Below are positions 1 to 54,830 of a stretch of DNA of 54,830 nt, one piece after another. The translations under genes were made by a program, and so were the position numbers. The notes beneath the pieces were generated by a model. The model had not been told where the DNA came from. It saw nothing but the letters and a program-made list of their open reading frames with translations, and ran no database searches. Within the stretch, counting starts at the first letter, position 1. Every line of letters starts with the position of its first letter. The stretch comes from an uncultured Pseudomonadales bacterium (GTDB taxonomy: Bacteria; Patescibacteriota; Microgenomatia; UBA1400; UBA12028): positions 91,012 through 145,841 of the forward strand of contig CAZWPK010000004.1 of NCBI GenBank assembly GCA_964635905.1, given 5' to 3'.

Positions 1-2
1 CT

Positions 3-215
3 GAGGGTAACTTACGACGAGTCATTCGTGAAAACATTGAACGACTCAAGCGTATTGGTGCCTATCGTGGGGTTCGTCATATTCACAATCTTCCAGTTCG
101 TGGACAGCGCACCCGTGTCAACGCCCGTACCAAGCGTGGACGCCGTATGACAATCGGTGCAATGAGTAAAGAAATGGCCGCAAAACTAGATACTGCTAAG
201 CCAGCAGCGAAATAA
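3..215 (+). CDS. rpsM: 30S ribosomal protein S13, C-terminal part (5'-truncated by window edge)
   Basis: Manual translation from nt 3: [46 protein letters not shown]; S13 signature, directly before rpsK. Confidence 0.97.
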
Positions 216-237
216 GAAAGTATAGAAAAATCAAGTT

Positions 238-618
238 ATGCCTACTGTTCAAAAACAAACGATCAAAAAACAAATTCCCCGCGGACGTATTTACGTCCAG
301 GCAACCTTTAACAATACCATTGTGACGATTACCGACGAACAGGGAAACACCATTTGCTGGGGTTCCTCTGGAAATTCAGGGTTCTCCGGATCCCGAAAAT
401 CAACTCCATACGCAGCGACCGTTACGGTTGAAAAAGCTATTGATAAATCCAAAGACCATGGTGTCAAACACATGGACGTCTATATTAAAGGCCCAGGCCC
501 TGGTCGAGATGCGGTTCTCCGTGTCATTCGTGCAAAAGGCATTCGCGTGGGTATGATTGCTGACTTAACTCCTATTCCGCATAACGGAACGAAGCCGAGA
601 AAGCGCAGACACGGATAA
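238..618 (+). CDS. rpsK: 30S ribosomal protein S11
   Basis: ATFNNTIVTITD, GFSGSRKSTPYAA, GPGPGR, TPIPHNG motifs; operon position. Confidence 0.99.
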   Translation: MPTVQKQTIKKQIPRGRIYVQATFNNTIVTITDEQGNTICWGSSGNSGFSGSRKSTPYAATVTVEKAIDKSKDHGVKHMDVYIKGPGPGRDAVLRVIRAKGIRVGMIADLTPIPHNGTKPRKRRHG

Positions 619-630
619 CAAAGGATATTT

Positions 631-1236
631 ATGGCACGCTATACAGGACCAAAACAACGATTACAACGATCCCACGGAGAAGACTTGGGGCTTAAAACCA
701 ATTCGGTTAAAGTTCAACGTCGTCTTAATGTTCCCGCAGGCCAACACGGAGCCAAAGGACATAAAAAGATCTCCGATTATGGAATGCAGTTAAAAGAGAA
801 ACAAAAATTGAAGGTAATTTACGGTGTACTTGAAAAACAAATGCATCGTTATTACGAAGTTGCGACCAAGACTCCTGCCTCAACGGGTGCAGCCTTGTTA
901 AAGCTTTTAGAGCGACGTCTTGATAACGTCATCTTCCGACTAGGGTTTGCTCCTACACGAGCAGCTGCCCGACAAATGGTGGTTCATAATCATGTCCAAG
1001 TGAATGGCAAGAAGAATACGATTCCGTCGTACTTAATCAAGCCAAATGATGTGATTTCCTTAAAGAATAAAGCCTTAAAGATTCCGGTCGTTGAAGCCTT
1101 ATTAAAAGACCAGAAAGCTGTTCCCGCATGGTTTGAGCGCCAGGGAAACAGTGGCAAAGTCGTTCGATACCCCGAACGTGATGAATTGGATTCAAATATT
1201 AATGAACAACTGATTGTAGAATTCTACAGTCGCTAA
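631..1236 (+). CDS. rpsD: 30S ribosomal protein S4
   Basis: MARYTGP, QLKEKQKL, LERRLDNVIFRLGFA, NEQLIVEFYSR. Confidence 0.99.
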   Translation: MARYTGPKQRLQRSHGEDLGLKTNSVKVQRRLNVPAGQHGAKGHKKISDYGMQLKEKQKLKVIYGVLEKQMHRYYEVATKTPASTGAALLKLLERRLDNVIFRLGFAPTRAAARQMVVHNHVQVNGKKNTIPSYLIKPNDVISLKNKALKIPVVEALLKDQKAVPAWFERQGNSGKVVRYPERDELDSNINEQLIVEFYSR

Positions 1237-1287
1237 TTATTCGGATACAGAGCTTCGAAATTTCGAAGCGGTGAAACGGAGAATTGT

Positions 1288-2208
1288 ATGACTCAACCAA
1301 CTTTTAGCATTCAGGCCCAAGACGAAACCGTCGGGTTTGCAACCTTAGTCTTTGAACCATTAGAGCGTGGATATGGTCAAACCTTAGGGAACGCACTCCG
1401 ACGTGTATTGTTAAGTTCACTCCCTGGATTTGCGATCACTTCCATCAAGATTGACGGTATCTCGCACCAATTCTCGACATTAGAGGGAATGAGTGAAGAT
1501 ATTGTGGAATTTATCTTAAATGTAAAACAAATCCGACTGCGTTCCACCACGTTGGAGCCCGTGACATTATCACTGGATGCCAAGGGACCTGGTGAAGTGA
1601 CTGCAGGAGATCTTACCGTTACCTCCGGCGCCGTAGAAGTTGTGAACAAAGATTTGAAGTTAGCAACCATTTCTTCAAAATCATCACTCTCCGTAGAAAT
1701 GACTGCTGAAACAGGCATGGGATACAGTATGGCCGAAGAGAGAAAATCATCCAGTATCGGGGTCATTCCCGTCGATGCCTTATTTAGTCCGATTGAAAAA
1801 GTATCCTTTAAAGTGGAATCTACTCGTGTTGGACGCAAAACAGACTTTGATAAACTGATCATGAACCTGTGGACCAATGGAAGCATTGATCCAAAGACAG
1901 CCGTTGAAGAAGCAGCGAAATTGTTAGTCGCTCAATTCACCCAAGTTTACAGTCCAGTTGCAGCTCCTACCGATCAGACGCAAGCAGCTCCTTCCTATAG
2001 TAAACAAGATGAAGTCATGAAGCTTACGGTTGAAGAATTAGATCTTCCAACTCGAATTGCGAACGCACTTCGAAAAGGTGGATTTAAGACCGTCGGTGAC
2101 ATTATGGCTTCCAGTAAGTCAGAAATCTCTAAGGTCAAGAACTTAGGTGGGAAATCTATTGAAATCGTCGAAGAAGCCGTGAGTAAAAAAGGATTAACAT
2201 TATCCTAA
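1288..2208 (+). CDS. rpoA: RNA polymerase alpha subunit
   Basis: EPLERGYGQTLGNALRRVLLSS, VESTRVG..TDFDKL, alpha-CTD (VEELDLPTRIANAL, KNLGGKS). Confidence 0.99.
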   Translation: MTQPTFSIQAQDETVGFATLVFEPLERGYGQTLGNALRRVLLSSLPGFAITSIKIDGISHQFSTLEGMSEDIVEFILNVKQIRLRSTTLEPVTLSLDAKGPGEVTAGDLTVTSGAVEVVNKDLKLATISSKSSLSVEMTAETGMGYSMAEERKSSSIGVIPVDALFSPIEKVSFKVESTRVGRKTDFDKLIMNLWTNGSIDPKTAVEEAAKLLVAQFTQVYSPVAAPTDQTQAAPSYSKQDEVMKLTVEELDLPTRIANALRKGGFKTVGDIMASSKSEISKVKNLGGKSIEIVEEAVSKKGLTLS

Positions 2209-2240
2209 GCCGACAGCATTTGGATTGAGGAACGAATTTT

Positions 2241-2684
2241 ATGCGACATCGATCAGCTACAAAACACTTTAACCGTGATACCGAACAACGAAAATCGTTG
2301 TTTAAGAACTTGCTTCGCGCATTGTTCGAACACGGCCAAATTGAAACCACCGAGCCTAAAGCAAAAGCCCTCAAAGGGATTGCCGATAAACTCGTGCATC
2401 GAGCACAACAGGGAACCATCCCTGCTCGACGATTATTACAACGCTTTTTTGGAACTCGAGCAATTGTGAATCGACTCGTAGACGAAGTCGCTCCCGCAAT
2501 GAAAGATCGCAACAGCGGATATACACGCATCGTGCGACTTGGAAAACGCCGTGGGGACGACAGTATGATGGTAAAAATGGAACTGGTGGTAAAGCCAGTT
2601 GCAAAAACGGAAGGTGAGCCTACCAAGGAAGCGAAAGCTCCAAAGACCGAAGCCAAACCCGTTGAAGCAAAGAAAGTAGAGTAA
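2241..2684 (+). CDS. rplQ: 50S ribosomal protein L17
   Basis: MRHR, IETTEPKAKAL, SGYTRIVRLGKRRGD. Confidence 0.99.
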   Translation: MRHRSATKHFNRDTEQRKSLFKNLLRALFEHGQIETTEPKAKALKGIADKLVHRAQQGTIPARRLLQRFFGTRAIVNRLVDEVAPAMKDRNSGYTRIVRLGKRRGDDSMMVKMELVVKPVAKTEGEPTKEAKAPKTEAKPVEAKKVE

Positions 2685-2690
2685 GCGTGT

Positions 2691-3110
2691 ATGAAAACGA
2701 CTCAAATCAAACCCAGTGATGTAGTCCGTAAATGGCACTTAATTGATGCTAAAGGAAAAATCTTGGGACAAGTATGTACCCAAGCGGCAACTCTTCTGAT
2801 GGGTAAACACAAAGTATCCTTTACTCCCCATGTGGATTCTGGAGATTACGTCGTTGTCATCAATGCAAAAGACGTCGAAGTAACGGGAAACAAGCGTGCA
2901 GACAAGAAATATTATTCCCACTCCATGATTCCTGGTGGATTTAAAGAAATTACCTTTGAAAAACTCATGGATAAAGATCCACGCAAAATTATTGCCCATG
3001 GTGTCAAAGGAATGCTCCCAGGAAACAAGATGCAAGATCTGCGTATGGCCCGCTTAAAGATCTTTACAGAAGAGACTCATCCGTATTCCGCACAAGTAGC
3101 ACAAGAATAA
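2691..3110 (+). CDS. rplM: 50S ribosomal protein L13
   Basis: WHLIDAKGKILG, GKHKVSFTPHVDSGDYVVVINA, VKGMLP. Confidence 0.99.
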   Translation: MKTTQIKPSDVVRKWHLIDAKGKILGQVCTQAATLLMGKHKVSFTPHVDSGDYVVVINAKDVEVTGNKRADKKYYSHSMIPGGFKEITFEKLMDKDPRKIIAHGVKGMLPGNKMQDLRMARLKIFTEETHPYSAQVAQE

Positions 3111-3114
3111 ATTT

Positions 3115-3597
3115 ATGGCAGTTTTAAAGAAAAAATCATCTACCGTCCAAAAAATTGTAAAGAAGGTAGCCACGGGAAAACCGGTTGCTCGTACAACCGC
3201 TGCTTCCAAGGATTACATCTACTCAGTCGGACGACGGAAGACCGCTGTTGCTCGTATCCGCTTATTTGTGGGTACTGGTGACAACATCGTCAATTCCAAA
3301 TCAATCAAGACATTTTTTCCTGGAGAAGTATTACAGGAAATCATTTTCCGACCTTTCGAAACTGTCGGAAAACGTGAGGGCTTACATTTTTCCGTTAAAG
3401 TCTTAGGTGGCGGTGTCAATTCTCAAGCAGAAGCAGTCTCCCATGGATTAGCACGTGCATTAGTCAAAGCTGATGAAGAGCACAAAAAGGCTCTTCGTGA
3501 TGCTGGACTATTAACTCGAGATCCACGAATGCGAGAAACCCGTAAAATGGGAACCGGTGGAAAAGCACGACGTGCCAAGCAATCTCCAAAACGATAA
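3115..3597 (+). CDS. rpsI: 30S ribosomal protein S9
   Basis: GRRKTAVAR, GGGVNSQAEA, LLTRDPRMRETRK, C-terminal QSPKR. Confidence 0.99.
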   Translation: MAVLKKKSSTVQKIVKKVATGKPVARTTAASKDYIYSVGRRKTAVARIRLFVGTGDNIVNSKSIKTFFPGEVLQEIIFRPFETVGKREGLHFSVKVLGGGVNSQAEAVSHGLARALVKADEEHKKALRDAGLLTRDPRMRETRKMGTGGKARRAKQSPKR

Positions 3598-3617
3598 ATC
3601 TGTATACTATTCAAAAT

Positions 3618-4037
3618 ATGTTTGATGCCAAACGTGTGGAGCATCGTATTTTGTCTGGCCTAAAAAACCTTTCTTTACCCCGAGAAACGAATTGTTTGGG
3701 GTATGTATGGTGGTGTCTGGATTGGGCAGATCCAGAACAATACATCTCACCCGACACTGCTGGTCAAGAACTGTTTAGTTTTGATTCTCAACCTTTTCAC
3801 CCTAATCAAAAGTATTCCTGGGAACAGGGATTTCTGGGTCTAGTAGTTGCAAAGTTGCCTAGAGAAAAAGTGGTGCATGCAGCTCTGCTGCATCCAAATA
3901 AACCAAATATTTTCGTAGAACGGAAAGGATACAACTCAAGAGTTCGCGAAGTAGCAATCGCCCAAATCAGAAACAGCTATGAAAAGAATAGGGAAGATGT
4001 GTACTCCTATTTACTGTTGAGACAGCCACGTGAATAA
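3618..4037 (+). CDS. hypothetical protein
   Basis: 139-aa ORF filling the gap after rpsI and followed by a terminator; no recognised motif. Confidence 0.6.
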   Translation: MFDAKRVEHRILSGLKNLSLPRETNCLGYVWWCLDWADPEQYISPDTAGQELFSFDSQPFHPNQKYSWEQGFLGLVVAKLPREKVVHAALLHPNKPNIFVERKGYNSRVREVAIAQIRNSYEKNREDVYSYLLLRQPRE

Positions 4038-4070
4038 GAAACCCGACTGTTTCCAGCCGGGTTTCTTTCT
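4036..4070. terminator. bidirectional intrinsic terminator
   Basis: AAGAAACCCG...CGGGTTTCTT inverted repeat between convergent ORFs. Confidence 0.75.
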
Positions 4071-4086
4071 GATTGTTCGAATCGAA

Positions 4087-4626
4087 TTAGAACCGATCCG
4101 TTGTGATCACTTGAACGTCTTCCGCACCATGGGTGGTCAAAATATCTTGTGAAGAAGCACCAGAGTCTAAATCTGGAACTGCTATAAGAATCGCTCCTTC
4201 TTTTACTCGGTCTTCATAATGTTTAGCATCAGTGGCTGAGATTCCCAATCCAGAAAGACCTCCCACTAAACCACCGGCCAGGGCTCCAGTCATCGCGCCT
4301 GCTGCAGTAGTGGCAGCAGTTCCTGTGAGTCCCAATGCCGCAGCTAAGGGGCCTGCGATTAATAACGCACCCACTCCCGGAATTGTAATGGCCCCGATAC
4401 CAATCAATAGCCCTGCAATTCCGCCGATAATTCCACCCGTAGTAGCCCCAGAAACGGCTCCTTCAGCAACCGTTGCACCCGTGGACTCAGCGAGTTCCTT
4501 TCCCTCAGCTACATCCTTCATGACAATGGAAATGTCCTGTGGTGAGTATCCAGCTTCCTCTAGTGCGTTGATTGCGGTTTCTGCCCGATCTCTACTGGAG
4601 AATAATCCTAATGATACTGTTGCCAT
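4087..4626 (-). CDS. general stress protein-like membrane protein (YflT/17M-like N-terminus with Gly/Ala-rich glycine-zipper helices)
   Basis: GLFSSRDRAETAINALEEAGY..DISIV, GAVSGATTGG, GPLAAALG, YEDRVKEGAILIAV. Confidence 0.75.
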   Translation of the reverse strand: MATVSLGLFSSRDRAETAINALEEAGYSPQDISIVMKDVAEGKELAESTGATVAEGAVSGATTGGIIGGIAGLLIGIGAITIPGVGALLIAGPLAAALGLTGTAATTAAGAMTGALAGGLVGGLSGLGISATDAKHYEDRVKEGAILIAVPDLDSGASSQDILTTHGAEDVQVITTDRF

Positions 4627-4814
4627 ACTGGCTCCTTTCTTTAACTAATACAGAAGGGGATTGTTTTTTTTGATGGCAGAAACGAAGAGGATTACTTAAT
4701 AGAACGGTAAGGAAGAAAAGATGCAGGGAAATGTAGTGCCTTTTTATTGAGCAGTTATGCATAGATGCCAGATGAGAGTGGGAAAAAAAGATGATACAAT
4801 TGCATCCTTGCTTC

Positions 4815-4898
4815 GCCGCGGTGGTGAAACTGGCATACACGAGAGACTTAAAATCTCTTGCTCGCAAGGGCGTGAGGGTTCGACCCCCTCCCGCGGCA
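4815..4898 (+). tRNA. tRNA-Leu(TAA)
   Basis: Acceptor GCCGCGG/CCGCGGC, anticodon arm AGAGA-CTTAAAA-TCTCT, long variable arm, TTCGA T-loop; CCA not encoded. Confidence 0.95.
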
Positions 4899-4904
4899 CA
4901 TGTT

Positions 4905-4981
4905 CGGGGTGTGGCTCAGATGGCTAGAGCGCCTGCTTTGGGAGCAGGAGGTCCCCAGTTCGAGTCTGGGCACCCCGACCA
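4905..4981 (+). tRNA. tRNA-Pro(TGG)
   Basis: Acceptor CGGGGTG/CACCCCG, CCTGC-TTTGGGA-GCAGG, GTTCGAGT, ends ACCA. Confidence 0.97.
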
Positions 4982-6504
4982 TTTAAGACAAGTGGGTCTT
5001 TGAGCAGGGTATCAAAGGGTTCTTTTAGCCTGTACATCTTCACTTTTTCTTCATCAATCCATAAGTTCAAGAAAATAATTCTGACAATTTGGTCTTTGAC
5101 TTCGGGTGTGCCTGCTTTGACAGATAATCCAGCGTTTTTAGACAAGTTCAAGAAGTCTTCCAGCGTTAACACGTCCTGTTCTAGGTCAGGCATGGCTTCC
5201 TTGAGTTTGGTGATTTCTGCCTCCAGTTGGGACTTTTGATTGTCCAGTTCTTTCACTCGTTCCTCACCAATCTTTCTGACTGTCGAGCCTATTTCCTGCT
5301 TGATGACTTGGAGAGCGGTTGTTCGCAACTCATTGTCAGTAGCTTTCAGGTGTCCTTGCTTGGAGTGCAGTTCAACCTCAAGTTTGGCTTTCTGCTTAGT
5401 TAGCACGTCAGTCATTTCTTGCAGGTAAATTTGATAATCTTCCTCAGTGAAGTTGAGTCCATCCTTGAGAAACTCATACAACCAATCAAGCACAACTTTC
5501 ACTCTGACTGATTTCTTAGCTCGTTTGCACCCTGTGGTTTCACACCTGAAGTTAAGATACCGTTTGCCACTCCCACCAGTGGATGGACCAACAGTCATAT
5601 TGCCATCACAAAACGAACATTTTACAAAGGACTTAAAGGGGTAAAAAGTATAGCGGTGAGTGTTAATTGGCATCAGTCGAGTTCTAGTTTGGGTTTGGAT
5701 TTGGTAAAACTCTTCCTCACTGACCGCAGGTACAAAGTCATACTTGGTACGCAAATCAATCTGGTCATCAGCTTGTACCAATACACCAAAGTAAAACGAA
5801 TCTCGGAAGATGATACTCAAGATACGCTTGTCCATGTTCACTTTGCGTCCTGTAGCTTTAATCAAGCGGTGGTAGCCAAGAGAGTTGATTGTTTGGGCAA
5901 TTTTTTCCAGTGACTCACCTTTAAGCTTCATCTGCCATGCTTCCTTGATAAGTTCATGGTTATTACCATCAGGTTGATATCTACCAAACTCATCAATCAC
6001 ATATCCATGTTTAGGAATGTGACTCCTGCCTTCACTAGCTTTTCTGACCATCCCACGAGTCACGTCAGCAGAGAGTTTGTCTGAGTATTGTTTGGAAAGC
6101 ACAAAAGCAAGTCCCAGCATCATCAAACCATTTGCATCTCGAGTGAAGTGGTGAGTAACAAACTTTAAGTCCTTGATGATGTCCTCATCAATCATATCAA
6201 TGACTTCGCCACCTTCTTTCATGTTGCGAGCAAGGCGGTCAGGATTCCAGCACAGAATCCCATCGTATTTACCAACCTGAATATCTTTGAGCATCTGCCG
6301 AAAAACAGGTCTTTTACCAGGTTTCTTAGCGGACTTCTGTTCTGTCAGTGGAGAGCCAACAATGGTCAAATTGAGGCGTTTAGCAAGCTGGAGACACTCG
6401 GCTATTTGGTCAGGAATAGACCGAGCTTGACGCTCTGGGTCATCGGTAGATTTGCGAGCGTAGAGGACATATTTGAGCTTGGTGTGGTCAACTTCATACT
6501 CCAT
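4924..6504 (-). CDS. large serine recombinase 1 (526 aa in integrated state; last codons read antisense through tRNA-Pro)
   Basis: Resolvase catalytic YARKST..RQ..SI..Q, DRLARN, recombinase domain, Zn ribbon CSFC...CETTGC, coiled coil; ATG at 6504 matches paralog start. Confidence 0.95.
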   Translation of the reverse strand: MEYEVDHTKLKYVLYARKSTDDPERQARSIPDQIAECLQLAKRLNLTIVGSPLTEQKSAKKPGKRPVFRQMLKDIQVGKYDGILCWNPDRLARNMKEGGEVIDMIDEDIIKDLKFVTHHFTRDANGLMMLGLAFVLSKQYSDKLSADVTRGMVRKASEGRSHIPKHGYVIDEFGRYQPDGNNHELIKEAWQMKLKGESLEKIAQTINSLGYHRLIKATGRKVNMDKRILSIIFRDSFYFGVLVQADDQIDLRTKYDFVPAVSEEEFYQIQTQTRTRLMPINTHRYTFYPFKSFVKCSFCDGNMTVGPSTGGSGKRYLNFRCETTGCKRAKKSVRVKVVLDWLYEFLKDGLNFTEEDYQIYLQEMTDVLTKQKAKLEVELHSKQGHLKATDNELRTTALQVIKQEIGSTVRKIGEERVKELDNQKSQLEAEITKLKEAMPDLEQDVLTLEDFLNLSKNAGLSVKAGTPEVKDQIVRIIFLNLWIDEEKVKMYRLKEPFDTLLKDPLVLNGRGAQTRTGDLLLPKQAL

Positions 6505-6661
6505 CACACTCGATTATCCCACGAAAAAACAAAAACAGGAGTCCACACCATGCTTTTCCTGTACTCCAACCAGCCCCCCCTTGACCCGTTTCTGCCACAG
6601 CAGGGGTGGCACTACAAACTATCAAAACCTAACATTAACTAATATATAGAAAGAGCCTATA
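6505..6661 (-). promoter_or_regulatory. conserved 157-nt region upstream of LSR1 with two hairpins and a -10-like GATAAT
   Basis: Aligns by eye to 17208-17364; hairpins at 6594-6610 and 6536-6561. Confidence 0.55.
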
Positions 6662-6715
6662 GTATATGACTTTTGTGGTGATGTCACCGTACTCACTGCG
6701 TTATATAATACCTAC

Positions 6716-7162
6716 ATGGGAATCAACGAACGAACAGCCAATATTGACTTCTTGTCTTCTACATTTGATGACATACTCACAATGTATCCTGCTGAGTCAT
6801 TAAAGTTGATGTTCCGTGGTGCTAGAAATGACAACTCGCCTTCTGGTGGAAACTGGTGGTCTGAAGATGCCTATTATGCATTGGGTTGCAGCAGTGATAA
6901 CAGACTTTTTGTAACAGCTGTACCGATAGATTTAATTGCGGAGTTGCAAGAAACTAATCAACTGACTAATGAAAGCGACCACGAAGGAAACAAATGGAAA
7001 TTTAGAAGATTCAATTTACCTCATCGACAGGTTAATGATGCCGAACTGACTGAGTTACTTAGTCAAGCTCGTATAACTAAGCTAGGTGCAACGCGAGCTA
7101 TAAAAACCAGACTTGGAACACAGGCAAGAATTGATTTCTCAAAAAGTGTTATTGTCGGGTAA
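6716..7162 (+). CDS. cargo hypothetical protein, weak ADP-ribosyltransferase-like motifs
   Basis: 148-aa ORF; LMFRG...GNWWSEDAYYA pattern; no counterpart in element 2. Confidence 0.55.
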   Translation: MGINERTANIDFLSSTFDDILTMYPAESLKLMFRGARNDNSPSGGNWWSEDAYYALGCSSDNRLFVTAVPIDLIAELQETNQLTNESDHEGNKWKFRRFNLPHRQVNDAELTELLSQARITKLGATRAIKTRLGTQARIDFSKSVIVG

Positions 7163-7171
7163 ACGGCATGA

Positions 7172-7441
7172 CTACTGTTTTAACAGTTCAAACACCTTCT
7201 TCTTGATATACCTGAAAAAGGCTAAAAGCCGATTCTTCTTGAGTAAGACATACAGAATCTCACGTCCCTGACTGTCCCGCATTGCTATTGCATTTCTGAC
7301 ACCATCCTCACCGAGCTTCTGTTGCTCGTCTATAGCTTTGAGTGCCATCATGATATCAGCACGATTGGCATGAGGTCGTTTGAGCTGTTCTGTCAGTAAT
7401 CGCTTATTCAGTGCTAGGTCTTCTTCAAAGGAAAGTGCCAT
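7172..7441 (-). CDS. conserved small element protein (89 aa), candidate directionality factor/regulator
   Basis: 53 of 89 residues identical by manual alignment to 16424..16711; shared upstream GGTACAAT..CGGTCAAATTATG. Confidence 0.85.
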   Translation of the reverse strand: MALSFEEDLALNKRLLTEQLKRPHANRADIMMALKAIDEQQKLGEDGVRNAIAMRDSQGREILYVLLKKNRLLAFFRYIKKKVFELLKQ

Positions 7442-7479
7442 AATTTGACCGCTATTGTACCTTTTTTACCCGAGAAAGC

Positions 7480-7626
7480 CTAGTACAGGTACACCAACCC
7501 CGCATTGTTTTCACCACGAATGAAGTAGTCATCAGAGATATCCGATTGTGTAACAATTTGAAATGGCTTCCAAAATGCTACAATCGCATTGGCAAGGCGT
7601 TCAAAGTTTGTCGCCTTCACTCGACA
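7480..7626 (-). other. displaced C-terminal coding segment of LSR1 (CRVKATNFERLANAIVAFWK...GENNAGLVYLY*)
   Basis: Ungapped 48-codon match (21/48 identical) to 16239..16385; in frame with LSR1 across the GTCG core. Confidence 0.7.
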
Positions 7627-7660
7627 CATATCGCGTTCTTGAGAGCTTGTAAACAGCTCT
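7609..7660 (+). repeat. junction A: element-1 left arm + CGACAC core + cassette right arm
   Basis: 7609-7626 is the exact reverse complement of 16239-16256 (18 nt); 7622-7660 matches 8179-8217 at 34/39. Confidence 0.85.
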
Positions 7661-7697
7661 TGCTTCTTGTTTTTCTTCCTATAAAATATCCCTAATT

Positions 7698-8117
7698 ATG
7701 TCAAACGTTGAAGCAACTAAATCAAAGTTAGCTGGAAAACATTTCCTGGTGGTGGAAAGTGGCGATGCTGATTGGAAATTTGTATTTGGGAATTACTTTG
7801 ATGTAATGGATGCTACTTTCGACTATGTAGATGAAGAAGATTTTTTAGGATCAGGGATGGATGAGGTTGATACTTATGTAGGAAAATTTGATGGCATCGT
7901 CTTACATTTAGTAGCAGGTGGTTATTTCGATACTTATAAAGAAAAAGCTTTGGAAACAAAACTGAAAGGACTTCCAGTAGTTGTTACAGCATCAGCAACA
8001 TTTACGCCTGACGAAAAAGTAATTGAATTAAACTCACTGGGTATTGGAGTTGTAATAAAAGGCAAAGACTTTAACTTCAACTCAATTTTGGAATTGTTAG
8101 CTGCGCAGATGAGCTAA
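7698..8117 (+). CDS. stand-alone atypical receiver (CheY-like) protein
   Basis: FLVVE (b1), FDGIVLHL (b3, His at the Asp position), PVVVTAS (b4), VVIKGK (b5). Confidence 0.65.
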   Translation: MSNVEATKSKLAGKHFLVVESGDADWKFVFGNYFDVMDATFDYVDEEDFLGSGMDEVDTYVGKFDGIVLHLVAGGYFDTYKEKALETKLKGLPVVVTASATFTPDEKVIELNSLGIGVVIKGKDFNFNSILELLAAQMS

Positions 8118-8133
8118 AAACATAGCAACTTAT

Positions 8134-8217
8134 AGGATCATTGATCTGGAAGTGAGTTATTATTTCATTCCATAGATCCGACACATATTGTGTTTTTGAG
8201 AGTTTGTAAACAGCTTT
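8134..8217 (+). repeat. junction B: hairpin left arm shared with C + CGACAC + right arm shared with A
   Basis: 8134-8184 vs 8692-8742 = 46/51; 8179-8217 vs 7622-7660 = 34/39. Confidence 0.9.
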
Positions 8218-8284
8218 GAATTGCTGGTCGTAAATTCTTCTTCCCGACTTTAGTATACGGTAATATAATTGCTGGAGATGATAT

Positions 8285-8683
8285 ATGTCTGCAGAAAAAC
8301 CTGTTGTAGTACTTGTCGATAACAATAAGACTTATCTCGATACAGTGGCTTTGTTTTTTCAACAAACTGGTATGCATGTGGTTTGTTTTTTATCTGATCT
8401 GGGTAGCAATACAGAAGATTTGGTAGATCGGATACAAAAGAATAGTCCCGACATTGTTGTAACAGGTGTTCGTAATCGAATCGACAGAGATGATGGAGAT
8501 ATGAGTGGGATAGTATTGGCAAATGCTCTAAAATCCAAAGGTATTAAAGTTTTAGTAACATCTTCACCAGAATACCAAGGAATAGCTGAGCAAAATGGTT
8601 TACCTTTTATCGGAAAGCATCTTGGAGCACCTGAGTTTGTCAGTCATATTCAAGCACTTATAGGTCTATCCTTTAAATCATAA
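8285..8683 (+). CDS. stand-alone atypical receiver (CheY-like) protein
   Basis: VVLVDNN (b1), SPDIVVTGV (Gly at the Asp position), MSGIVLANALK, VLVTSS, FIGK. Confidence 0.75.
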   Translation: MSAEKPVVVLVDNNKTYLDTVALFFQQTGMHVVCFLSDLGSNTEDLVDRIQKNSPDIVVTGVRNRIDRDDGDMSGIVLANALKSKGIKVLVTSSPEYQGIAEQNGLPFIGKHLGAPEFVSHIQALIGLSFKS

Positions 8684-8691
8684 AATGCTAA

Positions 8692-8756
8692 AGGACTACT
8701 GATCTGGAAGTGAGTTACTATTTCATTCCATAGTTCCGACACTTTTGATATTCTTG
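8692..8756 (+). repeat. junction C: hairpin left arm + CGACAC + diverged right arm
   Basis: 46/51 to junction B left arm; TTCTTG at the same offset after the core as in junction A. Confidence 0.85.
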
Positions 8757-8903
8757 GAAAATCCTGTTAGATTTGACTACGATTACCATACGCTTATAAT
8801 CAGTGCTGACTCTCCTAACATACTAGAAGTAGTCAAGATGCCATTAATAAAGTGGTGATCAAAATACCAATTGTTCAAATTTTTGTTTAAGGAGATTTCT
8901 CAT

Positions 8904-9341
8904 ATGGGCCCAGTAGAACGTAGAGACGTCACAATTGTAGATACGAACGTTGACCCGAGACTGGCAGAGGTCACTCAGGTAACTATACTAGAACAACTCA
9001 ATGATCGTAAATTTCTTGAAGAACTAATTGCTCAAGGAAGAATTGTCTCTCACGAATTCGGACAGCAGGGGTGGGCAGCCGATATGCGACCTGTGTGCAG
9101 AGTGACGATCTCTCCTATTTCCGAACAACACTATTCTAGAAATGAGGAAGATAATCCTTATGATAGGAGTATCATCTGCGTAATAGTCGATGGAAAAAAA
9201 TATCCTTGCACTACATTCGTTGTCGATGAAGAAATTGGAACCTTTATTAGAGGCATGCTTAGAAGGCGACGTCTTTTGAAGCCTTTCAAAGAGTTTGCTT
9301 CGGGTCTGAAAGATGGACTGCGTTCTGCATTCCGAGGTTAA
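8904..9341 (+). CDS. hypothetical protein
   Basis: ORF 8871..9341; ATG 8904 preceded by AAGGAG. Confidence 0.65.
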   Translation: MGPVERRDVTIVDTNVDPRLAEVTQVTILEQLNDRKFLEELIAQGRIVSHEFGQQGWAADMRPVCRVTISPISEQHYSRNEEDNPYDRSIICVIVDGKKYPCTTFVVDEEIGTFIRGMLRRRRLLKPFKEFASGLKDGLRSAFRG

Positions 9342-9386
9342 CGGAATCATTGCAATTTTTAGGATTTGCAACGCTATACTACGAAA

Positions 9387-10073
9387 ATGGTAACCATTAT
9401 TCATGGTGATGATGAACTCAAAGTCCACCAAAACCTTTCTGCATTATTAAAGACCTACCGTGCGGATAACTTCACAATTGTTCGTTTAGATGCCAAAGGA
9501 CTATCAATCTCCGACTTAGAAACAGCAGTGGGAACTGAGGAGCTTTTTGCCGTAAAAAAAGTTGTCGTGATTGATCGAATTCATGCGCTGCCAAAAAGCA
9601 AGCAGAAAGATCTTCTTTTAAGTTGGCTCTCAGACTTTAAGTCTTCTACTACGGATGTGATTTTAGTCGAACATAAAATTCTTACTCCCACACAATTAAA
9701 AAAATTTCCAAGCGCTGATGTCAGATTATCTAAACTTCCCTCACTACTGTTTTCGTTTTTAGAGACGATTGGAACACAGCCAGCATACAAAAGTGTAACG
9801 CTGTTTCATCAGGTGCTAGAAAATCAGGAGCCAGAGCAAGTCTTTGTGATGATTATTCGTCAGTTTCGCTTGTTACTGCAATACAGTAGTGATGGAGTGT
9901 ATAACGGACCTCCATTTGGTCGATCAAAAATTCAAAAACAGTCGGATCGGATACCAAGAGAAAAACTTTTGCTGCTTTACAACCGACTACTACAAATCGA
10001 TTTGGGACAAAAAACCTCGACATCCGTCTTATCACTAACCCAAGAAATTGACCTTTTCCTGCTAGAGATCTAG
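9387..10073 (+). CDS. holA: DNA polymerase III delta subunit (short form)
   Basis: MVTIIHGDDE, EELFAVKKVVVID, IIRQFRLL, LLQIDLGQKTS; TATACT 6 nt before ATG. Confidence 0.8.
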   Translation: MVTIIHGDDELKVHQNLSALLKTYRADNFTIVRLDAKGLSISDLETAVGTEELFAVKKVVVIDRIHALPKSKQKDLLLSWLSDFKSSTTDVILVEHKILTPTQLKKFPSADVRLSKLPSLLFSFLETIGTQPAYKSVTLFHQVLENQEPEQVFVMIIRQFRLLLQYSSDGVYNGPPFGRSKIQKQSDRIPREKLLLLYNRLLQIDLGQKTSTSVLSLTQEIDLFLLEI

Positions 10074-10175
10074 AATCGAGAAGTGTTTCTTACGCAGTTC
10101 TTAATTTAAATAGTGCACAATAGTTTCGGTTGTGGTTGATGATCAGTCATCTATCCGTCTATACAAGGAGGCAGC

Positions 10176-11591
10176 ATGCAAGTTGTTCCAGTTCCATCAG
10201 TGATTTTTCGTGGATACGATATCCGCGGAGTAGCAGGGAGTGAATTATCAGAGGATGTGTACTATACCCTGGGACGCGCATACGCCACGTTTTTAACGCA
10301 GCGACGAATTAAAGAAGCAAGTGTCGGTCGAGATAATCGTCTGACAAGTGAAGTGTACGCAAAAGCCTTTATTCAAGGTCTCAATGAAGGTGGAATCGAT
10401 ACCATCGACATGGGCTTGTCTCTCTCTCAAATTGTCTATTATTCTTCCTATGAATTCAAAACGAAGGGAAGTGCGATGGTGACTGCTTCCCATAATCCCA
10501 AAGAGTATAACGGACTTAAGCTTGGTGTTGGGTATTCCGATACCATGATCACGGAAGAGATTGCTTACATGAAAGATCTCTGTGACAAAGGAGAATTTTC
10601 TACGGGCAGTGGTACGAACCGCAGTGTGGATGTCTACCCATCCTACAAAGAAACAGTCCTTAAACTATTTTCTTTGAAGAAAGCCTGGAAGGTCGTCGTC
10701 GATACCTGTAACACAACCTCCGGGAAGTTTTATCCCGACTTACTGCGATCCGCCGGATGTGAAGTCATTGAACAAAATACAACCTTGGATGGCAACTTCC
10801 CCCTAGGTGTTCCGGATCCAACAGAGGTAGAAGTCCTTGAACGACTTGCAACGGGTGTAAAAAATGCTGGGGCTGATATTGGTTTTGCCTATGATACCGA
10901 TGGTGACCGAATGGCCGTCGTCGATGATAAAGGGAACACTTTGTGGATGGACTCCATTGTGGCACTTTTTTCAAAAGATGTCTTGGACTTCATGCCAAAG
11001 GCTCCGATTGTCTACAACACGCTCTGTTCTCGTCAAGTCACGGAAGCGATTGAAAAAGCTGGTGGAACACCAGTGATGTGGATGACCGGTCATTCGTTTA
11101 TCAAAGCGAAGATTAAAGAAGTACGCTCTCCCTTTGGAGGGGAATTGTCTGGCCACATTTTCTTCATGGATAACTTCTTTGGACATGATGATGGGGCCTA
11201 TGCGAGTTTGCGACTCCTTCAATATTTGGAACGAAAGAATCAAACCTTGAGTGCAGCAGTCAGTGAACTTTCGATCTACGTCAGTAGTCCGGAGATCAAA
11301 TTTGGATTGGCAGACGACATCAAGTTCAAATTTATCGATACCGTGATCAAAGCTGAATTTGAGAAGCGATGGCCGGATGGTAAGTACACCACCATTGATG
11401 GGGTTAGAGTAGATCTAGCTGATCAAATGGCAATTGTTCGTGCCTCCCAGAATGGACCCTACATTACGGTCAAGTTTGAGGGGAAAACACAAGAAATCTA
11501 TGATGCCTTAAAGAAAGAATTAAAAGCGATTTTATCCGCTCATAGTGAAATTGACTGGTCAAAGGGTGTGAATACGCACGCCTTAGATTAA
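10176..11591 (+). CDS. phosphomannomutase/phosphoglucomutase
   Basis: IFRGYDIRG, TASHNP, AYDTDGDR, GGELSGH. Confidence 0.95.
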   Translation: MQVVPVPSVIFRGYDIRGVAGSELSEDVYYTLGRAYATFLTQRRIKEASVGRDNRLTSEVYAKAFIQGLNEGGIDTIDMGLSLSQIVYYSSYEFKTKGSAMVTASHNPKEYNGLKLGVGYSDTMITEEIAYMKDLCDKGEFSTGSGTNRSVDVYPSYKETVLKLFSLKKAWKVVVDTCNTTSGKFYPDLLRSAGCEVIEQNTTLDGNFPLGVPDPTEVEVLERLATGVKNAGADIGFAYDTDGDRMAVVDDKGNTLWMDSIVALFSKDVLDFMPKAPIVYNTLCSRQVTEAIEKAGGTPVMWMTGHSFIKAKIKEVRSPFGGELSGHIFFMDNFFGHDDGAYASLRLLQYLERKNQTLSAAVSELSIYVSSPEIKFGLADDIKFKFIDTVIKAEFEKRWPDGKYTTIDGVRVDLADQMAIVRASQNGPYITVKFEGKTQEIYDALKKELKAILSAHSEIDWSKGVNTHALD

Positions 11592-11654
11592 GGGAACCGA
11601 AGACAGATGGCTCCTGTACACGGTCCTCTTGTAGGATCGTGTACAATTGGACCT

Positions 11655-12926
11655 ATGGACAAACCAACAATCCTCATCTTGGCTGGGGGAGAGAATAGCC
11701 GCTTTTTTCCATTAAATACCACGACGCATAAAGGTGCCCTGACACTACTGGGAAAACCGTTAGTTATTCGTACGCTGGAGAACTTAGAAAAGCACGGATT
11801 TCCCCATGTCGTCATGATTGTCTCGAAGAAAGATTTTGATGGGAATGGACTGTCGGGATTTATTAAAGAATTTGACTTTAAACTGAAAATTGATTTTGTG
11901 CTTCAGCCAGATGCTCAGGGAATGGGAAATGCAGTGCTGTGTGCTAAAGACAAGATCAAAGGCTCCTTTGGAGTTGTTTTCCCCTCATCGTTAGATGCAG
12001 GGGAGCTTATGGAAACGTTGATGAAACAGGCAGGAAACGGTGGAAGTCTTGCGGTTCGCTATACCCAAGAGCCTTGGCTGTATGGAATCGTCACCCTCGA
12101 TGGTCAACACATTACCTCGATTGTGGAGAAACCAACAAAAGGGACGGAACCCTCCAACCTTATGGCAACCGGTGTCTATTATCTTTCCCATGAATTCTTA
12201 GAATTCTTGCAGGTCGCACCACAGACACAATACAACTTTGAAGAAAGTCTGGACAAGTTTGTTCAAGTGTATACCGTCACTGCAGTGGAACAATCGCACA
12301 CGTTGCCGTCGCTCAAATACCCTTGGCATCTCTTTGCGTTTCAACAGGTGCTTTTTGCTGACCTTCCCAATTATATTTCTCCCTATGCAACGGTTGCCAA
12401 GACTGCAGTCATCGATGCGAAGAATGGACCCGTCTATATTGAGAATGGAGCGACCATTGGCCATGCCGTAAAGATCGTCGGTCCTGCCTATATTGGAAAA
12501 GATGTGTTCATCGGTGATTTCTCATTGATTCGACACTCCTCCTTTGAGCAAGGTTCTTCGGTTGGAGTCCATTCGGATGTGACCCGATCCATCATCATGG
12601 AAGATTCGTCCATGCACAATGGTTTCCTAGGAGATTCCATTGTGGGTCGCGATGTGCAGATTGGAGCCGGGCTGATTACTTCGAACAAGCGCATGGATCG
12701 AGCCCCTATTGAAGTTGTGGTCAAAGGTAATAAAGTAGCTAGCCGTTTAACCGGACTTGGAACCGTGATTGGTGATCATGCCAAAGTTGGAGTACGGGTT
12801 ACCATCATGCCGGGAAAATTTGTAGGATGTCGAGCAATTGTGTACCCGGGCATAACGGTGTGGGAACATGTCCCTCATGACCATCGTGTAAAATCCCCGC
12901 AGACTATTGAATTGGTGGAACGATAA
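11655..12926 (+). CDS. sugar-phosphate nucleotidyltransferase with hexapeptide-repeat C-terminus (GlmU-like, archaeal-type architecture)
   Basis: ILAGGENSRFFP, HKG, VEKP, left-handed beta-helix repeats, GTVIGDHAKVG; ATG 11655 after TACAAT. Confidence 0.85.
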   Translation: MDKPTILILAGGENSRFFPLNTTTHKGALTLLGKPLVIRTLENLEKHGFPHVVMIVSKKDFDGNGLSGFIKEFDFKLKIDFVLQPDAQGMGNAVLCAKDKIKGSFGVVFPSSLDAGELMETLMKQAGNGGSLAVRYTQEPWLYGIVTLDGQHITSIVEKPTKGTEPSNLMATGVYYLSHEFLEFLQVAPQTQYNFEESLDKFVQVYTVTAVEQSHTLPSLKYPWHLFAFQQVLFADLPNYISPYATVAKTAVIDAKNGPVYIENGATIGHAVKIVGPAYIGKDVFIGDFSLIRHSSFEQGSSVGVHSDVTRSIIMEDSSMHNGFLGDSIVGRDVQIGAGLITSNKRMDRAPIEVVVKGNKVASRLTGLGTVIGDHAKVGVRVTIMPGKFVGCRAIVYPGITVWEHVPHDHRVKSPQTIELVER

Positions 12927-12929
12927 TCT

Positions 12930-13727
12930 ATGGTTGATCCAACATCTGCAAAAGCTTTCCTCTTTGACGTGGACAAAACATTAACGAACTCCTCTCGAGA
13001 ATGTACGCCTGCAACCCAAGCAGCCATAAAAAAATTGCGAAGTCTGGGGAAAAAGGTGGGAGTGTGTACCGGTCGACACTACACGACCTTACATCAAGAG
13101 ATTTTACCCTTGTTTGAACCAACTGACATCCATGTCGTATCCGGAGGGGCACAAGTCATTTCAACGGATGGAATCGTAGTGTGGGAGCAATGTATTCCCC
13201 GAGCTACTGTCGATCAGCTTCTTCGTTCGCTCGATGGTCGTGCCACAAGAATTTACGTTCAAGAGGGGACGTCGATCTATGGAAACGCTCAAGCGATTGC
13301 CGAGTGGAAGATCGTGATCGGAGCGAAACACCAGCTATATATTAAACCGCTCTCAGAGCTTCCAGCCGTAGACATACCCATTATCGTGGTGCATGAGATC
13401 GATGAAACGGTCTTTAATTCCATCGTAGAGCATCCAGATTTAAATGCGAAATACATGCAAAATTACACTGGAAAGTATTATGCAGACATCACTGCAGCCG
13501 GTGTAAGTAAAGAAACGGGAGTTCGTGAATGGTGTACACGTCAGAATGTATCCCCAACTGAAGTCGTTGGTTTTGGTGATAGTGCAAATGACATCGAGTT
13601 TCTAACAATGGTCGGCTTCGGTGTGGCAATGGGAAATGCTACCGAGGACGTAAAAAAGATTGCACAAGAAGTCACCTTGACGCTGGATGAGGATGGGATT
13701 GCTGCTTGGGTAAATGCCCATTTCTAA
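12930..13727 (+). CDS. Cof-type HAD hydrolase
   Basis: FDVDKTL, CTGR, GVSKETG, GFGDSANDIEFL. Confidence 0.92.
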   Translation: MVDPTSAKAFLFDVDKTLTNSSRECTPATQAAIKKLRSLGKKVGVCTGRHYTTLHQEILPLFEPTDIHVVSGGAQVISTDGIVVWEQCIPRATVDQLLRSLDGRATRIYVQEGTSIYGNAQAIAEWKIVIGAKHQLYIKPLSELPAVDIPIIVVHEIDETVFNSIVEHPDLNAKYMQNYTGKYYADITAAGVSKETGVREWCTRQNVSPTEVVGFGDSANDIEFLTMVGFGVAMGNATEDVKKIAQEVTLTLDEDGIAAWVNAHF

Positions 13728-13763
13728 GGTATTTTAAGTGAAGATTACAGTTGAAAGGAAATT

Positions 13764-14843
13764 ATGTCGACGATTCTAGATTCTCGTGATGAGTTACAAA
13801 AAAATGATCCAAAATTTGCCATTCGCTCGCTGGAGCAACTGGGTAGCCAGGTAAAGCAAATCTGGGAACTCACTTCAGCGTTGCAATTGGATACCTCGTA
13901 CTCATCGATAAAAAATGTGGTTGTCGCTGGTATGGGAGGATCTGCATACGGCACACATGTGATCACCACCGTATTTAAAGAACAATTATCAGTCCCAGTG
14001 ACGGTAGTTCCCGATTACACGGTACCCGCCTATGTCGGTCAGGATACTTTAGTGATTGTGTCCAGTTATTCTGGCTCCAGTGAAGAAACCTTAGCTGCAG
14101 CAGAGGATGCCCGAACTAAGGGAGCTAAGATTATCGGTCTGACTTCTGGTGGTAAATTAGGCGCCTGGTTAACTGAACATTCCTTTCCATTGATTCAATT
14201 TGATGGAAGTTTTAATCCCTGCGGAGTAGCCCGATTCGGGTACGGTTATTCGCTCTTTGGTCAGATGGCAATTTTTGCAAAAGTTGGTCTAATCACGATA
14301 AAGCAATCCGACGTTGATGCCATTCTAGCAGTAATCGCAGATGCGCAATTACGCTGTAGCGCTGATATCCCACAAGATGACAATGAGGCAAAATTATTGG
14401 CATTTGAACTAGTACAGCGCGCCCCTGTATTTACAGTGGCAGAGCATCTGGAAGGGATTGCACATGTGGTTGCCAATGCGATGAATGAAAATGCTAAAAC
14501 GTATTCGGAGTATCGCAGCATCCCAGAACTCAATCACCATCTCTTAGAGGGATTTCAATTTCCACAAACGAATGAACAACACTATCTTTTTCTCACCACG
14601 CTATCTTCCCGATATGCAAAGTCAAACCAACATCGAATGGAACTAACGCAAGAGGTGTTAGAAAAGCATCATATTGAATGGAAAGAACTTCCGGTAAACG
14701 GGAAATCAAAACTAGAAGAAGTCTTTTCCTATTTAATGGTCGGTGTCTATGCATCCTATTATTTGGCGGCTCTCTTGCAGGTAGACCCTGCGGGAACCCC
14801 AGAAGTAGAATGGTTTAAGAAGGAGTTGGCAGCAAAGGTATGA
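13764..14843 (+). CDS. bifunctional phosphoglucose/phosphomannose isomerase (SIS fold)
   Basis: VVAGMGGSAYG, VSSYSGSSEET, TSGGKL, ENAK, PELNHH. Confidence 0.9.
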   Translation: MSTILDSRDELQKNDPKFAIRSLEQLGSQVKQIWELTSALQLDTSYSSIKNVVVAGMGGSAYGTHVITTVFKEQLSVPVTVVPDYTVPAYVGQDTLVIVSSYSGSSEETLAAAEDARTKGAKIIGLTSGGKLGAWLTEHSFPLIQFDGSFNPCGVARFGYGYSLFGQMAIFAKVGLITIKQSDVDAILAVIADAQLRCSADIPQDDNEAKLLAFELVQRAPVFTVAEHLEGIAHVVANAMNENAKTYSEYRSIPELNHHLLEGFQFPQTNEQHYLFLTTLSSRYAKSNQHRMELTQEVLEKHHIEWKELPVNGKSKLEEVFSYLMVGVYASYYLAALLQVDPAGTPEVEWFKKELAAKV

Positions 14844-16012
14844 TCCTACGTCCCTATTTCATCGTTCCCAAATTGATTCCGCAACCAACCTGGGGAGGAG
14901 ACTACATTCGTACCTATAAAGGGATCGCTGATTCCCAAGTGACTAGTCAGCTTATTGGTCAGTCCTATGAGTTAAGTGTGGATTCCATGCTGTCTGAGGG
15001 CCTAGATTCAGCCGTAGTGCCGGTGGAGCTGGGTGATCCAAAAACAGGGAATACGACGAGATTGATAGGGAATGCCGATCAACTTTTTTCATTGCAATCG
15101 CTCATTGATCAGAATCCCGAGGAAACCTTAGGAGCCAAGTCGGTTCAAGTCCATGGAAAACGAATGAATGTCTTAATAAAGTTTACACAGGCTAAAGGAA
15201 ATTCGTTTCAAGTTCACGTGATCCCTGGGAAGGAATTTGGTCATTGGAAACCCAAACCTGAAAGTTGGTATTACTTTGAGCCTGGAAAAGCAACGGTGGG
15301 GTTGCACCAACCCACACTTGAAAGACTCGCTTCATACAAGAATGCTTGCGAAAAGATCGCCCAGTTTGCAGAGCAGATGCAGGAGGAAGTAGCAAGTAAA
15401 AACAAATCGATTGATGCAGCGAAGAAACTGCTTTTGGAACTTGTTTCTACCGAAAATCCATGGCAATACGTCAATGAAGTGATGGTAGAGAAAGGGGCAG
15501 TGATCGATCTATCCGGCGGCGGAATCCATCATTCCTGGGAAGAAGGGGAGTCTATTCCGCTAGGGAATGTCGTGTATGAAGTGCAAGTTAATGTCATGGA
15601 TAACGAGTGCACGATTCGCTCCTTTGATAAGGGAAAAATTGGTTCGGATGGAACTGTTCGTCCAGTTCACATACATGACTATTTCACCGCTCTTAATACC
15701 GATCCTAGCCACAACCAAGTCTCAAAAATTCTGCAACAACCGGAGACTAGGGATGATGATGGCGCGCAGCATACGGATTTGTTTTCAACTCCCTATTATT
15801 CAAGTAAAGAGATCGCGTTTTCGGGAACATATCATGGAACTACGAACACCAGTTTCCACCATGTGTTTGTGAAAGAAGGCAGCCTCCAATGCAAATCAGG
15901 AGAAACCTCGTTACAAGCTGCAAAGGGAAGCTCTTTGTTTATTCCAGCTGAAGTTACTGACTACTCTCTTCTCTCAGATTCAGCCACTGAAGTGATAATC
16001 ACTTCAGTCTAG
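14840..16012 (+). CDS. class I mannose-6-phosphate isomerase-like cupin protein
   Basis: PTWGG, QSYELS, LIKF...SFQVH, KPESWY, GGIHH, YEVQ. Confidence 0.75.
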   Translation: MILRPYFIVPKLIPQPTWGGDYIRTYKGIADSQVTSQLIGQSYELSVDSMLSEGLDSAVVPVELGDPKTGNTTRLIGNADQLFSLQSLIDQNPEETLGAKSVQVHGKRMNVLIKFTQAKGNSFQVHVIPGKEFGHWKPKPESWYYFEPGKATVGLHQPTLERLASYKNACEKIAQFAEQMQEEVASKNKSIDAAKKLLLELVSTENPWQYVNEVMVEKGAVIDLSGGGIHHSWEEGESIPLGNVVYEVQVNVMDNECTIRSFDKGKIGSDGTVRPVHIHDYFTALNTDPSHNQVSKILQQPETRDDDGAQHTDLFSTPYYSSKEIAFSGTYHGTTNTSFHHVFVKEGSLQCKSGETSLQAAKGSSLFIPAEVTDYSLLSDSATEVIITSV

Positions 16013-16204
16013 TCTGATTTTATTGAAGGTACTTTTTTACAACGAACGAAGTTCTTGGGAATAGGGTTGATTCTCTTCTTCTTCTTCTTCTTTGCCAGAT
16101 CGAAGAATACAATCTCACGGGCTGAAAGTGCTTTCTTATTACTGCTCTATATTATTTTTGTCTGTTTTGAGATTGTGTTTGTACTGTAGCAAGAACTAAA
16201 AAGT

Positions 16205-16271
16205 GAGAGGATGTTTATGCCCTCGAAAGCGTGCTCTATGTCGAGTGAAGGCGACAGACCTTGAACGCCTT
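16205..16271 (-). repeat. junction D: element-2 left arm + CGAC core + diverged cassette-type right arm
   Basis: Minus strand AAGGCG-N12-CGCCTT-CACT-CGACA followed by GAGGGCATAAACATCCTC, similar to GAGAGCTTGTAAACAGCTC of junction A. Confidence 0.75.
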
Positions 16272-16385
16272 ACAGAAGTGATTTTAGCACGCTGGCAGAG
16301 AGTCGAGTTCACTATTCCCGAATTGATGAATACTGATAACTTCACTCATGGTGAAAATAAGATAGGGCTATCGTATGTGTACTAG
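16239..16385 (+). other. displaced C-terminal coding segment of LSR2 (CRVKATDLERLTEVILARW...GENKIGLSYVY*)
   Basis: Ungapped homolog of 7480..7626; the Met of copy 1 is CTA here; in frame with LSR2 across GTCG. Confidence 0.7.
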
Positions 16386-16423
16386 GATTACTCGACGGAA
16401 ACGGGTACAATGACGGTCAAATT

Positions 16424-16711
16424 ATGCCATCCACACCAGAGGAGAGACTAGCTGAAAACAAGCGATTATTACAGGAGATGCTCAAGAATCCTAAGTATCA
16501 GCGGGCGGAACTTGTCGAAGCACTCAAAGCCGTAAACGAGGAACAAGCTCTCGGTGTCGATGCTGTCCGTAACGCGATAGCCATGCGTAATGCGAAAGGA
16601 CAAGAGATTTTGTATATGCTCCTCAAGAAAAACCGAGTCCTCACCCTTTTCCATAAGATAAAGAAGTGGGTCTTTGAACTAGTGTATAATATGCCTATTA
16701 AATCAAAATAA
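16424..16711 (+). CDS. conserved small element protein (95 aa), candidate directionality factor/regulator
   Basis: Paralog of 7172..7441 (NKRLL, ALKA, VRNAIAMR, EILY.LLKKNR). Confidence 0.85.
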   Translation: MPSTPEERLAENKRLLQEMLKNPKYQRAELVEALKAVNEEQALGVDAVRNAIAMRNAKGQEILYMLLKKNRVLTLFHKIKKWVFELVYNMPIKSK

Positions 16712-16720
16712 GGAGCCAAT

Positions 16721-17173
16721 ATGTCAGAAATCCTTTCAGATTTTGGTAAAGAAGCAAATGAGACACCCAAAGTGACAGCAGATGCTCAACCGCAACCAGC
16801 TACAATTTCTCCAAATAGATTGCAGAGCATTGCAGACTTGATGGCTCAACCTGCTGAATCTACGGATACTCCTGTTGCGAAGACTGAGACACCGAAAGCA
16901 GAAATCTCTGAAGTTTTAGTTCTCAAGCAAGGTTTGAATGCTGTCATAATGCCTGAACTTAGAGACGTATTTAAAGACGAGAGATTTGGTGACTCATTTG
17001 GTGACGTGAGTGCAGAGGTTGCAAGAGATAGGCTCCAAAAGTTTCTTGATGAAATCCAAAAACAAGGTGGTAAAGTCCTTTCTACTGTTAGCCAAATGAC
17101 CAATGAAAATCCTAGTGAAATGAATGGTGATGACCCAAAGCTGACTACGTTCTTTATAGTAGAAAAATCGTAA
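16721..17173 (+). CDS. cargo hypothetical protein
   Basis: 150-aa ORF with AGGAG ribosome-binding site; Pro/Ala/Thr-rich N-terminus. Confidence 0.7.
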   Translation: MSEILSDFGKEANETPKVTADAQPQPATISPNRLQSIADLMAQPAESTDTPVAKTETPKAEISEVLVLKQGLNAVIMPELRDVFKDERFGDSFGDVSAEVARDRLQKFLDEIQKQGGKVLSTVSQMTNENPSEMNGDDPKLTTFFIVEKS

Positions 17174-17207
17174 AGACTTACGCTAAAGTAGGTAGCATCT
17201 TTTATGT

Positions 17208-17364
17208 TATAGGGCTACATTCTCCTGTTAGGTATTGTTAGATGTTTGAAGTCTCTAGCCCTACCCCTCTTGTGGCTAAAACACCCTAAACCAGTGGCTT
17301 TTGCTATAGGAAGAGCGTGGTGTGCATACCTGATTTTGTTTTTCCTAGTAGTACAATCAGCGGT
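17208..17364 (+). promoter_or_regulatory. conserved 157-nt region upstream of LSR2 with hairpins and -10 TACAAT
   Basis: Aligns to 6505-6661; TACAAT 17352-17357, 7 nt before ATG. Confidence 0.55.
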
Positions 17365-18945
17365 ATGGATTACGAAGTGGATACCTCCAAACTCAAATAC
17401 GTCATGTATGTCCGTAAGAGTACCGATGACCCAGAGCGCCAAGCTCGCTCCATCCCCGACCAGATTGCGGAGTGCCAGGAGCTCGCTAAACGCCTCAATC
17501 TTACTATCGTTGGGAGGCCTATTGAGGAGACCAAATCAGCCAAGAAACCTGGGAAGCGTCCATTGTTTCGGCAGATGCTTAGAGACCTGACGGCTGGTAA
17601 ATATGACGGTATCCTTTGTTGGAATCCTGACCGCCTGGCCCGAAATATGCGTGAGGGTGGTGAAGTCATCGACATGATTGATGAAGACATCATCAAGGAC
17701 TTAAAGTTTGTAACACACCACTTCACCAAGGATGCAAACGGCTTGATGCTTCTGGGACTTGCCTTTGTCCTCTCCAAGCAATACAGCGACAAATTATCAC
17801 AAGACGTGACTCGTGGGATGGTCCGTAAAGCCAGTGAAGGTCGAAGCCATATACCCAAGCATGGATATGTCATTGATGACAACGGGAGATATCAGCCAGA
17901 TGGACCGAACTTTGACCTCATCAGACAGGCCTGGCAGATGAAATTACACGGTGAGCCACTCGAAAAGATTTCCAATACTATCAATGGTCTTGGGTATCAT
18001 CGCCTCATCAAGTCCACAGGTCGTAAGGTCAATATGGACAAGAGAATCTTGAGTGAATTATTCCATGACTCCTTCTACTTTGGGATGTTGGAGCAAGCGA
18101 GTGAGACGGTTGACCTGCGCACCAAATATGACTTTGTTCCTGCTGTGACCGAGCAAGAGTATGCTCAAGTCCAAGCTCTGACCAGAAGCCGTATCATCCC
18201 ACTCGTCTCACATCGCTTTACCTTCTACCCATTCAAGACGTTTGTTCGCTGTGCATTCTGTGACAACAATATGACTGTTGGTCCTTCGACTGGGAGTACA
18301 GGCAAACGGTACTTAAACTTTCGCTGTGAGACTCCAGAGTGCAAACGTATCAAGAAATCTGTACGGGTAAAAGTAGTCCTCGATTGGTTGTATGCGTTTC
18401 TCGCTGGTGGACTCAACTTCACCGAGGCAGATTACAAACAATATCTAGAGGAGATGACAGATGTCATTACCAAGCAACGAGCGACGCTTGAAGGTGAACT
18501 GCACGCCAAACAAGGATTACTCAAGACGACTGATGCCGAACTCAGGACCACTGCCCTCCAAGTCATCAAACAAGAAGAAGATTCAACTGTCAGACGTATC
18601 GGTGAGGAGCACGTCAAGGAACTGGAGCAACAGAAAGCGCAGCTAGAGACAGAGATTGCCTCTATCAAACAGACCATGCCTGATGTTGCACAGGATGCAC
18701 TTACCTTAGAAGATTTCTTGAACTTGTCAAAGAATGCGGCAGAATCAGTCAAAGCAGGCACTCCAGAAGTCAAAGACCAAATTGTCAGAATTATCTTCTT
18801 GAACTTATGGATTGATGAAGAAAAAGTAACGAAATATCAGGCTAAAGAGCCGTTTCATTCCCTGCTTGCTAACAGGCAACTACCTACTAGTCGGGGTGAC
18901 TGGACTCGAACCAGCGACCTCTTGCACCCCATGCAAGCGCGCTAG
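17365..18945 (+). CDS. large serine recombinase 2 (526 aa in integrated state; tail read antisense through tRNA-Pro(GGG))
   Basis: YVRKST catalytic motif, CAFC...CETPEC Zn ribbon; roughly 75-80% identical to LSR1 by eye, same length. Confidence 0.95.
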   Translation: MDYEVDTSKLKYVMYVRKSTDDPERQARSIPDQIAECQELAKRLNLTIVGRPIEETKSAKKPGKRPLFRQMLRDLTAGKYDGILCWNPDRLARNMREGGEVIDMIDEDIIKDLKFVTHHFTKDANGLMLLGLAFVLSKQYSDKLSQDVTRGMVRKASEGRSHIPKHGYVIDDNGRYQPDGPNFDLIRQAWQMKLHGEPLEKISNTINGLGYHRLIKSTGRKVNMDKRILSELFHDSFYFGMLEQASETVDLRTKYDFVPAVTEQEYAQVQALTRSRIIPLVSHRFTFYPFKTFVRCAFCDNNMTVGPSTGSTGKRYLNFRCETPECKRIKKSVRVKVVLDWLYAFLAGGLNFTEADYKQYLEEMTDVITKQRATLEGELHAKQGLLKTTDAELRTTALQVIKQEEDSTVRRIGEEHVKELEQQKAQLETEIASIKQTMPDVAQDALTLEDFLNLSKNAAESVKAGTPEVKDQIVRIIFLNLWIDEEKVTKYQAKEPFHSLLANRQLPTSRGDWTRTSDLLHPMQAR

Positions 18946-18964
18946 CCAACTGCGCTACACCCCG
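18891..18964 (-). tRNA. tRNA-Pro(GGG)
   Basis: Minus strand CGGGGTG/CACCCCG, CTTGC-ATGGGGT-GCAAG, GTTCGAGT; CCA not encoded. Confidence 0.96.
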
Positions 18965-19138
18965 AAAGGACAAGAACTAGTAGTATACCGCAACTTTCTT
19001 GAAATATCTTTGCTTTTTCTTGAGTACTCATTGAATCTATTCATTCTATTACAATCTCCTTTTTGACAAATGTTTCTAAGTATGTTTCTATGATCCAAAG
19101 GCAACCCAAAACCCAATCCGTTTACTAGAAAGGAATTT

Positions 19139-20230
19139 ATGTCCCCAGCACCTCAAACACGCCCGCAAGCAGCTATTCCTCAAAACGACCGCAGTGAGCG
19201 TTTAGAAGCGGTCAGAATTGCCATGCAGCAGATCGAAAAGCAGTATGGCAAGGGATCCATCATGAAACTAGGGGAGCAAATGAGTACACAGGAAAACATT
19301 CCTGTTGTTTCTTCTGGTTCCATTGCTTTAGATTTGGCACTTGGAGTTGGGGGATTTGCCCGAGGGAGAATTGTGGAGATCTATGGACCCGAAGCCTCAG
19401 GGAAAACCACTGTCTGTTTACATGCGATTGCCGAAGTGCAAAAACAAGGTGGAACTGCCGCGTTCGTTGATGCTGAACACGCTATGGATCCTAGTCGCGC
19501 CAAGGTTATCGGTGTCGATTTGGACAAATTGTTGATTTCTCAACCAGATAATGGAGAACAAGCATTGGAAATTACCGAAATGCTGATCCGTTCCGGTGGT
19601 GTAGATATCGTCGTTGTGGACTCTGTTGCTGCGTTGACGCCCAAAGCAGAAATTGAAGGTGAAATGGGAGATGCAGTCATGGGTGCACAAGCACGGTTAA
19701 TGTCACAAGCGATGCGGAAGCTGACATCGGCTGTCAATAAAAGTAAAACATTGTTGATCTTTACCAATCAGATCCGTATGAAGATCGGTGTCATGTTTGG
19801 TAACCCGGAAACGACAACTGGTGGACAAGCCTTGAAGTTCTATGCTTCTGTACGTATTGATATGCGAAAGATTGGAAATATCACCGAAGCAGAAACGGTA
19901 GTGGGTGGACGACACCGAGCCAAGGTCGTCAAAAATAAATTAGCACCACCATTTAGAGTCGCAGAATTCGACATTATGAATGTGGGTGGAATATCGAAAA
20001 GTGGTGGGATTATTGACGTTGCCACGGAACTGGGTATTCTCCAAAAGAGTGGAAGTTTCTATAAATATAAAGACAAAACGTTGGCTCAAGGGCGTGAAGC
20101 ACTGAAAGCTGAGTTGGAAACGAACACAGGCTTAATGACAGAACTGGATACGCAAATTCGACAGCGTATTAAAGATGGCAAAGCATCTGCGCCAATTGAG
20201 ATTAAAGAATCAGAGGACGCAGAAGAATAA
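19139..20230 (+). CDS. recA: recombinase A
   Basis: [44 protein letters not shown]. Confidence 0.99.
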
Positions 20231-20236
20231 CCACAC

Positions 20237-20713
20237 ATGGGACCCTTGAGAATTTTGGAGCTTTTATTAGGCCGCTATCTTTCCATGCGCACTCGGAGCG
20301 AACAGGAAGTGCGTACTTATCTTGCCAAAAAATCGTCAAAACTACCTGTTGAGCAGGAGCAGATCGACCAGCTCGTAGAGAAGTATCGAGAACTAGGATA
20401 CATTGATGACGTCAAGTTTGCGGAGGTCATGTCGCATAGTACCGTGGTGAATAAAGCTAAGGGAAAGCGAGTCTTACAGATTAAACTGCAACAGGCGGGG
20501 GTCGAAAAATCCCTTATTGAGCAAACGTTACGAGAAATTGATCCACAAGAAACGAACGCAGCTATGGAAAAACGGCTGAATAAGTATAAATCTAGGTTAA
20601 ATAAACTGGATCCTAGAGAAGCCCGCATGAAAGCCTATAGCTATTTACTCAGCTCTGGCTTTTCCTCGAGTGAAATTCGTCCATTCCTTGACGAATGGCG
20701 AAAAAAAAGGTAG
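20237..20713 (+). CDS. recX: RecX regulatory protein
   Basis: YLSMRTRSEQEVRTYL, LGYIDDVKFA, YLLSSGF; directly after recA. Confidence 0.88.
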   Translation: MGPLRILELLLGRYLSMRTRSEQEVRTYLAKKSSKLPVEQEQIDQLVEKYRELGYIDDVKFAEVMSHSTVVNKAKGKRVLQIKLQQAGVEKSLIEQTLREIDPQETNAAMEKRLNKYKSRLNKLDPREARMKAYSYLLSSGFSSSEIRPFLDEWRKKR

Positions 20714-20943
20714 ACTGTGCGGTGCTTTTTGAAAAAGTCATTAGGAAATTATAATCGTATAACTTATGTTCTCTCACACTTCCATCGCACCAGATGTTTG
20801 TGAACGATTACTGCTCATATCAGGGTAGTTTTTGAGATTCTTTTCCTTTTTTGCTTTTTCAAACCAAAGTATGGTCCACGGTTGTGGTACCAGCTGATTG
20901 TATTGATCAATGAATGCAATTGTAGATATGCAAAAGGAGCGTT

Positions 20944-22545
20944 ATGTCTTTTTTTAATCGATTATCTGGATTTTTAGGAAGTTCACAGAAGCCTGGAGTA
21001 GTCAAAAAAACTCCAGCCACAGTCGCTATCCCTCGTCCAGCAGCTCCAAGACCCCAGCCCCAGCCTCAAGCTCAACCGCAGCCTATCGTGCAGCAAACTC
21101 CTCAGGTTCAAAAACCCCAGGTGAGTCAAGCTGAAAATGATGCGATGGTTCGTGAAGCACAAGCTCGAGCACGGGAAATTATTGTCGAAGCCAAAGCATC
21201 TGCGCTTTCTCTTCGAGAAGATGCTGAGCGACAAATGCGTGACGTTCGCGATGAAATCAATAAAGCGCAGCGATCCATCGATCAGAAGTTAGCGAGTATT
21301 GAAATGCGCTTGAAAACGATTGACGATCGTGAAAAAGAGCTCTCGAAACGAAAAGCAGAGCTTGAGAGCCTGACACTTCAAATTGAAGATACCCGTGTGT
21401 CATTGGTACAAAAATTAGAACAGGTTGCTGGACTCACTCGTGAAGAAGCCAAACGTCAGATTCTGGAGAACCTAGAAAAAAGTGTCTCCAAGGATATGGC
21501 CGAAGTAGTGCAAGCCAAGATCAATCAGGCCAAAGAAGAAGCAGATGAAAAAGCCTCAGAGATTTTGATTGATGCCATGAAGCATGGAGCAACCAACTAT
21601 GTTTCAGAATACACCGTCTCGGTCGTTCAGTTGCCTAGTGACGATATTAAAGGGAAAATCATCGGAAAAGATGGACGAAATATTCGTACATTTGAACAAG
21701 TAACCGGAGTAGATGTCGATCTTGATGATCAACCAGGAACCGTCCGTTTATCCTCCTTTGACCCTGTCCGACGTGAAATTGCTCGTGTCTCCTTAGAGCG
21801 CCTCGTCAAAGATGGTCGTATTCAGCCAACCCGTATCGAAGAAATCGTCAAGAAAGTATCGGAAGAGCTCGACAAAATCATGTTCGAAGAGGGGAAAAAG
21901 CTCTGTCACGCTGTCGGTGTGTACAACATGCCACATGAATTGATTCAGATGCTCGGACGATTTAAATATCGTTTCTCCTACGGACAAAACATGATTGCCC
22001 ATACACTGGAAGAAACAAAGATTGGAATTGCACTGGCACATGAATTAGGTGCAAATGTCGACACTGTTCGCTTAGGATGCCTGCTGCATGACATCGGAAA
22101 AGTAGTTTCGGATGAAGAGGGTAGTCACATTGAATTAGGTGTCAAGCTACTCAAGAAACATCGCCTACCCATCGCTGTGATTGATTGTGTGGAGCAACAT
22201 CACGAAGATAAACCATTTAGTAGTAAAGAAGCAGTGCTCGTGTATGTTGCCGATGCAATCTCTGGTGCCCGACCTGGTGCACGCTACGAAAATTACGATG
22301 AGTATGTGAAACGTTTACAGAAATTAGAAGAAATTGCAAAATCAGACCAGAAAGTAAAAGACGCATTTGCAATCCAAGCTGGTCGTGAAATTCGTGTGAT
22401 CGTGCATCCAGAGAAGAGCTCCGATGAGGATGTGGTATTACTCTCGCACAGTATCAAAGATCGAATCAAAAATGAGGTAACGTACCCTGGTACGGTGACA
22501 GTCACTGTCATTCGTGAGTTACGCGCGATTGATATTGCAAAGTAG
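20944..22545 (+). CDS. rny: ribonuclease Y
   Basis: Coiled coil, KH (KGKIIGKDGRNIR), HD (LLHDIGK), ADAISGARPGAR, AIQAGREIRV. Confidence 0.97.
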   Translation: MSFFNRLSGFLGSSQKPGVVKKTPATVAIPRPAAPRPQPQPQAQPQPIVQQTPQVQKPQVSQAENDAMVREAQARAREIIVEAKASALSLREDAERQMRDVRDEINKAQRSIDQKLASIEMRLKTIDDREKELSKRKAELESLTLQIEDTRVSLVQKLEQVAGLTREEAKRQILENLEKSVSKDMAEVVQAKINQAKEEADEKASEILIDAMKHGATNYVSEYTVSVVQLPSDDIKGKIIGKDGRNIRTFEQVTGVDVDLDDQPGTVRLSSFDPVRREIARVSLERLVKDGRIQPTRIEEIVKKVSEELDKIMFEEGKKLCHAVGVYNMPHELIQMLGRFKYRFSYGQNMIAHTLEETKIGIALAHELGANVDTVRLGCLLHDIGKVVSDEEGSHIELGVKLLKKHRLPIAVIDCVEQHHEDKPFSSKEAVLVYVADAISGARPGARYENYDEYVKRLQKLEEIAKSDQKVKDAFAIQAGREIRVIVHPEKSSDEDVVLLSHSIKDRIKNEVTYPGTVTVTVIRELRAIDIAK

Positions 22546-22577
22546 CATTTGGGAATCGAAGAAGAGAGACCTTATCT

Positions 22578-23207
22578 ATGAAGGTATTTATCGTTCGTCA
22601 CGGAGAAAGTGAAGGCAATGTTTCTCGTCGTCATCAGACAGAAACAGAAGTGTTGACGCATCATGGGGAAGATCAAGCCAAAAAAGTCGCAGCGCGTTTC
22701 GCACATATCAAGATCGATCGGATCATTAGTAGTCCGATGACACGTGCCAAACAAACAGCCGAATCAATTGCCGCAGTGACTGGGGCGCACATTCTCTTTG
22801 ATGACCATTTTAAAGAAATTAAACACCCTCAGGTGATCCAAGGTTTGAATCATGAGGATCCCAAAGCGGTGGCAATCAGAAGTGTCCTTGAGCAGCATAT
22901 CGATGACCCCAACTTTCATCATTCGGATGAAGAAAATTATTTTGATTTCATTGTGCGTGTGCAAAAAGGACTTCGTAGTCTAGAACAATGGGAGTCGGAA
23001 GATCATATTGTGGTAACCACCCATGGGCACGTGTTACGCGTACTTTTTGGCCTAATTGTTTTTGGATTCGAGTTTGGAACCCATGAATTTGACCGTATGA
23101 TTCATCACATCAGTACGTCAAATACTGGGATTACAATGGCGGAATTTACCTTAGAACGCGGATGGCAGCTGATTGCCTATAATGATCATGCGCATTTATT
23201 AGAATAA
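22578..23207 (+). CDS. histidine phosphatase family protein
   Basis: IVRHGES, SSPMTRAKQTA, VTTHG. Confidence 0.92.
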   Translation: MKVFIVRHGESEGNVSRRHQTETEVLTHHGEDQAKKVAARFAHIKIDRIISSPMTRAKQTAESIAAVTGAHILFDDHFKEIKHPQVIQGLNHEDPKAVAIRSVLEQHIDDPNFHHSDEENYFDFIVRVQKGLRSLEQWESEDHIVVTTHGHVLRVLFGLIVFGFEFGTHEFDRMIHHISTSNTGITMAEFTLERGWQLIAYNDHAHLLE

Positions 23208-23230
23208 CGGTATCACAATACTCAAACGCT

Positions 23231-25003
23231 ATGTCGACGAACTATCAGTGGGATTTAACACGCATCTATCACTCTTTAAGTGATCCCAAGTTGGAATCAG
23301 ACTTACAAAAATTTGAATCGGAATGCGAGCAGTTTTATTTCACCTTTTCTTCAAACCAAGACTATTTAACCGATGAGAAGGCTTTGCTGTCAATTTTGAC
23401 GGCCTATGAAGGACTTTTAGACTCTGATACGGGGTATCGACCCTTAATGTATCTGTACTACGTTTTAGCCTTAGACGCGCTGGATTCAGAGGCACAGTCC
23501 ATGCTCGTGCGCTTTACGCAGAGAATAACAGAAGCATCGAACAAGCTGGTGTTTTTCACGCTGCAACTTGGGAAAATTACGCCGGAATATCAAACTAAAT
23601 TTCTTTCAAGTCAATCACTCCAACACTATCAGTACTTTTTAGAGCGAAAGTTCCTCACCGCAAAATATGATCTCTTAGAAGAACAAGAAAAAGTCCTACG
23701 CTTATTGTCGCAGCCTTCGTATTCCTTGTGGACCCAAGGTGTAGAAAAAGCCTTGAGTAGCCGATCCATTCCCTTTGAAGGAAAGGATCTTCCTCTCTCC
23801 GAAGCCCAAAATATCGTGTCGAAACTGCCGACTCGAAAACGTCGACAATTGCATCATCAAATCATGCAAAAGTGTGGAGAAGTGATTGAATTTGCGGAAA
23901 GTGAATTAAATGCTATTTTGGCTACCAAACGCATCGAGGATGAGTTACGCGGATATACATCGCCCTATCAAGAACGTATTTTATCCGGAGAGAATGATGA
24001 AGCCACCATTAACAGAATGATTGACATCGTGACGGCACATTTTCATCTCGCGCACCAGTTTTATCGATTGAAAGCGAAGATGTTGGGACTTTCAAAACTT
24101 CGCTATGCGGATCGCAACGCTGATGTCGGGAACATTACGAAAACGTTTACCTATGAGGAAGCAACGTCGATACTTTCGATATGTTTTAAAAACCTTGATC
24201 CAAGATTTACCCAAATACTTGAGACCATGTCAGCCAATGGCCAAATCGATGTCTATCCGCGCAAGGGAAAGCAAGGAGGGGCATTTTGTTCTTCTGGAAA
24301 ATCTACTCCGACACTAGTTCTGTTAAATTATGTCGACACTTTTGATAGTGTTCGAACATTCGCCCACGAAATGGGTCATGCTATTCATTCGGAGCTCTCA
24401 AAATCACAGCCCGTTCTCTATCAAGAGTATTCGTTGAGCACGGCAGAAACAGCCAGTACGTTTTTTCAGAATGTTGTGTTTGATCGTTTGATGGAGGAAC
24501 TCAAAACACCTGAGGAAAAAATAGTAGCACTCCACGATAAGATCGCCGATGACGTCAACACGATCTTCCGCCAAATAGCAGTTTTTAATTTTGAAGTGGA
24601 GTTACATAAACGTGCAAAAGAAGAGGGCTTTATTGCCAAGGAGAAAATTGGGGGCTTGCTCAACGCCCATATGCAAAGCTATTTGGGACCGTTAGTTGAC
24701 CTCACTCCCGAAGATGGGAACTTTTTTGTCGTCTGGCCGCATCTTAGAAATTTCTTTTACGTGTATACCTACGCATTTGGTCAATTGGTAAGCAAAGCAC
24801 TCTACGCTAAAGTCAAAGAGGATAAAAAATTTGTCGAAAAAGTAAGCCAATTTTTATTGGCGGGGGGAAGTGATACACCTGAACATATTTTCCAAGCCAT
24901 TGGAATCGATGTCACCGATCCCGCGTTCTTTAAAGCAGGATTAGATTCTATCCAAGAAGATATTACTTCCCTTGAGGGCTTATTGAAGACTGCGGGCCGC
25001 TAG
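23231..25003 (+). CDS. pepF: M3 family oligoendopeptidase F
   Basis: WDLTRIY, IDVYPRKGKQGGAF, FAHEMGH, AETAS, FYVYTYAFG. Confidence 0.92.
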   Translation: MSTNYQWDLTRIYHSLSDPKLESDLQKFESECEQFYFTFSSNQDYLTDEKALLSILTAYEGLLDSDTGYRPLMYLYYVLALDALDSEAQSMLVRFTQRITEASNKLVFFTLQLGKITPEYQTKFLSSQSLQHYQYFLERKFLTAKYDLLEEQEKVLRLLSQPSYSLWTQGVEKALSSRSIPFEGKDLPLSEAQNIVSKLPTRKRRQLHHQIMQKCGEVIEFAESELNAILATKRIEDELRGYTSPYQERILSGENDEATINRMIDIVTAHFHLAHQFYRLKAKMLGLSKLRYADRNADVGNITKTFTYEEATSILSICFKNLDPRFTQILETMSANGQIDVYPRKGKQGGAFCSSGKSTPTLVLLNYVDTFDSVRTFAHEMGHAIHSELSKSQPVLYQEYSLSTAETASTFFQNVVFDRLMEELKTPEEKIVALHDKIADDVNTIFRQIAVFNFEVELHKRAKEEGFIAKEKIGGLLNAHMQSYLGPLVDLTPEDGNFFVVWPHLRNFFYVYTYAFGQLVSKALYAKVKEDKKFVEKVSQFLLAGGSDTPEHIFQAIGIDVTDPAFFKAGLDSIQEDITSLEGLLKTAGR

Positions 25004-25006
25004 CTA

Positions 25007-26032
25007 CTAAACTTTCTCTCCATAGGATTTAATTTTAGGCACGATGGTTTCTCCGTAGTGAGAAAAATGCCGAATAAACCCATCTTCACCCGCGTGTAAT
25101 CGTCCGACTGTTCCTGCAAGAAATAGTCTTGGCTGTTTTGCAGATTCATGAGCGTCGTTAAGATCAATAAACGTATCATGTCCTTCTATTCGTGTGGTCA
25201 CGAGGGAAGCAATGGGTCCAACAGAAGGCAGAAAACCGATACACACGATCGGTTTGTTCTCCGAATATAGAGTAGTACCGTTCTCACTAGTAATGATGAA
25301 TTGTGTTTCATCATGCTGGATACTCTTCACTCTAAAATCTTCTATAATTTCCACGAGCCCTTGTTTTTCAAACTCTCGTACTAAGACGCGGTTTTCTTTC
25401 CAGAGGCAATCTACTGGTAAGGGAATGTCGAAATGCGTGGTAACTAGTCGAATTTTTCGACCAGGTTTAGCAAGTTGTAAGACCACTTCAGTCGCTCCAT
25501 TTGCACCACCGATCACGGTAACTATCGGATCAGTGATATGTTGCCAATCTTGAATCCTTGAATAATGTACAAAGCAGTTTTTATCGGATAACGACTCATT
25601 GGGTGTTGAATAACTGCCCGCAGCCCAAACCAGAAACTGACAGCGATAGGTCTTTTCGCTCTCTGTCTGAAGGATAAACTCTTGTGTTTGTGGGTCAACA
25701 ACGACGGTACTCACTACACAATGCTCTTGAACAGGAAGCTGGTTTTTGTCTACTACGGTTTGTAAGTAGCGCTGATACATTGCATGCGACGGGTGGGGAA
25801 TATTGGCAAGTATTGTAGTGACCAGAGTTCCTCCAACCTGATTTTCATCCTTCGTTGGACTAGATTCAGAGAGGAGTCGCGTTTCCGGAGGATAATCTTG
25901 CCATGACTGACCAACGACACCTTTTTCAAGGAGAATAAAATCTTTGATTCCAGCTGCTTTAAGATCTGATGCAATCGCAATTCCTCCTGGTCCTGCACCG
26001 ACCAGAATTACTTGATGAAATTCCTCCTGCAT
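25007..26032 (-). CDS. FAD/NAD(P)-dependent oxidoreductase (pyridine nucleotide-disulfide reductase-like)
   Basis: ILVGAGPGG, VWAAG, TVIGGANG, ICIGF, LFLAG. Confidence 0.82.
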   Translation of the reverse strand: MQEEFHQVILVGAGPGGIAIASDLKAAGIKDFILLEKGVVGQSWQDYPPETRLLSESSPTKDENQVGGTLVTTILANIPHPSHAMYQRYLQTVVDKNQLPVQEHCVVSTVVVDPQTQEFILQTESEKTYRCQFLVWAAGSYSTPNESLSDKNCFVHYSRIQDWQHITDPIVTVIGGANGATEVVLQLAKPGRKIRLVTTHFDIPLPVDCLWKENRVLVREFEKQGLVEIIEDFRVKSIQHDETQFIITSENGTTLYSENKPIVCIGFLPSVGPIASLVTTRIEGHDTFIDLNDAHESAKQPRLFLAGTVGRLHAGEDGFIRHFSHYGETIVPKIKSYGEKV

Positions 26033-26105
26033 AGATGGAATCCTTTCGCTACAATGCAACAATTCATTGACACTATCATTCTTTAATCTGTTTTGGAAAG
26101 GTCAA

Positions 26106-26726
26106 ATGAAAGCATTACCTGTTGTCATCGTTCTTACCATTGGATTCATCCTCATCAACGCAACGGCCATTGCCTACAAAATTTCTACGGTTCCAGAAAA
26201 CCCTGTGCATCTTCATGCGAATTTTGCGGTGGTACTCAATGATGTCCCAGTGGATTTTAGTAAGCCCTCCTATATGACCATTCAACCGTGCGGTGATACC
26301 GTTCACGGTGCATCGAAAAAGGATCTCGTACACTTACATGATCAAGTTGGAAATGTTGTGCATGTCCACGGTGCGGGTGTGACCTGGCAAGACTTATTTG
26401 ATAGTGTGCAGTATAACCTGCTCTCTAAACTTAACGAAGCCAGCCCCGGAGCTACACCTCAATATTTTTTGGATGGAGATAAAAAAGAGCAAAGTATACT
26501 TGCCGCACCGATTCATTCAAAAGAGCACCTACTTGTCTATGTGGGTTCTGCCAGTGCAGTGACTCGAGTCGAGGATGATCCACGATTAGTTGCTGCGCAC
26601 CACTTTGTGGGTGATGATGCCATCGATTATGAGACAGGAAAGAAGTCGAGTTCCACCTGCTCTCCGCAAGGTAAACGTTCACTCTTTGAACGATTTAAGA
26701 TCGCCTTTGGATTGATTGCCCACTAA
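26106..26726 (+). CDS. membrane-anchored exported protein with His-rich motifs, function unknown
   Basis: N-terminal hydrophobic segment; VHLHANF, VHLHD, VVHVH. Confidence 0.7.
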   Translation: MKALPVVIVLTIGFILINATAIAYKISTVPENPVHLHANFAVVLNDVPVDFSKPSYMTIQPCGDTVHGASKKDLVHLHDQVGNVVHVHGAGVTWQDLFDSVQYNLLSKLNEASPGATPQYFLDGDKKEQSILAAPIHSKEHLLVYVGSASAVTRVEDDPRLVAAHHFVGDDAIDYETGKKSSSTCSPQGKRSLFERFKIAFGLIAH

Positions 26727-27064
26727 GATTTACTGGTTAACCGATGCAGGATTCCACCAATCACTGACAAGAGTAGTGAGAAGAGTAGGGCATTTAAAAA
26801 TCCTCCTACCGCAAACCCCGGGATGAGTGCGTCAACCAATAAGATCAGGATGGCATTAATAATAAAAGTGAACAATCCTAAGGTCAGTAATGTTATCGGA
26901 AGTGTGAGCAAAAAAAGTAACGGTTTTACCGTAGCATTCACGATTCCCAGGACTACTGCCACCAGCAGCGCTGCCAGATAGTTTTCTAAAAATACACCCG
27001 GCAAAATGTAAGCAGTTAGAAAGATGGCAATGCCTTGAACCAGAGTATGAATAATGAATTTCAT
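26723..27064 (-). CDS. YvlD-like 4-TM membrane protein (phage holin superfamily IV)
   Basis: LGIVNATVKPLL.LLTLPITLLTLGLF..IINA, PGF.VGGF. Confidence 0.88.
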   Translation of the reverse strand: MKFIIHTLVQGIAIFLTAYILPGVFLENYLAALLVAVVLGIVNATVKPLLFLLTLPITLLTLGLFTFIINAILILLVDALIPGFAVGGFLNALLFSLLLSVIGGILHRLTSKS

Positions 27065-27143
27065 AGAATACTAGTGTAGCAGATCACTTCAAGTGTTCTC
27101 CACTAGATGAGTATTGATTTCAAGGAGTATAGTAGTTGTATCT

Positions 27144-28286
27144 ATGAAAAAACTTTTCTTTTCACTCGTAATCTTAGCAATGTTCTTTTTGGGAGTTCCA
27201 ACGCACGCCAGCGCCATGGAAGTTCGTAAAGGAGATACCGTTCGTGTTTCCAGCGAGGAGCAAATTGAAGGAAGTGCTCTTTTGGTAAGTGAAGATGTGA
27301 CCGTTGATGGAATCATCAATGGCGACTTATATTGTGCAGGAAAGCATGTTCGAATTACTGGACAAGTGTTTGGAGATGTTATCTGTGCAGGACAGTTTGT
27401 CGAGATTAGTGGTTCCGTTGATGGAAGCGTTCGTGTTGCCGCACAAGAATTGATCGTAAATTCGGATGTCATGCGCAACGTGACGGTAGTAGGACAATCA
27501 GTCACTATCGCAGCTGAAAGCTATGTCGCAGGTGAAGTGTTTGTAGCAGGTCAAGAAATTCAGTTAAGTGGCGAAATTCAGGACGATGTGGTCGCGTACG
27601 GGAACATATTGTCCGTTGGTGGAACTGTAGGTGGTGATACCCACTTAAACGGTAATAGATTAACGATCAAATCCTCATCCGCACTACTTGGGTCTACCAA
27701 CTATCGAGGACCTGTTGCCGCCACCATTGAGGAAGGAGCAAGCCTTTCAGGTGCAATCAACTATACACAAACCAAAGAGATGAGCGAAAACCGTGGTTCC
27801 AAACCTCGTATGCTAAATGGCCCTGGCATTGGAGGAGTACTTTTCCCAATGATCACCATGGGAATAGCTGCGTTTGTGTTACATAAGTTATTTCCTGGAT
27901 TCATGCAGCGTGTTGATGAGACACTACGAAAATCTCCATTACATGCTGGGTTGTATGGACTGTTGGTTGTGATCGGTGGCCCGATTGCATTAGTTCTCTT
28001 GTGTCTGACACTGGTCGGAATCCCACTCGCATTTATTGCGTTTTTGTTCTGGATAATCTTGGCAATGTTGGCGCATACCTTCACGGTATTTAGTATTGGT
28101 TACTGGATATTAGCGCAGATCAAGCAAGATCAAACACCAGTCAAAGCAGTACTAGCGGGAGCAGTAGTCCTGTCAATCTTAAACGCTTTGCCAATCATCG
28201 GCTTTTTCAGCACGATGTTTAGTTTCTTTGTAGGAATCGGTGCTGCCAGTAAGACATTGCTCTCGTATCGCAAGTTAAATAGTTAA
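27144..28286 (+). CDS. exported beta-helical (bactofilin/polymer-forming-like) repeat protein with C-terminal TM bundle
   Basis: Signal peptide; repeated I.G.V.GDV..AG..V units; hydrophobic C-terminal helices. Confidence 0.75.
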   Translation: MKKLFFSLVILAMFFLGVPTHASAMEVRKGDTVRVSSEEQIEGSALLVSEDVTVDGIINGDLYCAGKHVRITGQVFGDVICAGQFVEISGSVDGSVRVAAQELIVNSDVMRNVTVVGQSVTIAAESYVAGEVFVAGQEIQLSGEIQDDVVAYGNILSVGGTVGGDTHLNGNRLTIKSSSALLGSTNYRGPVAATIEEGASLSGAINYTQTKEMSENRGSKPRMLNGPGIGGVLFPMITMGIAAFVLHKLFPGFMQRVDETLRKSPLHAGLYGLLVVIGGPIALVLLCLTLVGIPLAFIAFLFWIILAMLAHTFTVFSIGYWILAQIKQDQTPVKAVLAGAVVLSILNALPIIGFFSTMFSFFVGIGAASKTLLSYRKLNS

Positions 28287-29231
28287 CTGTGCAAAGAACG
28301 CTTCTTTAATCCGTTCGGTAATGGTAATGACACGCAGGCTTGATGGGGAATACGGATACCCATAGACAACCTTGGTGCCTAACGGTAGCAGGATGACTGC
28401 AGCAACCGTAATCAAGTCTTCCTCTCCGGATACACGCACGACTTGCTGAAGTGAGTCTGTACTGTTGTTAAGTAGATCAGAAACAGTTTCCAGGGAAATT
28501 TGACCAGGTACGTTGGGTATCGAGTACGAAGTGAGCTGATACGGCGGCTCAATCGAAATCGTGATGGTTTCCCGTTTACTGAGTCCATCAATGTATGCAC
28601 GCTCAAACGGCACTTGGTGTTGCATACAGTAGCGAGTTGCGATGTCTCCGACCACTATCATCGGAGCAGAGGATTGTCGTAGTTTTCGGGCTCCCGTGAC
28701 TTTCCCAAACGGTCGTTTGAAAAATGATTTAGCAGAATCTGGAACGCAAATTGTCGAGGAAAACTTTGTTGCATACGTAAGACCTTCTCGATTCACAATC
28801 CCAGCACGAATACGACTGGATGACAGCACTTGATCTGTGTCATCGGTACGTAGCGCACAACGTTCTATCTCTAACGGAGAGAGCCCTAGACGTTGTCGTT
28901 CTTCATTAATTTGAACAGCACCACGTAGGGAGTGCTCAGTCACAAAAATGGCTTCTAGTGAGGTGTCTTGCAATGTTGACCCATACAAACTAGTAATGGG
29001 GATCACCTTCACATCTTTTTCACGCCCATTTAACTGAATAAACAACTCTACTGCAGAATAGCGGAGTGCATAGGGCTGAATCTGATTTGCGAAATGTTTA
29101 TGCCCAGTAAGAGATGCTTTTGTAATCCCAATAGTGAGTTTCTTTGATTTTGCGAGTGCTTGAGCAAGCAGATCACAATGTCCGAAATGCAAATGATCGA
29201 AGGTTCCGCCAATGACTGCGTGTGAATACAT
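28275..29231 (-). CDS. fusion of archaeal/eukaryotic-type phosphopantetheine adenylyltransferase and DUF359 (GTP-dependent dephospho-CoA kinase-like)
   Basis: GGTFDHLHFGH, LSSSRIR; C-half VVGD, IDG, NVPGQI, VSGEEDL, VVYG. Confidence 0.85.
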   Translation of the reverse strand: MYSHAVIGGTFDHLHFGHCDLLAQALAKSKKLTIGITKASLTGHKHFANQIQPYALRYSAVELFIQLNGREKDVKVIPITSLYGSTLQDTSLEAIFVTEHSLRGAVQINEERQRLGLSPLEIERCALRTDDTDQVLSSSRIRAGIVNREGLTYATKFSSTICVPDSAKSFFKRPFGKVTGARKLRQSSAPMIVVGDIATRYCMQHQVPFERAYIDGLSKRETITISIEPPYQLTSYSIPNVPGQISLETVSDLLNNSTDSLQQVVRVSGEEDLITVAAVILLPLGTKVVYGYPYSPSSLRVITITERIKEAFFAQLTI

Positions 29232-29267
29232 GAGGGTAATTATACCTCTGGAGAAAAAAGATTGATA

Positions 29268-29708
29268 TTAGGCCGATGTTGTCTGCGCAAGTTCTTTTAC
29301 CTTCTGTAGGGCTTTGGGGTAACGATCCATAAAAATTCCTTCTAATTCCTCTGGAACGTCAAAGATTACTGTTAGCGTTGTAATTCCACCTAACTCTTCA
29401 AGAGAATAGCTCTCAGTTCCACCTGTCCATTCGTCGTCCCGTTCACTTTCACCACGATCTTTTGTATCTGCTTGGTGACGTAACAAAAGGTAGCTTCCTG
29501 CATCAACCTTCTCAACTTTGCTTGTTACTCCATATCCATTTTCACTGGAGATAAACTGGATTTGTGATCCCTTGTTGAGTTCACCAACCATATAGGTTCC
29601 CGGATCAATGATACCTGCCCACTCTCGAAATGTTTTGTTATTCCATAATGTGTCCCAGACTTTGTCTTTGGAAGCATTGATTTGAACGGAGAAGGTGAGT
29701 TTTTTCAT
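29268..29708 (-). CDS. SRPBCC/activator-of-Hsp90-ATPase-like domain protein
   Basis: INASKDKVWDTLW..KTFREWA, ESYSLEE.GGITTLTV, YPKALQKVKEL. Confidence 0.8.
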   Translation of the reverse strand: MKKLTFSVQINASKDKVWDTLWNNKTFREWAGIIDPGTYMVGELNKGSQIQFISSENGYGVTSKVEKVDAGSYLLLRHQADTKDRGESERDDEWTGGTESYSLEELGGITTLTVIFDVPEELEGIFMDRYPKALQKVKELAQTTSA

Positions 29709-29728
29709 AAAAGTGTTGTCAACAAGTG

Positions 29729-30385
29729 TTAAGTATTTATACGAAAGGTGAATTGATTCCATTTACTTTGAAGACCCTGAATCATTCTTCCTTTTCGTTC
29801 GTGGTACTCGATAAGCGAATACCCGTATACTGAAGTGTGGTGTAAGAATGCTTCCCTTTCCCATAAGGTATATTCTCGTTGAACGATAATGCCGGACAAG
29901 TATTGATCTTCCACGATAATATGGGTGCCGTTTCCACTTTTAAGACTGATAAAAACACAAGCATTTGGGGTACTGATTGTTGTGATATCTTCTAGTATCT
30001 TATCAATGCGAGATTCAGGAATATGAAGAAGTGATGCAGCTGCCCATACCGCATCAAAGGAGTGTGGCTTAAACAGTTCAGGTAGTCTTAGCATATCTCC
30101 CACAATAAAATTCGCGATCTGATCCCCTTGATCTTTCTTTGCCTGAGCAATCATTTGCTCTGAGTAATCTAGTCCCGTAACCTCAAATCCTAACTGAGAA
30201 AACACGGCTGAATGATGTCCTGGTCCACAACCTAGATCCAAGACTTTATGACCACTAATATAAGATGAGAACTTTTTTATGAGATGGATGTGATTTGTCT
30301 CGGTAGCCTTCTTTTTTGCGTACTTTTCTACTAACGAAGGATCTTCGTAAGACTTTTTTGTGAGTAATTGGCCTTCAGTGTCATA
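29729..30385 (-). pseudogene. class I SAM-dependent methyltransferase lacking an in-frame start (apparent frameshift at the first codons)
   Basis: VLDLGCGPG, GLDYS, GDM, FDAVWAAASLLH; frame is open 48 codons above the TTG at 30241 with no ATG/GTG/TTG, while an ATG at 30384 is in another frame. Confidence 0.65.
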
Positions 30386-30419
30386 GGAGGTTCAAATTCC
30401 GTTAGTACCTTGTATAAAG

Positions 30420-31280
30420 CTATAGGAATAACAGTACCAAACCTGCAGTTACTCCAACTATTCCCAGCATTTTCTTTACTGTTAACTCATCTTTAAAAAA
30501 GAAGGCAGACATCAAAGTTAACAACGAAATTGAGGCTGCATTTGCAGCGTTAACATATCCCACATTTGGTGCAAGATTAAAGCCCACCTGCATGAAGTAA
30601 TTAAAACTGGCGCCAAACACACCGATTAGTAATAGTGTGATGAGCTGATCTTTTGAAACCTTCTTCCATTCTACTTTTTTGTAGAGTACTTCTCCAATAA
30701 TAAGCACTGTTGTAACGATCATTGATAGAATTAATCTCGAGAGTATCGGTACACCAGCATTTAGAAGATATTTTGAACTTAATGCCAGGAGCCCCCAGCA
30801 AAAGAATGCACCCATCGTATAGGGGAACCACATTCTATTCGATTCAGATTTGTTGTTATCTTTTTCGATGGTAATTAATGCTGAAAATAAGATGATAAAT
30901 ACAATAGCGATCACGGTTTTCATTGTCAGTGGAGCAGAAAAAATAAAGATTGATGCGATAGCTGTAAATACGACGTAACTTTTTGAAATAATGAGACTAT
31001 AACCAGGATTAGGCGCGTATTCGAGCCCTCTTAAGGAGAACACGTTTCCAAGATAACTAAAAAAGATACCTTGCATGACAATAAGCAAGTATTCAAACGG
31101 TTGAAGAGTAAAGTTTGTTGGGGTTTTGACTGTTAATACTAAATATACGAGAACGGGTACTAGAAACATCGCAAGATTATTGAGTTGTAGAGGGGTTTTT
31201 AGGGCATTGCTCCTTCGCACACAAAGATACAAGGCTACTGAACTGACAAACATTAGTAAGCTGGCAATAATCCAATTCAT
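30420..31280 (-). CDS. EamA/DMT family transporter
   Basis: Two repeats of about 5 TM helices; APNPGY / APNVGY. Confidence 0.85.
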   Translation of the reverse strand: MNWIIASLLMFVSSVALYLCVRRSNALKTPLQLNNLAMFLVPVLVYLVLTVKTPTNFTLQPFEYLLIVMQGIFFSYLGNVFSLRGLEYAPNPGYSLIISKSYVVFTAIASIFIFSAPLTMKTVIAIVFIILFSALITIEKDNNKSESNRMWFPYTMGAFFCWGLLALSSKYLLNAGVPILSRLILSMIVTTVLIIGEVLYKKVEWKKVSKDQLITLLLIGVFGASFNYFMQVGFNLAPNVGYVNAANAASISLLTLMSAFFFKDELTVKKMLGIVGVTAGLVLLFL

Positions 31281-31430
31281 ACTAGTATTCTAACAGCAAT
31301 TACGAAAGGAAATTGGTTCGAAAGTGCCACCTAATCATGAGGAATTTAGCTGAAGAAAGAAGGGGTAAACTGTAGTCGGCTGACCTTCGAACCTGTTTTG
31401 ATTCTACTGTCATCATGAATTAATCCAATC

Positions 31431-32282
31431 TTATGGTTTATAACCTTTCACCACTCCTTCTGCTACCTTAACATTTAAAGACAACTTCTGATTTTTAGTT
31501 ACAAGAAACTTAACTTTTGGAAAGAGACTTGCATATCCCGAGATAAACAATGGGATAACAAGATTTAAAAACTGTACAGCAGTTAATGCCATTCCCTCTT
31601 GAATATCTTTAGGATCTTTCTTGTTGTGTAATTGGTTTGTAACTACCGCGTTTGAATGAACTGTTGAAGAGAGAAAATTATAAACATCAATCCAAAAATA
31701 CTCTGAAATGGGCGCATTTTTTGCAATTCCACGCCATCCATCAGAAGGTTTCCAATCAAATGGCCTTTTCTTTTCTAGATTATGAATCTGTTGTAAGCTT
31801 ATTTTAGCAGCAAAAGTTTTTGACCTAAGTATCTGCCTCCGAAGCCTGAGATATTCGCTTTTTTCCCTTTTTAACATTTTTATCACTCTTGAAGTTGCAA
31901 CCTGTTGCTTCTGTCGTTGAGATAATGAAGAGGCATGCCATATTTTGTGACGAAATATTTTAACTCTTTTGCTAACAGAATAATCGAGGAAAACATAATG
32001 AAGGACTAAGTATGCTTCTAATGCACTACGCACAATGGCATGAATTGATAGGTAATCGATAAAATTGATATTAGTCTTAATAGTAGAAATATGTGGTTTT
32101 GTTCCTTCAAGTAAATCTAAAGTACTCAAAGTGTGGAGAGCGACCTTTTGCACAAGTGGCTCCGAATCGAATATCCAATTATCTTTTTTTTCGACGAGAG
32201 GTCTTTTATTAACTTCGAGTATTTCAAAAAGAATTGTGGCCCAATATTTGAGTTCTTCAACTTCATGGGGAATAGAATTCAT
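31431..32282 (-). CDS. hypothetical protein (helical, DUF5677-like)
   Basis: AIVRSALE...YNFLSSTVH pattern; visibly AT-rich. Confidence 0.55.
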   Translation of the reverse strand: MNSIPHEVEELKYWATILFEILEVNKRPLVEKKDNWIFDSEPLVQKVALHTLSTLDLLEGTKPHISTIKTNINFIDYLSIHAIVRSALEAYLVLHYVFLDYSVSKRVKIFRHKIWHASSLSQRQKQQVATSRVIKMLKREKSEYLRLRRQILRSKTFAAKISLQQIHNLEKKRPFDWKPSDGWRGIAKNAPISEYFWIDVYNFLSSTVHSNAVVTNQLHNKKDPKDIQEGMALTAVQFLNLVIPLFISGYASLFPKVKFLVTKNQKLSLNVKVAEGVVKGYKP

Positions 32283-32319
32283 AGCTTAGACTATGTGAAG
32301 CGTTTTTAAAGAGAATATG

Positions 32320-32393
32320 GGTGCCTGACGGGTTACGATCCCGCTGCCTTCGCTGCCACAGAGCGACGCTCTACCGATTGAGCTACAGGCACC
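32320..32393 (-). tRNA. tRNA-His(GTG)
   Basis: G-1 then GTGCCTG/CAGGCAC, C discriminator, TCGCT-CTGTGGC-AGCGA; atypical T-loop ATCGTAA. Confidence 0.9.
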
Positions 32394-32455
32394 ATGAATA
32401 GGACCTTATTTTATCAGGAGATCAATAATCTTTCCAGACATGGGTAAAAGATACT

Positions 32456-32481
32456 AAAAAGCGCGGTTTCCCGCGCTTTTA
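32456..32481. terminator. intrinsic terminator (A-tract/T-tract, potentially bidirectional)
   Basis: AAAAAGCGCGG-TTTC-CCGCGCTTTTT. Confidence 0.8.
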
Positions 32482-32501
32482 TTATTCTAGTCTACGAAAG
32501 C

Positions 32502-32729
32502 CTATTTTCTCTTTGCTGTTTTCTTTGCTTTCTTCTTTTTGGTGACAGCCTTCACTTTACGGGTGGCTTTTTGAATATCTTTTTCAATCACGTGTTCGAC
32601 TTTTTTTGCTTCGCGAACTACCTTTTCTCGGTTGTCTTTATCGGACAGGAATACGCCAACGGCACCGGCAACAACGCCTGCGGCAGCAGCTAAGAGAGCT
32701 CCCAGTCCCATTGATGATTTTTTACTCAT
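32502..32729 (-). CDS. small YtxH-like protein with Lys-rich tail
   Basis: GALLAAAAGVVAGAVGVFLSDKDNREKV. Confidence 0.7.
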   Translation of the reverse strand: MSKKSSMGLGALLAAAAGVVAGAVGVFLSDKDNREKVVREAKKVEHVIEKDIQKATRKVKAVTKKKKAKKTAKRK

Positions 32730-32902
32730 ATTTCTCCTTTAACAGTAGGGCAGTACTGATTACTATTTTTAGTGTGGAACAAATGATCAGCAATTGCAAG
32801 CAGTAATAGGATCTCTTCCGCACTTCTTACAAGGACTTTATTAAACGGACACGGACTAAAGTTATGGTGTTGTTCTAGTAAAAATAAGTTGAAAGGAGAT
32901 CT

Positions 32903-33214
32903 ATGCAAAAAACACAAGGAAGATCTGATCACCACGACGACGCTTCGAAAACGGCACAAGTCGCAGCGGGACTAGCCGGAGCAGCAGTGGGTGCTGCGGT
33001 AGGGGCAGCTGCAGCCGTCATTCTAACGGATGAAAAGAAGAGAACACAGTTTACTCATACCGTGCAGCAATTACAGGAAAAAGGAAAAGAAATCCAAGAG
33101 AAAGTCCAAGGAAGACTGGACGAGATGGCAGTGGAAGTAGAACATGGTGCCCATGAGGTGCGAAAGCAACTCGATCAAGTGCAACCATCTGCCAAAAAAC
33201 CCACTACAAAGTAA
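32903..33214 (+). CDS. small YtxH-like protein
   Basis: GAAVGAAVGAAAAVILTDEKKR plus coiled coil; AAAGGAG ribosome-binding site. Confidence 0.7.
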   Translation: MQKTQGRSDHHDDASKTAQVAAGLAGAAVGAAVGAAAAVILTDEKKRTQFTHTVQQLQEKGKEIQEKVQGRLDEMAVEVEHGAHEVRKQLDQVQPSAKKPTTK

Positions 33215-33235
33215 GTTAAGAATCACCCTCAAATT

Positions 33236-33262
33236 AGCGCCTCTTTACCGAGGCGCTTTTTT
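33236..33262 (+). terminator. intrinsic terminator
   Basis: AGCGCCTC-TTTACC-GAGGCGCT-TTTTT. Confidence 0.85.
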
Positions 33263-33297
33263 GAATGCCATTTACGGTATAATAGGGTAGTAGAAGC

Positions 33298-33374
33298 GTC
33301 CCCGTAGCTCAATTGGATAGAGCAGTTCCCTTCTAAGGAAAAGGTTGTGCGTTCGATTCGCACCGGGGGCACCA
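33298..33374 (+). tRNA. tRNA-Arg(TCT)
   Basis: GTCCCCG/CGGGGGC, TTCC-CTTCTAA-GGAA, GTTCGATT, ends ACCA. Confidence 0.95.
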
Positions 33375-33379
33375 CCGTA

Positions 33380-34822
33380 CTACTTCTGTTCGACAGTCTC
33401 ATCACTTAGCTTTGGAAATAAGGGTGCTAATTTCTCAATTGTAGGTTTTGAAAAATGCGACTCTAGTTTTGACGATAATCCCGGAAGGAAGGGTTTTAGA
33501 TCCACAATTAATTGTCGGACTTGATGTACGACAGGTTTAAGGAATTTCGCTAATGCTTCAGCCTCCAACTTCCACGGTTCGTTGTCACTTAGCCACTTAT
33601 TTAGGTCCCACATCTTTTTCCAGGTTGATTGTAAGGCAAGGCGTAAATTACCTTGAACAATCAGTGGTTCCAATTCTTTGGACATTTCTAGAGTCGATGT
33701 TTCAAGAGGATAACTTGCTCCAGATTTGGCACATAACGCGGCGACGCGTGAGAGTAAGTTTCCGATTCCGTGAGCAAATTCTGAAGTATAGAGTTCGTTG
33801 GCTCTACTAAACGTGAAATCTCCATCATCCAAAGTGGGGATCTCATAGAGTAAATAAAAACGAGTGAAATCCGTACCGTATTTTTTTACCACTTCATACG
33901 GGTCAATGACATTCCCAATCGACTTACTCATCTTTTGACCACCACTACTGATATGTCCATGCACCCAAAGAGTCGCAGGTAAGGGGAGTTTGGCAGAGAG
34001 CAGCATTCCAATCCAATAAATGGCATGGAAACGTACGATGTCTTTTCCAATCACATGCACATCGGCCGGCCAATACTGCTCCCATTTTTTTTGATCGTAG
34101 CCATATCCAATCCCCGTCATGTAGACCGTTAACGCATCAAACCAGACGTACATTACCTGCGTTGGATCATCTGGAACGGGGACGCCGACACCTCGGGCAC
34201 GCTCGACGGATCTTGAGACAGAGAAGTCCTCTAGACCATTCTCGATAAAATGCAGTACTTCTTGTTTGATTTTTTCTGGGATTACTTTTACGGTGTCCGA
34301 GGCGATGAGGTCTTTAATTTGTTCTTGATAGGCACTCAGTTTAAAGAAATAATTTTCTTCATTGACTAATTCTGGAGCGACCTGATGATCAGGACACAGA
34401 CCGTTTACGAGTTCATTTTCTTTGTAAAAACGCTCGCAGCCCACACAATAGAGTCCTTGGTAGGACTTTTTATAGATATCACCATTTTGGACGCAGCGTT
34501 TCCATAACTCTTGGACACCTGGAAAATGGGTTTCTGGATTAAAACTCCGTTGAAACGCATCGATCTGAATATCTAAGGACTGACTAAACTCTTTCCAAAC
34601 CTGCGTATATTTATCCAGCAACTGAGTGGTAGTAATCCCTTCTTTTTCTGCCGCTCGCACGTTTTTTAGCGAATTCTCATCGGATCCTGTTAACAAAACG
34701 ACATCCTTTCCAAGTTGTCGGTGAAAGCGGGCAAGAGTATCCGCCTGTACAAACTCAAGGGTGTGTCCAATGTGCGGTTTCCCGTTCACATAGGGGATGG
34801 CAGTGGTGATATAGGTTTTCAT
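33380..34822 (-). CDS. metG: methionine--tRNA ligase (short form)
   Basis: AIPYVNGKPHIGH, YCVGCE, YVWFDAL, GKDIVRFH, KMSKSIGN. Confidence 0.97.
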   Translation of the reverse strand: MKTYITTAIPYVNGKPHIGHTLEFVQADTLARFHRQLGKDVVLLTGSDENSLKNVRAAEKEGITTTQLLDKYTQVWKEFSQSLDIQIDAFQRSFNPETHFPGVQELWKRCVQNGDIYKKSYQGLYCVGCERFYKENELVNGLCPDHQVAPELVNEENYFFKLSAYQEQIKDLIASDTVKVIPEKIKQEVLHFIENGLEDFSVSRSVERARGVGVPVPDDPTQVMYVWFDALTVYMTGIGYGYDQKKWEQYWPADVHVIGKDIVRFHAIYWIGMLLSAKLPLPATLWVHGHISSGGQKMSKSIGNVIDPYEVVKKYGTDFTRFYLLYEIPTLDDGDFTFSRANELYTSEFAHGIGNLLSRVAALCAKSGASYPLETSTLEMSKELEPLIVQGNLRLALQSTWKKMWDLNKWLSDNEPWKLEAEALAKFLKPVVHQVRQLIVDLKPFLPGLSSKLESHFSKPTIEKLAPLFPKLSDETVEQK

Positions 34823-35317
34823 TTAGGATCGTTCTCCTTCTTTTCTAAGTGCGATGTAAAAATCAAAACTGCGTAGGATTTGATCTAAGGTTGGCCCATC
34901 AGGGCTTACTTCCACATTTTTGGGGTGGAGTGAGTTTCTCAACCTTTTTAAACGTTTTGAACTTGTGGTACTTAGGTCCATGTTAAAAAACTTTCCCAGC
35001 ATATCAATTGGTAGCAAGCCTTGATCGAAAACATCCAGGTAAGTTTGTGGCTCTATTGTACCTTTTAAAATTCGTTGCGATGTTTCAATAATTTTTTGTA
35101 GTTTATCAAGATCGGCTCTAAACTGTGTTCGTTCTGAAAGGTCAGTATCAGAGCTAAACAACTTTTTTTCGAGCCAAATACGCCGTATTCCCCACATGAT
35201 GTCATTGTCTAGCGACCACAGGTGTGCAAGTAAATAATCTGGATTGATGTAAGGAGTAATTAACTCCCGATTCTGGTTCACTAGATCTCGAAGTTCAGTC
35301 GTATTTAGTCCGGCCAT
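34823..35317 (-). CDS. hypothetical protein
   Basis: ORF between uvrA and metG; no recognised motif. Confidence 0.55.
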   Translation of the reverse strand: MAGLNTTELRDLVNQNRELITPYINPDYLLAHLWSLDNDIMWGIRRIWLEKKLFSSDTDLSERTQFRADLDKLQKIIETSQRILKGTIEPQTYLDVFDQGLLPIDMLGKFFNMDLSTTSSKRLKRLRNSLHPKNVEVSPDGPTLDQILRSFDFYIALRKEGERS

Positions 35318-35376
35318 ATATTGGTATTGTACTTGAGGTATATCCACGGTACAATGGCAGATCAACTTTCAACACT

Positions 35377-38322
35377 ATGACCACTGATCAAAACGTCATT
35401 TCTATTCGAGGAGCAAAGCAACATAACCTAAAAAATGTTGATTTAGACCTTCCTAAAAACAAGTTAGTGGTGCTGACTGGAATGTCTGGGAGTGGCAAGA
35501 GTTCCTTAGCGTTTGACACCCTCTATGCCGAAGGCCAACGTCGCTATGTCGAGAGTCTTTCCTCCTATGCACGTCAATTTTTGGGCGTAATGGGAAAGCC
35601 AGATGTCGATTTCATTGGTGGTTTGTCTCCGGCAATCTCCATTGATCAAAAAACAACGTCTCATAACCCCCGTTCAACTGTTGGAACAATTACGGAAATC
35701 TATGACTACCTTCGCTTGCTTTTTGCTCGAGTAGGAAGACCACACTGTCCCAACTGTGGAGAAGAAATCAAACGCTCTTCCATCGATGAAATCGTCAACT
35801 CTATCCTGGAACGGATTGAACAACGTGAAGAACTTGCTAAGGGTATTCGCTTTATGATTTTGTCTCCCGTGATTCGGGATCGAAAAGGAGAATTTACCTC
35901 ACTTTTTGAAAATATTCGTAAAAAAGGATACAGCCGCGTTCGTGTGGATGGCACGTTGTACGGTATCGAAGAAGATTTTGTGCTCCTAAAGAACAATAAA
36001 CATACCATTAGCGTGGTGATTGATCGTTTAGTGGTCGATAAAACCATTTTACGCAATGAGACCGAATTTAAGGACTTTCGCTCACGGCTGTCGGCGGATG
36101 TGGAACAAGCGTTACAGCTTGCCGATGGCTTAGTCATCGCCTCGTTTGTCAACGATCCTGGATTTTCGTTTCCAGAAAAACCCACGCAATTAGAAGATGT
36201 CCTCTATAGTGAAAAGTTCTTGTGTCCGCACTGTGGAATCTCGATCTCGGAGATCGAACCGCGCATTTTCTCGTTTAACACTCCGCATGGAGCGTGTCCA
36301 ACCTGTAACGGACTAGGAACGCTGCTCAAAGTAGATCCAGAGCGTGTGATAGCACCGGGGTTAACGTTATCCGAGGGAGCAGTCATCCCGTTTGAACGGG
36401 TGATGAGTAATGAAACCTGGTTTACCCGGTTAGTGAACACAGTCGTTCGTGAATACGACGGATCAATGAAAACTCCCTACGATCAACTCTCCAAGGAACT
36501 TCAAACAGTCCTTCTCTATGGTGATGCACCCAAAAAACATCATGTCGAAGGAACAAACCGCTTTGGTCATGATACGGCGATCTCCGAAGTTTTTGAAGGA
36601 TTTATTCCGTATTTGGAAAAGAAGTATGGTGAATCGGATTCGGAATGGGTTCGAAGTGAAATCGAGCGTTACATGCGCCGAGAAATCTGTCCAGAGTGTC
36701 ATGGCAAACGCTTAAAGCAAGAAAGCCTGGCTGTGCACATTGAAGGAAAAAATATCGCGGATGTCTGTGATTTCCCGATTCAGAATGCATGGGACTGGGT
36801 ACAGGAATTAGAGAAATCCGGAGTGGAAAAAAACACCATTACGCCTAAAGAATTATTTATTGCCTCCTCGATCCTCAAAGAAATTTCCCAACGCTTAGAA
36901 TTTTTAGTCTCCGTAGGATTAACCTATTTAACCCTGTCGCGTGAAGCGGCAACCCTTGCTGGTGGAGAAGCCCAGCGAATTCGGTTGGCGTCCCAAATTG
37001 GGACGGGACTCACTGGTGTGCTGTATGTTCTCGATGAGCCTACCATTGGATTACATCCCCGTGATAATGAGCGCTTAATTGGGACACTCAAGCGCTTGCG
37101 TGATCTTGGAAACTCCGTGATTGTAGTGGAGCACGACAAGGAAACGATTCAAGCTGCCGATTGGATTGTCGACTTTGGCCCAAGAGCCGGAAACTTAGGC
37201 GGTGAAGTCGTAGCCCAAGGGACATTGCAAGATATCATTTCCAACAAGAAATCGTTGACAGGAAAATATATTAGTGGCAAAAAATCTGTGTCGTTGCCCA
37301 AGCAACGCGACCCGCAAAAAGTCGTGAGCGGTGTCGTCGCTATTCAAGGTGCCCGCGAGCATAACCTAAAGTCTGTGGACGTAGAATTCCCACTCTCCAA
37401 GCTCATTTGTATTACCGGTGTTTCTGGATCGGGGAAATCAACGCTTCTCCATGAAACCTTGTACATGAATTTGGCCAAAGAGCTGGGTTATGTTGTGCAC
37501 GATACTCCTGGAGACATTGACTCCATTTCTGTAAATCCCGCCGTCAAACGTGTGTCTTTGATCGATCAAAGTCCGATTGGAAAAACTCCACGCAGTAATC
37601 CAGCGACCTACACTAAAGTGTTCGACTTAGTCCGGACGGTGTTTGCATCCTCTAATGATGCGCATGCCAGAGGATACACGGCTGGTCGCTTTAGTTTCAA
37701 CGTTAAGGGTGGACGCTGTGAGGCATGTCAAGGTGAAGGTCAAGTAAAGATTGAAATGCAGTTTCTGCCCGATGTGTACATTACGTGTGATGTCTGCAAG
37801 GGAACACGTTACAACCAAGAAACCTTGGAAGTTCGATACAAGGAGAAAAATATCGCCGAAGTGTTGAGTTTAACGATTGAAGAATCGGTTTCCTTCTTTG
37901 AACACAACCACACCATTCGGCATAAGTTGCAAACCTTGGTTGATGTGGGGTTAGGGTATATGCAGTTAGGTCAAAGTGCTCCGACTCTTTCCGGTGGAGA
38001 AGCTCAGCGAGTTAAACTTGCCAAAGAACTATCACTTCGCTCTAATGACCATGTGATGTATTTGCTCGATGAGCCGACAACGGGACTCCATTTTGAAGAC
38101 GTGCAGAATCTAATGCTTGTCTTACGTCGCTTAGTAGATGCAGGAAATAGCGTCGTCGTCATTGAACACAACCTCGATGTTGTCAAAAATGCAGACTGGG
38201 TGATTGATCTTGGACCTGAAGGCGGTGGTGGTGGAGGAGAAATCGTTGCAGTAGGGACACCACAAGAATTAGCACAGGTCGCGGATTCCTGTACAGGGCA
38301 ATTCCTTAAAGAAGAGCTTTGA
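35377..38322 (+). CDS. uvrA: excinuclease ABC subunit A
   Basis: GMSGSGKSSLAFDTLYAEGQRRY, two ABC cassettes (LAGGEAQRIRLA, LSGGEAQRVKLA), Zn fingers. Confidence 0.99.
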   Translation: MTTDQNVISIRGAKQHNLKNVDLDLPKNKLVVLTGMSGSGKSSLAFDTLYAEGQRRYVESLSSYARQFLGVMGKPDVDFIGGLSPAISIDQKTTSHNPRSTVGTITEIYDYLRLLFARVGRPHCPNCGEEIKRSSIDEIVNSILERIEQREELAKGIRFMILSPVIRDRKGEFTSLFENIRKKGYSRVRVDGTLYGIEEDFVLLKNNKHTISVVIDRLVVDKTILRNETEFKDFRSRLSADVEQALQLADGLVIASFVNDPGFSFPEKPTQLEDVLYSEKFLCPHCGISISEIEPRIFSFNTPHGACPTCNGLGTLLKVDPERVIAPGLTLSEGAVIPFERVMSNETWFTRLVNTVVREYDGSMKTPYDQLSKELQTVLLYGDAPKKHHVEGTNRFGHDTAISEVFEGFIPYLEKKYGESDSEWVRSEIERYMRREICPECHGKRLKQESLAVHIEGKNIADVCDFPIQNAWDWVQELEKSGVEKNTITPKELFIASSILKEISQRLEFLVSVGLTYLTLSREAATLAGGEAQRIRLASQIGTGLTGVLYVLDEPTIGLHPRDNERLIGTLKRLRDLGNSVIVVEHDKETIQAADWIVDFGPRAGNLGGEVVAQGTLQDIISNKKSLTGKYISGKKSVSLPKQRDPQKVVSGVVAIQGAREHNLKSVDVEFPLSKLICITGVSGSGKSTLLHETLYMNLAKELGYVVHDTPGDIDSISVNPAVKRVSLIDQSPIGKTPRSNPATYTKVFDLVRTVFASSNDAHARGYTAGRFSFNVKGGRCEACQGEGQVKIEMQFLPDVYITCDVCKGTRYNQETLEVRYKEKNIAEVLSLTIEESVSFFEHNHTIRHKLQTLVDVGLGYMQLGQSAPTLSGGEAQRVKLAKELSLRSNDHVMYLLDEPTTGLHFEDVQNLMLVLRRLVDAGNSVVVIEHNLDVVKNADWVIDLGPEGGGGGGEIVAVGTPQELAQVADSCTGQFLKEEL

Positions 38323-38338
38323 GGTGTAAGATACAACT

Positions 38339-39535
38339 ATGCCCAAAGTCGTACACTCCAAAAAGACGCCGACAGCATCTCGACAACGGACAAGTGCTTT
38401 TAAATCTCGAGCCCGTAGATCATCGCATTTTCCCATCGAATCAAAGCCCTCCGGGCTAGACTCTCTGTTACTAAAAGCACTACGAATAGCAAGTGTCATC
38501 ATTCGCTATGGAACTGCCTGTTTCTTGGGTGGTGTACTAACGTTAGGAATCGTTCTATTTCTCGTTTTTGTTTTTTATTTGCGAGTGGTTGCATACCATG
38601 GAAACGTGTCGATGAGTCAGCTGGTGACAACAATGATTGCATCGCAATCAGTAGAGCTGACTCAAACGAATGGGCAAAAAAATATCCTCATCCTCGGTAC
38701 GGATCAACTGGGAAACCGAGACGCTTCGGTGGTGCTTACCGATACTATTCTTGTCATGTCGATTGGACTGGATGACGGTACGATCACCAGCTTTTCTTTT
38801 CCTCGTGATCTCTACATTGCGTCGCATTCCGCAAAGATTAATAGTTTGCTTGAAAAGGGGAAGACGTTAAGTCCAACCAAGCCGACACAAGTCATTCAAC
38901 AGACGATTGAAGATAGTAGTGGGTTACCCATTCACCATGTGGTTGTCTTGGATATTTCTACCGTGGGGAAATTAATTGATGCATTTGGAGGCTTAGATGT
39001 GACGATTGATCGATCGTTTATTGACTATCAGTTTCCGCGTTCCGATGTCGATGTGCGCGTGGAAAAGGATCCAGCAAAACTGTACGAGATGGTTGCCTTT
39101 AGCAAGGGGGTTGAACATATGAATGGGGAGCGCGCGCTAAAATTCATTCGTTCGAGAAAGTCCCTGGATCCGATTGAAGGATCCGATGACGGCAGAGTGC
39201 TGCGACAACAGAAAGTGATTTCAGCGCTGTTAAGCAAACTAAAAGATCCTATGCTGCCACGTAATCCGGAGCAACTAGGTAAACTGTTGGCGCTTTTTAA
39301 CACGCATATTGAAAGTCAGTTACCACTTCCGCAAGTGATGGGTCTGGCCCGGACATTTGGAGAGAAACGCATGTTCCCTAGTTTTAGAAGCTTTCAGTTC
39401 TCCGTTTCTTTAGGAAGCGAACCAGCCGATTTTTATCACCCAAACACGCATCCATCGGGTGCCTGGGTGTACCTTCCCGTCGATCCCACGTATTCCTCAC
39501 TGAAGCAAAAAGTCCAAACTTGGATTTTCCCATAA
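38339..39535 (+). CDS. LCP (LytR-CpsA-Psr) family protein
   Basis: TM helix; NILILGTD, TDTI, SFPRDLY, KIN, FIRSR, DDGRVLRQQKVI. Confidence 0.92.
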   Translation: MPKVVHSKKTPTASRQRTSAFKSRARRSSHFPIESKPSGLDSLLLKALRIASVIIRYGTACFLGGVLTLGIVLFLVFVFYLRVVAYHGNVSMSQLVTTMIASQSVELTQTNGQKNILILGTDQLGNRDASVVLTDTILVMSIGLDDGTITSFSFPRDLYIASHSAKINSLLEKGKTLSPTKPTQVIQQTIEDSSGLPIHHVVVLDISTVGKLIDAFGGLDVTIDRSFIDYQFPRSDVDVRVEKDPAKLYEMVAFSKGVEHMNGERALKFIRSRKSLDPIEGSDDGRVLRQQKVISALLSKLKDPMLPRNPEQLGKLLALFNTHIESQLPLPQVMGLARTFGEKRMFPSFRSFQFSVSLGSEPADFYHPNTHPSGAWVYLPVDPTYSSLKQKVQTWIFP

Positions 39536-39542
39536 AAACTCT

Positions 39543-39770
39543 ATGCGCGTCATTACGATCCACGTCTATCCACGAAGTAACCGCGATGAGGTTGTCCAAA
39601 CCGGTACGGATACCTATGATGTTCGTGTCAAAGCTATGCCTGAAAAAGGTAAAGCGAATAAAGACGCTATCAAAACCCTTGCCTACTTTCTCGGACTTCC
39701 ACAGTCACGATTGTTGCTGACTAAGGGAGAAAAATTTCAAGATAAAACCATCGTAGTATTAGATGACTAG
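39543..39770 (+). CDS. DUF167 (YggU-like) protein
   Basis: VYPRS, VKAMPEKGKAN, LLTKGEKFQDK. Confidence 0.85.
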   Translation: MRVITIHVYPRSNRDEVVQTGTDTYDVRVKAMPEKGKANKDAIKTLAYFLGLPQSRLLLTKGEKFQDKTIVVLDD

Positions 39771-39868
39771 TTGGCTTCTCAATAGTGGTCACAGCGCTTC
39801 TCTATTCCCCTGATCATTCTTTGATCTGATAGAATGGGGGACATAGTTGATTTTTTGAAAGGTTTCTT

Positions 39869-40885
39869 ATGAGGTTATTGGTAACGGGTGGAGCGGGGTT
39901 TATTGGCTCCAACTTTATTCAATATTGGTTAGCAGGGCATCCATCCGATCAGATTGTAAATCTTGATAGTCTTACCTATGCAGGAAACCTAGAAAATTTG
40001 GTAACTGTCCAAGAGAATCCCAATTACTCTTTCAACAAAGGAGAAATCGGCGATCCCAAAATCGTACACGAGGCAATGACAGGTGTTGATGTTGTTGTCC
40101 ATTTTGCGGCGGAGACACACGTTGATCGCTCGATTAAAGATCCCACTGCGTTTGTGCGAACGAATGTAGAAGGAACGCTGGTCTTGTTGCAAGAAGCGGT
40201 GCAGTCAAAGGTGCAGCGTTTCCATCACATCAGTACCGATGAAGTCTTTGGTTCCTTACAACTTGGGTCCAATGAGAAGTTTAATGAACGTACAAAGTAC
40301 GATCCCCATTCTCCGTACTCTGCTTCCAAAGCCGGGTCGGATCATCTTGTTCGTGCTTTTGGTGATACTTACAAGCTTCCCTATACCATTTCCAACTGTA
40401 GTAATAACTACGGGCCATTTCACTTTCCCGAAAAACTGATACCACTCACAATCACCAACGTCTTAGAGGGGAAACGCATCCCTGTGTATGGTGATGGCTT
40501 ACAAGTACGCGATTGGCTATATGTTCAAGACCACTGTAGCGCCATCGAAGCGGTGTTGTTAAAAGGCAAAGAAGGAGAAACCTATTGTGTGGGAGGAATG
40601 TCACAAGATGTTCCCAATGTTGAAGTAATTAAACTAATTCTCCAAGAAATGGGTCAGGATGAATCACTGATTGAATACGTCACCGATCGCCCAGGTCACG
40701 ACGTCCGGTATGCCATCGACTGGAGCAAAATTGAACGAGAGCTCTCATGGAAACCGAGTTTGACTCTGCAGGATGGAATTAAGAAAACGGTTGCTTGGTA
40801 TACAGAGCATGAATCCTGGTGGAAGCGGGCGAAGTCCGGTGAATATCAAACCTATTATCAGCAGCAATACGCAGGGAGTGTCTAA
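39869..40885 (+). CDS. rfbB: dTDP-glucose 4,6-dehydratase
   Basis: VTGGAGFIGSNF, HFAAETHVDRSI, ISTDEVFG, YSASKA, NNYGP.HFPEKLIP, DRPGHD. Confidence 0.97.
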   Translation: MRLLVTGGAGFIGSNFIQYWLAGHPSDQIVNLDSLTYAGNLENLVTVQENPNYSFNKGEIGDPKIVHEAMTGVDVVVHFAAETHVDRSIKDPTAFVRTNVEGTLVLLQEAVQSKVQRFHHISTDEVFGSLQLGSNEKFNERTKYDPHSPYSASKAGSDHLVRAFGDTYKLPYTISNCSNNYGPFHFPEKLIPLTITNVLEGKRIPVYGDGLQVRDWLYVQDHCSAIEAVLLKGKEGETYCVGGMSQDVPNVEVIKLILQEMGQDESLIEYVTDRPGHDVRYAIDWSKIERELSWKPSLTLQDGIKKTVAWYTEHESWWKRAKSGEYQTYYQQQYAGSV

Positions 40886-40886
40886 T

Positions 40887-41705
40887 ATGCACGTTATTGG
40901 AACCGGATTATCCGGGCTTGTAGGCTCCAAGCTCGTATCAATGTATTCAGCCGAGCATACGTTCCAAAATTTGGATTTAACTACCGGTGTAGATATTCTT
41001 GATGCTGCTCAAGTCATAGACGCATTTAAAAAGTCCGACGCGCCAGTGGCAGTGCATTTTGCCGCATTTACCGACACCCAGAAAGCTTTTGAACAATCCG
41101 GAGATAAAGAGGGAATGGCCTATAAGGTCAACGTGATTGGAACGCGGAATATTGCCACCGCTGCTAAAGAAACGGGGAAGTATCTGATCCATATCTCAAC
41201 CGCCTATGTTTTCGACGGTACGAAAGAGGGTTTGTATACTGAAGAGGATGCTCCGTCCCCAATTGAATGGTATGGGCAAACAAAAGCATATGCAGAGGAA
41301 GAAGTATTGTCTTTGGATGGAAAGTACGCAATTCTTCGTATCGATCGACCATACCGTAATGATGAGTTTCCAAAGTTGGACATTTTGCATAAGGTTAAAT
41401 CAAAACTGGAAGAGGGAACTCTTCCACCTCAATTCTCTGATACATCGTGGACACCAACATCCATCGAAACCTTTAGTGAATGGTTGATTACAATTGCTTC
41501 TAAGCAACCACAAGGTATCTTCCATACGACCACAGAACCCGTGTTTTCTGACTACAGTTTTGCCCTCTGGGTGAAAGAAAAATATCAACTTTCTGGAGAC
41601 GTTAAAGAGGGAAGCTTAGCAGACTATTTAGCCAATAACCCACGACCCTACCAAAAGAATACTGCGCTCGATACTACAAAAGTGCGCAGGGTCATGGCAC
41701 AATAG
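40887..41705 (+). CDS. rfbD: dTDP-4-dehydrorhamnose reductase-like SDR
   Basis: GLSGLVG, HFAAFTD, VNVIGT, HISTAYVFDG, YGQTKAYAE. Confidence 0.85.
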   Translation: MHVIGTGLSGLVGSKLVSMYSAEHTFQNLDLTTGVDILDAAQVIDAFKKSDAPVAVHFAAFTDTQKAFEQSGDKEGMAYKVNVIGTRNIATAAKETGKYLIHISTAYVFDGTKEGLYTEEDAPSPIEWYGQTKAYAEEEVLSLDGKYAILRIDRPYRNDEFPKLDILHKVKSKLEEGTLPPQFSDTSWTPTSIETFSEWLITIASKQPQGIFHTTTEPVFSDYSFALWVKEKYQLSGDVKEGSLADYLANNPRPYQKNTALDTTKVRRVMAQ

Positions 41706-41738
41706 TTCTTTCAGTACTCTTTCAATCAAAACCTAACT

Positions 41739-42929
41739 ATGGATAAACAAAATACCAGATCCTTATGGATCATCTCGTTTGTGGCAGTCGTGAATGCCCT
41801 AGGGTACGGCATCATTATTCCGCTCCTCTATTCATTTGGGAAAGAGTTTGGAATCACTAATGTGCAAAGTGGGTTATTATTTGCCTCATTTTCTGCTGCG
41901 CAGTTTTTAGCTACACCGATCATTGGACGCCTATCGGATAAGTATGGTAGAAAACCGCTCTTAGTCTTTAGTGTCCTGGGCTCGGCACTCTCATTCCTCT
42001 TATTTGGATTAGCCAATAGTGCGATGATGTTGTTTGCAGCACGTATCCTCGATGGAATTTCTGGTGGGAATATCTCCGTTGCCCAAGCGGTCATTTCGGA
42101 TTTAACCAAGCCAAAAGAGAGAACGAAGTGGTTTGGAATGCTCGGAGCCTCCTTTGGATTTGGATTTTTGTTTGGGCCGGCAATCGGCGGAATCTTAAGT
42201 CAGTACTCTGTACGCTTACCCTTCTTCCTTGCCTCCGGAGTGTCGTTATTTTGTGCAATCTTAGCGCAGTTTGTCCTAAAAGAAACATTAAAGGATAAAG
42301 GCACCGCCAGACTTTCATTGGGTTCTGTGTTTAACTTTAAAAAAGTCTTTGATTCTTTATTTGAACCGTTCGTTGGACTCTTACTGGCAATCACATTCTT
42401 AGTGAACTTTGCTTTCTCCATTTTCATCTTAGGTTTCCAGACTTTTACCAATGATAGTCTGAAACTTCCTCCCAGCACGATCTCGTTACTTTTTGTGATT
42501 TTTGGAACGGTAGGACTGATCATGCAGGGCTTTGTTGTGGGTCGCGTCGTTAAAAAGGTAGCCGAGATGCCACTTCTGATGTTTGGTGTCATTTTAACGG
42601 CATCTGGATTTGGATTAATGGCACTTTCAGCGACACTCTTGCCATTCATCTTAGCGTCGATTGTGGTCTCGATTGGGAATTCATTCTTATCCCCGGTGAT
42701 CACCTCCATTATTTCCAAGCATGCGAAGGCAGAAGATCAGGGTGGAATAATGGGAATTAACCAGTCCTACATGAGTATTGCCAATATCGTCGGTCCAATT
42801 ATTGGAGGGTATTTGACCGTCTTTTCCGATCAAACCGCCATTGTTGGTGCCGGACTTTCTCTCCTGATTGCCACCGTATTTGTCGTGTTGGTCTCTAGAG
42901 AAAAGGGAAGACACACGGTTGATTTATAG
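41739..42929 (+). CDS. MFS transporter (TetA/DHA1-like)
   Basis: GRLSDKYGRKP motif A, ARILDGISGGN, GFLFGPAIGG. Confidence 0.92.
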   Translation: MDKQNTRSLWIISFVAVVNALGYGIIIPLLYSFGKEFGITNVQSGLLFASFSAAQFLATPIIGRLSDKYGRKPLLVFSVLGSALSFLLFGLANSAMMLFAARILDGISGGNISVAQAVISDLTKPKERTKWFGMLGASFGFGFLFGPAIGGILSQYSVRLPFFLASGVSLFCAILAQFVLKETLKDKGTARLSLGSVFNFKKVFDSLFEPFVGLLLAITFLVNFAFSIFILGFQTFTNDSLKLPPSTISLLFVIFGTVGLIMQGFVVGRVVKKVAEMPLLMFGVILTASGFGLMALSATLLPFILASIVVSIGNSFLSPVITSIISKHAKAEDQGGIMGINQSYMSIANIVGPIIGGYLTVFSDQTAIVGAGLSLLIATVFVVLVSREKGRHTVDL

Positions 42930-42983
42930 AGGGTATTCCTTTTGCAGAATCAGTAGAGTTTGCTATACTATGACTCTTAACTT

Positions 42984-43057
42984 GCGGGTATAGTTGATCG
43001 GTTCAATGTCACCCTTCCAAGGTGAAGAGAGGGGTCCGACTCCCCTTACCCGCTCCA
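42984..43057 (+). tRNA. tRNA-Gly(TCC)
   Basis: GCGGGTA/TACCCGC, TCACC-CTTCCAA-GGTGA, T-loop TCCGACT, ends TCCA. Confidence 0.92.
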
Positions 43058-43122
43058 GGCAATTCACTAGTGTGATACAGGGTATTGTTGAAAACAACCT
43101 TAGAGTATTCCATACTAACCGT

Positions 43123-43866
43123 ATGGATAACCAACAAAATCCTAGCCCTTCTGAAACTACATCAGCTAATCTTCCCGCCAATAGTGCGACGCCTCAGGCG
43201 AAAACGAATGTGTTTCTTCCGATGCTTTTAGCTCTAGTATTATGTGGGGTTGTTTTTGGCATTGGTGGTTATTATTTAGGTAAGCAGTTTGTTGCTAATG
43301 AGAAACAATTCAATAGCGGCAGTGAACAGAATAATCTGCTTTCTGCAGGTTCTTCACCTTATACTACGATTCCCACTTCAGAACTAGCATTAGACCCTGC
43401 GTGGAAGACATATGCTGTTTATGATGTTTTTTCTGTTCAGTATCCTGAAGATGCTGAGATCAGAGATATTGGCAACGGAGTAGTCATTACGAAATATGGC
43501 TCAAGTCAAAAAAGCCAAACGGAATTGAACGATGGTATCAGTCTGACAATTACTTTCAGTATGTATGAGGCTAATGAAACTCCTACATCGCACACAACAT
43601 TAAAAGATGTAGCGCAAGGAGAGCTTGAGCTTTCAAAGGAAAATGCGGATATTGTTGAAGGTTTAAATCCCGTTACAGTTGGTTCTTTATCTGGCTACAC
43701 CTATTTAACACAGGGTTTAGGGAGATTCAGACATTATATATTAGGGACTAACTTTAATACTCGTGTTATCTATGTGGTAGATGGAACCACCGATCCCAAC
43801 AATCAAGGATACAACACGATTACTAGCAGAATAATTAATTCTATACAAACGAACACCGATAATTAA
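43123..43866 (+). CDS. membrane-anchored exported protein (PsbP-like C-terminal domain)
   Basis: Disordered N-terminus, TM helix, WKTY...FSVQYP, IINSI; the longer ORF call runs through tRNA-Gly and is not credible. Confidence 0.7.
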   Translation: MDNQQNPSPSETTSANLPANSATPQAKTNVFLPMLLALVLCGVVFGIGGYYLGKQFVANEKQFNSGSEQNNLLSAGSSPYTTIPTSELALDPAWKTYAVYDVFSVQYPEDAEIRDIGNGVVITKYGSSQKSQTELNDGISLTITFSMYEANETPTSHTTLKDVAQGELELSKENADIVEGLNPVTVGSLSGYTYLTQGLGRFRHYILGTNFNTRVIYVVDGTTDPNNQGYNTITSRIINSIQTNTDN

Positions 43867-43974
43867 CAAGTACGCCTTTCTCGACTGTAGAAGCTCCATC
43901 GTTATTCAGTTCGTCTAAACTCGAATTTCGAGTAACTATTTTGACATTTCATTCATCTCTGGTATTATTGCGAC

Positions 43975-44721
43975 ATGAAAAAGAAATCAACAATCACCCC
44001 AAAAGAGCAAGCTACTCGTAAAGTACGGGCACCCAAAAAAATCGACGCCGTCACCAAAACCTTCGTTGAAAATGACGTTGATGAATTGGATGAAGATATT
44101 GAACAACCCGAACGCATGACACCTGTTGTTGAAAAGGAAAGTCGAAAAAAATGGTTTATTCTTGCCGCAGTTTTGTTGATTGCTGGAGTCGCATTGTTTA
44201 GATATCGCTATTTACTTACCCCCGTTGTCGTGAATGGACAACCCATCTATGTATGGCAGTATTTCGGAAAACTCCATGAGCAATTTGGTCAGGAACAACT
44301 CAATGCTATGGCTACTGAATCCATGATCGAACAAGCAGTTCGATCTGCCAACGTCACTGTTCCTACCGAGGATGTGGATAAGGAAATAGCCAAGATCGAG
44401 CTGGAAGCCAGTAGTTCCGGTGGAATCAATGCAATCTTAGAAGCCCAGCAACTCTCCTTAACGGAACTAAAACGTCGAATTGAGCTCCAACTCGCTGTCA
44501 AAAAGATTTTGGCAGATAAGATTACTGTTACCGATCAAGAGGTGAATGAAACATTCACGACCAACAAGGACTTTTATAAATCCATGCCTGAAGCCCAAGC
44601 TAAACAGATGGTCCGACAGCAATTGGAAGATCAAAAGTTTCAGCAAGAAGTCAGCACCTGGATTAACGAGATTAGAAGTAAAGCGAACATCCAAATCAAA
44701 TTTCCAGGAATTGAGAGCTAA
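43975..44721 (+). CDS. SurA N-terminal domain/PrsA-like foldase without a parvulin domain
   Basis: TM helix, VVVNGQPI, MIEQA, ITVTDQEV, WINEIRSKANI. Confidence 0.75.
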   Translation: MKKKSTITPKEQATRKVRAPKKIDAVTKTFVENDVDELDEDIEQPERMTPVVEKESRKKWFILAAVLLIAGVALFRYRYLLTPVVVNGQPIYVWQYFGKLHEQFGQEQLNAMATESMIEQAVRSANVTVPTEDVDKEIAKIELEASSSGGINAILEAQQLSLTELKRRIELQLAVKKILADKITVTDQEVNETFTTNKDFYKSMPEAQAKQMVRQQLEDQKFQQEVSTWINEIRSKANIQIKFPGIES

Positions 44722-46154
44722 CTTGTAAGCTCCTGGGAACGCTTTTTTGCCAACTCTTGGAGATACTCTTTTGTATTATGTGCAGGCTCATCCAGCACAT
44801 CTTCAAGCAGAGCATTGAGGATCTTTCCTACCAGTGGTCCCGGCGTTAGGGACAAGGTACTCATAATATCAGTTCCATCGATAGCTAAATCCGTAATCTT
44901 TAACGGTTGATGCAATTCTGCCCAAATGCGCTCCTTGAGTTCCTCAAGCCTCCAACTGGACGCTTTACTGCCACTACCCACTCGATCTCCAGTTCGGAGT
45001 GCAAACATATCTTCAATATTTTCTAAACCCACACGACGGATAAAGCGACGAATGTAGGCATCGGTTGCAAAACTTTCATAGGTAAACATATGCCAACGAA
45101 CTAAGGTAAAGACTCGATCACAATCGTGCTTGGCTAGCCGTAAGCGAGCAGCAACTTGCTTGGCGACTCGAGCTCCAACGACCTCATGATTATAAAAGGT
45201 GATGGTACCCTGATCTGTTTGCTGGAACGTTAAGGGTTTTCCGACATCGTGGAGAAGGGTAGCTAAGCGAACAACAGGATCCTTGGAGCTACACGCTTGT
45301 AGTGCCCGGATTGAGTGTTCCCAGACATCATAAATATGGTGTCCCGATTGCTTGACCCCTTTCATGGGTAACAGTTCTGGCACAATGTGTTCCAGTAACG
45401 CGAACCGATCCAGGAAGACTATGGCTACAGAAGGTGCGGGACTTGCCAGCATTTTTAAAAATTCACTGCTTTTGCGTTCCCAACTAATAAGAGATAGGGA
45501 GGCAGCATGCGCACTGATGGCATCTCCAGCTTCCTGCTCAATCACAAATCCTAAGGTAACCGCAAAGCGTATCGCCCGTAGCATACGTAAGGCATCTTCT
45601 TCAAATCGTTCACTGGCAACGCCAACCGTTCGAATCTTTTTGGCGGTAAGGTCCTCTTGTCCAGAAAAGGGATCGATGAGCGTACAGTCCACTTCTATTG
45701 ATTGGGACGACTCTGGATCCACGGAGTCTAAGATGCTCTTTTCAATGCGAAGTGCTATGGCATTGATGGTAAAGTCTCGGCGTTGTAAGTCCTCTTCAAT
45801 ACTGGCTCCCCAGGTCACTTCTTCCGGTTGCCGATGATTGCGGTATTCTCCATCAGCTCGATACGTGGTGATATCAAAAACCAGATCTTCTTCACCGGTT
45901 GGACAAGCAAACTTGAATTGCTCACCTACATGCTTTTGTGCCACCATGACCGTGCCATAGTTGTTCTCATAAAAACTTTCTGTAAACAACGGCAGAATTT
46001 CCTCGGGCTTAGCATTGGTAGTGATATCCCAATCTTTGGTGGGAAGATGAAGTAATACATCACGCACAGCTCCACCCACGATTTCGGCGGTATAGCCAGC
46101 CTCTTGCAGGCGTTTTAGGATACAGAGTACGGAAATAGGAAGCTCCAGTTTCAT
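44718..46154 (-). CDS. cca: CCA tRNA nucleotidyltransferase with HD domain
   Basis: VGGAVRD, DWDITT, DLQRRDFTINA, RFEEDALRMLRAIRF, LLHDVGKP, HEVVGA. Confidence 0.93.
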   Translation of the reverse strand: MKLELPISVLCILKRLQEAGYTAEIVGGAVRDVLLHLPTKDWDITTNAKPEEILPLFTESFYENNYGTVMVAQKHVGEQFKFACPTGEEDLVFDITTYRADGEYRNHRQPEEVTWGASIEEDLQRRDFTINAIALRIEKSILDSVDPESSQSIEVDCTLIDPFSGQEDLTAKKIRTVGVASERFEEDALRMLRAIRFAVTLGFVIEQEAGDAISAHAASLSLISWERKSSEFLKMLASPAPSVAIVFLDRFALLEHIVPELLPMKGVKQSGHHIYDVWEHSIRALQACSSKDPVVRLATLLHDVGKPLTFQQTDQGTITFYNHEVVGARVAKQVAARLRLAKHDCDRVFTLVRWHMFTYESFATDAYIRRFIRRVGLENIEDMFALRTGDRVGSGSKASSWRLEELKERIWAELHQPLKITDLAIDGTDIMSTLSLTPGPLVGKILNALLEDVLDEPAHNTKEYLQELAKKRSQELTS

Positions 46155-46202
46155 GAAGGTATGATAGCATGGAGCATCGACAAACAGTTTTTCTTTTTTG
46201 CT

Positions 46203-47852
46203 ATGGAATGGCACATTCTTAACGAAACAATCCCTTCAAGTCTTCAAGAAATTCAAGAGATTTTGCTCTCTAATCGAAGCATCACGGATGCCACCACGTT
46301 TCTGCATCCTACAAAGCCCTCAGAGCTAACCTACGAAATGGTTGGACTTGATACCCAACAACTAACCATCCTGATTTCTCGATTGGAAATTGCTCACAAG
46401 AATAAAGAAACGATTGCTATCTATGGTGACTACGACTGTGATGGAGTCTGTGCCACGGCGATTCTTTGGGAGACGCTGCATAAACTAGGGTTTAAGGTCG
46501 TTCCCTTTATCCCTCATCGAGAACGCCATGGATATGGATTATCCAAAAAAGGCCTCGATGAGTTGTTTGAATCCTGTACGCCAGCAATTTTGATCTCCGT
46601 TGATAACGGAATTGTGGCCCACCGCCAATGGGAGTATCTGAAAGAAAAGGGCGTCTACACCGTTTTAACCGATCATCATCAACCCGATGATCAGTTTCCT
46701 ACTGTTGATGTCAGACTTCATACCACGCAATTATGTGGAGCGACTGTCGCCTGGATGGTCGCAGTCCAACTAGAAAAGCACTTTGCACAGAGCAGCGATT
46801 TTACCCATCAATTGATTGATTTGTGTGCCATTGCTACGATTGCAGATCAAGTTCCACTGCTTGAAGCCAATCGCTCGTTTGCAAAGTATGGTTTGGAACA
46901 ATTAAATAAAACAACCCGAGTGGGATTACTAAAGCTCATCGAATCTGCAGGCTTATCCTTAGGCAAATTAGATGTCTATTCTGTCAATTTTGCAATCGCC
47001 CCCAGAATCAATGCCATGGGGAGATTAGAACACGCGCTTGATGCACTTCGAGCACTCTGTACGCGAAAACCCGACAGAGTGGTTGAACTCATTGGAAGGC
47101 TCTCTGAAGTGAATCAAACGCGTCAAGATTTGACCCAGCAGTTAATTGACAAAGCACTTCTACGAGCCGATGAGTGGAAGGATGAACATATTATTATTGT
47201 CGAGGATGTTGATTTCCACGAAGGGGTAATTGGATTGATAGCAGGCAAGCTTACCGAGAAATATCATAAACCGAGTATCTGCATCAGCCTCGGAGAAATA
47301 ACAAGTAAAGCATCCTGTCGCAGTATTCCGGGAGTAAATATTACGGATCTTCTCCGAGAAATTTCAGATGATTTATTGGAAGTAGGTGGGCATCCCATGG
47401 CAGCGGGATTTAAAGTAGAAACGGCCAAGATTGAACAGGTGAAAGTACGATTAAAAGCACTTACAAAAATCCAAATCAGCGAACTGCACTTAAAACCTAG
47501 TATCGATATTGATTGTATTCTTCCTCCACCGCTTCAGTCATTGGAAACGGCAGAGCAATTGTTGACACTGGCTCCCTATGGAGCTGGTAATCGGGAACCG
47601 GTATTTCTGTTACAAGACATGCAGGTGCTTGCCTCTTCAGTCATAGGGAAAGAAGGAAAACACCTCAAAGTCAGTTTTCTTCCCAAAGAGGGGAAACCGA
47701 ACCAAGTAGTCTCGGCAATTGGATTTGGAATGGGACCCAAGATTGAAGAATATAGTCCCCAATCCTGGGTCTCACTGGTAGGCCACTTACAAATTAATCA
47801 GTGGAATAATAAGAAGACACTCCAGTTTGTGATTCGGAATGCTAGTTTCTAG
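46203..47852 (+). CDS. recJ: ssDNA-specific exonuclease RecJ
   Basis: YGDYDCDG, RERHGYG, SVDNG, TDHH, TIADQVPL, PRINAMGR, GGHPMAAG. Confidence 0.97.
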   Translation: MEWHILNETIPSSLQEIQEILLSNRSITDATTFLHPTKPSELTYEMVGLDTQQLTILISRLEIAHKNKETIAIYGDYDCDGVCATAILWETLHKLGFKVVPFIPHRERHGYGLSKKGLDELFESCTPAILISVDNGIVAHRQWEYLKEKGVYTVLTDHHQPDDQFPTVDVRLHTTQLCGATVAWMVAVQLEKHFAQSSDFTHQLIDLCAIATIADQVPLLEANRSFAKYGLEQLNKTTRVGLLKLIESAGLSLGKLDVYSVNFAIAPRINAMGRLEHALDALRALCTRKPDRVVELIGRLSEVNQTRQDLTQQLIDKALLRADEWKDEHIIIVEDVDFHEGVIGLIAGKLTEKYHKPSICISLGEITSKASCRSIPGVNITDLLREISDDLLEVGGHPMAAGFKVETAKIEQVKVRLKALTKIQISELHLKPSIDIDCILPPPLQSLETAEQLLTLAPYGAGNREPVFLLQDMQVLASSVIGKEGKHLKVSFLPKEGKPNQVVSAIGFGMGPKIEEYSPQSWVSLVGHLQINQWNNKKTLQFVIRNASF

Positions 47853-48114
47853 CGCCCCGATAATCTATCAGCTTCTCAAGAACCTCATTTTTACCGAGTC
47901 TGCTTGGTTTATTTGCTTCAACAATAAGGTAGGCCATGAATGAGTTCGCATAAATTCCAAGTGCTTTAAGAAATTCCGCATGTTCTTCTACAGAGGTGAC
48001 TTCGCCAATCCAGAGTTTACGCGTAGTTATAGCGTTTAATCGGCCGTTAGTTACTGCATTTGCAGCATCTAATTTCTTTTTATAGTGTTCTGAATTTCTT
48101 TGCTCCTGTGTCAT
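47842..48114 (-). CDS. hypothetical protein (90 aa), second gene behind the attenuator
   Basis: GGAG ribosome-binding site before ATG 48114. Confidence 0.55.
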   Translation of the reverse strand: MTQEQRNSEHYKKKLDAANAVTNGRLNAITTRKLWIGEVTSVEEHAEFLKALGIYANSFMAYLIVEANKPSRLGKNEVLEKLIDYRGARN

Positions 48115-48122
48115 AGAAACTC

Positions 48123-48302
48123 CTATTGGCGATTGCCTTTTTGCACATACCAAATGCTTTCAGAATTATCTTCTGTTTCCATTCGGAATAAAGTATTTCC
48201 GTCAATCTGTAGAACTTTTGGCATTTCACCCGTTATCGCACTCTCTCTAGCAGCTTGAATCCAAGCTTCATTTTGTTTTTTATATGGAGTTAAATTTTCC
48301 AT
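48123..48302 (-). CDS. hypothetical protein (59 aa), first gene behind the attenuator
   Basis: AGAAAGGA ribosome-binding site before ATG 48302. Confidence 0.55.
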   Translation of the reverse strand: MENLTPYKKQNEAWIQAARESAITGEMPKVLQIDGNTLFRMETEDNSESIWYVQKGNRQ

Positions 48303-48320
48303 ATTTTCCTTTCTCACAAC

Positions 48321-48347
48321 AAAAAACCCCCGGTTTTTAAGCGGGGG
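48321..48347 (-). terminator. intrinsic terminator/attenuator upstream of the 59-aa gene
   Basis: Minus strand CCCCCG-CTTAAAAAC-CGGGGG-TTTTTT. Confidence 0.85.
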
Positions 48348-48375
48348 TGTTGTGTTTTTAATTAATGTTACTTCA

Positions 48376-48447
48376 TTACTCCACACAAACCCCCAGTCCG
48401 CGAAGGACAGTGAGAGTGTTAATGGTAATGACGTGTTGGTTCTGCAT
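48376..48447 (-). CDS. putative 23-aa attenuator leader peptide MQNQHVITINTLTVLRGLGVCVE
   Basis: ATG 12 nt after a consensus -10; stop about 28 nt before the terminator; covers a predicted antiterminator strand. Confidence 0.55.
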   Translation of the reverse strand: MQNQHVITINTLTVLRGLGVCVE

Positions 48448-48459
48448 AGAACAAGAGGA

Positions 48460-48510
48460 ATTATAGGAAACCAGAGTCCCATTGTCAATCAGGCGATCTT
48501 TGTTTACAAT
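48460..48510. promoter_or_regulatory. divergent sigma70-type promoters with overlapping -35 boxes
   Basis: Minus TTGACA(48488-48483)-17-TATAAT(48465-48460); plus TTGTCA(48482-48487)-17-TACAAT(48505-48510). Confidence 0.8.
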
Positions 48511-48524
48511 AAAGATACGTTTTT

Positions 48525-48668
48525 TTGCTACGGTAGGAGCTAAGGTGACGCTTAGTGAGTAGTAACGGGTAAGCCCGAAATCGCTGGAACAAGAAACACA
48601 AAGGTGGCACCTCTTTTGCAGAACCTGCAAAGACCTTGGATTCTCAGGGTAGAGAGGTGTCTTTTTTT
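48525..48668 (+). ncRNA. T-box riboswitch (Asp specifier) with transcriptional terminator, upstream of aspS
   Basis: Antiterminator AAGG-[TGGCACC]-TCTTTTGCA/TGCAAAGA-CCTT; terminator GGCACCTCTTT/AGAGAGGTGTC+T7; GAC at 48547-48549 in the loop of CTAAG/CTTAG. Confidence 0.88.
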
Positions 48669-48693
48669 ATACGTTGTGGGGTAAGGAGAAACT

Positions 48694-50094
48694 ATGGAAC
48701 GCACGCTGATTAAAGCTACAAGTTCACAAATTGGAACCGTGGTGACACTGATGGGATGGGTCGATACAAAACGTGATCATGGAAAACTAACCTTTATTGA
48801 TTTGCGTGATCGAACTGGAATGATTCAGTGTGTCGGCTATCAAATGATGGGAGAATTGAGTACAGAATCTGTTATTTCCTTGACCGGACTCATCAACGAA
48901 CGCGGAGAAAAGTACGTCAATCCCAACACTCCAACCGGGAAAATAGAAATCGAAGTGCAGTCGTATGAAGTGCTCAATAAAGCAAGTGAGCTCCCGTTGC
49001 ATGTGCAAGGCGATGGCTTGGATATCAACGAGGAACACCGATTGCGTTATCGCTACTTAGATATTCGTCGAGAACGCATGAGTACAACATTACGATTACG
49101 CTCCCAGTATTTCCATGCGCTACGACAAGCCTTGGTCCAAAAAGACTTCTGTGAGGTGGAAACTCCCATTCTCTCGAAAGCAACGATGGAAGGGGCGCGA
49201 GACTTTTTGGTCCCCAGTCGTTTTCAACCGGGGAAGTTCTACGCATTACCCCAAAGCCCACAGCAGTATAAACAGTTATTAATGGTCGGCGGAATTGAAC
49301 GCTATTTCCAGTTCGCTCGCTGTTTTAGAGATGAAGATTTGCGAGCTGATCGAGGATTTGAATTCACACAATTGGATTTGGAAATGAGCTTTGCCAGTCG
49401 GGAAGATGTCATGGAAACGGTAGAATCTGTGGTCAAGGATGCAGTAAGTGAAGTCGGTGGGAAGCTCAAAGATGCAACCTTTCCAATCTTTACCTATGAG
49501 CAAGCAATGAAGCAATTCGGGGCTGACAAATTTGACTTGCGCTCCGAGCAAGAGAAAAAAGATGGCGTCCTTGCCTTTGCCTGGGTGATTAACTTCCCAT
49601 TTTTCAAAAAGGTGGATAAGGGCGATGCGGCCGAAGTTCGTGATGGGAAAAGTGGCTGGACATTCACGCATAATCCCTTTAGCTCTCCGTTACCTGAACA
49701 CATGGAATGGCATCTTGGCGGCACCAATATCGACCAAATCTTGACGACCCAGTATGATTTGGTGTGTAACGGCTATGAAGCTGGTGGGGGAAGTATCCGT
49801 GCCCATCGTCCAGAGCTCTTAGAGGCTACGTATAAGATCATGGGATACACGCCGGAAGAAACAATCGCGAGTATCGGGCACATGTTGGAAGCCTTCTCCT
49901 TTGGCGCGCCCCCGCATGGAGGAATTGCCTTGGGCTTAGATCGACATGTCATGATCCTTTCTAAGCAGCAAGCCTTAAAGGAAGCAATTCCATTTCCAAT
50001 GTCATCAACTGGCAGAACTTCCATTATGGATGCGCCAGCGACAGTCAGTGCGGATCAACTCAAAGAATTAGGATTGAACGTATCTACGATCTAA
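48694..50094 (+). CDS. aspS: aspartate--tRNA ligase, short form without GAD insertion
   Basis: RDHGKLTFIDLRD, RLRYRYLDIR, GARDFLVPSR, LPQSPQQYKQLLM, FRDEDLRADR, PPHGGIALGLDR. Confidence 0.97.
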   Translation: MERTLIKATSSQIGTVVTLMGWVDTKRDHGKLTFIDLRDRTGMIQCVGYQMMGELSTESVISLTGLINERGEKYVNPNTPTGKIEIEVQSYEVLNKASELPLHVQGDGLDINEEHRLRYRYLDIRRERMSTTLRLRSQYFHALRQALVQKDFCEVETPILSKATMEGARDFLVPSRFQPGKFYALPQSPQQYKQLLMVGGIERYFQFARCFRDEDLRADRGFEFTQLDLEMSFASREDVMETVESVVKDAVSEVGGKLKDATFPIFTYEQAMKQFGADKFDLRSEQEKKDGVLAFAWVINFPFFKKVDKGDAAEVRDGKSGWTFTHNPFSSPLPEHMEWHLGGTNIDQILTTQYDLVCNGYEAGGGSIRAHRPELLEATYKIMGYTPEETIASIGHMLEAFSFGAPPHGGIALGLDRHVMILSKQQALKEAIPFPMSSTGRTSIMDAPATVSADQLKELGLNVSTI

Positions 50095-50100
50095 ATTCTT

Positions 50101-51042
50101 ATGGCATCCACTGATCTACTCGATCGTTTCTGTCAGAGAGAAGATTTACACCAGTCGTTTGGCTACAAGAAATTGATGGAAAAGATCGGCTGGTCGAGTA
50201 TTTTTGTTTCGGGAAGTTATCTTTCTGTTCGCCAACTTGGTCCAATCTCTCTTGCCAAAATGCAACGTCCCAGCGTCATTGACCTGCCCAAATTGACTCA
50301 GCTTCGGAAACGATTATTGTTAGCCCATTTGATCGTAGAACCTGGTGCCGCAATCACCTTGGTCCCTTTCGTCGGGAAAAAACTCCAGTTAAATTTGTTG
50401 GAACAATCGGATTTGGCACGGTGTACCCAGAAACTAGCAGAAGCTGGACTGCAAGTCAGCAATGAACACTACGCGCACAGCAAGACAATGATTTTGGATG
50501 TTCAGGCGCCAATGCCAGAATTTCTATTAAGCTTGCCTCAGAAAACTCGCTATAACATAAAGCAAGCACTCAAAGCGGACGTTACCTACACCACGACAGA
50601 GTTTACAAAACTACAAGATACTGACTGTAGAGAGTTTTTTTCGTTACATAAACGATGGTCAAAAGAGCGAAAGATATTGGGATTTTCCCAACATTTTCTG
50701 ACTTCGATCTTTGAGGTCTTTCCCGGAAATGGATATCTTATTAGAGCGCGAGTGAAGGATGACCTGGTCGGTGCAATGATTGTTCTGATCCATTCCGGAG
50801 TAGGGTATTATTACTATACCTGTACAATTGCGCCGGGGTTTAAATCTCAGATACCAAGTGGATTGACGTACCATGCGATAACTATAAGCAAAACGCGTGG
50901 TTGTGATATTTTTGATTTTTGTAGTGTATACGATGAACGGTATCCGCAAGTAACTCCACGGTGGAAAGGGTTTAGCGAATTCAAATCCAGATTTAATCCT
51001 GTCGCAGTCTATTATCCACCGACATTCTCGCGCTGGATTTGA
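50101..51042 (+). CDS. FemABX-like peptidoglycan bridge aminoacyltransferase (GNAT)
   Basis: F.QS..Y, TMILD, QKTRYNIKQA, IFDF, GFSEFKSRF. Confidence 0.75.
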   Translation: MASTDLLDRFCQREDLHQSFGYKKLMEKIGWSSIFVSGSYLSVRQLGPISLAKMQRPSVIDLPKLTQLRKRLLLAHLIVEPGAAITLVPFVGKKLQLNLLEQSDLARCTQKLAEAGLQVSNEHYAHSKTMILDVQAPMPEFLLSLPQKTRYNIKQALKADVTYTTTEFTKLQDTDCREFFSLHKRWSKERKILGFSQHFLTSIFEVFPGNGYLIRARVKDDLVGAMIVLIHSGVGYYYYTCTIAPGFKSQIPSGLTYHAITISKTRGCDIFDFCSVYDERYPQVTPRWKGFSEFKSRFNPVAVYYPPTFSRWI

Positions 51043-51082
51043 AGACCATCGACAATCTGTAGAGATTCCTGACAATACCACT

Positions 51083-51985
51083 ATGCATTGGATTTCTGTG
51101 TTTCTTTCTTTGTTGCTATCTTGGCATCATCAACTCTATGAGCCGGTATTCCCCAAGTTACCAATCGTTTCAGAGTTGTCATCTCCGCTCCCGTTGACAT
51201 TGACCGTACCCACGGAAGCGACGAGTTCACCGCCACTACTGCAAGCAAAAAGTTATATCCTCATCGATCAGCAATCTGGCGAGATCCTAGCGGAACGTGA
51301 TGCAGACACCCGATTATTTCCGGCATCTACAACCAAGATCATGACTGCCATGGTCGTCTTAAATCACTTGCCACTAGAGTCCATCGCCTCCGTAAGCGGA
51401 TCGCCCCGTGCGGATGGGAGTCAGATGGGATTGATCGGAGGCGAACAAATCGCAATTAAAGACTTGTTGGCAGGGTTACTCATTCAGTCCGCCAATGATG
51501 CAGCCTTGGTTCTTGCTGCACAGTTTCCGGGTGGACAGCAAGCCTTTGTTAAAGAAATGAATAACACTTCCCAACAGCTTGGCTTACGCAATACCTTTTA
51601 TACCAATCCGATTGGCTATTCTGAGCCAGGGCACGTTACGACCGTTTCAGATCTCGTGATCCTTTCCAAAGAGGCGATGAAGAACCCAGTTTTTGCATCG
51701 TTGGTTAAAACACAACAGCTCACGGTCTATAGTGTCGATGGGAAAATCACCCATCCGTTGCGTACAACCAATGAGTTGCTGGGAATTCTACCGGGAATCG
51801 AAGGCATCAAAACAGGGTGGACCGAGGAGTCGGGAGAATGCTTAGTCGTCTCTACAACGCGCAATGGGAGAACGCTTTATTCTGCGGTCTTAAATAGTCC
51901 AAATCGGTTTTTAGAAACATCAGCCTTAATCGAATGGGGATATCTGTCTTCAACCGCAGTCACTAAACCATTACTTGAATGGTAA
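51083..51985 (+). CDS. D-alanyl-D-alanine carboxypeptidase (peptidase S11)
   Basis: PASTTK (SxxK), SAND (SxN), KTG. Confidence 0.92.
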   Translation: MHWISVFLSLLLSWHHQLYEPVFPKLPIVSELSSPLPLTLTVPTEATSSPPLLQAKSYILIDQQSGEILAERDADTRLFPASTTKIMTAMVVLNHLPLESIASVSGSPRADGSQMGLIGGEQIAIKDLLAGLLIQSANDAALVLAAQFPGGQQAFVKEMNNTSQQLGLRNTFYTNPIGYSEPGHVTTVSDLVILSKEAMKNPVFASLVKTQQLTVYSVDGKITHPLRTTNELLGILPGIEGIKTGWTEESGECLVVSTTRNGRTLYSAVLNSPNRFLETSALIEWGYLSSTAVTKPLLEW

Positions 51986-53059
51986 TTATTGCGTAATCCA
52001 GCGAGGATCGATAGCCGGAACATAGCCAACGTATCCTCCATCGCCTTCTAAGATATAAATTGGCTGCAAATACTGTTGTTCTTTTCCACTATCATAATAG
52101 CCCATTCGAATCGAACGAATAATCGCATCCGTTACACCTTCGGTGATAGCTGAATAGCCCTTTCCTTGAGACAGCATTTGAAATGCCACTTGTGGGCTAA
52201 TAATCGGATAGGTATGCACACTCTGATAATTTACTGGCAGGTAGTTGTATTCCATTGCCGTTAGCTGGATAGCTCGGTCGCGATGTCCGGAAATAATCGC
52301 CCGGACGGTTCCTTTGGAGGGTTTCTCAGTGACGACATCATATTTTGAGGCAATCGGGGAGCGGAAAATATCTACCTGTAAGAAATCGGCTTCTGATAAG
52401 CTCACTGTGTTGGTATAGGAAGTTCCAGATGCCTTTAAGTAGGTCACCTTAGCGCTACTGGTTGCGATATCTTTCTCGAGCAGTCCGGCTTGTGCCAACA
52501 GCTGTCGAGTTGTGCCGATCGCACTATCTTCTGATGGTAAACGGTTTTCAAGTAAATACGTTGGATCTGATTGCCAATCCAAGCGAAGTAAAAAGGTGCC
52601 ATTAATGATGTTGTAATCTAAGACCGCTGGAAGGGGTGTGGTGCGACGGAACCGATATTGTGTTCCATCTACTTTATCGGGGTCAAACAAAAATCCCAAG
52701 ACAGCTGCTTGTTCGCGTGCTTTATCTAATGCAAGCAAACTTGCACGTTTGGACGGCTGAAAGAATACCAAAGCTCGATCGGAGGGAGCTTTCATATTGG
52801 CGGCGTTAACTTCGAGTTTGTAGCGCTCTGGAGCACCACCTACAGCAGGGAACTGCAGTTTTGGCAAGATTCCAAAACCCACGGTGGGTGGAGGTGGCGG
52901 CTCTGGATGTGTTGCTTTCCAGAAGTTAACGGCGGATTCTAAGAACACACGTCCAACAATAAAGACGCCCAATGTAATTCCGCCAACAAGAATCACCTTG
53001 CGCATAAAAAATGCAGCTTGAGTGAGAGTGAGTGGTTTGGCAGGGGTAGAGGATGCCAT
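51986..53059 (-). CDS. membrane-anchored hypothetical protein
   Basis: N-terminal TM helix, Pro-rich linker, C-terminal LQPIYILEG..YVPAI. Confidence 0.7.
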   Translation of the reverse strand: MASSTPAKPLTLTQAAFFMRKVILVGGITLGVFIVGRVFLESAVNFWKATHPEPPPPPTVGFGILPKLQFPAVGGAPERYKLEVNAANMKAPSDRALVFFQPSKRASLLALDKAREQAAVLGFLFDPDKVDGTQYRFRRTTPLPAVLDYNIINGTFLLRLDWQSDPTYLLENRLPSEDSAIGTTRQLLAQAGLLEKDIATSSAKVTYLKASGTSYTNTVSLSEADFLQVDIFRSPIASKYDVVTEKPSKGTVRAIISGHRDRAIQLTAMEYNYLPVNYQSVHTYPIISPQVAFQMLSQGKGYSAITEGVTDAIIRSIRMGYYDSGKEQQYLQPIYILEGDGGYVGYVPAIDPRWITQ

Positions 53060-53124
53060 TGGGTATAGTATAACGGTACTCCCTTTAGGAGACTAGAGGG
53101 CGGAATAGTATAATCGTCCTTACT

Positions 53125-54561
53125 ATGACTGTTCGCACTCGAATTGCTCCCTCACCGACTGGTATCGCCCATATTGGCACTGCCTATATGGCGCTGTTTA
53201 ACTATGCCTTTGCTAAAAAACATGGGGGAGAGTTCATCATTCGGATCGAAGATACCGATCGAGCCCGTTTTGTGGATGGGGCTGAGGAAGTGATCTTTCA
53301 ATCCTTACAGTGGCTAGATATCCCGTATACCGAGGCTCCAACCATAGGTGGACCGTATGCACCATATCGACAGTCCGAGCGACTTCCCAAGTATAAAGCC
53401 GCTGCAGAAGAGCTGATAGAGAAGGGGCATGCCTATTATTGTTTTTGTTCTTCCGAAGAACTAGATCTCATGCGAAAAGAGCAGGTAGCACGGAAAGAAA
53501 TTCCCCGCTATGACCGACGGTGCACGAAATTATCTCCAGAGGAGATCCAAACACGTTTGGATCGGGGAGATAAGCACGTGATTCGGATGCGAATGCCAGA
53601 TCAAGAAGTGATTGCCTGGCAAGATCTTGTTCGAGGTACTGTCGAAATCAATACGAAGGAGTTGGACGATCAGGTTCTCATGAAGTCGGATGGATTTCCA
53701 ACCTATCATCTGGCGGTAGTCGTGGATGACAATGCCATGAAAATTAGTCACGTGATTCGTGGGGAAGAATGGATCAGTAGTACCCCAAAACATATTCTGC
53801 TCTATCGCTATTTTGGCTGGACCGCTCCGGAGTTTGCGCACATGCCATTGCTTCGAAACCCTGACAAAACCAAGATGAGTAAACGCAAAAATGATGTCTC
53901 GATTCCCTCGTATAAGGAAAAGGGATACCTTCCGTCAGCGCTTCGAAACTATCTATGTCTATTAGGCTGGTCTCATCCGGAAGAAAAAGATGTGTTTGAT
54001 TTGCCGGAATTCATCGAGAAGTTTACGACAGAGCGAATGGTAAAAAGTGGTCCCATCTTTGATACCAAAAAACTCCAGTGGATGAATGGAAAGTATATTC
54101 GAGAAAAGTTATCACTAGAAGAACTACTGTCAGCACTGCAGCCATTCCTGCCAGCTGATTATCCTAGTGATCTGTTACCACAAGTCCTTCCATTAGTCCG
54201 TGATCGTTTGGTTGTTTTAACCGATATTGGGCCATTAACAGAGTTTTTCTACAAAGACATCGCTCCAGCTGTTACTGATCTGGTTGGGAAGAAAGTAACA
54301 AAATCTGATGTCAGCGAATTCCTGTTACGCTGTAAAGAGAACTTGGAAGAAGTTGAAGTGCAGGACTGGAAAGCAGAGCAAATGGAAACATTGCTTCGCG
54401 ACTATTGTGACTCCAAGGAATGGAATCGTGGCGCTTTCTTTATGGCGCTTCGTGTCGGCGTCTCTGGAAGAACTACAACTCCACCATTGTTTGACATGAT
54501 TGAGGTACTTGGCAAAGAAAAAACCATCACCCGACTTTCCCAAACAATGAAGCTGCTCTAA
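53125..54561 (+). CDS. gltX: glutamate--tRNA ligase
   Basis: RIAPSPTG.AHIG, RIEDTD, YHLAVVVDD, IRGEEW, KMSKR. Confidence 0.98.
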   Translation: MTVRTRIAPSPTGIAHIGTAYMALFNYAFAKKHGGEFIIRIEDTDRARFVDGAEEVIFQSLQWLDIPYTEAPTIGGPYAPYRQSERLPKYKAAAEELIEKGHAYYCFCSSEELDLMRKEQVARKEIPRYDRRCTKLSPEEIQTRLDRGDKHVIRMRMPDQEVIAWQDLVRGTVEINTKELDDQVLMKSDGFPTYHLAVVVDDNAMKISHVIRGEEWISSTPKHILLYRYFGWTAPEFAHMPLLRNPDKTKMSKRKNDVSIPSYKEKGYLPSALRNYLCLLGWSHPEEKDVFDLPEFIEKFTTERMVKSGPIFDTKKLQWMNGKYIREKLSLEELLSALQPFLPADYPSDLLPQVLPLVRDRLVVLTDIGPLTEFFYKDIAPAVTDLVGKKVTKSDVSEFLLRCKENLEEVEVQDWKAEQMETLLRDYCDSKEWNRGAFFMALRVGVSGRTTTPPLFDMIEVLGKEKTITRLSQTMKLL

Positions 54562-54598
54562 ATAGAGTATCTCTGGTAAAATAGAACTCTAACTTTTT

Positions 54599-54672
54599 TG
54601 CCGGATCTGCTAATGGTAGGCAGCTTGACTCTGAATCAAGTAATCTAGGTTCGAATCCTAGTCCGGCAGCCA
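54599..54672 (+). tRNA. tRNA-Gln(CTG)
   Basis: TGCCGGA/TCCGGCA, CTTGA-CTCTGAA-TCAAG, GTTCGAAT, ends GCCA. Confidence 0.95.
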
Positions 54673-54830
54673 ATATAAAACTCGAGAGTGACCCTACTCT
54701 CTAATAGCCCGAAATGGCTTGCTAAGTGTCATTTTATTTTTAGGAAGTCTCGGACCGTACCCTTGTTATTCAGGGATTAAAACTTGATTTCCCCGCGGCT
54801 TTGCCGCGTGGGACCTTGAAGGAAGGTGCG

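Follow-up and report, generated by a model that had tools for sequence, protein, structure and literature searches.

We found that a serine recombinase gene (LSR1) in a 54,830-nucleotide stretch of DNA, hereafter the window, very probably contains the attP of its own mobile element, and that insertion into tRNA-Pro exchanges only the C-terminal tail of the integrase; we put the probability of this reading at about 0.85. An earlier note, made from the sequence alone, had proposed such a split at the gene's own crossover site, with exchange of the tail, and the proposal was supported by contiguous homologues, an element-free site and the coding character of the tail. Recombination of attP with the 3' end of tRNA-Pro, with the crossover inside GTCG (tRNA ...CCCCG-A-C), fuses codons 1-509 of the integrase to antisense tRNA, so that the integrated isoform (526 aa) ends in 17 arbitrary residues. 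The native 47-codon tail is left stranded ~2.6 kb away, at the opposite end of the element. On excision, a circle would again carry the 556-aa ORF (no circle was seen, and contiguous contigs were not shown to be circular), and the tail would be confined to the unintegrated form. The features of the two elements concerned, E1 and E2, are as follows.

4905..4981, plus strand: tRNA-Pro(TGG) (ARAGORN); supplies, at its 3' end, the conserved half of the E1 attB, now within attL
4924..4979, minus strand: extension of the integrated isoform, antisense to the tRNA, R-GAQTRTGDLLLPKQAL and stop (ARAGORN and ORF translation)
4976..4979, no strand: E1 core CGAC (GTCG in the integrase sense), tRNA/element junction; crossover within these 4 bp
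4980..6504, minus strand: LSR1 body, codons 1-508 and base 1 of codon 509 (Pfam, AlphaFold, 79 homologues)
6505..6715, no strand: intergenic, with divergent promoter-like sites for LSR1 (minus) and ORF148 (plus); consensus scan only, weak
6716..7162, plus strand: cargo ORF, 148 aa, function unknown (no match in Pfam, PHROGs or PADLOC)
7172..7441, minus strand: ORF89, conserved, 89 aa, function unknown, common to all four complete elements
7442..7479, minus strand: highly conserved spacer from the tail stop to the ORF89 start (by-eye alignment, six elements)
7480..7623, minus strand: E1 displaced tail, 47 codons and stop, joining LSR1 in frame at GTCG
7622..7625, no strand: E1 core CGAC, element/host junction (attR), where flank-paralogue similarity starts
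7626..7672, plus strand: host B' flank with a terminator-like hairpin at 7640-7662 (flank comparison)
16219..16243, no strand: E2 host B' flank (16219-16239) and core GTCG (16240-16243)
16242..16385, plus strand: E2 displaced tail exon, 47 codons and stop
16424..16711, plus strand: E2 homologue of ORF89, 95 aa (alignment)
16721..17173, plus strand: E2 cargo ORF, 150 aa, function unknown, unrelated to the E1 cargo (nothing in Pfam, PHROGs or PADLOC)
17365..18945, plus strand: LSR2, integrated isoform, 526 aa, from ATG 17365; the last 17 codons are antisense tRNA-Pro(GGG)
18890..18964, minus strand: tRNA-Pro(GGG); its core GTCG at 18890-18893 is the E2 attL

The window comes from a Patescibacteria (Woesebacteria/Pacebacteria-like) chromosome, in which E1 (4980-7625, 2646 bp) and E2 (16240-18889, 2650 bp) are mutually inverted; E2, at tRNA-Pro(GGG), repeats the layout of E1, at tRNA-Pro(TGG). 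Each element carries a large serine recombinase, a conserved ORF of ~90 aa and one variable cargo ORF. No phage, replication or transfer genes were recognisable in these ~2.65-kb elements, and no repressor was recognised in the element. E1 and E2 are related minimal integrative elements, each acquired independently. The 8.6 kb between them contains holA, PGM, an NTP transferase, a HAD hydrolase, PGI and MPI, and the genes of the holA-to-MPI interval are syntenic in relatives without the elements. Because of these housekeeping genes, a single composite element or invertible segment (4980-18890) bounded by both integrases was rejected. A phage genome, which the seven tRNAs in the window had brought to mind, was also rejected, since ribosomal-protein, rpoA, recA, RNase Y and uvrA genes are present.

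ORF89 homologues were 53-82% identical in alignment across the four complete elements. Like the cargo ORFs, ORF89 matched nothing in Pfam, PHROGs or PADLOC, and the 148-aa cargo of E1 had no homologue among the cargo of E2 and of the elements in two other genomes (L008 and L009). In the spacer, a TACAAT box resembling a -10 element lies ~12 nt upstream of the ORF89 ATG; its role as a promoter is no more than an inference. No gene was recognised as an RDF; ORF89 could be one, judged by its position alone. On the host side of the right junction, the hairpin at 7640-7662 probably represents the terminator of tRNA-Pro, which the insertion has moved away from its gene.

LSR1 starts at ATG 6504 on the minus strand and stops at 4926..4924 (526 aa, ending ...LVLNGRGAQTRTGDLLLPKQAL before the stop); antisense tRNA supplies the last 17 codons. 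LSR2 was 74-77% identical to LSR1 in nucleotides and 79% in amino acids. ATG 6504 and ATG 17365 were taken as the true starts, the GTG starts in the ORF list (527 aa and 542 aa) being artefacts. In LSR1, Pfam identified the catalytic domain PF00239 at residues 13-160 (E = 4e-23) and the Recombinase domain PF07508 at residues 183-276 (33.1 bits, cut-off 21.1); Y15, R17, K18 and the catalytic S19 were invariant across 79 homologues. The zinc ribbon PF13408 scored 20.4 bits in E1, under the cut-off of 25.3, and 28.6 bits in the homologue P0028, and its cysteines C296, C299, C321 and C326 were invariant in the same 79 homologues. AlphaFold modelled the body of the fused 556-aa protein with pLDDT mostly 80-95 and predicted a coiled coil of long antiparallel helices (354-401 and 408-437). 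Judged from sequence and predicted structure, LSR1 met the criteria for a large serine recombinase, namely a catalytic domain, PF07508, a Cys4 ribbon with a coiled coil, and the att rule described below. The best match to a solved structure was SPbeta SprA (E = 7.5e-6); among known phages and plasmids, tblastn with the fused protein gave matches of at most ~25% identity and no characterised relative. The integrase family, uncharacterised and mostly Patescibacterial, has more than 1000 database members.

The core occurs as CGAC at 4976-4979 and 7622-7625 in E1 and as GTCG at 16240-16243 and 18890-18893 in E2. Codon 509 of LSR1 (Gly) is completed by the GT of the core. On the minus strand, 2646 bp from the LSR1 junction, an orphan frame of 47 codons reads CRVKATNFERLANAIVAFWKPFQIVTQSDISDDYFIRGENNAGLVYLY up to its stop, and joining LSR1 to it at GTCG gives an in-frame ORF of 556 aa; the E2 tail, equal in length and phase, reads CRVKATDLERLTEVILARWQRVEFTIPELMNTDNFTHGENKIGLSYVY before its stop. 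The integrase ORF thus contains attP, at a point 47 codons upstream of the native stop, and the reconstructed circle junction (attP) of E1 is CTTAAATG-GTCG-AGTGAAGG. Each sequence claim of the earlier note, i.e., antisense read-through into the tRNA, GTCG in the same phase and 556 versus 526 aa, checked out.

An element-free site, which the earlier note had suggested seeking, was present in a close relative (L010), whose flanking ribosomal-protein genes were 91% identical in nucleotides to those of the window. This relative has the identical tRNA-Leu/tRNA-Pro(TGG) pair, then ...CGAC followed directly by ACTTTTT, and no integrase. The two sequences were collinear through CGAC and diverged directly after it, which places the left junction at CGAC. 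Downstream of the tRNA, L010 has a different flank; therefore, the right junction of E1 rests not on a direct comparison of occupied and empty sites but on the conservation of the att arm and on a paralogous host flank at 8179, in which similarity begins exactly at 7622. tRNA-Pro genes without adjoining integrase sequence were also found in L011 (Pro TGG), L012 (Pro GGG) and L014 (both). The tRNA had been described as left intact, with the element supplying the final CA of the encoded CCA. It is intact through the discriminator and the first C after it, and the supplied CA is incidental; the core is followed by AC at the element-free site of the relative and by TA at E2.

In the four elements, GAC lies at positions 10-12 from the core in attP and attB arms alike, whereas T[CT]GAAC lies at 18-23 in attP and at 13-18 in attB, i.e., 5 bp further out in attP. 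For LSRs, the ZD motif is 5 bp nearer the centre in attB than in attP (PMC3783163), and the spacing observed here matches this shift. Conservation was limited to one arm per att site; the attP arm in the integrase coding sequence and the host B' arm differ between elements. We tested the inverted-repeat symmetry of attP to place the crossover dinucleotide, and it was weak and inconsistent between elements. Centring on CG would bring out a GACAA symmetry in E1 and L008; such a centre is palindromic, however, and hard to reconcile with the fact that every copy has one and the same orientation. The exact crossover dinucleotide and the symmetry of the site remain unresolved.

Other integrated copies with the same architecture were found in two genomes, at tRNA-Pro(GGG) in L008 and at tRNA-Pro(TGG) in L009, and on four metagenome contigs (L090-L093). 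The contigs are not all independent, as L093 duplicates L092 and L092 matches the L009 attR. A match of the 4-bp core alone means nothing; the split gene goes beyond chance because L008, L009 and L090-L093 all repeat the core together with its phase, the length of the tail and the stop. For the close subfamily (>70% identity), neither a circle junction nor a contiguous gene was found, and the metagenome scan with the att-arm pattern GTCGNGNGNAGGCGACANAYNTTGAAC returned four loci, all attR. A profile search with the tail only gave orphan ORFs of 46-60 aa and no contiguous close homologue.

A database search for homologues with a contiguous tail, also suggested by the earlier note, did succeed at greater distance. 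Three full-length proteins, ~50-55% identical to LSR1, carry the tail joined at the same position (P0028, 558 aa; P0104, 556 aa; P0113, 552 aa), and their DNA retains the arm motif GACA-NNN-YTTGAAC. An exhaustive search with a profile added at least 20 clusters (50% identity) that matched across the junction into the tail. P0130 is the orphan form of the P0113-type tail. The P0113 contigs (L001 and L002, 2.6 kb) had no terminal overlap and were collinear, not permuted, and their circularity was not shown. Nor is a contiguous tail by itself proof of a free circle: P0157, an N-terminally truncated integrase with such a tail, lies in a chromosomal setting. The native tail was present in three of the 120 best family matches, and most of the others stop 13-41 residues past the EPF motif. 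The antisense-tRNA extension was confirmed in the six cases checked at the DNA level (E1, E2, L008, L009, P0050, which runs into tRNA-Pro(GGG), and P0086, which runs into tRNA-Leu(GAG)).

The length of the tail (47 codons) and the position of its stop were identical in six integrated copies. The tail consensus is GR-x-x-[A/T]-x-x-[L/F]-E...L..W..., with a hydrophobic or aromatic end, usually [Y/F]-x-[Y/F/L]. In distant homologues, a Trp and the terminal Tyr were invariant, and the tail with its consensus is conserved throughout the family. A lack of coding constraint on the tail had been named among the results that would refute the proposal. Constraint was present, with dN/dS of 0.15-0.80, no indels and a fixed stop, and the mean pairwise difference was 0.22 at codon position 2 compared with 0.35 at position 1 and 0.39 at position 3. 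Codons 1-9, which form the att arm, were near-invariant at all three positions, and the middle of the tail was weakly constrained. AlphaFold gave no confident structure for the tail (pLDDT < 50 for residues 503-552) and no clue to its function.

Since the tail can be made by the free form only and persists at >50% integrase divergence, we infer that it most likely has a job specific to that form, be it integration competence, protein stability or restraint of excision. A full-length enzyme made only from the circle might be integration-competent or short-lived, and the integrated product would encode an isoform with altered excision competence or stability. That the change of isoform truly alters the direction of recombination or the stability of the integrase is possible, and we hold this view only tentatively. 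Its extension to a directionality or commitment switch for the whole tRNA-targeting, mostly Patescibacterial family is doubtful. A directionality or stability switch, which the earlier note raised merely as a possibility, is untested, and there is no evidence here for or against it.

Among the alternatives, the one that survives best, with a probability we would place somewhat short of even, accepts the swap and denies it any regulatory effect: the tail would be an ordinary, weakly constrained extension, and a separate RDF would set direction, as in other LSRs. The lack of a confident predicted structure, the loose middle with dN/dS up to 0.8 and the location of all known functional domains upstream of the junction are consistent with this explanation. 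In addition, the peptide that integrated forms of the family gain can be as short as about 4 residues or exceed 30, suggesting that it has no function of its own. However, the position, length class, Trp and hydrophobic or aromatic end of the tail are kept at ~50% integrase identity, and the tail can be expressed from the free form only, implying that some free-form function is selected.

If the conserved tail were essential, its loss would inactivate the integrase, and the element would be locked in place unless another copy supplied full-length integrase in trans. This is improbable, although the same logic is known for archaeal integrases (PMC8371274) and two related elements in one genome make supply in trans conceivable. 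The catalytic, Recombinase, zinc-ribbon and coiled-coil domains all lie in the 509-aa body (Pfam and AlphaFold) and are intact in the integrated isoform, bearing out the expectation of the earlier note that they are retained on integration. Because all catalytic and DNA-binding domains are kept, the integrated isoform is probably still active and not 'suicidal'; this activity is inferred. Moreover, LSR1, LSR2 and many other integrated copies are open and conserved, which speaks for selection still acting on the integrated isoform, and the presence or absence of the elements differs among close relatives.

It is far less plausible that the tail is a separate gene of ~46 aa, that the integrase ends in or near the tRNA and that the contiguous homologues are secondary fusions. 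The tail had been described as free of indels, which is correct, and as lacking a conserved start codon, which holds for ATG only: codon 3 of the tail is a conserved GTG, from which automatic annotation starts 46-aa ORFs (P0121, P0124 and P0127). Nevertheless, this GTG lies inside the invariant att arm, so that its conservation is explained at the DNA level, and unrelated host DNA lies upstream at every site, leaving no conserved ribosome-binding site or promoter. Frame and phase agree with the integrase at all junctions, and the tail is fused to the integrase at precisely this position in at least 23 independent lineages. Finally, a 4-bp repeat is expected many times by chance in 2.6 kb, but a chance GTCG with a coincidental open frame, or a chimeric MAG contig, can be dismissed given the two copies in the window, the independent NCBI, JGI and Logan assemblies, and the finding of both an element-free site and contiguous genes.

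We found no publication that describes this arrangement. What comes closest are the 'suicidal' tyrosine integrases of archaea and a single streptococcal IME mentioned in passing. The self-interrupting tyrosine integrases of the SSV1/pTN3/pT26-2 type, described as exclusive to archaea, likewise have att in their own gene, which is split by tRNA integration and restored by excision (PMC8371274). In that case, Int(N) and the catalytic Int(C) come to lie apart and the enzyme loses its activity (PMC8371274), whereas the bacterial serine recombinase described here loses only a 47-aa tail beyond all known domains. It shares with the SSV1 type an att inside its own ORF with a split gene; it has neither the tyrosine fold (PF16795) nor an archaeal host, as the domains are of the serine type and the host belongs to Patescibacteria, nor are essential parts split, as the domains are all in the body (activity was not assayed). 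The serine integrase of the streptococcal IME_Spy2096_SNF2 is also bacterial and has its recombination site within its own gene, according to a one-sentence mention (PMC5357655); it targets snf2, not a tRNA, and the source contains no analysis of isoforms or conservation.

In the mycobacteriophages BPs, Brujita and Charlie, integration changes the C-terminus and the stability of the repressor (Broussard et al. 2013, as summarised in PMC6109161). In these phages, as here, a gene has attP close to its 3' end and integration alters the C-terminus of its product; however, the gene encodes the repressor, the integrase is of the tyrosine type and an ssrA-like degradation tag is removed, whereas here it is the integrase gene that is interrupted, and its tail has not been shown to act as a degron. 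The criterion of integration-dependent immunity, attP in the 3' end of a repressor gene, was not met, and the tail usually ends in [Y/F]-x-[Y/F/L]-COOH, not in the ssrA-like -LAA. Engineered C-terminal fusions of integrase and RDF show that a C-terminal attachment can set the direction of recombination (PMC5737554); these are artificial and the RDF drives excision, whereas the natural tail is on the form that needs to integrate. LSR1 resembles Bxb1, phiC31, A118/LI and SPbeta SprA in its Resolvase and Recombinase domains and its zinc ribbon with inserted coiled coil, and it shares with the Bxb1/phiC31 type short att sites without long direct repeats and a 5-bp ZD-like shift. It differs from that type in its very distant sequence, in its target (a tRNA 3' end, read antisense), in an attP within the integrase ORF, such that the protein differs between free and integrated states, and in the size of its elements (only ~2.65 kb).

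These findings break the exclusivity of this gene topology to archaeal tyrosine recombinases (PMC8371274), since it occurs in bacteria and in another recombinase superfamily. They also define 2.65-kb mobile elements that target tRNAs in Patescibacteria, a phylum whose mobile elements are poorly known. For annotation, it matters that most database entries of the family are chimeras created by integration, with a tRNA-antisense peptide as their C-terminus. The natural pair of isoforms, tied to the state of integration, provides a testable handle on the role of C-terminal extensions in directionality and stability, and the effects of such extensions on serine integrases matter for integrase-based genome engineering. 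If the switch proves true in these elements of 2.6 kb, which have hardly any other genes, it would be a self-contained way of sensing the integration state, partly or wholly replacing a separate RDF.

We re-derived element 1 (4980-7625, at tRNA-Pro(TGG)) from the window sequence, and the coordinates, sequences and arithmetic of the earlier note were all correct. The features of the element and its flanks were as follows:

4815-4899, plus strand: tRNA-Leu(TAA), called by ARAGORN
4905-4981, plus strand: tRNA-Pro(TGG), called by ARAGORN
6504 (ATG) to 4926-4924 (stop), minus strand: integrated form of the large serine integrase LSR1, an ORF of 526 aa ending ...LKDPLVLNGRGAQTRTGDLLLPKQAL*
7640-7662, plus strand: terminator-like hairpin with a T-run, directly after attR of element 1

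The last 17 codons of LSR1 were the antisense of the acceptor and T arms of tRNA-Pro. At the far end, the orphan tail frame entered on the minus strand at 7626 and was translated as CRVKATNFERLANAIVAFWKPFQIVTQSDISDDYFIRGENNAGLVYLY*. The CGAC cores lay at 4976-4979 and 7622-7625, and LSR1 and the tail spliced at GTCG were in frame and encoded 556 aa. At the sequence level, integration at the tRNA 3' end was shown to turn the 556-aa integrase into a 526-aa isoform, in which the Resolvase, Recombinase, zinc-ribbon and coiled-coil domains are retained and the C-terminus is an arbitrary peptide read from antisense tRNA. The native 556-aa gene would be restored by excision, for which the predicted products are the circle junction ...CTTGTCTTAAATG-GTCG-AGTGAAGGCGACAAAC... 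and the restored site ...GGGCACCC-CGAC-ACATATCGCG...

The flanking genes were rpsD, rpoA, holA, PGM, nucleotidyl transferase, HAD hydrolase, PGI, MPI, recA, RNase Y and uvrA, and the nearest PGM loci belonged to Candidatus Woesebacteria, Pacebacteria and Patescibacteria MAGs, indicating that the window is a Patescibacteria chromosome and ruling out a phage origin of the window. A related genome (Ca. Woesebacteria Gw_Eff_bin_538, L010) showed 91% DNA identity across the ribosomal-protein region and had an identical pair of tRNA genes, tRNA-Leu/tRNA-Pro(TGG), which ran into ...CACCCCGAC|ACTTTTTATAC with no integrase; collinearity with the window ran as far as CGAC, with divergence beyond. No integrase sequence adjoined the tRNA-Pro genes of three further loci, L011 (Pro TGG), L012 (Pro GGG) and L014 (both). 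Judged from these comparisons, the 2.65-kb unit is a genuine insertion. A host paralogue at 8179-8215 was 89% identical to 7622-7658, the similarity beginning exactly at the C of CGAC. The hairpin at 7640-7662 is probably the tRNA-Pro terminator, displaced 2.6 kb from its tRNA; a degraded copy of it followed the repeat at 8179.

CGACAC(A/T)T... occurred three times in direct orientation in 7622-8762, at 7622, 8179 and 8737 (spacing 557-558 bp). The second and third copies were each preceded by a conserved hairpin-like block of about 62 nt (8117-8178, 8675-8736), which was unlike the integrase att arms and was absent from the other loci compared at that stage. The single ORFs within the two units (7698-8117, 8285-8683) were mutually unrelated, and the region looks like a stacked one-gene cassette array downstream of tRNA-Pro(TGG). 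In L010 (8015-8570), tRNA-Pro(TGG) was followed by a block of about 535 bp with one ORF (8082-8401) and then by what remains of a T arm like that of tRNA-Pro(GGG), CTGAGTTCGAATCCAGTCAC, at about 8527-8548; the flank past the remnant was homologous to window 8741-8810. This block and remnant, compared by eye only, support the idea that the tRNA-Pro(TGG) flank may be a hotspot for small insertions.

Element 2 (16240-18889) was inverted relative to element 1, and its integrase and target were located as follows:

17365 (ATG) to 18945, plus strand: large serine integrase LSR2, reading into tRNA-Pro(GGG)
18890-18964, minus strand: tRNA-Pro(GGG), overlapped by the 3' end of LSR2

Its orphan tail began at GTCG (16240-16243), with the 47 codons, phase and stop position of element 1. 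The elements measured 2646 bp and 2650 bp, respectively, shared 74-77% DNA identity, and each contained the integrase, a conserved ORF of about 90 aa and one cargo ORF; the cargoes were unrelated. The 8.6 kb between them was ordinary chromosome, syntenic with relatives. Inverted around these housekeeping genes, elements 1 and 2 are in principle substrates for homologous or integrase-mediated inversion, and the synteny of relatives revealed no inversion between them.

Integrated copies were also found in GCA_964519905.1 (L008, at tRNA-Pro(GGG)) and GCA_964633875.1 (L009, at tRNA-Pro(TGG)), and the tail architecture was repeated at the metagenome attR sites L090-L093. These are not four independent sites: L093 duplicates L092, which matches the attR of L009. 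In the independent copies, the two GTCG junctions, the codon phase and the tail length were all as in element 1, with the tail ending GLVYLY*, and upstream of the orphan tail lay unrelated host DNA at every site.

The earlier note had proposed that the gene end was displaced by its own crossover site, and contiguous homologues were expected. Among 1256 matches to the fused 556-aa query (E < 1e-10), three full-length homologues carried the tail contiguously at the exact junction position:

P0028, 558 aa: contiguous tail ...LTGGPTETTLELFLPLAEAILEHWNPESFDEKLLQGEAANEGYPVRDYVY
P0104, 556 aa: contiguous tail ...LSGTEQQTQLELFLEEFLSCILANWDPKPGDIELTESHNPKNYPDYLY
P0113, 552 aa: contiguous tail ...VSGREEATNLEPLILSLLTHWDCTKFDEKLLTIYPGYTEVSMGFTY

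The DNA of all three retained the arm motif GACA-NNN-YTTGAAC, and that of P0113 also the GGTCG core. A 107-position profile across the junction was run in an exhaustive HMM search. At least 20 further clusters (50% identity) gave unbroken matches that passed from the β-strands before the junction on into the tail, with the consensus ...EPF..LLK......GR-x-x-[A/T]-x-x-[L/F]-E...L...[I/L]L..W[D/N/K]... and a hydrophobic or aromatic C-terminus, usually [Y/F]-x-[Y/F/L]-COOH. The native tail occurred in only 3 of the 120 best family matches; most of the others stopped 13-41 residues past the EPF motif, typically in ...SRG plus three residues or in ...RTRTxDL..P.RAL. Antisense-tRNA read-through was present in all six cases checked at the DNA level (elements 1 and 2, L008, L009, P0050 and P0086). 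P0050 read into tRNA-Pro(GGG), its stop being the TGA of the TTCAAAT T-loop, and P0086 into tRNA-Leu(GAG); the family targets more than one type of tRNA. Contiguous homologues together with antisense-tRNA endings elsewhere show that the fused ORF is a real gene and that the tail belongs to the native integrase.

Several loci differed in their surroundings. P0157 (L095:6001-6996), an N-terminally truncated integrase of 331 aa without the catalytic domain, had a contiguous native-type tail among housekeeping genes (hisS, upp); a contiguous tail is thus not always the sign of a free circle. The P0028 loci (L004-L007) were part of a larger region resembling a mobile element, whose genes included Replic_Relax, a DUF87 ATPase, NYN, a methyltransferase and SLFN/AlbA; the region is possibly a plasmid or a conjugative element bearing an unrecombined attP. 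In L096:1-5617 and L098:1462-5605, the DNA preceding the integrase, facing away from the tRNA, carried more genes than in the 2.65-kb elements. P0050, whose tRNA-Pro(GGG) lies beside recA as at the locus of element 2, was preceded by an N6/N4 methyltransferase and a ResIII/restriction-endonuclease gene (element boundaries unmapped).

We reconstructed the att sites from four complete elements, in integrase sense. attP was [variable arm within integrase CDS]-GTCG-AGTGAAGGCGACARACYTTGAACGCC and attB was [variable host flank]-GTCG-GGGWGMCHRGACTCGAAC (antisense tRNA). GAC occupied positions 10-12 from the core in both, whereas T[CT]GAAC lay at 18-23 in attP and 13-18 in attB. In large serine integrases, the zinc-ribbon-domain motif lies 5 bp further inward in attB, which defines the attP/attB distinction (PMC3783163), and our sites showed this shift. 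Only GTCG was common to all four half-site combinations, placing the 2-bp crossover within it; the second arm of each site was poorly conserved and attP symmetry weak, so the crossover was not narrowed further.

Tail codons 1-9, which form the att arm, were nearly invariant at all three codon positions, a pattern that indicates DNA-level constraint. For codons 10-47, coding constraint, proposed earlier as a test of the tail, was borne out: there were no indels, the stop was fixed, and pairwise dN/dS was 0.15 to 0.80. Mean pairwise difference was 0.35, 0.22 and 0.39 at codon positions 1, 2 and 3, and the alignments indicate purifying selection that is genuine but moderate. Nine aligned tails shared an invariant Trp and an invariant C-terminal Tyr; in the wider set the final position was a hydrophobic or aromatic residue. 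AlphaFold modelled the integrase body of the fused protein confidently, with pLDDT < 50 for residues 503-552 and one short helix (516-525). The tail resembles a flexible peptide that includes one short helix and ends in a docking or recognition motif. The 38-nt spacer between the tail and the ORF of about 90 aa (7442-7479 in element 1, 16386-16423 in element 2) showed stronger conservation than the tail in six elements (...TTCTYGG..AAAAC.GGTAYAAT..CGGTCAAATTATG). Since it contains a TACAAT box, the ORF may have its own promoter, and the spacer is likely its promoter or operator.

By its domains and its att sites, the integrase of element 1 qualifies as a large serine recombinase, but it is only distantly related to characterised members: its top PDB match was SPbeta SprA (E = 7.5e-6), and no match among phages and plasmids exceeded about 25% identity. 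IME_Spy2096_SNF2, which targets snf2, has a serine integrase with an in-gene recombination site, mentioned in one sentence of a streptococcal IME survey (PMC5357655). Our literature searches turned up no account of a family of tRNA-targeting serine integrases whose tail is swapped on integration.

Although only the unintegrated element can express the tail, the tail is conserved, so it probably has a role in the unintegrated state. A switch is plausible by precedent: an RDF fused at the C-terminus of phiC31 integrase sets recombination direction (PMC5737554), and mycobacteriophage repressors are controlled by integration-dependent loss of a C-terminal degradation tag (as summarised in PMC6109161). 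By analogy, and without functional evidence, we put the probability that the tail swap is a functional switch of the integrase at roughly 0.3-0.4. The alternative is that the tail is an ordinary extension, conserved but swapped without regulatory consequence, to which we would give somewhat less than an even chance. Inactivation on integration is improbable; the gene topology is that of archaeal "suicidal" SSV1-type integrases, called exclusive to archaea by a 2021 review (PMC8371274), but those are tyrosine recombinases inactivated by the split, whereas elements 1 and 2 encode serine recombinases that retain their domains.

The integrase tail swap itself is confirmed as an observation, and comparative evidence from independent sources supports the structural reading of it. 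On that evidence, most database entries of this integrase family are integration-state chimeras. We infer that the tail probably serves the unintegrated enzyme, affecting its integration competence, its turnover or how far the reverse reaction is restrained.

Follow-up and report, generated by a model that had tools for sequence, protein, structure and literature searches.

In the res sites of Tn3 and gamma-delta resolvase, accessory sites II and III, to which further recombinase binds, are found on one side of the crossover site and no more than about 120 bp from it, and they influence the architecture and directionality of the synapse; these subsites are inverted pairs of half-sites that bind dimers. 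The enhancer (sis) of the Hin and Gin systems is about 60 bp long, lies about 100 bp from the crossover site, binds Fis and serves small invertases. In the integration-dependent immunity of mycobacteriophages the recombination site is located inside a gene of the element. The Hin enhancer is placed 'on the hin gene' in a passage of PMC9368917, and PMC7253208 describes SSV-type archaeal integrases in which attP lies inside the int ORF and integration partitions the gene.

Among the serine integrases (A118/LI, Bxb1, phiC31), the A118 enzyme is reported to require only an attP of about 50 bp and an attB of about 40 bp, which suffice with no accessory sites in the part of PMC3556126 that concerns the sites; the same part reports that the P' and B' half-sites alone showed no binding. 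For the LI integrase, the passage of Rutherford et al. (PMC3783163) on site geometry places the zinc-ribbon-domain (ZD) motif at positions 16-24 in attP and at positions 11-19 in attB, a shift of 5 bp.

The locus described here holds two large-serine-recombinase (LSR) elements within a window (the whole stretch of DNA that was analysed) of 54,830 nucleotides. Its attachment sites resemble those of the serine integrases in that the distal motif of attB stands 5 bp nearer the core than that of attP, which matches the geometry in the cited passage of PMC3783163, and in what appears from the sequence to be one strong and one weak half-site per site, as in the A118 data excerpted from PMC3556126. 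The targets, however, are tRNA-Pro genes, unlike those of A118/LI, Bxb1 and phiC31, and known LSR sites are complete in themselves, whereas further conserved copies of this motif occur here about 85, 166 and 400 nt from the core, in direct orientation within coding sequence. The two nearer ones, termed M2 and M1, lie on one side of the crossover site as the additional sites of res do, but they are single and direct and the enzyme is a large serine integrase. A candidate cis element within the coding sequence of a serine recombinase itself likewise recalls the Hin/Gin enhancer, with the difference that the motif is the one in the LSR's own att arms; nothing was seen here in the way of Fis-type sites or a Fis homolog. 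The LSR reading frame runs through attP, and integration deprives it of a conserved 47-aa tail, which is reminiscent of SSV; the SSV and mycobacteriophage enzymes, however, are tyrosine recombinases, and the serine recombinase of the present case retains the whole of its catalytic and DNA-binding body, with a change in the C-terminal tail alone. The embedded extra motif copies and the position of attP inside the ORF depart from known serine-integrase att recognition. A literature search covering listings and abstracts found no paper on serine integrases with attP inside the ORF and nothing on such elements in CPR/Patescibacteria.

The two elements and their attachment sites

The window belongs to a genome of 1.17 Mb in 8 contigs, which is 99% complete. 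Its two LSR genes are inverted relative to each other, with LSR-A on the minus strand (ORF of the integrated form 4924..6507, likely start ATG at 6504) and LSR-B on the plus strand (17317..18945, likely start ATG at 17365). The 3' end of each ORF enters the antisense of a tRNA-Pro gene, which serves as target and B arm: tRNA-Pro(UGG) at 4905..4981 on the plus strand for element A (ARAGORN and Rfam) and tRNA-Pro(GGG) at 18890..18964 on the minus strand for element B (ARAGORN), the last 18 or so codons of LSR-A being tRNA-Pro antisense. These are small integrative elements of about 2.65 kb, and the 8.6 kb that separate them contain ordinary genes, including those for a holA-like protein, phosphoglucomutase, a nucleotidyl transferase, a HAD phosphatase and sugar isomerases. 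Element A carries a small gene of 89 aa (7172..7441, minus strand) without a family match, and element B a 95-aa homolog (16424..16711, plus strand); family searches with the 89/95-aa proteins and with the 148/150-aa proteins returned nothing usable.

The catalytic domain of both LSRs is of the serine recombinase type and not that of a tyrosine recombinase. PF00239 matches the paralogs with 82.6 and 83.0 bits (cut-off 23.3), and the catalytic motif with the serine nucleophile reads YARKSTDD in one and YVRKSTDD in the other. PF07508 (recombinase domain) was detected in LSR-A only (33.3 bits, cut-off 21.1), and the Zn ribbon scored 20.5 and 19.2 bits, under its cut-off of 25.3. A match to the integrase family phrog_95 covers residues 6-490 (E 2e-62), and chains of the SPbeta integrase align to LSR residues 14-430 (E 7e-6).

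Homologs were searched for in 286 genomes of the same order, 116 of which gave LSR matches at E<=1e-30. The set used for comparison consists of 31 genes that align over most of the protein with 34-100% identity, namely the window's two genes, five close relatives (L006-L010) from four other genomes in three families, and more distant genes. In a tRNA scan of 22 loci, the gene abutting the element was tRNA-Pro at 19 and tRNA-Val at one, with none at the remaining two.

Sequence comparison placed a shared core GTCG at the tRNA-side junction (attL) of each element, at 4976..4979 (minus strand) in element A and at 18890..18893 (plus strand) in element B. The same core occurs at the far junctions (attR), at 7622..7625 (minus strand) and 16240..16243 (plus strand), where it is followed by the P arm with TTTGAAC at 7605-7599 and CTTGAAC at 16260-16266, respectively. 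In all seven close elements the P arm starts with an identical 16-mer, that is, GTCG and 12 further bases, and continues to YTTGAAC, and the chromosomal flank past the far-end core is different in each genome. The T-loop DNA of the targets contains CTCGAAC, at 4964-4958 on the minus strand in tRNA-Pro(UGG) and at 18905-18911 on the plus strand in tRNA-Pro(GGG). The P arm thus has the layout GTCG-N17-TYGAAC, with the end of the motif 27 nt from the start of the core, and the B arm the layout GTCG-N12-TCGAAC, with the end of the motif at 22 nt, so that the distal TYGAAC lies 5 bp closer to the core in the B arm. The P-arm layout is present also in the uninterrupted attP of a further element, L019, and a pattern search among ten re-fetched distant loci gave a GTCG-started candidate in four and not in the other six. 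Neither the P' arm on the element side nor the B' arm on the chromosome is conserved.

The reading frames show that the attP core sits inside the LSR ORF. The far end of each element carries a detached LSR tail of 47 codons and a stop codon, in frame with the LSR across the core (7480..7623, minus strand, in element A; 16242..16385, plus strand, in element B). All seven close elements have this continuation of the LSR frame by 47 codons at the far end, with protein-like conservation and a common stop, and in L019, a 3.5-kb contig without a tRNA, the LSR ORF is continuous across attP; a contig of run X8 likewise has a junction of the attP type. With the core placed inside the ORF, integration therefore swaps the conserved 47-residue tail for about 18 tRNA-antisense residues. 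Searches of distant homologs by tblastn with three tail peptides gave no convincing matches beyond the seven close elements. The circular junction of element A itself was not seen in the assembled contigs of runs X4-X6, which are uninformative on absence. A contig of run X5 that joins position 4979 to position 8178 was considered as an empty site and set aside, its shorter side of 35 letters being too weak.

Nucleotide-level constraint on the 62-nt block

The block under study lies inside the LSR ORF, at 5042..5103 (minus strand) in element A and at 18766..18827 (plus strand) in element B, as delimited in the paralog alignment, and encodes the peptide EVKDQIVRIIFLNLWIDEEK(V). The initial annotation had reported a single, synonymous difference between the two copies, and this was confirmed as an ATT/ATC (Ile) exchange. 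The paralogs align over 527 codons, with an identity of 72.9% at the DNA level and 77.6% at the protein level. Among degenerate codons for the same amino acid, 199 of 393 (50.6%) are identical gene-wide, versus 18 of 19 in the block; in a label shuffle over the 382 codons outside the tRNA overlap, at least 18 of 19 were identical in 434 of 100000 shuffles. The two longest stretches of exact identity between the genes, 32 and 29 nt, fall within the block, and the next in length are 26 and 21 nt. Of the 62-nt windows clear of the block, the closest match has 5 mismatches (6207-6146) and the next one 10, with a gene-wide mean of 16.8. The conserved peptide that had been named for comparison, RKSTDDPERQARSIPDQIAEC, does differ at 12 of its 21 codons, and the distance from the block to the crossover core, given previously as about 63 nt in both elements, was measured as 62 nt from the end of the block to GTCG.

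Synonymous constraint across homologs was measured in 20-codon sliding windows as the fraction of identical codons among same-amino-acid pairs. The block reached 0.87 versus 0.55 gene-wide in the seven close genes, 0.70 versus 0.46 in 15 genes, and 0.63-0.68 versus 0.43 in eight genes that are about 50% identical, and it was the top window outside the tRNA overlap in all three gene sets. Among A-type (L001, L006, L007) and B-type (L002, L008) elements, which come from four genomes, the block differs at 1-5 of 63 nt and the rest of the gene at 12-29%; as the homologs are related and the elements mobile, the counts over homologs given here and below are non-independent. Conservation in the close group spans the whole 62 nt, far more than the 9-nt motif described below would account for. 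On this comparative evidence, nucleotide constraint in the 3' end of these tRNA-Pro-targeting LSR genes, a family of CPR bacteria, is strongest at the block, apparently through purifying selection on the DNA itself on top of selection on the protein. Such selection would be the reason for the near-identity of the block in paralogs that are otherwise 27% diverged.

The constrained core is the motif TTY-NYG-AAC, which occurs in two direct copies 81-84 nt apart, M2 in the block and M1 upstream of it. In element A, M2 (TTCTTGAAC, codons F-L-N) occupies the block centre at 5065..5073 (minus strand), as located by third-position entropy in the 31 homologs, and M1, with the same sequence, lies 81 nt upstream of M2 at 5146..5154 (minus strand), as located by motif scan and homolog alignment; in element B the motif scan placed M2 at 18796..18804 and M1 at 18715..18723 (both plus strand). 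YGAAC was found in 31 of 31 homologs (34-100% identity) at M1 and in 30 of 31 at M2. Thirteen further homologs, collected by a class-wide search and a metagenome scan, all have YGAAC at both M1 and M2 with the 81-nt spacing, which brings the tally to 44/44 for M1 and 43/44 for M2; the metagenome scan for close relatives yielded two loci only.

Third-codon-position entropy in the 31 homologs was 0.21 and 0 bits at two adjacent M2 codons, 0.71 bits at the equivalent M1 codon pair and 0.35 bits at one Lys codon, and about 1.5-2.0 bits in most columns elsewhere in the last 160 codons. The Leu codon of M2 is TTG in 21 of 21 cases (baseline 15% of the Leu codons elsewhere in the same genes), the Ser codon is TCG in 7 of 8 (baseline 6.8%) and the Asn codon is AAC in 31 of 31 (baseline 44%); Thr and Ala codons at this place likewise end in G. 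In six genes M1 encodes F-x-E and not F-L-N, and CGAAC is retained one base out of register (xxC GAA Cxx). Since the motif persists through amino-acid changes and a register shift, selection is on the bases and not on codon meaning. The base after GAAC is alike at M1 and M2 in 23 of the 31 genes versus 15.6 expected, with kinship ignored, a co-variation that is suggestive and is given no weight in the argument.

M2 lies about 85 nt and M1 about 166 nt from the core, on the P' side and in the same orientation as the P-arm copy, within a stretch 62-190 nt from the core inside the recombinase ORF; the conserved extra copies thus fall outside an attP of about 50 bp. M1 and M2 are single direct copies and not inverted pairs of the kind found at true recombinase dimer sites, and the sequence 27 nt upstream of each is unlike the remainder of the P arm. 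A pseudo-att site around M2 (inverted GTCAAAG...CTTGAAC, 36 nt) was considered and rejected: its spacing fits neither attP nor attB geometry, and its upstream member is variable at the third base among close homologs. An origin of M1 and M2 from a relic tRNA was rejected as well, as ARAGORN and Rfam find none there and the alignment to the ordinary integrase family phrog_95, which extends to residue 490, takes in this part of the protein.

A fourth same-strand copy, TTTGAAC, is located in the small gene of each window element, at 7192-7186 in the 89-aa gene of element A and at 16673-16679 in the 95-aa gene of element B. All seven close elements have this sense copy towards the end of the small downstream gene, six of them at +433 and one at +424, and each of four distant elements has a sense copy at +363 to +451. 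Every motif copy in elements A and B is on the LSR-sense strand, antisense copies are absent from six of the seven close elements, and the four distant elements have 22 sense versus 5 antisense copies.

Competing explanations

The main rival to a DNA-level site is that the constrained bases act in RNA, either in the LSR mRNA, by affecting its translation or stability or by binding a protein, or in an antisense transcript from the tRNA-Pro gene, a reading to which we assign a low but appreciable probability. It would accommodate the location of all motif copies on the transcribed sense strand of genes, and the antisense reading of the motif, GTTCRAG, resembles a tRNA T-loop. However, RNAalifold applied to 195 nt from 14 homologs (L018, with a 9-nt insertion, was left out) found no conserved structure (-0.26 and 0 kcal/mol on the two strands) and no covariation, a search of 4700-7800 against Rfam at E<=1 returned only the two tRNAs and one sub-threshold chance match, and a promoter and terminator scan of 4800-5400 found none. 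Moreover, both the P arm and the tRNA gene contain the motif, and there a role in DNA recombination is the simplest reading.

Next in rank stands mosaic homogenisation, in which the segment is exchanged among elements across hosts and selection acts on the 9-nt motif only; we consider this unlikely as a full account. The elements do move between families, with 75-91% identical LSRs in families f1, f14 and f17, and a contig in run X8 has a hybrid attP-type junction at which an A-like P arm is joined to B-like P' sequence. L006 and L008, although of different clades, share GTT and CGA in the block. Against this, the seven close genes fall into congruent clades whether the sequence before the block, the sequence after it or the tail is compared, and the same window is also the top one in the eight distant genes, where sweeps cannot explain it. 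Segment exchange among elements may nevertheless add to the conservation in the close group.

The third rival, one of two readings offered in the initial annotation, is that the inverted paralogs recently underwent gene conversion with each other, or an inversion through homologous exchange, which made the block identical. Taken alone, the A-B pair is an outlier in the label shuffle; the two copies share codons at the three positions of the block that are most variable among close homologs (GTC, GTC and AGA), and a RecA gene adjoins element B. Yet the block is equally similar across genomes: L006 and L008 differ at 1 of 63 nt and L001 and L007 at 2 of 63, compared with 2 of 63 (21 codons) for A and B, so that the block identity of the A-B pair is not special among elements. 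L006 and L008 come from different genomes with a single LSR copy each. Because the block is as well conserved between genomes, recent conversion does not explain its identity, and a nucleotide-level element is supported instead. Both flanks of the block keep their lineage-specific A-type or B-type character, hence no exchange or inversion passed through it. A tract of 62 nt in DNA of 73% identity is also short for RecA-driven conversion. We regard this explanation as improbable.

An overlapping gene in another frame or strand that constrains the synonymous sites is a very remote prospect. In 12 of 15 homologs the 135-nt region can be read without a stop in one antisense frame, and an ORF occupies 5000-5239 of the window's plus strand, but that antisense frame contains a stop in three of the 15, including two of the seven close genes, the antisense ORF of element B spans a different range (18432-18773), and the constraint is concentrated in a motif of 5-9 nt and not spread along a frame. 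It is just as hard to credit that chance, or the usual codon preference acting on a strongly conserved peptide, produced the block. The peptide is indeed very conserved, and these genes make frequent use of AAA, ATT and GAA, but the TTG, TCG and AAC that are nearly invariant at M1 and M2 are not preferred (15%, 6.8% and 44%), GAAC is kept in a shifted register, and a peptide of equal conservation in another part of the gene has different codons at 12 of 21 positions.

Proposed role of the embedded motif copies

The comparative evidence supports the other reading in the initial annotation, that of a DNA site within the ORF, as the homologs lack normal synonymous variation at the block and the invariant bases make up a motif that recurs in the conserved att arms. 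We consider it somewhat better than an even chance that the block is an embedded cis-acting DNA element in which M1 and M2 are probably accessory LSR-binding half-sites. Since TYGAAC ends both conserved att half-sites, we infer that M1 and M2 are extra half-site-like sites for the DNA-binding domain of the LSR, the binder being named from the identity of the motif alone, a short one of 6-9 nt. Under the embedded-site reading, M1, M2 and the fourth copy at about +400 would be putative half-site-like binding sites for that domain. M1 and M2, which adjoin the weak and poorly conserved P' arm, may recruit or arrange the recombinase at attP or attL and in this way raise its local occupancy or shape the complex. 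Alternatively, the LSR might use M1 and M2 to regulate its own gene.

A wider proposal, which we advance with considerable reservation, is that this CPR-wide LSR family does not work from a minimal attP alone. Four same-strand copies of the ZD motif, at about -166, -85, +20 and +400 nt relative to the core and two of them in synonymous positions of the LSR gene itself, would be coupled to the switch of the C-terminus brought about by an attP inside the ORF, and this combination might provide control of directionality or expression that depends on accessory sites and on the integration state.

Serine integrases are prized in biology and genome engineering for their use of two short sites and no accessory DNA. 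If the interpretation is true, a widespread family with extra motif copies beside attP would represent a different way of controlling serine integrases. The family would also supply tRNA-Pro-targeting integrases with readable site rules, and the block would be a clean natural example of dual coding, in which one set of bases carries both a protein sequence and a DNA signal.

Attachment site within the recombinase gene

The two large serine recombinase (LSR) elements of the window, element A (4976-7625) and element B (16240-18893), are each about 2.65 kb long, and the attP core of both lies within the LSR open reading frame. Upon integration a conserved tail of 47 codons is cut off from the LSR gene, and its place is taken by about 18 codons from the antisense strand of tRNA-Pro. 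The detached tail is found at 7623-7483 in element A and at 16242-16382 in element B, and this arrangement was observed in all seven close elements, i.e., the related LSR elements including A and B. The uninterrupted form of the LSR across attP is represented by the relative L019, which makes up a whole contig of 3515 nt of genome G282 and is in the free (attP) configuration, without a tRNA. Reading the LSR of L019 takes two frames, with breaks near residues 324-326, so a frameshift or a misassembly is possible. The ends of this contig showed no overlap that would prove it circular.

Conserved motif and similar island

The motif has a fourth copy on the same strand, TTTGAAC, at 7186-7192 (minus strand) in element A and at 16673-16679 (plus strand) in element B. 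There, close to where the small gene (89 aa in A, 95 aa in B) ends, it is read as the codons F-E-L, and it lies at a fixed distance from the core (7/7 close elements); in four distant elements a motif copy occurs at +363 to +451. The island ranking second in similarity between the LSR paralogs, 6146-6207 (minus strand), differs from its LSR-B counterpart at five of 62 nt, includes an exact run of 26 nt (6183-6158) and is part of the LSR catalytic domain (peptide IDMIDEDIIKDLKF). The close group as a whole likewise has elevated synonymous identity here (0.71), but in distant homologs the rise is far smaller.

Sequences at the far junction of element A

An intergenic unit of roughly 90 nt, consisting of a hairpin followed by CCGACAC..., occurs in three direct copies at 7567-7658, 8117-8215 and 8675-8762. 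Each copy is followed by a small gene (7698-8117, 8285-8683 and 8871-9341, respectively). One copy forms the chromosomal flank at the far junction (attR side) of element A. In a contig from metagenome run X5, position 4979 is joined directly to 8178, the shorter side comprising only 35 letters. A contig of 154 nt from run X8 carries an A-like P arm, the conserved element-side att arm, up to 7625 (window 7497-7625) and continues as a near-match to the reverse complement of the opposite (P') arm of element B. This contig could represent an attP junction of hybrid type or a hybrid element in circular form; it could also be a site-specific inversion product (far junction of A with tRNA-side junction of B).

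Middle genes

The middle genes of the two elements, both on the plus strand, differ from each other and also in their strand relative to the LSR. They encode proteins of 148 aa (element A, 6716-7162) and 150 aa (element B, 16721-17173), neither of which yielded a family match. The position that separates the LSR from the small gene looks like a variable cargo slot.

Follow-up and report, generated by a model that had tools for sequence, protein, structure and literature searches.

A small protein gene kept beside split, tRNA-targeting serine recombinases in Patescibacteria: a candidate directionality factor

Two mobile elements in the window, the whole stretch of 54,830 nucleotides analysed here from an uncultured bacterium labelled Pseudomonadales, both carry a large serine recombinase (LSR) and a small open reading frame (ORF) whose product, P0001 in one element and P0002 in the other, belongs to no described family. 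What does this small protein do, and could it serve the recombinase as a recombination directionality factor (RDF), as the original prediction proposed?

Two compact elements and a recombinase gene split by integration

Each element is 2.65 kb long and is inserted at the 3' end of a tRNA gene, tRNA-Pro(UGG) for element 1 and tRNA-Pro(GGG) for element 2 (Table 1). Each contains one LSR, one replaceable ORF and the small gene, in the same order: a conserved 184-nt stretch, the small ORF, an ORF of ~150 residues, and the LSR. The two recombinases share the Resolvase, Recombinase and zinc-ribbon domains and are 78% identical. The small proteins had been noted as about 60% identical next to a replaced cargo gene, and both claims hold: P0001 and P0002 agree at 53 of 87 positions (61%) without a gap (BLASTP, E 2e-35), and the neighbouring ~150-residue ORFs are unrelated (best E 0.12), differing also in their orientation relative to the LSR. 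Neither the small proteins nor the variable ORFs found a match in Pfam, PHROGs, NCBIfam or PADLOC, and a scan with Rfam returned nothing except the tRNAs. A spare inverted attP is absent from both elements, as it is from four related loci discussed below (L020, L022, L049 and L052).

As dN/dS between close relatives lies at 0.07-0.20, the small ORF is a genuine protein-coding gene under purifying selection. The sole run that may represent RNA, X18, spans only 6562-6912, outside the small ORF. It is labelled 'GENOMIC RNA-Seq' and yields a 351-nt contig, possibly of RNA origin, identical to this interval, which takes in the sequence before the variable ORF of element 1 and part of that ORF.

Table 1. 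Features of the two elements and their tRNA targets (positions in the window).
Feature	Position	Strand	Remarks
LSR1, integrated form	4924..6504	minus	body ends at core 4979-4976; last 17 codons antisense through tRNA-Pro(UGG)
LSR2, integrated form	17365..18945	plus	core GTCG 18890-18893; tail antisense through tRNA-Pro(GGG)
tRNA-Pro(UGG), element 1 target	4905..4981	plus	tRNA found by Rfam
tRNA-Pro(GGG), element 2 target	18890..18964	minus	tRNA found by Rfam
Variable ORF, element 1	6716..7162	plus	148 aa; no family match
Variable ORF, element 2	16721..17173	plus	150 aa; AAGGAG ribosome-binding site; no family match
P0001, small ORF and core gene of element 1	7172..7441 (ATG at 7441)	minus	89 aa; alignment, dN/dS
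P0002, small ORF and core gene of element 2	16424..16711	plus	95 aa; ORF call and BLASTP
LSR1 tail exon	7480..7625	minus	47 codons and stop; crossover core GTCG 7625-7622
LSR2 tail exon	16240..16385	plus	core GTCG 16240-16243; stop 16383-16385
Spacer, element 1	7442..7479	minus	38 nt, restored LSR stop to P0001 ATG; TACAAT 7454-7459
Spacer, element 2	16386..16423	plus	38 nt; TACAAT 16406-16411

The conservation upstream of the small gene appears in the window as inverted repeats (7436-7531/16334-16429 and 7567-7646/16219-16298). Across the ten loci measured, similarity sets in at GTCGAGTGAAGGCGACA, exactly 184 nt before the ATG in all ten, and the flanks beyond this point are unrelated in the alignment of the same loci. 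Most of this stretch belongs to the recombinase: ~146 nt carry the LSR frame on through the shared GTCG core as far as a stop codon, and the other 38 nt form a spacer. The tail thus encoded is a conserved run of 47 residues (RVKATxFERL..IL..W.P...GENKAGLVYLY, then stop), and the LSR1 tail exon also bears the conserved attP arm AGTGAAGGCGACA.AC.TTGAACGCC. Circularisation restores the LSR C-terminus through this 47-codon exon, and the joined form occurs naturally: in two independent sludge metagenomes, X8 and X11, there are contigs that span the predicted attP junction, reading ...LFANWHLPTS up to it and RVKATNFERL...LYLY, followed by a stop, beyond it. Furthermore, a full-length, unsplit LSR with a homologous tail (P0056, in L020) is encoded together with a relaxase on a contig of 23 kb.

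The spacer has the same length in 10 of 10 loci and contains an invariant, -10-like GGTA(C/T)AAT box 12 nt before the ATG. The start codon of P0001 has no Shine-Dalgarno sequence, as opposed to the variable ORF of element 2, and scans for consensus promoters and terminators did not call the conserved -10 boxes. The original prediction had described a conserved promoter-like sequence upstream of the small gene, which in the circle would sit 38 nt downstream of the restored LSR stop. This distance is exact by measurement of the spacer. The conservation is equally real, and the description as promoter-like fits the 38-nt spacer only, the remainder being LSR coding sequence and attP arm.

Several further observations concern these regions. 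In the X8/X11 element, aligned to 7468-7625, the small ORF is near-identical to that of element 1 and the LSR 3' end (LFANWHLPTS) resembles element 2; the host flanks of the window are absent from both runs. Among the assembled contigs of X1 and X2, the wastewater runs that represent the population of the window, neither an attB nor an attP joint was seen; the attP joints stem from other samples. Synonymous divergence within the tail exon is below that of the rest of the element, and the exon contains mosaic blocks (LANAIVA versus LTEVILSC, and GENNAGLVYLY versus GENKMGLVYMY). The left-end module, comprising the tail exon and small ORF, has been exchanged relative to the LSR body (element 1, element 2 and L001-L025).

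A non-coding block of ~160 nt immediately 5' of the LSR start (6505-6680 on the minus strand for element 1; 17190-17364 for element 2) is conserved across 12 elements (alignment A9) and has no match in Rfam. It contains an invariant ACCCCT, a hairpin and T-run reminiscent of a terminator, and a GGTATAAT or GGGATAAT box just 6-8 nt before the LSR ATG; the hairpin and the proximity of this box to the start codon suggest that the LSR mRNA could be leaderless and insulated from upstream transcription. Beyond element 1 (7609-8756), the native tRNA-Pro trailer (CGACACATAT... with a terminator hairpin) repeats at 7622, 8179 and 8737. These repeats recur every 557-558 bp and form a cassette-like array around two unrelated ORFs, 7698..8117 and 8285..8683, each of them single.

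Could the small ORF simply be a further extension of the recombinase? A fusion that joins the small ORF to the LSR tail by frameshift or read-through can be set aside, as the frame of the small ORF is closed 8 codons upstream in most loci. The one protein called as a fusion (P0012) comes from a truncated contig and reflects an isolated frame change, and a check of the frames found no natural in-frame fusion of the small protein to an LSR.

Distribution of the small gene and its wider family

The P0001 family is rare. A set of 5.8 billion proteins contains 9 of its clusters, an exhaustive search of a set of 1.8 billion with the profile met 5 representatives, and JGI metagenomes contribute 6 loci; distinct loci number 15. 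The genomes that carry it are recorded as Patescibacteria, with two MAGs labelled Pseudomonadales. In all 15 loci the small gene shares its mobile element with an LSR, and wherever the contig is long enough it is positioned between the tail exon and the LSR. The tail exon lies 42 nt upstream (stop codon counted) in every locus that extends in this direction, and the LSR lies 0.55-1.15 kb downstream in 12 of the 12 contigs with 0.6 kb or more of sequence on that side. The original prediction had named frequent occurrence apart from LSRs as evidence against itself, and this was not encountered: none of the 15 members is found apart from an LSR, and each is beside one where the contig reaches. 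All these recombinases end in tRNA-Pro(UGG, GGG or CGG). The ORF between the small gene and the LSR varies from element to element and can lie on either strand; because this intervening gene is replaced, the small gene and the LSR are the core of the element, its only two conserved genes.

Do the two core genes evolve in step? Between L008 and L025 the LSRs are 81% identical and the small proteins 50%, and between element 1 and L005 the values are 65% and 68%, respectively. As the small-protein phylogeny conflicts with that of the LSR body, tight co-adaptation is not visible. L004 has an intact small ORF next to an LSR that has lost an internal stretch, in frame, at a microhomology of 10 nt. 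In this locus (6935-7260) the LSR is cut to ~107 residues, the deletion lying between two GCTCAAAGAC repeats (QMLKD / TLLKD); the resulting non-autonomous derivative has intact att ends, tail exon, small ORF and 142-residue ORF at tRNA-Pro(CGG).

The clade is far larger for the LSR than for the P0001-type small protein, with at least 1,478 LSR proteins at E < 1e-30. Among the best 120 of these 1,478 relatives (P0015-P0134), nearly all end in ...SRG plus a few antisense-tRNA codons (SRGERTRTSDL, SRGAGN and SRGGET, for example), for which reason the GTCG core and the split-gene design are likely to extend clade-wide, targeting many tRNA types. Relatives with ~55% LSR identity belong to elements of 6.7 to >11 kb with restriction-modification or other, unrelated cargo, in which the P0001 profile detected no homologue. 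We inspected four such loci for a wider family. In L020, L022 and L049, an ORF of 52-61 residues with the common C-terminus ...LNATTISDNNGGRILL has its stop codon 8-70 nt before the LSR start, the LSR of L020 being the unsplit one. In L052, an 11.5-kb element, a family member adjoins the tail exon and is convergent with it. We call this the LNATTISDNNGGRILL (LNATTISD) family after its own motif; it comprises at least 85 members, none with an annotation.

Are these short proteins relatives of P0001? Comparison of the two profiles with hhalign gave a probability of 84% (E 7e-6) over residues 21-67. The score of 33.8 was reached by none of 200 column shuffles (8.4 +/- 2.4, maximum 17.0), and the reversed profile scored 10.9. 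The notion that the small protein might mimic the lost LSR tail fared differently: a 15-sequence tail alignment scored 9.9 and 7.9 against the two small-protein alignments, which is background, and this comparison doubles as a negative control for the positive match. When 74 sequences are aligned jointly with MAFFT, N50, G59 and I62 prove invariant and D56 almost invariant, and the spacing between these residues is the same. A plain HMM built from the LNATTISD family recognises divergent members of the small-ORF group (E 5e-6 to 1e-4) as well as P0001 itself (0.03), and across the loci every match at E < 0.3 falls within either of the two small-protein families.

Both groups share a core made of an amphipathic helix (L..L...L..VD) followed, at the same spacing, by N-x5-D-x2-G-x2-I-[LY], which in most members of the wider family reads ...LNATTISDNNGGRILL at the C-terminus. 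These core members are acidic (pI ~4.4), only ~50-60 residues long, and without a DNA-binding signature. The P0001 branch, on the other hand, has an additional helix at the N-terminus and a basic, amphipathic one at the C-terminus (KKNR..FFRNIKKKVFEL), which spans residues 68-89 and has a pI of 10.7, and 7 of the 8 branch members computed have a pI of 9.5-10.1. By sequence comparison, therefore, the P0001 family is a divergent, lineage-specific and lengthened branch of a larger, uncharacterised LNATTISDNNGGRILL family, a link that is new here; our literature search found no paper describing these Patescibacteria elements or the small-protein family.

The likeness extends to position. On the circular map, both families adjoin split tRNA-targeting LSR genes, the gene sitting immediately next to the LSR either beyond the tail exon, as in the P0001 branch, or before the LSR start, as in L020, L022 and L049. 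This immediate neighbourhood recurs in five different element architectures, and the gene is retained across LSR identities of 53-100% despite the replacement of cargo.

Structure prediction places the core motif within a helical protein. The AlphaFold2 monomer, of moderate confidence (pLDDT 69, and 69.5 with a deeper alignment, which did not improve it), has N-terminal helices at 5-20 and 27-53, a tight turn with the conserved motif, and two further helices, making four helices and one beta bridge in total, with the C-terminal part the least confident. Searches with this fold met generic helical hairpins only, both in the PDB with Foldseek (best E 2.0) and in BFVD (best E 0.9), and profile searches of PDB sequences returned nothing relevant.

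Possible functions of the small protein

The 15 members beside an LSR, together with remote homologues that adjoin an LSR in four other element types, support a function tied to the recombinase. Of the three roles originally suggested - RDF, repressor or replication helper - the synteny favours the link to recombination, and the 50-60-residue acidic peptides of the core family disfavour the last. With belief and doubt about evenly balanced, we posit that P0001 and P0002 are LSR-binding cofactors, and probably directionality factors. Coiled-coil LSRs generally require an RDF for excision, and this is one reason why such a role seems the most likely; some LSR transposases (TnpX and TndX) need none. 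A second reason is that the RDFs of LSRs, small to mid-sized and often small, have no common sequence or fold, being defined instead by binding the junction of DBD2 and the coiled coil (PMC12286644; bioRxiv 10.1101/2025.05.02.651858). Lastly, an acidic peptide of 50-60 residues is better suited to binding protein than DNA.

How, then, does the small protein compare with known accessory factors? By analogy, the functionally closest would be the LSR RDFs: SPbeta SprB, TP901-1 Orf7, A118/LI gp44, phiRv1 Xis, phiC31 gp3 and Bxb1 gp47. Like these, it has no recognisable domain and is encoded on the same element as an LSR with DBD1, DBD2 and a coiled coil. Neither its sequence nor its fold resembles any solved RDF, which does not count against an RDF function, as RDFs share no fold (PMC12286644). 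Its synteny with the LSR is strict, whereas that of known RDFs is inconsistent, and the setting also differs: the host here is a member of the Patescibacteria, and the elements are not phages, since viral contigs (IMG/VR) contain no homologue of the small protein and no LSR of this clade, with LSR matches at no more than 45% local identity (no more than 31% for longer matches).

A second parallel is the split-integrase layout of Myxococcus phage Mx8 (IntP/IntX), in which, according to Tojo 1996 and Magrini 1999 as cited in PMC6070905, attP lies inside the integrase gene and integration alters the integrase C-terminus. There too a small accessory gene, uoi, adjoins int, on its upstream side. 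However, the Mx8 enzyme is a tyrosine integrase and uoi encodes an HTH protein (PMC6070905), whilst the present elements rely on a serine recombinase and their small protein lacks an HTH. The same holds for excisionases of the winged-helix type (Xis; HTH_17/MerR), which resemble the small protein in being encoded next to an integrase gene: P0001 and P0002 do not match HTH_17 (PF12728) and their predicted fold is all-helical and wingless. We rejected this assignment, given the lack of a Pfam, NCBIfam or PHROG match and the AlphaFold2 model of four helices and one beta bridge. The larger related elements do have a separate excisionase-like gene of the HTH_17/MerR type, encoding 59-65 residues (L022 4135-4332; L052 5179-5358); the mini-elements have none.

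As an RDF, the small protein would assist a 'split' LSR that targets tRNA genes. Going by other RDFs, it would bind the recombinase at the DBD2/coiled-coil junction and turn it away from integrating (attP x attB) and towards excising (attL x attR). The small gene appears to have a promoter of its own, and the leader would be very short, as TACAAT precedes the ATG by only 12 nt and a Shine-Dalgarno sequence is missing; on the circle, moreover, a full-length LSR gene ends 38 nt ahead of it.

The position of this box raises another possibility, which we consider unlikely though worth weighing: that the small protein regulates the genes of the element, as an autoregulator or repressor, rather than acting on the recombinase. 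A conserved -10-like box stands close ahead of the ATG, by a few nt, in each of the core genes, and the proposed targets would be these similar promoters (GGTAYAAT-N1-2-CGG(G)T-ATG) or the 160-nt hairpin and T-run region upstream of the LSR, itself a conserved non-coding block. The basic amphipathic C-terminal helix of the P0001 subfamily could bind nucleic acid. However, neither an HTH nor any other DNA-binding domain is present in the small protein, the core of the wider family is acidic and most of its members stop right after the motif, and a repeated operator-like motif was not found beyond the -10 region.

The RDF reading is itself open to several objections in its simplest form. The integration-dependent swap of the LSR tail could by itself set directionality. 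A constitutive-looking -10 box and a place directly behind the LSR in the circle are not what would be expected of a factor that is absent during integration. The disagreement between the small-protein and LSR-body phylogenies also argues against a simple RDF, as does L004, which keeps the small gene beside an internally deleted LSR. Perhaps the small protein is a subunit of the LSR with a role other than reversing its direction, be it an inhibitor that silences the integrated element or a two-way factor, such as a stabiliser of the tail-less integrated isoform. This is a rather unlikely reading in our estimation, albeit one that draws on the same synteny as the RDF; it fits the operons formed with the LSR in L020, L022 and L049, which imply co-expression in every state, and it fits a tail swap that already confers directionality. 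The small protein's lack of similarity to the LSR tail (hhalign scores at background) counts against it.

Alternatively, the tail and the small protein might act together as a two-part directionality switch, a doubtful extension of the RDF idea. The 47-residue tail, present only on the LSR encoded by the circle, would block or override the cofactor, so that the full-length enzyme integrates. Integration would swap the tail for antisense-tRNA codons and expose the LSR to the cofactor, making excision possible only then; the RDF could be made constitutively and be gated by the recombination state written in the recombinase gene. If this were true, the LNATTISD family would be a general cofactor of more than 1,000 such LSRs in Patescibacteria.

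A function unrelated to recombination, whether as anti-defence or addiction peptide cargo or in the replication or maintenance of the 2.65-kb circle, is improbable: the lack of a known domain and the attP form without host flanks in X8 and X11, which makes an extrachromosomal life possible, would allow for it, but the gene stays next to the LSR as cargo is replaced and LSR identities range so widely, PADLOC gave no match, and a replication helper in particular is very unlikely because the core members are 50-60-residue acidic peptides, hardly the makings of a replication initiator.

Implications for directionality in split recombinases

Where does this leave the small gene? Should it have no effect on recombination, its strict synteny would suggest that it serves these elements in some other core capacity. 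If, on the other hand, it encodes an LSR cofactor, it would be the missing second component of a very large group of serine recombinases that target tRNA genes in ultra-small bacteria and have apparently gone undescribed. Cognate LSR-RDF pairs are wanted as reversible genome-engineering tools (PMC12286644), and the elements, with no more than two proteins and two short sites, would offer a minimal setting for tests of how direction is chosen by a recombinase whose C-terminus changes with its integration state.

What the first reader, a model, noticed from the sequence alone, without database searches (positions are those of the whole stretch)
7609..8756. Integron-like cassette array behind tRNA-Pro with mosaic junctions around a CGACAC core
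Seen: CGACAC recurs at 7622, 8179 and 8737 (spacing 557 and 558). Junction B shares its left arm with C (46/51) and its right arm with A (34/39), switching exactly at the core. A's left arm is instead the LSR element end. Each interval holds one gene, and the non-coding arms are far more conserved than the proteins, the reverse of what ordinary tandem duplication gives. Inference: non-autonomous minicircle cassettes (right arm-gene-left arm) were inserted serially at the tRNA-Pro 3' end by the LSR, newest next to the tRNA, giving integron logic with a serine recombinase and a tRNA end acting as attI.
Basis: partly seen in the sequence, partly recalled or inferred. Interest (0 to 1): 0.9.

Follow-up and report, generated by a model that had tools for sequence, protein, structure and literature searches.

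The report
Gene cassette array beside tRNA-Pro
Next to a proline tRNA gene of a tiny-genome (Patescibacteria) bacterium sit a small self-inserting element and two one-gene DNA cassettes, all joined at the same four-base cut site; one cassette recurs almost unchanged in another species, so this is probably a serine-recombinase gene-collecting site, a miniature version of known tandem island arrays.

Summary
The repeat pattern is real. Three junctions 557 and 558 bp apart share CGACAC. B shares its left arm with C and its right arm with A, and the two genes are unalignable.

Junction A's left arm is the conserved end of a 2.65-kb large-serine-recombinase (LSR) element. Ten such element ends were found. 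Every element whose tRNA-proximal end was recovered abuts tRNA-Pro, and similarity always stops at CGAC.

- **Cassette mobility:** in another genome (L014/L015) the gene-1 cassette, 98% identical from core to core, lies directly after tRNA-Pro. It is followed by a different cassette (two acetyltransferase genes) with the same left arm, then a decayed LSR.
- **The L arm elsewhere:** it also follows a third, unrelated gene. It also ends an element of a second tRNA-Pro-targeting LSR family (L026).

So these are discrete units bounded by the LSR crossover, with content that varies between genomes.

Not shown: free minicircles, which LSR moves the cassettes, and the order of insertion.

It resembles SCCmec composites, Dehalococcoides ssrA islands and tycheposon islands more than integrons. 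I rate it a new variant of a known kind, interest 0.65.

In passing, the LSR gene spans attP: integration swaps its last 47 codons for tRNA antisense.

The parts
4905..4981 (+). tRNA-Pro(tgg), the target. Its 3' end ...CCCCGAC supplies the left (B-type) arm and the core.
   Evidence: ARAGORN; Rfam; junction table
4976..4979 (+). CGAC core at the tRNA|P' junction (attL of element el1)
   Evidence: the tRNA sequence ends and the element sequence starts right after CGAC in el1, el2, L009, L010 and L012
4980..7621 (.). el1, a 2.64-kb LSR element: P' arm, LSR1, a cargo ORF, orf89, P arm
   Evidence: 85% nt identity over its whole length to L009, with homology ending at window 4903 and 7628; ends conserved in L010-L012 and L018-L021
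4924..6507 (-). LSR1 as read in the integrated state (527 aa). The last 18 codons are antisense of tRNA-Pro.
   Evidence: Pfam Resolvase 3.8e-23, Recombinase 5.9e-08, Zn_ribbon_recom; nearest solved relative is the SPbeta LSR
6716..7162 (+). orf148, in the variable cargo slot of el1. It is replaced by an unrelated orf150 in el2 and by other DNA in L010.
   Evidence: no Pfam or PHROG hit
7172..7441 (-). orf89, a conserved small element protein (61% identical to orf95 of el2). Candidate directionality factor or regulator; this is inference only.
   Evidence: no family hit
7480..7623 (-). Detached 3' end of the LSR gene: 47 codons plus stop, in the LSR frame across the core. It would be joined to LSR1 only in the circular form.
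   Evidence: the same frame and a conserved peptide RVKAT...GENxxGLxYxY* in 9 of 9 elements
7596..7621 (+). P arm, the element-side left arm of junction A
7622..7625 (+). CGAC core of junction A (P|R)
7626..7662 (+). R arm of cassette 1, with a terminator-like hairpin at 7640-7662. It served as the B' arm for el1 integration.
   Evidence: in L014 the same R arm follows tRNA-Pro directly
7698..8117 (+). Gene 1 (139 aa). Receiver/flavodoxin-like fold, with no obvious phospho-acceptor Asp.
8131..8178 (+). L arm of cassette 1
8179..8182 (+). CGAC core of junction B (L|R)
8183..8219 (+). R arm of cassette 2 (30/36 identical in register to the R arm of cassette 1)
8285..8683 (+). Gene 2 (132 aa). 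Receiver-domain fold. An orphan in 5.8 billion proteins.
8689..8736 (+). L arm of cassette 2
8737..8740 (+). CGAC core of junction C (L|Y). In Logan contig L007 the sequence switches here to the end of an LSR-X gene.
8741..8800 (+). Y arm: the distal flank, probably native B'. It shares TTCTTG in register with R and holds a strong promoter-like site for orf145.
16244..18889 (-). el2, a second LSR element in inverted orientation, between GTCG at 16240-16243 and tRNA-Pro(ggg) at 18890-18964

Best explanation
The locus is an accretion array built by large-serine-recombinase (LSR) site-specific recombination at the 3' end of tRNA-Pro. The crossover lies inside a 4-bp core, CGAC, formed by the tRNA's last acceptor-stem base, its discriminator A and the first C.

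**Units of the array**
- One unit is autonomous. el1 is a 2.64-kb element that encodes the LSR.
- Two units are LSR-less mini-cassettes, each built as right arm, one gene, ~50-nt L arm.
- The L arm is the element-end (P-type) arm of a second tRNA-Pro-targeting family, LSR-X.
- The right arms (R, Z) are homologous to ordinary flanks found downstream of tRNA-Pro. A cassette placed next to the tRNA therefore rebuilds a usable target, tRNA|R. That is where el1 then integrated.

**How it works**
I think the cassettes are cis-mobilizable. LSRs supplied by neighbouring elements cut at any two cores. They move one unit or a run of adjacent units as a circle and reinsert it at the tRNA-proximal junction. 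Older units, including trapped and decaying LSR genes, are pushed distally.

**Shown**
- Unit boundaries lie at CGAC.
- A cassette has transferred between genomes.
- Array content varies.
- The arrays are linked to tRNA-Pro and to LSRs.
- The R arm has been used as a B' arm.

**Inferred**
- The acting enzyme.
- Circular intermediates.
- Proximal insertion.
- Whether a cassette travels alone (about 0.35) or as part of a composite with an LSR element that later leaves it behind (about 0.4).
For: 1. Ten LSR1-family element ends were found: el1, el2, L009-L012 and L018-L021, of which L020 and L021 carry the same end and flank.
   - All six elements whose tRNA-proximal end was recovered (el1, el2, L009-L012) abut tRNA-Pro (anticodons tgg, ggg, cgg).
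   - In all ten the P arm is conserved up to CGAC, and the flank differs from the next base on.
2. All 21 junctions tabulated share CGAC. Left arms are tRNA-Pro, P or L. Right arms are P', P'x or flank-like sequences.
3. Window 7622-8166 matches L014 2015-2559 at 98% nt identity.
   - The match starts at CGAC and ends 2-3 nt after the next CGACAC.
   - The tRNA-Pro genes of the two genomes are only about 85% identical, and nothing else in the loci aligns.
   - L014 and L015 are independent assemblies and agree.
4. In L014 the next unit is a different cassette: Z arm, two GNAT genes, the same L arm. It is followed at CGAC by a P' arm and a 183-aa C-terminal remnant of an LSR1-family protein (E = 7e-39).
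5. L007 and L026 show L|CGAC followed by the C-terminal end of another LSR family. Its full-length relatives carry Resolvase, Recombinase and Zn-ribbon domains. In L029 that family abuts tRNA-Pro(ggg) at CGAC.
6. In L026 an LSR-X element remnant itself ends in an L arm. An R-like flank, 20/36 identical in register to R, follows it.
7. The L arm is conserved behind four unrelated gene sets. It shows no compensatory base-pair changes and no Rfam match, as expected of a protein-binding DNA site.
8. The cassette region has lower G+C (0.36-0.39) than the surroundings (0.43-0.47).
Against: - No circle junction or empty-site read was seen; the tools could not search raw reads.
- Only three or four genomes carry L arms. 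The L-arm pattern had 0 hits in JGI metagenomes and in viral contigs.
- 9 of 10 LSR1-type element ends have no cassette beside them.
- The L arm is not detectably similar to the P arm or to the tRNA-Pro arm. This test has low power: even P against P' shows no dyad symmetry.
- LSR-X, whose elements end in the L arm, is absent from the window, so the window's cassettes may be immobile fossils.
- Inserting an L|R circle at a tRNA|flank site is not a canonical attP x attB pairing.
- Homologous recombination between the tRNA-Pro and L-arm anchors could also have spread cassette 1.
Confidence: 0.72

Rival explanations
1. The arms are relics of old LSR events, but cassettes now spread by homologous recombination. 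DNA taken up from relatives recombines between the conserved tRNA-Pro gene on the left and an L arm on the right, swapping whatever lies between (a replacement island).
For: The high-identity block shared with L014 is flanked by just such conserved anchors. No circular intermediates were seen. The cognate LSR-X is missing from the window.
Against: - The anchors are very short, about 75 and 50 nt, and 85-90% identical.
- The P' and P'x arms abut L exactly at CGAC in three loci, which homologous recombination cannot produce.
- The right boundary of the 98% block falls 2-3 nt after the core rather than inside the L arm.
Confidence: 0.12
2. An ordinary tandem duplication of a receiver-like gene. 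The arms are its terminator and 5' region, kept similar by selection or gene conversion while the coding parts drifted apart.
For: Both proteins have receiver-like folds and similar lengths. R contains a terminator-like hairpin. A 55% homologue of gene 1 in L016 has weakly R-like and L-like flanks.
Against: - The same L arm follows two GNAT genes, an unrelated gene in L026 and an LSR-X element.
- Cassette 1 is 98% identical in a different species, with boundaries at the cores.
- The gene bodies are no more alike than shuffled DNA.
- The L arm shows no conserved RNA structure.
Confidence: 0.03
3. A classical integron or another tyrosine-recombinase cassette system. The junctions are attC sites, and the LSR elements merely happen to have landed in the same place.
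For: Single-gene cassettes of about 0.56 kb in a head-to-tail array whose content varies.
Against: - No tyrosine recombinase lies in or next to the arrays examined.
- Boundaries fall at CGAC, the LSR crossover, not at G|TT of an attC R' box.
- The junctions have no conserved imperfect palindrome or covariation.
- Two LSR families abut L at the core.
Confidence: 0.02

Closest known systems
SCCmec and recombinase-less SCC-like elements (composite islands) at the 3' end of rlmH/orfX, moved by the CcrAB/CcrC large serine recombinases (from established knowledge; also summarised in PMC3146451)
   Same: LSR-catalysed insertion at the 3' end of a conserved gene. Tandem units are separated by a short repeated core. 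Units without a recombinase are mobilised in trans. Any two cores can in principle be used.
   Different: The target is a tRNA, not a protein gene. There is one LSR rather than a CcrA/B pair. Units are 0.56-2.6 kb rather than 20-60 kb. The cassettes share a conserved ~50-nt arm. The LSR gene itself spans attP.
Dehalococcoides ssrA-specific genomic islands (McMurdie et al. 2011, PMC3146451)
   Same: A CcrB-like serine recombinase next to attL. Integration at the 3' end of a small RNA gene. Multiple tandem islands are bounded by a repeat, with a conserved motif just upstream of each repeat. Some islands lack the integration module and were proposed to be cis-mobilizable.
   Different: There the direct repeat is 20 bp, the integration module has six genes and the islands are many kb long. 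Here the core is 4 bp, the element has three genes and the cassettes hold one gene.
Tycheposons and tRNA-seeded island growth in Prochlorococcus (Hackl et al., bioRxiv 10.1101/2020.12.28.424599)
   Same: [quoted passage not shown] Incoming elements push older ones distally. Flanking DNA from earlier hosts and degenerate elements accumulate. tRNA-Pro(tgg) is one of the targets.
   Different: Most tycheposons use tyrosine recombinases and leave partial-tRNA repeats. Here the enzymes are LSRs, the core is 4 bp, there is no tRNA fragment repeat, and the mini-cassettes are sharply delimited.
Integrons (IntI, attI, attC cassettes)
   Same: Works alike in outline: small, mostly single-gene cassettes in a head-to-tail array at one fixed site, with content that differs between genomes.
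   Different: A serine rather than a tyrosine recombinase. No attC-type folded site. No fixed integrase-Pc platform. The recombinase is itself one of the mobile units. The target is a tRNA end.

Membership tests
Large serine recombinase integrative element (el1, el2) | Recombinase with an N-terminal resolvase catalytic domain plus recombinase and zinc-ribbon domains | tested here: met
   Pfam Resolvase 3.8e-23, Recombinase 5.9e-08, Zn_ribbon_recom 6.4e-04; best PDB relative is the SPbeta LSR
Large serine recombinase integrative element (el1, el2) | Element ends joined to the target at a very short identical core, without long direct repeats | tested here: met
   Only CGAC is shared by attL and attR in el1, el2, L009, L010 and L012
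Large serine recombinase integrative element (el1, el2) | An unoccupied target site exists in a relative | tested here: met
   L014/L015 have tRNA-Pro|R-gene 1 with no element between
Large serine recombinase integrative element (el1, el2) | Recombination directionality factor | tested here: inconclusive
   orf89/orf95 is conserved (61% identical) but has no family match
LSR tandem accretion array with recombinase-less (cis-mobilizable) units (SCC composite / ssrA-GI type) | Tandem units at one target, each bounded by the recombinase's core | tested here: met
   Window: tRNA|el1|cassette 1|cassette 2. L014: tRNA|cassette 1|GNAT cassette|LSR remnant. L026: gene X|LSR-X element
LSR tandem accretion array with recombinase-less (cis-mobilizable) units (SCC composite / ssrA-GI type) | Units without a recombinase keep both att-type ends | tested here: met
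   An L arm plus CGAC at the right end and CGAC plus a flank-type arm at the left end of all four cassettes
LSR tandem accretion array with recombinase-less (cis-mobilizable) units (SCC composite / ssrA-GI type) | A unit found as the same discrete block in another genome | tested here: met
   Cassette 1 is 98% identical core-to-core in L014/L015
LSR tandem accretion array with recombinase-less (cis-mobilizable) units (SCC composite / ssrA-GI type) | Recombinase-dependent excision and integration of the recombinase-less unit | not testable with these tools
   Needs raw reads or an experiment
Integron | IntI-type tyrosine recombinase next to attI | tested here: not met
   The only recombinases at the arrays are LSRs
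Integron | attC sites: imperfect inverted repeats that fold, with crossover at G|TT | tested here: not met
   Consensus fold of the L-arm junction alignment is -4.2 kcal/mol with 0 compensatory pairs; boundaries fall at CGAC
Integron | Array of small cassettes whose content varies between strains | tested here: met
Integron | Cassettes expressed from a platform promoter (Pc) | tested here: inconclusive
   R holds a terminator-like hairpin. No strong sigma-70-like promoter was scored upstream of gene 1 or gene 2. Patescibacterial promoters are not covered by the scan.

The most novel reading that the evidence does not exclude
A true serine-recombinase counterpart of the integron. The ~50-nt L arm plus CGAC acts as a universal attC-like site read by at least two LSR families. 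Free ~0.56-kb minicircles are captured one after another at the tRNA-Pro end, and each cassette brings a new target half-site (R) that keeps the site open. The LSR would also regulate itself, because its gene is split at attP: the full-length enzyme is made only from the circle, and a truncated one from the integrated copy.
Probability: 0.3. Interest if true: 0.85.

Novelty: new variant of a known kind. Interest (0 to 1): 0.65.

Why it matters
Patescibacteria (the Candidate Phyla Radiation) have very small genomes, and few routes of gene gain are known for them. My searches of the held papers found no description of this system.

Here a 2.6-kb LSR element family and even smaller LSR-less one-gene cassettes appear to build variable arrays at tRNA-Pro, with at least one cassette exchanged between species. 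If the cassettes prove to be LSR substrates, three things follow:
- It would be the smallest known unit of LSR-driven gene traffic.
- It would be a natural example of repeated insertion at a self-renewing landing site.
- It would offer compact LSRs with a defined 4-bp core and a universal tRNA target, of interest for genome engineering.

The split LSR gene also offers a testable switch between integration and excision.

Tried and rejected
- **L-arm pattern scans.** ATTTCATTCCATAGNTCCGAC gave 0 hits in JGI metagenomes. The longer TATTTCATTCCATAGNTCCGAC gave 0 hits in viral contigs.
- **17-mers of the L and P arms in viral contigs.** Only chance hits: L013, L030, L031.
- **LSR1 protein in viral contigs.** No relatives.
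- **A circular el1 contig.** L025 is 2641 nt, close to the element length, but it is simply window 5044-7684.
- **Contig breaks at window 5044.** I first took these for an att boundary. They are explained by the repeat between LSR1 and LSR2.
- **Contig ends at 8147 and 8174 in one sample.** Other samples read straight through this stretch and I saw no alternative sequence there, so I did not count these ends as evidence of variation.
- **Arm-against-arm similarity** (L vs P, L vs tRNA, dyad symmetry). Not significant, and the test has low power.
- **A 'TYGAR' motif at B-type against P-type spacing.** I noticed it by eye, but it is present in only about half of the flanks, so I dropped it.
- **The L arm as an RNA element or tRNA fragment.** No Rfam match and no covariation.
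- **PHROGs and Pfam for orf89, orf148, orf150 and orf145.** Nothing.
- **Look-ups of orf145, orf89 and the 179-aa neighbour.** Only the same strain came back, so no empty tRNA|Y site was found.
Full report
**1. The observation**

CGACAC occurs at 7622, 8179 and 8737, spaced 557 and 558 bp apart. The hexamer alone is unremarkable: 26 copies in the window against 18.6 expected. The sequences around it are not.

- A ~45-nt left arm (L) is shared by junctions B and C, 41/43 in the best stretch and 42/51 ungapped.
- A ~37-nt right arm (R) is shared by A and B, 34/39.
- Neither arm occurs elsewhere in the window, and shuffles give essentially no matches.

Each interval holds one ORF: gene 1 at 7698-8117 and gene 2 at 8285-8683. 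The two proteins give no BLASTP alignment. Their DNA is no more alike than shuffled DNA. Logan assemblies from several samples reproduce the region exactly.

**2. What lies to the left**

tRNA-Pro(tgg) lies at 4905-4981. It is followed on the minus strand by a 527-aa large serine recombinase, LSR1, with Resolvase, Recombinase and Zn-ribbon domains. Its nearest solved relative is the SPbeta LSR. Next come orf148 and orf89, then junction A.

A second, 74.5%-identical LSR (17365-18945) lies next to tRNA-Pro(ggg) at 18890-18964, in inverted orientation. The left arm of junction A recurs, inverted, at 16239-16289.

Scans of public collections found more elements:
- A scan of GTDB genomes found four relatives, L009-L012, all Patescibacteria-type MAGs. 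All lie next to a tRNA-Pro (tgg, ggg, cgg, ggg).
- A metagenome scan with the P-arm pattern found four more element ends, L018-L021. L020 and L021 carry the same end and flank.

In every case the element-side P arm is conserved up to CGAC and the flank differs from the next base. On the tRNA side, the tRNA sequence ends at ...CCCCGAC and the element begins.

So el1 (4980-7621) and el2 (16244-18889) are 2.6-kb LSR elements that target the 3' end of tRNA-Pro. The crossover lies within CGAC. Junction A is the attR of el1.

**3. Are the two intervals mobile units?**

- Gene 2 is an orphan in 5.8 billion proteins.
- Gene 1 has a 98% homologue on Logan contigs L014/L015 and a 55% homologue on L016/L017.

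L014/L015 come from a different organism. Its tRNA-Pro is about 85% identical, the tRNA-Leu/Pro spacer differs, and the neighbouring genes are unrelated. There the order is as follows:
- tRNA-Pro ...CCCCGAC
- R arm, gene 1, L arm (carrying a 21-nt GC-hairpin insert), CCGACAC
- a different right arm (Z), two GNAT genes, an L arm, CCGAC
- a P' arm and a 183-aa C-terminal remnant of an LSR1-family protein (40% identity to LSR1 residues 334-511, E = 7e-39)

Identity to the window is 98% from exactly CGAC at 7622 to 2-3 nt past the next CGACAC, and absent beyond. Cassette 1 is thus a discrete block bounded by the LSR core, recently shared between species. The neighbouring cassette differs between the two genomes.

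L014 is also the unoccupied target of el1. The R arm acted as the B' arm when el1 integrated in the window lineage.

**4. The L arm and a second LSR family**

Contig L007 equals window 7791-8741 and then switches, right after CGACA, to new sequence carrying a minus-strand ORF that reads toward the core.

- Its closest protein, P0004, lies on L026. P0004 matches the C-terminal ~100 residues of many 520-596-aa proteins that carry Resolvase, Recombinase and Zn-ribbon domains. I call this family LSR-X.
- In L029 an LSR-X remnant abuts tRNA-Pro(ggg) at CGAC. A more distant relative abuts tRNA-Ser.
- L026, read from the tRNA side, shows the end of an unrelated gene, then an L arm and CGAC. Next come P'x, an LSR-X remnant, orf116 and orf320. 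A second L arm and CGAC follow. Last comes an R-like flank, 20/36 identical in register to R, and then a convergent Mur-ligase gene.

So the L arm is the distal, element-side arm of LSR-X elements. It also ends four LSR-less units with unrelated genes.

The L arm shows no compensatory pairs, and the region has no Rfam match beyond the two tRNAs. This suits a protein-binding DNA site better than an RNA element.

**5. Grammar of the junctions**

| Left arm | Right arms seen |
|---|---|
| tRNA-Pro | P', P'x, R |
| P | nine distinct flanks, including R |
| L | R, Z, Y, R-like, P', P'x |

This is what repeated insertion of circular units at one site produces.

The right arms of the cassettes (R, Z) resemble native flanks downstream of tRNA-Pro in relatives: the end of the L026 array, and the L012 flank for Z. 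R also carries a terminator-like hairpin. That fits an origin as flanking host DNA carried away with an element, as proposed for tycheposon islands.

Three weak lines support 'newest next to the tRNA':
- Six of the seven LSR genes that abut a tRNA-Pro read as intact or full-length (el1, el2, L009-L012). The seventh, in L029, is a remnant.
- LSRs behind L arms are remnants: 183 aa in L014 and 134 aa in L026.
- The recently shared cassette 1 is the tRNA-proximal cassette in both arrays.

The cassette region also has lower G+C than its surroundings.

**6. Mechanism**

The best reading is an LSR accretion array with cis-mobilizable mini-cassettes.

Two routes fit the data, and I cannot separate them:
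- **(a) Free cassette circles.** Circles with an L|R junction are captured at the tRNA-proximal junction. This needs tolerance for non-canonical site pairs. The nine distinct B' flanks suggest the right half of the target matters little.
- **(b) Composite circles.** An LSR element leaves with adjacent cassettes by using a downstream L|flank junction as an alternative attR. It integrates elsewhere through L|P'. Later it excises alone and leaves the cassette behind. This route uses only canonical attP x attB and attL x attR pairings.

Homologous recombination between the tRNA and L-arm anchors cannot be excluded for the spread of cassette 1. It cannot, however, create the L|P' and L|P'x junctions.

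Tandem duplication with conserved regulatory arms is refuted by the cross-genome data. An integron is refuted because there is no tyrosine recombinase and no attC features.

**7. Comparison and novelty**

The closest known systems are:
- SCCmec and recombinase-less SCC composite islands.
- Dehalococcoides ssrA islands, which have a CcrB-like serine recombinase, tandem islands and integrase-less units proposed to be cis-mobilizable (PMC3146451).
- tRNA-seeded island growth by tycheposons (bioRxiv 10.1101/2020.12.28.424599).

New here are:
- the miniature scale (0.56-kb one-gene units and a 2.6-kb autonomous element);
- the tRNA-Pro target with a 4-bp core;
- a conserved ~50-nt arm shared by cassettes and LSR-X elements;
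- the phylum.

My literature searches found no description of it.

Both cassette proteins model as receiver/flavodoxin-like folds. On reading the sequences I see no obvious phospho-acceptor Asp. Their function is unknown.

**8. Verdict**

- This is a new variant of a known kind, interest 0.65.

Noticed in passing
window 7480-7623 (-) and 4924-4979 (-); also el2 at 16242-16385 (+), and L009-L012, L018-L020: The LSR gene spans attP. Antisense of the P arm, in the same frame as the LSR across the core, lie 47 conserved codons (RVKAT...GENxxGLxYxY*) in 9 of 9 elements. In the integrated state the LSR ends instead in about 18 codons of tRNA-Pro antisense. The full-length enzyme would therefore be made only from the circular form, which could act as an integration/excision switch.
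   Followed up: partly
window 16244-18889 with tRNA-Pro(ggg) at 18890-18964: A second LSR element (el2, LSR 74.5% nt identical to LSR1) lies in inverted orientation. It has a different cargo ORF (orf150) and a conserved orf95. el1 and el2 bracket 8.6 kb of chromosome that includes holA and sugar-nucleotide genes, a segment that could invert.
   Followed up: partly
L014 8117-9993 (absent from L015): Two otherwise identical assemblies differ by a 1.9-kb stretch. It holds an internally deleted LSR1-type element and a tRNA-Pro 3' fragment that has lost CGAC. No tRNA gene is at that site.
   Followed up: partly
window 54599-54672 (tRNA-Gln) and L016 9863-10420: A related genome (78-81% nt identity over 9 kb) loses synteny with the window exactly at the 3' end of tRNA-Gln(ctg). 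There it carries a 55% homologue of gene 1 with weakly R-like and L-like flanks but no CGAC. This may be another tRNA-seeded variable site.
   Followed up: partly
L014 2560-2580; L026 6457-6474 and about 4659-4677: L arms come in a short form and a long form. The long form has an 18-21-nt GC-rich hairpin inserted at the same position, and its loop is in opposite orientation in different copies (cgcc-ttt-ggcg against ccgcc-aaa-ggcgg).
   Followed up: no
L028 1277-3072: A 586-aa LSR related to the LSR-X C-terminus abuts tRNA-Ser(gct), and its ORF again runs into the tRNA antisense. This suggests a wider clade of LSRs that target tRNA 3' ends.
   Followed up: no
window 8773-8800 and 8904-9341: A near-consensus promoter-like site (TTGACT-16-TATAAT) lies in the Y flank upstream of orf145. 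orf145 has no family match and sits in the low-G+C stretch with the cassettes. It may be an older acquisition whose arms have decayed.
   Followed up: no

Follow-up and report, generated by a model that had tools for sequence, protein, structure and literature searches.

Integrase genes that are altered by the integration event they catalyse have been described for tyrosine recombinases. In the Myxococcus phage Mx8 (~50 kb) attP lies inside the integrase coding sequence, and integration creates a recombinant gene with a new 3′ end, so that the enzyme (IntP/IntX) is not inactivated but altered (PMC6070905). In the SSV1-type ‘suicidal’ integrases of archaeal viruses and plasmids the split separates the N-terminal part from the catalytic domain and leaves two pseudogenes; related copies in inverted orientation occur in one genome, and such recombinases were described as exclusive to archaea (PMC8371274). 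Genomic islands of the Islander type insert at the 3′ end of a tRNA gene and leave the tRNA functional; they use tyrosine integrases and carry a duplicated tRNA 3′ fragment, and the 2014 Islander paper states explicitly that tRNA genes are targets of tyrosine integrases only. For the large serine integrases (phiC31, Bxb1, A118/LI, SPbeta SprA) the att sites are short, and the ZD motif lies 5 bp further out in attP than in attB (PMC3783163).

Here we analysed a 54,830-nt window (contig CAZWPK010000004.1 of assembly GCA_964635905.1, positions 91,012 to 145,841), in which a sequence-only reading had proposed two independent large serine recombinase (LSR) genes, each split by insertion at a tRNA-Pro gene. 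In literature searches limited to open-access papers we found no description of an LSR whose attP lies inside its own ORF, or of LSR-tRNA elements in Patescibacteria.

A split serine integrase gene at tRNA-Pro(GGG)

All factual elements of the sequence-only reading were confirmed. The tRNA-Pro(GGG) gene was located by ARAGORN at 18890-18964 on the minus strand, and Rfam matched the full-length tRNA model at 18891-18964. The LSR2 gene (17365-18945, plus strand) reads ACT AGT CGG GGT into the antisense tRNA and ends with RGDWTRTSDLLHPMQAR followed by the TAG at 18943-18945, which is the complement of the D-loop CTA. On the far side of the element the sequence TGT CGA GTG AAG starts at 16239, and the frame stays open up to the TAG at 16383-16385. 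This orphan C-terminal tail (16239-16385, plus strand) consists of the junction codon followed by 47 codons (RVKATDLERL...GLSYVY). Both ends share the core GTCG (16240-16243, the attL junction, and 18890-18893, the attR junction) in the same codon phase, and joining at the core gives a protein of 556 aa with the junction at residue 509/510. One correction concerns the start codon: the program-made list of ORFs starts LSR2 at GTG 17317 (542 aa), while alignment with homologues supports ATG 17365 (526 aa integrated, 556 aa fused), the numbering used in the sequence-only reading.

The twin element E1 (4905-7625, minus strand) at tRNA-Pro(TGG) (4905-4981, plus strand) gives the same numbers. LSR1 (6504-4924) stops at the equivalent TAG (4924-4926), the cores are at 4976-4979 and 7622-7625, and the orphan tail occupies 7623-7480. 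The two copies are homologous exactly from core to core, with unrelated cargo between. A random position and frame in the window is open for 47 codons in 22% of trials, and the right phase has a probability of 1/3; against that, the two tails are homologous at the protein level, and the in-phase arrangement recurs in related elements as described below.

LSR2 was confirmed to carry an N-terminal resolvase-type catalytic domain (PF00239, E 2.7e-23, above its cut-off). Catalytic Ser19 in the YVRKSTDD motif is invariant across 20 homologues, as are the four zinc-ribbon cysteines (Cys296, 299, 321 and 326). The hits for PF07508 and PF13408 fall below their cut-offs in the window protein, though both families are on record for homologues. 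In the AF2 model long helices span residues 354-464 and the predicted fold ends near residue 502; Foldseek aligns about 540 columns of the model to the SPbeta, phiC31 and Bxb1 integrases (E from 1e-21 to 1e-14). Sequence search of the PDB reaches only the catalytic domain. The crossover thus falls after the last folded element, and the integrated 526-aa isoform, made of 509 native residues and 17 residues read from the antisense tRNA-Pro, keeps the canonical domains in one ORF. In this respect it differs from the SSV-type integrases. The resemblance to Mx8 is functional only, as the enzyme here is a serine recombinase with simple ~50-bp sites and a 4-bp core, found in elements of 2.6-7 kb with no phage genes.

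Related elements with in-phase tails

The sequence-only reading would have been contradicted if homologous LSR-tRNA overlaps generally lacked an in-phase distal tail. Among the related elements surveyed, 16 of 16 have the tail in phase, 2.6-6.9 kb upstream. A tail HMM, even after iteration, did not reach family members below about 43% identity; a search guided by core, motif offset and phase found seven further in-phase tails in more distant members, although this search is less rigorous because no out-of-phase control was counted. The tail is also homologous to the C-termini of five contiguous LSR+tail proteins (P0040, P0065, P0066, P0109 and P0117). Where the context of contiguous proteins was resolved (2 of 5, loci L003 and L108), they span the junction of two elements sitting in tandem. 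Notably, for tandem arrays to arise by site-specific recombination a hybrid site would have to be used, which canonical LSRs do not do; co-integrate circles formed by homologous recombination are an alternative. In addition, 42 clusters of short stand-alone ORFs in a library of 1.84 billion proteins end in the tail motif, and these probably are orphan tails called as genes.

The tRNA-Pro sub-clade (isoacceptors GGG, TGG and CGG), which the sequence-only reading had taken as a specialised clade, belongs to a much larger Patescibacteria family. About 40 of 49 wider family members (30-68% identity) stop inside antisense tRNAs of 11 amino-acid types; besides tRNA-Pro these are tRNA-Leu, Lys, Met, Ser, Ile, Val, Asp, Ala, His and Gln. 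As to the cross-talk between the two copies that had been suggested as possible, there is only indirect support that the enzymes do not discriminate isoacceptors. LSR1 (at TGG) is 90% identical to the homologue P0002, whose antisense-tRNA end (..THPM..) reads through a GGG anticodon, and the enzymes of loci L004 (GGG) and L005 (TGG) are closer to each other (81.5%) than to enzymes at the same isoacceptor elsewhere.

The attachment site within the integrase gene

Positions 16240-18893 make a 2.65-kb integrative element whose attP lies inside the LSR reading frame. The P arm together with the tRNA-side core (18860-18893, plus strand) codes for LSR residues about 499-510, and the P′ arm (16240-16270, plus strand) is embedded in tail codons 1-10. 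The target attB is the extreme 3′ end of the tRNA-Pro gene; the core corresponds to tRNA positions 71-74, and the acceptor and T arm form the B′ arm. The B arm of the pre-insertion attB lies in the host flank (16207-16239, minus strand), the former tRNA-Pro(GGG) trailer, where homology with the twin drops and where TTTCGAG is found about 16 nt from the core, read outward. The predicted attP junction reads ...CTACCTACTA-GTCG-AGTGAAGGCGACAG... and the predicted empty attB reads ...GCGTGCTCTAT-GTCG-GGGTGACTGGACTCG...

In 14 of 14 GTCG-core elements the tail-side arm carries [CT]TTGAAC (CTTGAAC in LSR2) at offset 21 from the core, against offset 16 for the tRNA T-arm motif. This in silico result equals the 5-bp attP/attB shift described for serine integrases (PMC3783163). 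The P arm, however, shows only weak symmetry with the P′ arm. In contrast to the Islander-type islands, only 4 bp are shared between the two ends and no tRNA fragment is duplicated; the far-side sequence resembles the tRNA arm only through the shifted motif. Island finders that rely on direct repeats would probably miss these elements.

Integration leaves the tRNA intact, separates the last 47 codons of the LSR gene from the body and places them 2.65 kb away at the other end of the element. Excision, or a tandem neighbour, restores the 556-aa form. We consider this explanation well supported, although neither an excised circle nor an empty attB was found in the sequences searched. A metagenome scan for the conserved P′ arm returned three hits, all integrated attL junctions. 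The short contigs encoding contiguous proteins (loci L001, L002 and L107) have no terminal overlap and no tRNA, so they are fragments rather than demonstrable circles. Exact-protein look-ups of the flanking RecA and of the 390-aa upstream protein found only contigs of the same strain, which either carry the element or break near the junction. We infer that the break at about 18825 coincides with a 32-nt exact repeat shared with E1 and is therefore an assembly effect, not evidence of excision.

Possible role of the detachable tail

Among four elements the P′ arm codons show 90-97% nucleotide identity and no synonymous change (dS = 0), whereas codons 11-47 show dN/dS of 0.19-0.65. The tail is conserved in length and motif (LE..L...I...W....F....Y.Y), and we infer that it is a functional peptide whose presence or absence marks whether the element is free or integrated. 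What it does is unknown; a role in tuning the activity, site choice or directionality of the enzyme, as the C-terminal swap does for Mx8 IntP/IntX, appears most likely to us, though at about an even chance. Nothing here shows that the two isoforms differ in activity. Nor has a degradation role been shown for this tail. AF2 predicts the tail with very low confidence (pLDDT ~33, one short helix), and it evolves fast (55-64% nucleotide identity among close relatives). More speculatively, and in our view rather unlikely though not excluded, the tail may be a self-encoded state sensor that takes over part of the role of a directionality factor: the full-length enzyme from the free circle would be tuned for integration, while the tail-less enzyme from the integrated copy would have a different site preference or direction (locked, or competent for attL x attR or for hybrid sites, which would explain the tandem arrays). 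The DNA rearrangement would then rewrite the recombinase that catalyses it, across a Patescibacteria-wide family targeting at least 11 kinds of tRNA gene.

It remains possible, though we think it less likely than not, that the split is real but has no regulatory meaning, with attP in a 2.6-kb element simply overlapping the 3′ end of the only large gene to save space and the tail being a dispensable, loosely constrained extension. The predicted disorder of the tail, its fast divergence (dN/dS up to 0.65 in some pairs) and the fact that its best-conserved part is the DNA-level P′ arm agree with this view; the antisense-tRNA endings, varying from 2 to 19 residues, look incidental. Still, the tail runs about 110 nt beyond the ~30-bp P′ arm, and it keeps a length of 43-51 aa and the W/F/Y.Y motif in elements of 2.6 to 6.9 kb, where space is not limiting, and in enzymes only 35-50% identical that target different tRNAs. 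All pairwise dN/dS estimates for the distal codons are below 1.

That the tail is an independent small gene, in phase with the LSR by coincidence, is very improbable. Gene callers do annotate such ORFs (the window has a 60-aa ORF at 16203-16385, and the stand-alone clusters mentioned above exist), but the consistent phase in the 16 surveyed elements contradicts this reading, the homology begins exactly at the core and not at any start codon, the upstream parts of these ORFs are unrelated host flank, and the same peptide is the true C-terminus of contiguous LSRs. We also consider it unlikely that the two copies are immobile or domesticated remnants, possibly serving to invert the ~11-kb segment between them. 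The copies are indeed inverted relative to each other and share near-identical P′ arms, some relatives carry fragmented LSR genes (loci L011, L031 and L057), and, as noted, no circle or empty site was found. However, both window LSRs are intact and both tails are open, the cargo differs between copies and among relatives, the same family occupies many different tRNA genes and forms tandem arrays, and LSR relationships cut across isoacceptors, which implies recent movement.

The finding of a large, diverse family of serine integrases landing on the last four nucleotides of tRNA genes bears on the view that tRNA genes are targets of tyrosine integrases only. A bacterial serine-recombinase version of a split integrase, in which only an accessory tail is exchanged, offers a natural experiment that could show how C-terminal extensions affect the directionality of enzymes widely used for genome engineering.

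Other genes and flanking signals

The only gene besides the LSR shared by all elements of the clade is a conserved small ORF (16424-16711, plus strand, 95 aa; 7441-7172 in E1), a candidate accessory or directionality factor. Its two protein families, F3 and F1, are found in all elements, and their comparison by hhalign gave a probability of 76% (E 2e-5). No recognisable directionality factor is present. The ORF at 16721-17173 (plus strand, 150 aa) is variable cargo of unknown function, not homologous to the cargo of the twin (6716-7162, plus strand). Pfam searches with the tail, the small ORF and both window cargo ORFs gave no significant match (one sub-threshold hit for the small ORF, E 0.05). 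Larger relatives carry RVT_1, SMODS, Trypsin_2, DUF3644 or Prim-Pol genes but no capsid genes, relatives carry defence-type cargo, and a scan of IMG/VR returned only distant LSRs at 31% identity or less over most of the protein. At 2.65 kb these elements may be among the smallest self-integrating units, which bears on how ultra-small Patescibacteria genomes exchange genes.

Upstream of the LSR start a conserved non-coding block (17238-17364, plus strand), with 62-69% identity to the twin in an otherwise unalignable region, is a possible promoter or operator; a promoter scan found fewer sigma-70-like sites than in shuffled controls. Rfam finds nothing in the element except the tRNAs. In the circle the small ORF lies 38 nt downstream of the full-length LSR and, we infer, could be co-transcribed with it. 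Interestingly, terminator-like hairpins lie on both host flanks, on the tRNA strand: a hairpin plus T-run at 16207-16224, now separated from its tRNA by the element, and a displaced hairpin plus T-run at 7642-7660 (plus strand), downstream of the former tRNA-Pro(TGG) trailer on the host flank of E1. We infer that after integration the tRNA has lost its terminator-like hairpin and is transcribed convergently into the LSR 3′ end.

Two integrated copies at tRNA-Pro genes

The tRNA-Pro(GGG) gene was placed by ARAGORN at 18890-18964 on the minus strand and the tRNA-Pro(TGG) gene at 4905-4981 on the plus strand; Rfam matches the complete tRNA model at both. A long ORF on the plus strand, LSR2, reads ...CTA CCT ACT AGT CGG GGT GAC... 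into the antisense tRNA-Pro(GGG) and ends ...RGDWTRTSDLLHPMQAR* at 18945, the stop being the complement of the D-loop CTA. Alignment with homologues places the start at ATG 17365, giving 526 aa. At 16239 the sequence TGT CGA GTG AAG opens a frame that runs to the TAG at 16383-16385. Both places contain GTCG (16240-16243 and 18890-18893) in the same codon phase, and joining them gives a 556-aa protein with the junction at residue 509/510. The copy at tRNA-Pro(TGG), element E1, behaves in the same way: LSR1 spans 6504-4924 on the minus strand, its cores lie at 4976-4979 and 7622-7625, its tail ends at 7480 and the fused product is again 556 aa. All factual statements of the sequence-only reading, which had described a second split recombinase gene with a tail in the same phase and a fused product of the same length, are correct.

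When aligned in the LSR orientation, the two copies are homologous from GTCG to GTCG, and the similarity collapses outside the cores. The middle cargo is unrelated (16721-17173 in one copy, 6716-7162 on the opposite strand in the other). A non-coding block upstream of both LSR starts (17238-17364 and 6540-6632) is conserved, with 62-69% identity; in E1 it includes an inverted repeat, TGCCAC-N7-GTGGCA, at 6593-6611. This block may be a promoter or operator, and the short minus-strand ORFs called here (75-78 aa) are probably spurious. The 3′ parts of LSR2 and LSR1 share exact repeats of 29 and 32 nt (18766-18827 versus 5042-5103), the second of which ends where short-read contigs of the same strain break; that break could be mistaken for a structural polymorphism.

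Each host flank on the far side carries a hairpin followed by a T-run on the strand of the tRNA (16207-16224, minus strand, and 7642-7660, plus strand), which is what one expects of the tRNA's own terminator before a 2.65-kb insertion pushed it away. The core corresponds to tRNA positions 71-74, so the tRNA body is untouched. No excised circle or empty site was recovered, so mobility of the elements is inferred from comparative evidence.

The tail belongs to the recombinase

A search with the fused protein returned 755 relatives at E <= 1e-10. Most of them are 509-530 aa long and end just after a conserved ..SRG with peptides such as RTRTSDL..PKxAL or RGAGN. These peptides read as translations of antisense tRNA and, for the surveyed loci, the ORF does end inside an antisense tRNA. 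Five relatives are longer (552-569 aa) and continue into a tail that aligns with the two orphan tails, with motif [RT]xxAxxLE..L...I...W....F....Y.Y.

Two of these five proteins sit on long contigs, and both turn out to be in tandem arrays with the layout host flank, GTCG, orphan tail A, LSR_A, GTCG, tail B, LSR_B, GTCG, tRNA-Pro. One locus (L003, positions 7116-15178) is at tRNA-Pro(CGG); the other (L108, positions 6701-19359) is at a tRNA-Pro(GGG) next to recA, the same neighbourhood as in the window. In both, LSR_A is contiguous with the tail of element B, which is exactly what an intact attP between two elements predicts. If the arrays formed by site-specific recombination, a hybrid site must have served as target, which canonical serine integrases do not do but which would fit an altered specificity; integration of co-integrate circles formed by homologous recombination is an alternative. 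Another of the contiguous LSR+tail proteins (P0040) lies inside a larger element with Replic_Relax, DUF87 ATPase, methyltransferase and HTH genes and with no tRNA nearby (L109-L111, the loci of this protein). The family may therefore also occur on plasmid-like or conjugative elements in the unsplit state.

Survey of related loci

A scan of one genome per species returned 80 loci. Most record titles name Patescibacteria lineages, while several of the closest relatives (L004, L005, L009, L012, L013, L050 and L057) are labelled Pseudomonadales or Gammaproteobacteria; these labels look doubtful, and the host assignment rests on the labels of related MAGs. A profile of the tails finds a same-strand orphan tail upstream of the tRNA's 3′ end in 13 of the 80 loci, covering almost all those above about 43% identity (the exception, L012, is a contig truncated at the LSR). 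With the two window copies and the two L003 elements this gives 16 elements of 2.65-6.9 kb. When anchored on the shared core (GTCG for tRNA-Pro; AGTGC or TGGTGG for two tRNA-Leu cases), 16 of 16 tails are in the same phase as the LSR. In this window a random frame is open for 47 codons 22% of the time, and the phase adds a factor of 1/3; chance is therefore excluded. In three loci (L011, L031 and L057) the LSR reading frame is broken into two or more pieces, and L031 holds remnants of a second copy; some integrated elements are therefore decaying.

In 49 more loosely related loci (30-68% identity), about 40 LSR ORFs stop inside an antisense tRNA, the tRNAs being Pro, Leu, Lys, Met, Ser, Ile, Val, Asp, Ala, His and Gln. 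A search guided by core, motif offset and phase found 45-50-codon in-phase tails in seven of these loci, though this is weaker evidence, as the search had no out-of-phase control. In a library of 1.84 billion representative proteins the tail profile hits 42 clusters (P0121-P0162), all of them short stand-alone ORFs of 41-159 aa, in most of which the match runs to or near the C-terminus. These are most likely orphan tails, fused to host flank, that gene callers have annotated as genes.

Attachment sites

In every element with a GTCG core, the tail-side (P′) arm carries [CT]TTGAAC at offset 21 from the core, while the tRNA (B′) arm carries the T-arm sequence xT[CT]GAAC at offset 16. A distal zinc-ribbon-domain motif shifted 5 bp outward in attP relative to attB is the published hallmark of serine integrases (PMC3783163). 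Notably, the first ten tail codons are 90-97% identical at the nucleotide level among four elements, with no synonymous change, whereas codons 11-47 are 55-64% identical, with dN/dS 0.19-0.65 where dS could be estimated. The start of the tail is therefore constrained as DNA and the rest as protein, though loosely. The P arm overlaps the codons for the conserved ..LLK.. stretch and shows T-rich, TTGAA-like sequences at roughly the mirror position, but the symmetry is weak. In the B arm, the host flanks of both window copies carry TTCGAG or CTTGAG about 16-17 nt from the core.

Domains and predicted structure of the recombinase

Pfam finds the resolvase domain (E 2.7e-23), and Ser19 and four zinc-ribbon cysteines are invariant. 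An AlphaFold model (mean pLDDT 75) shows the usual order: catalytic domain, recombinase domain, zinc ribbon with a long coiled coil, a last beta-hairpin at 478-493 and a helix at 497-502. Residues 505-556 have pLDDT of about 33, with one short helix at 517-525. Foldseek aligns about 540 columns to the SPbeta, phiC31 and Bxb1 integrases (E 1e-21 to 1e-14), while sequence search reaches solved LSRs only through the catalytic domain. The crossover at residue 509 therefore falls just after the canonical fold as modelled, and the integrated isoform is a complete LSR without its accessory tail.

Gene content of the elements

Besides the LSR, the only gene shared by all elements is a 75-110-aa ORF with core motif LVxALxxVD...N.TSI.D.NGGRI. 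In the circular map it always lies next to the LSR, immediately after the tail in most elements and just upstream of the LSR in loci L009 and L048. The window's version (16424-16711 on the plus strand and 7441-7172 on the minus strand) is probably homologous to the version in other elements (hhalign probability 76%, E 2e-5). It has no significant Pfam match and is a candidate cofactor or directionality factor.

The cargo varies. The window copies carry unknown 148-150-aa ORFs, while larger relatives (loci L008, L009, L010, L011, L048 and L108) carry a reverse transcriptase (RVT_1), a SMODS nucleotidyltransferase, a trypsin-like peptidase, DUF3644 and DUF5677 proteins and a Prim-Pol primase. 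This cargo looks like anti-phage defence or replication functions; we saw no virion genes, and IMG/VR holds only distant relatives. These are minimal integrative elements, some of them with defence-like or replication cargo.

Consequences of integration

From sequence and comparison, the attP site is intragenic. Integration at the tRNA 3′ end exchanges the last 47 residues of the enzyme for 17 residues of antisense-tRNA translation, and restoring attP restores the 556-aa ORF. We infer that the tail has a function and that its loss reports the integrated state; by analogy with Mx8, the recombinant integrase would remain active but altered (PMC6070905). We favour an effect on activity, site choice or directionality, though only as about an even chance. 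In the inferred circle the small ORF lies 38 nt after the full-length LSR and may be co-transcribed with it. After integration, tRNA transcription is inferred to lack its terminator-like hairpin and to converge on the LSR 3′ end; it may thus read antisense into the LSR genes, which could dampen LSR expression.

Comparison with known systems

Integrase genes that cross attP are known for tyrosine recombinases, namely Mx8 and the SSV-type 'suicidal' integrases, the latter called exclusive to archaea in one review. The Islander paper notes both cases and states that serine integrases were not known to target tRNA genes. We found no report of an LSR with an intragenic attP or of these Patescibacteria elements in full-text searches, though these covered open-access papers only and absence is not proof. 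By the sequence and structure-model features tested in silico, the enzyme described here is a bona fide LSR; it has an Mx8-like gene-splitting layout and an unusual target class.

Use of tRNA-Pro isoacceptors

The P′ arms of the two copies differ at 2 of 30 positions, and the two tRNA arms share the core, the GGGGTG stretch and the TCGAAC motif. As the two copies are in inverted orientation, recombination between them would invert the intervening ~11 kb, though this remains speculation. Interestingly, LSR relationships do not follow isoacceptors. LSR1 (at TGG) is 90% identical to P0002, a relative whose ending reads through a GGG anticodon, and the enzymes of loci L004 (GGG) and L005 (TGG) are 81.5% identical to each other but 69-76% identical to the window enzymes. 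This indirectly supports enzymes that accept any tRNA-Pro end, as proposed in the sequence-only reading, and implies recent switching between isoacceptor genes.
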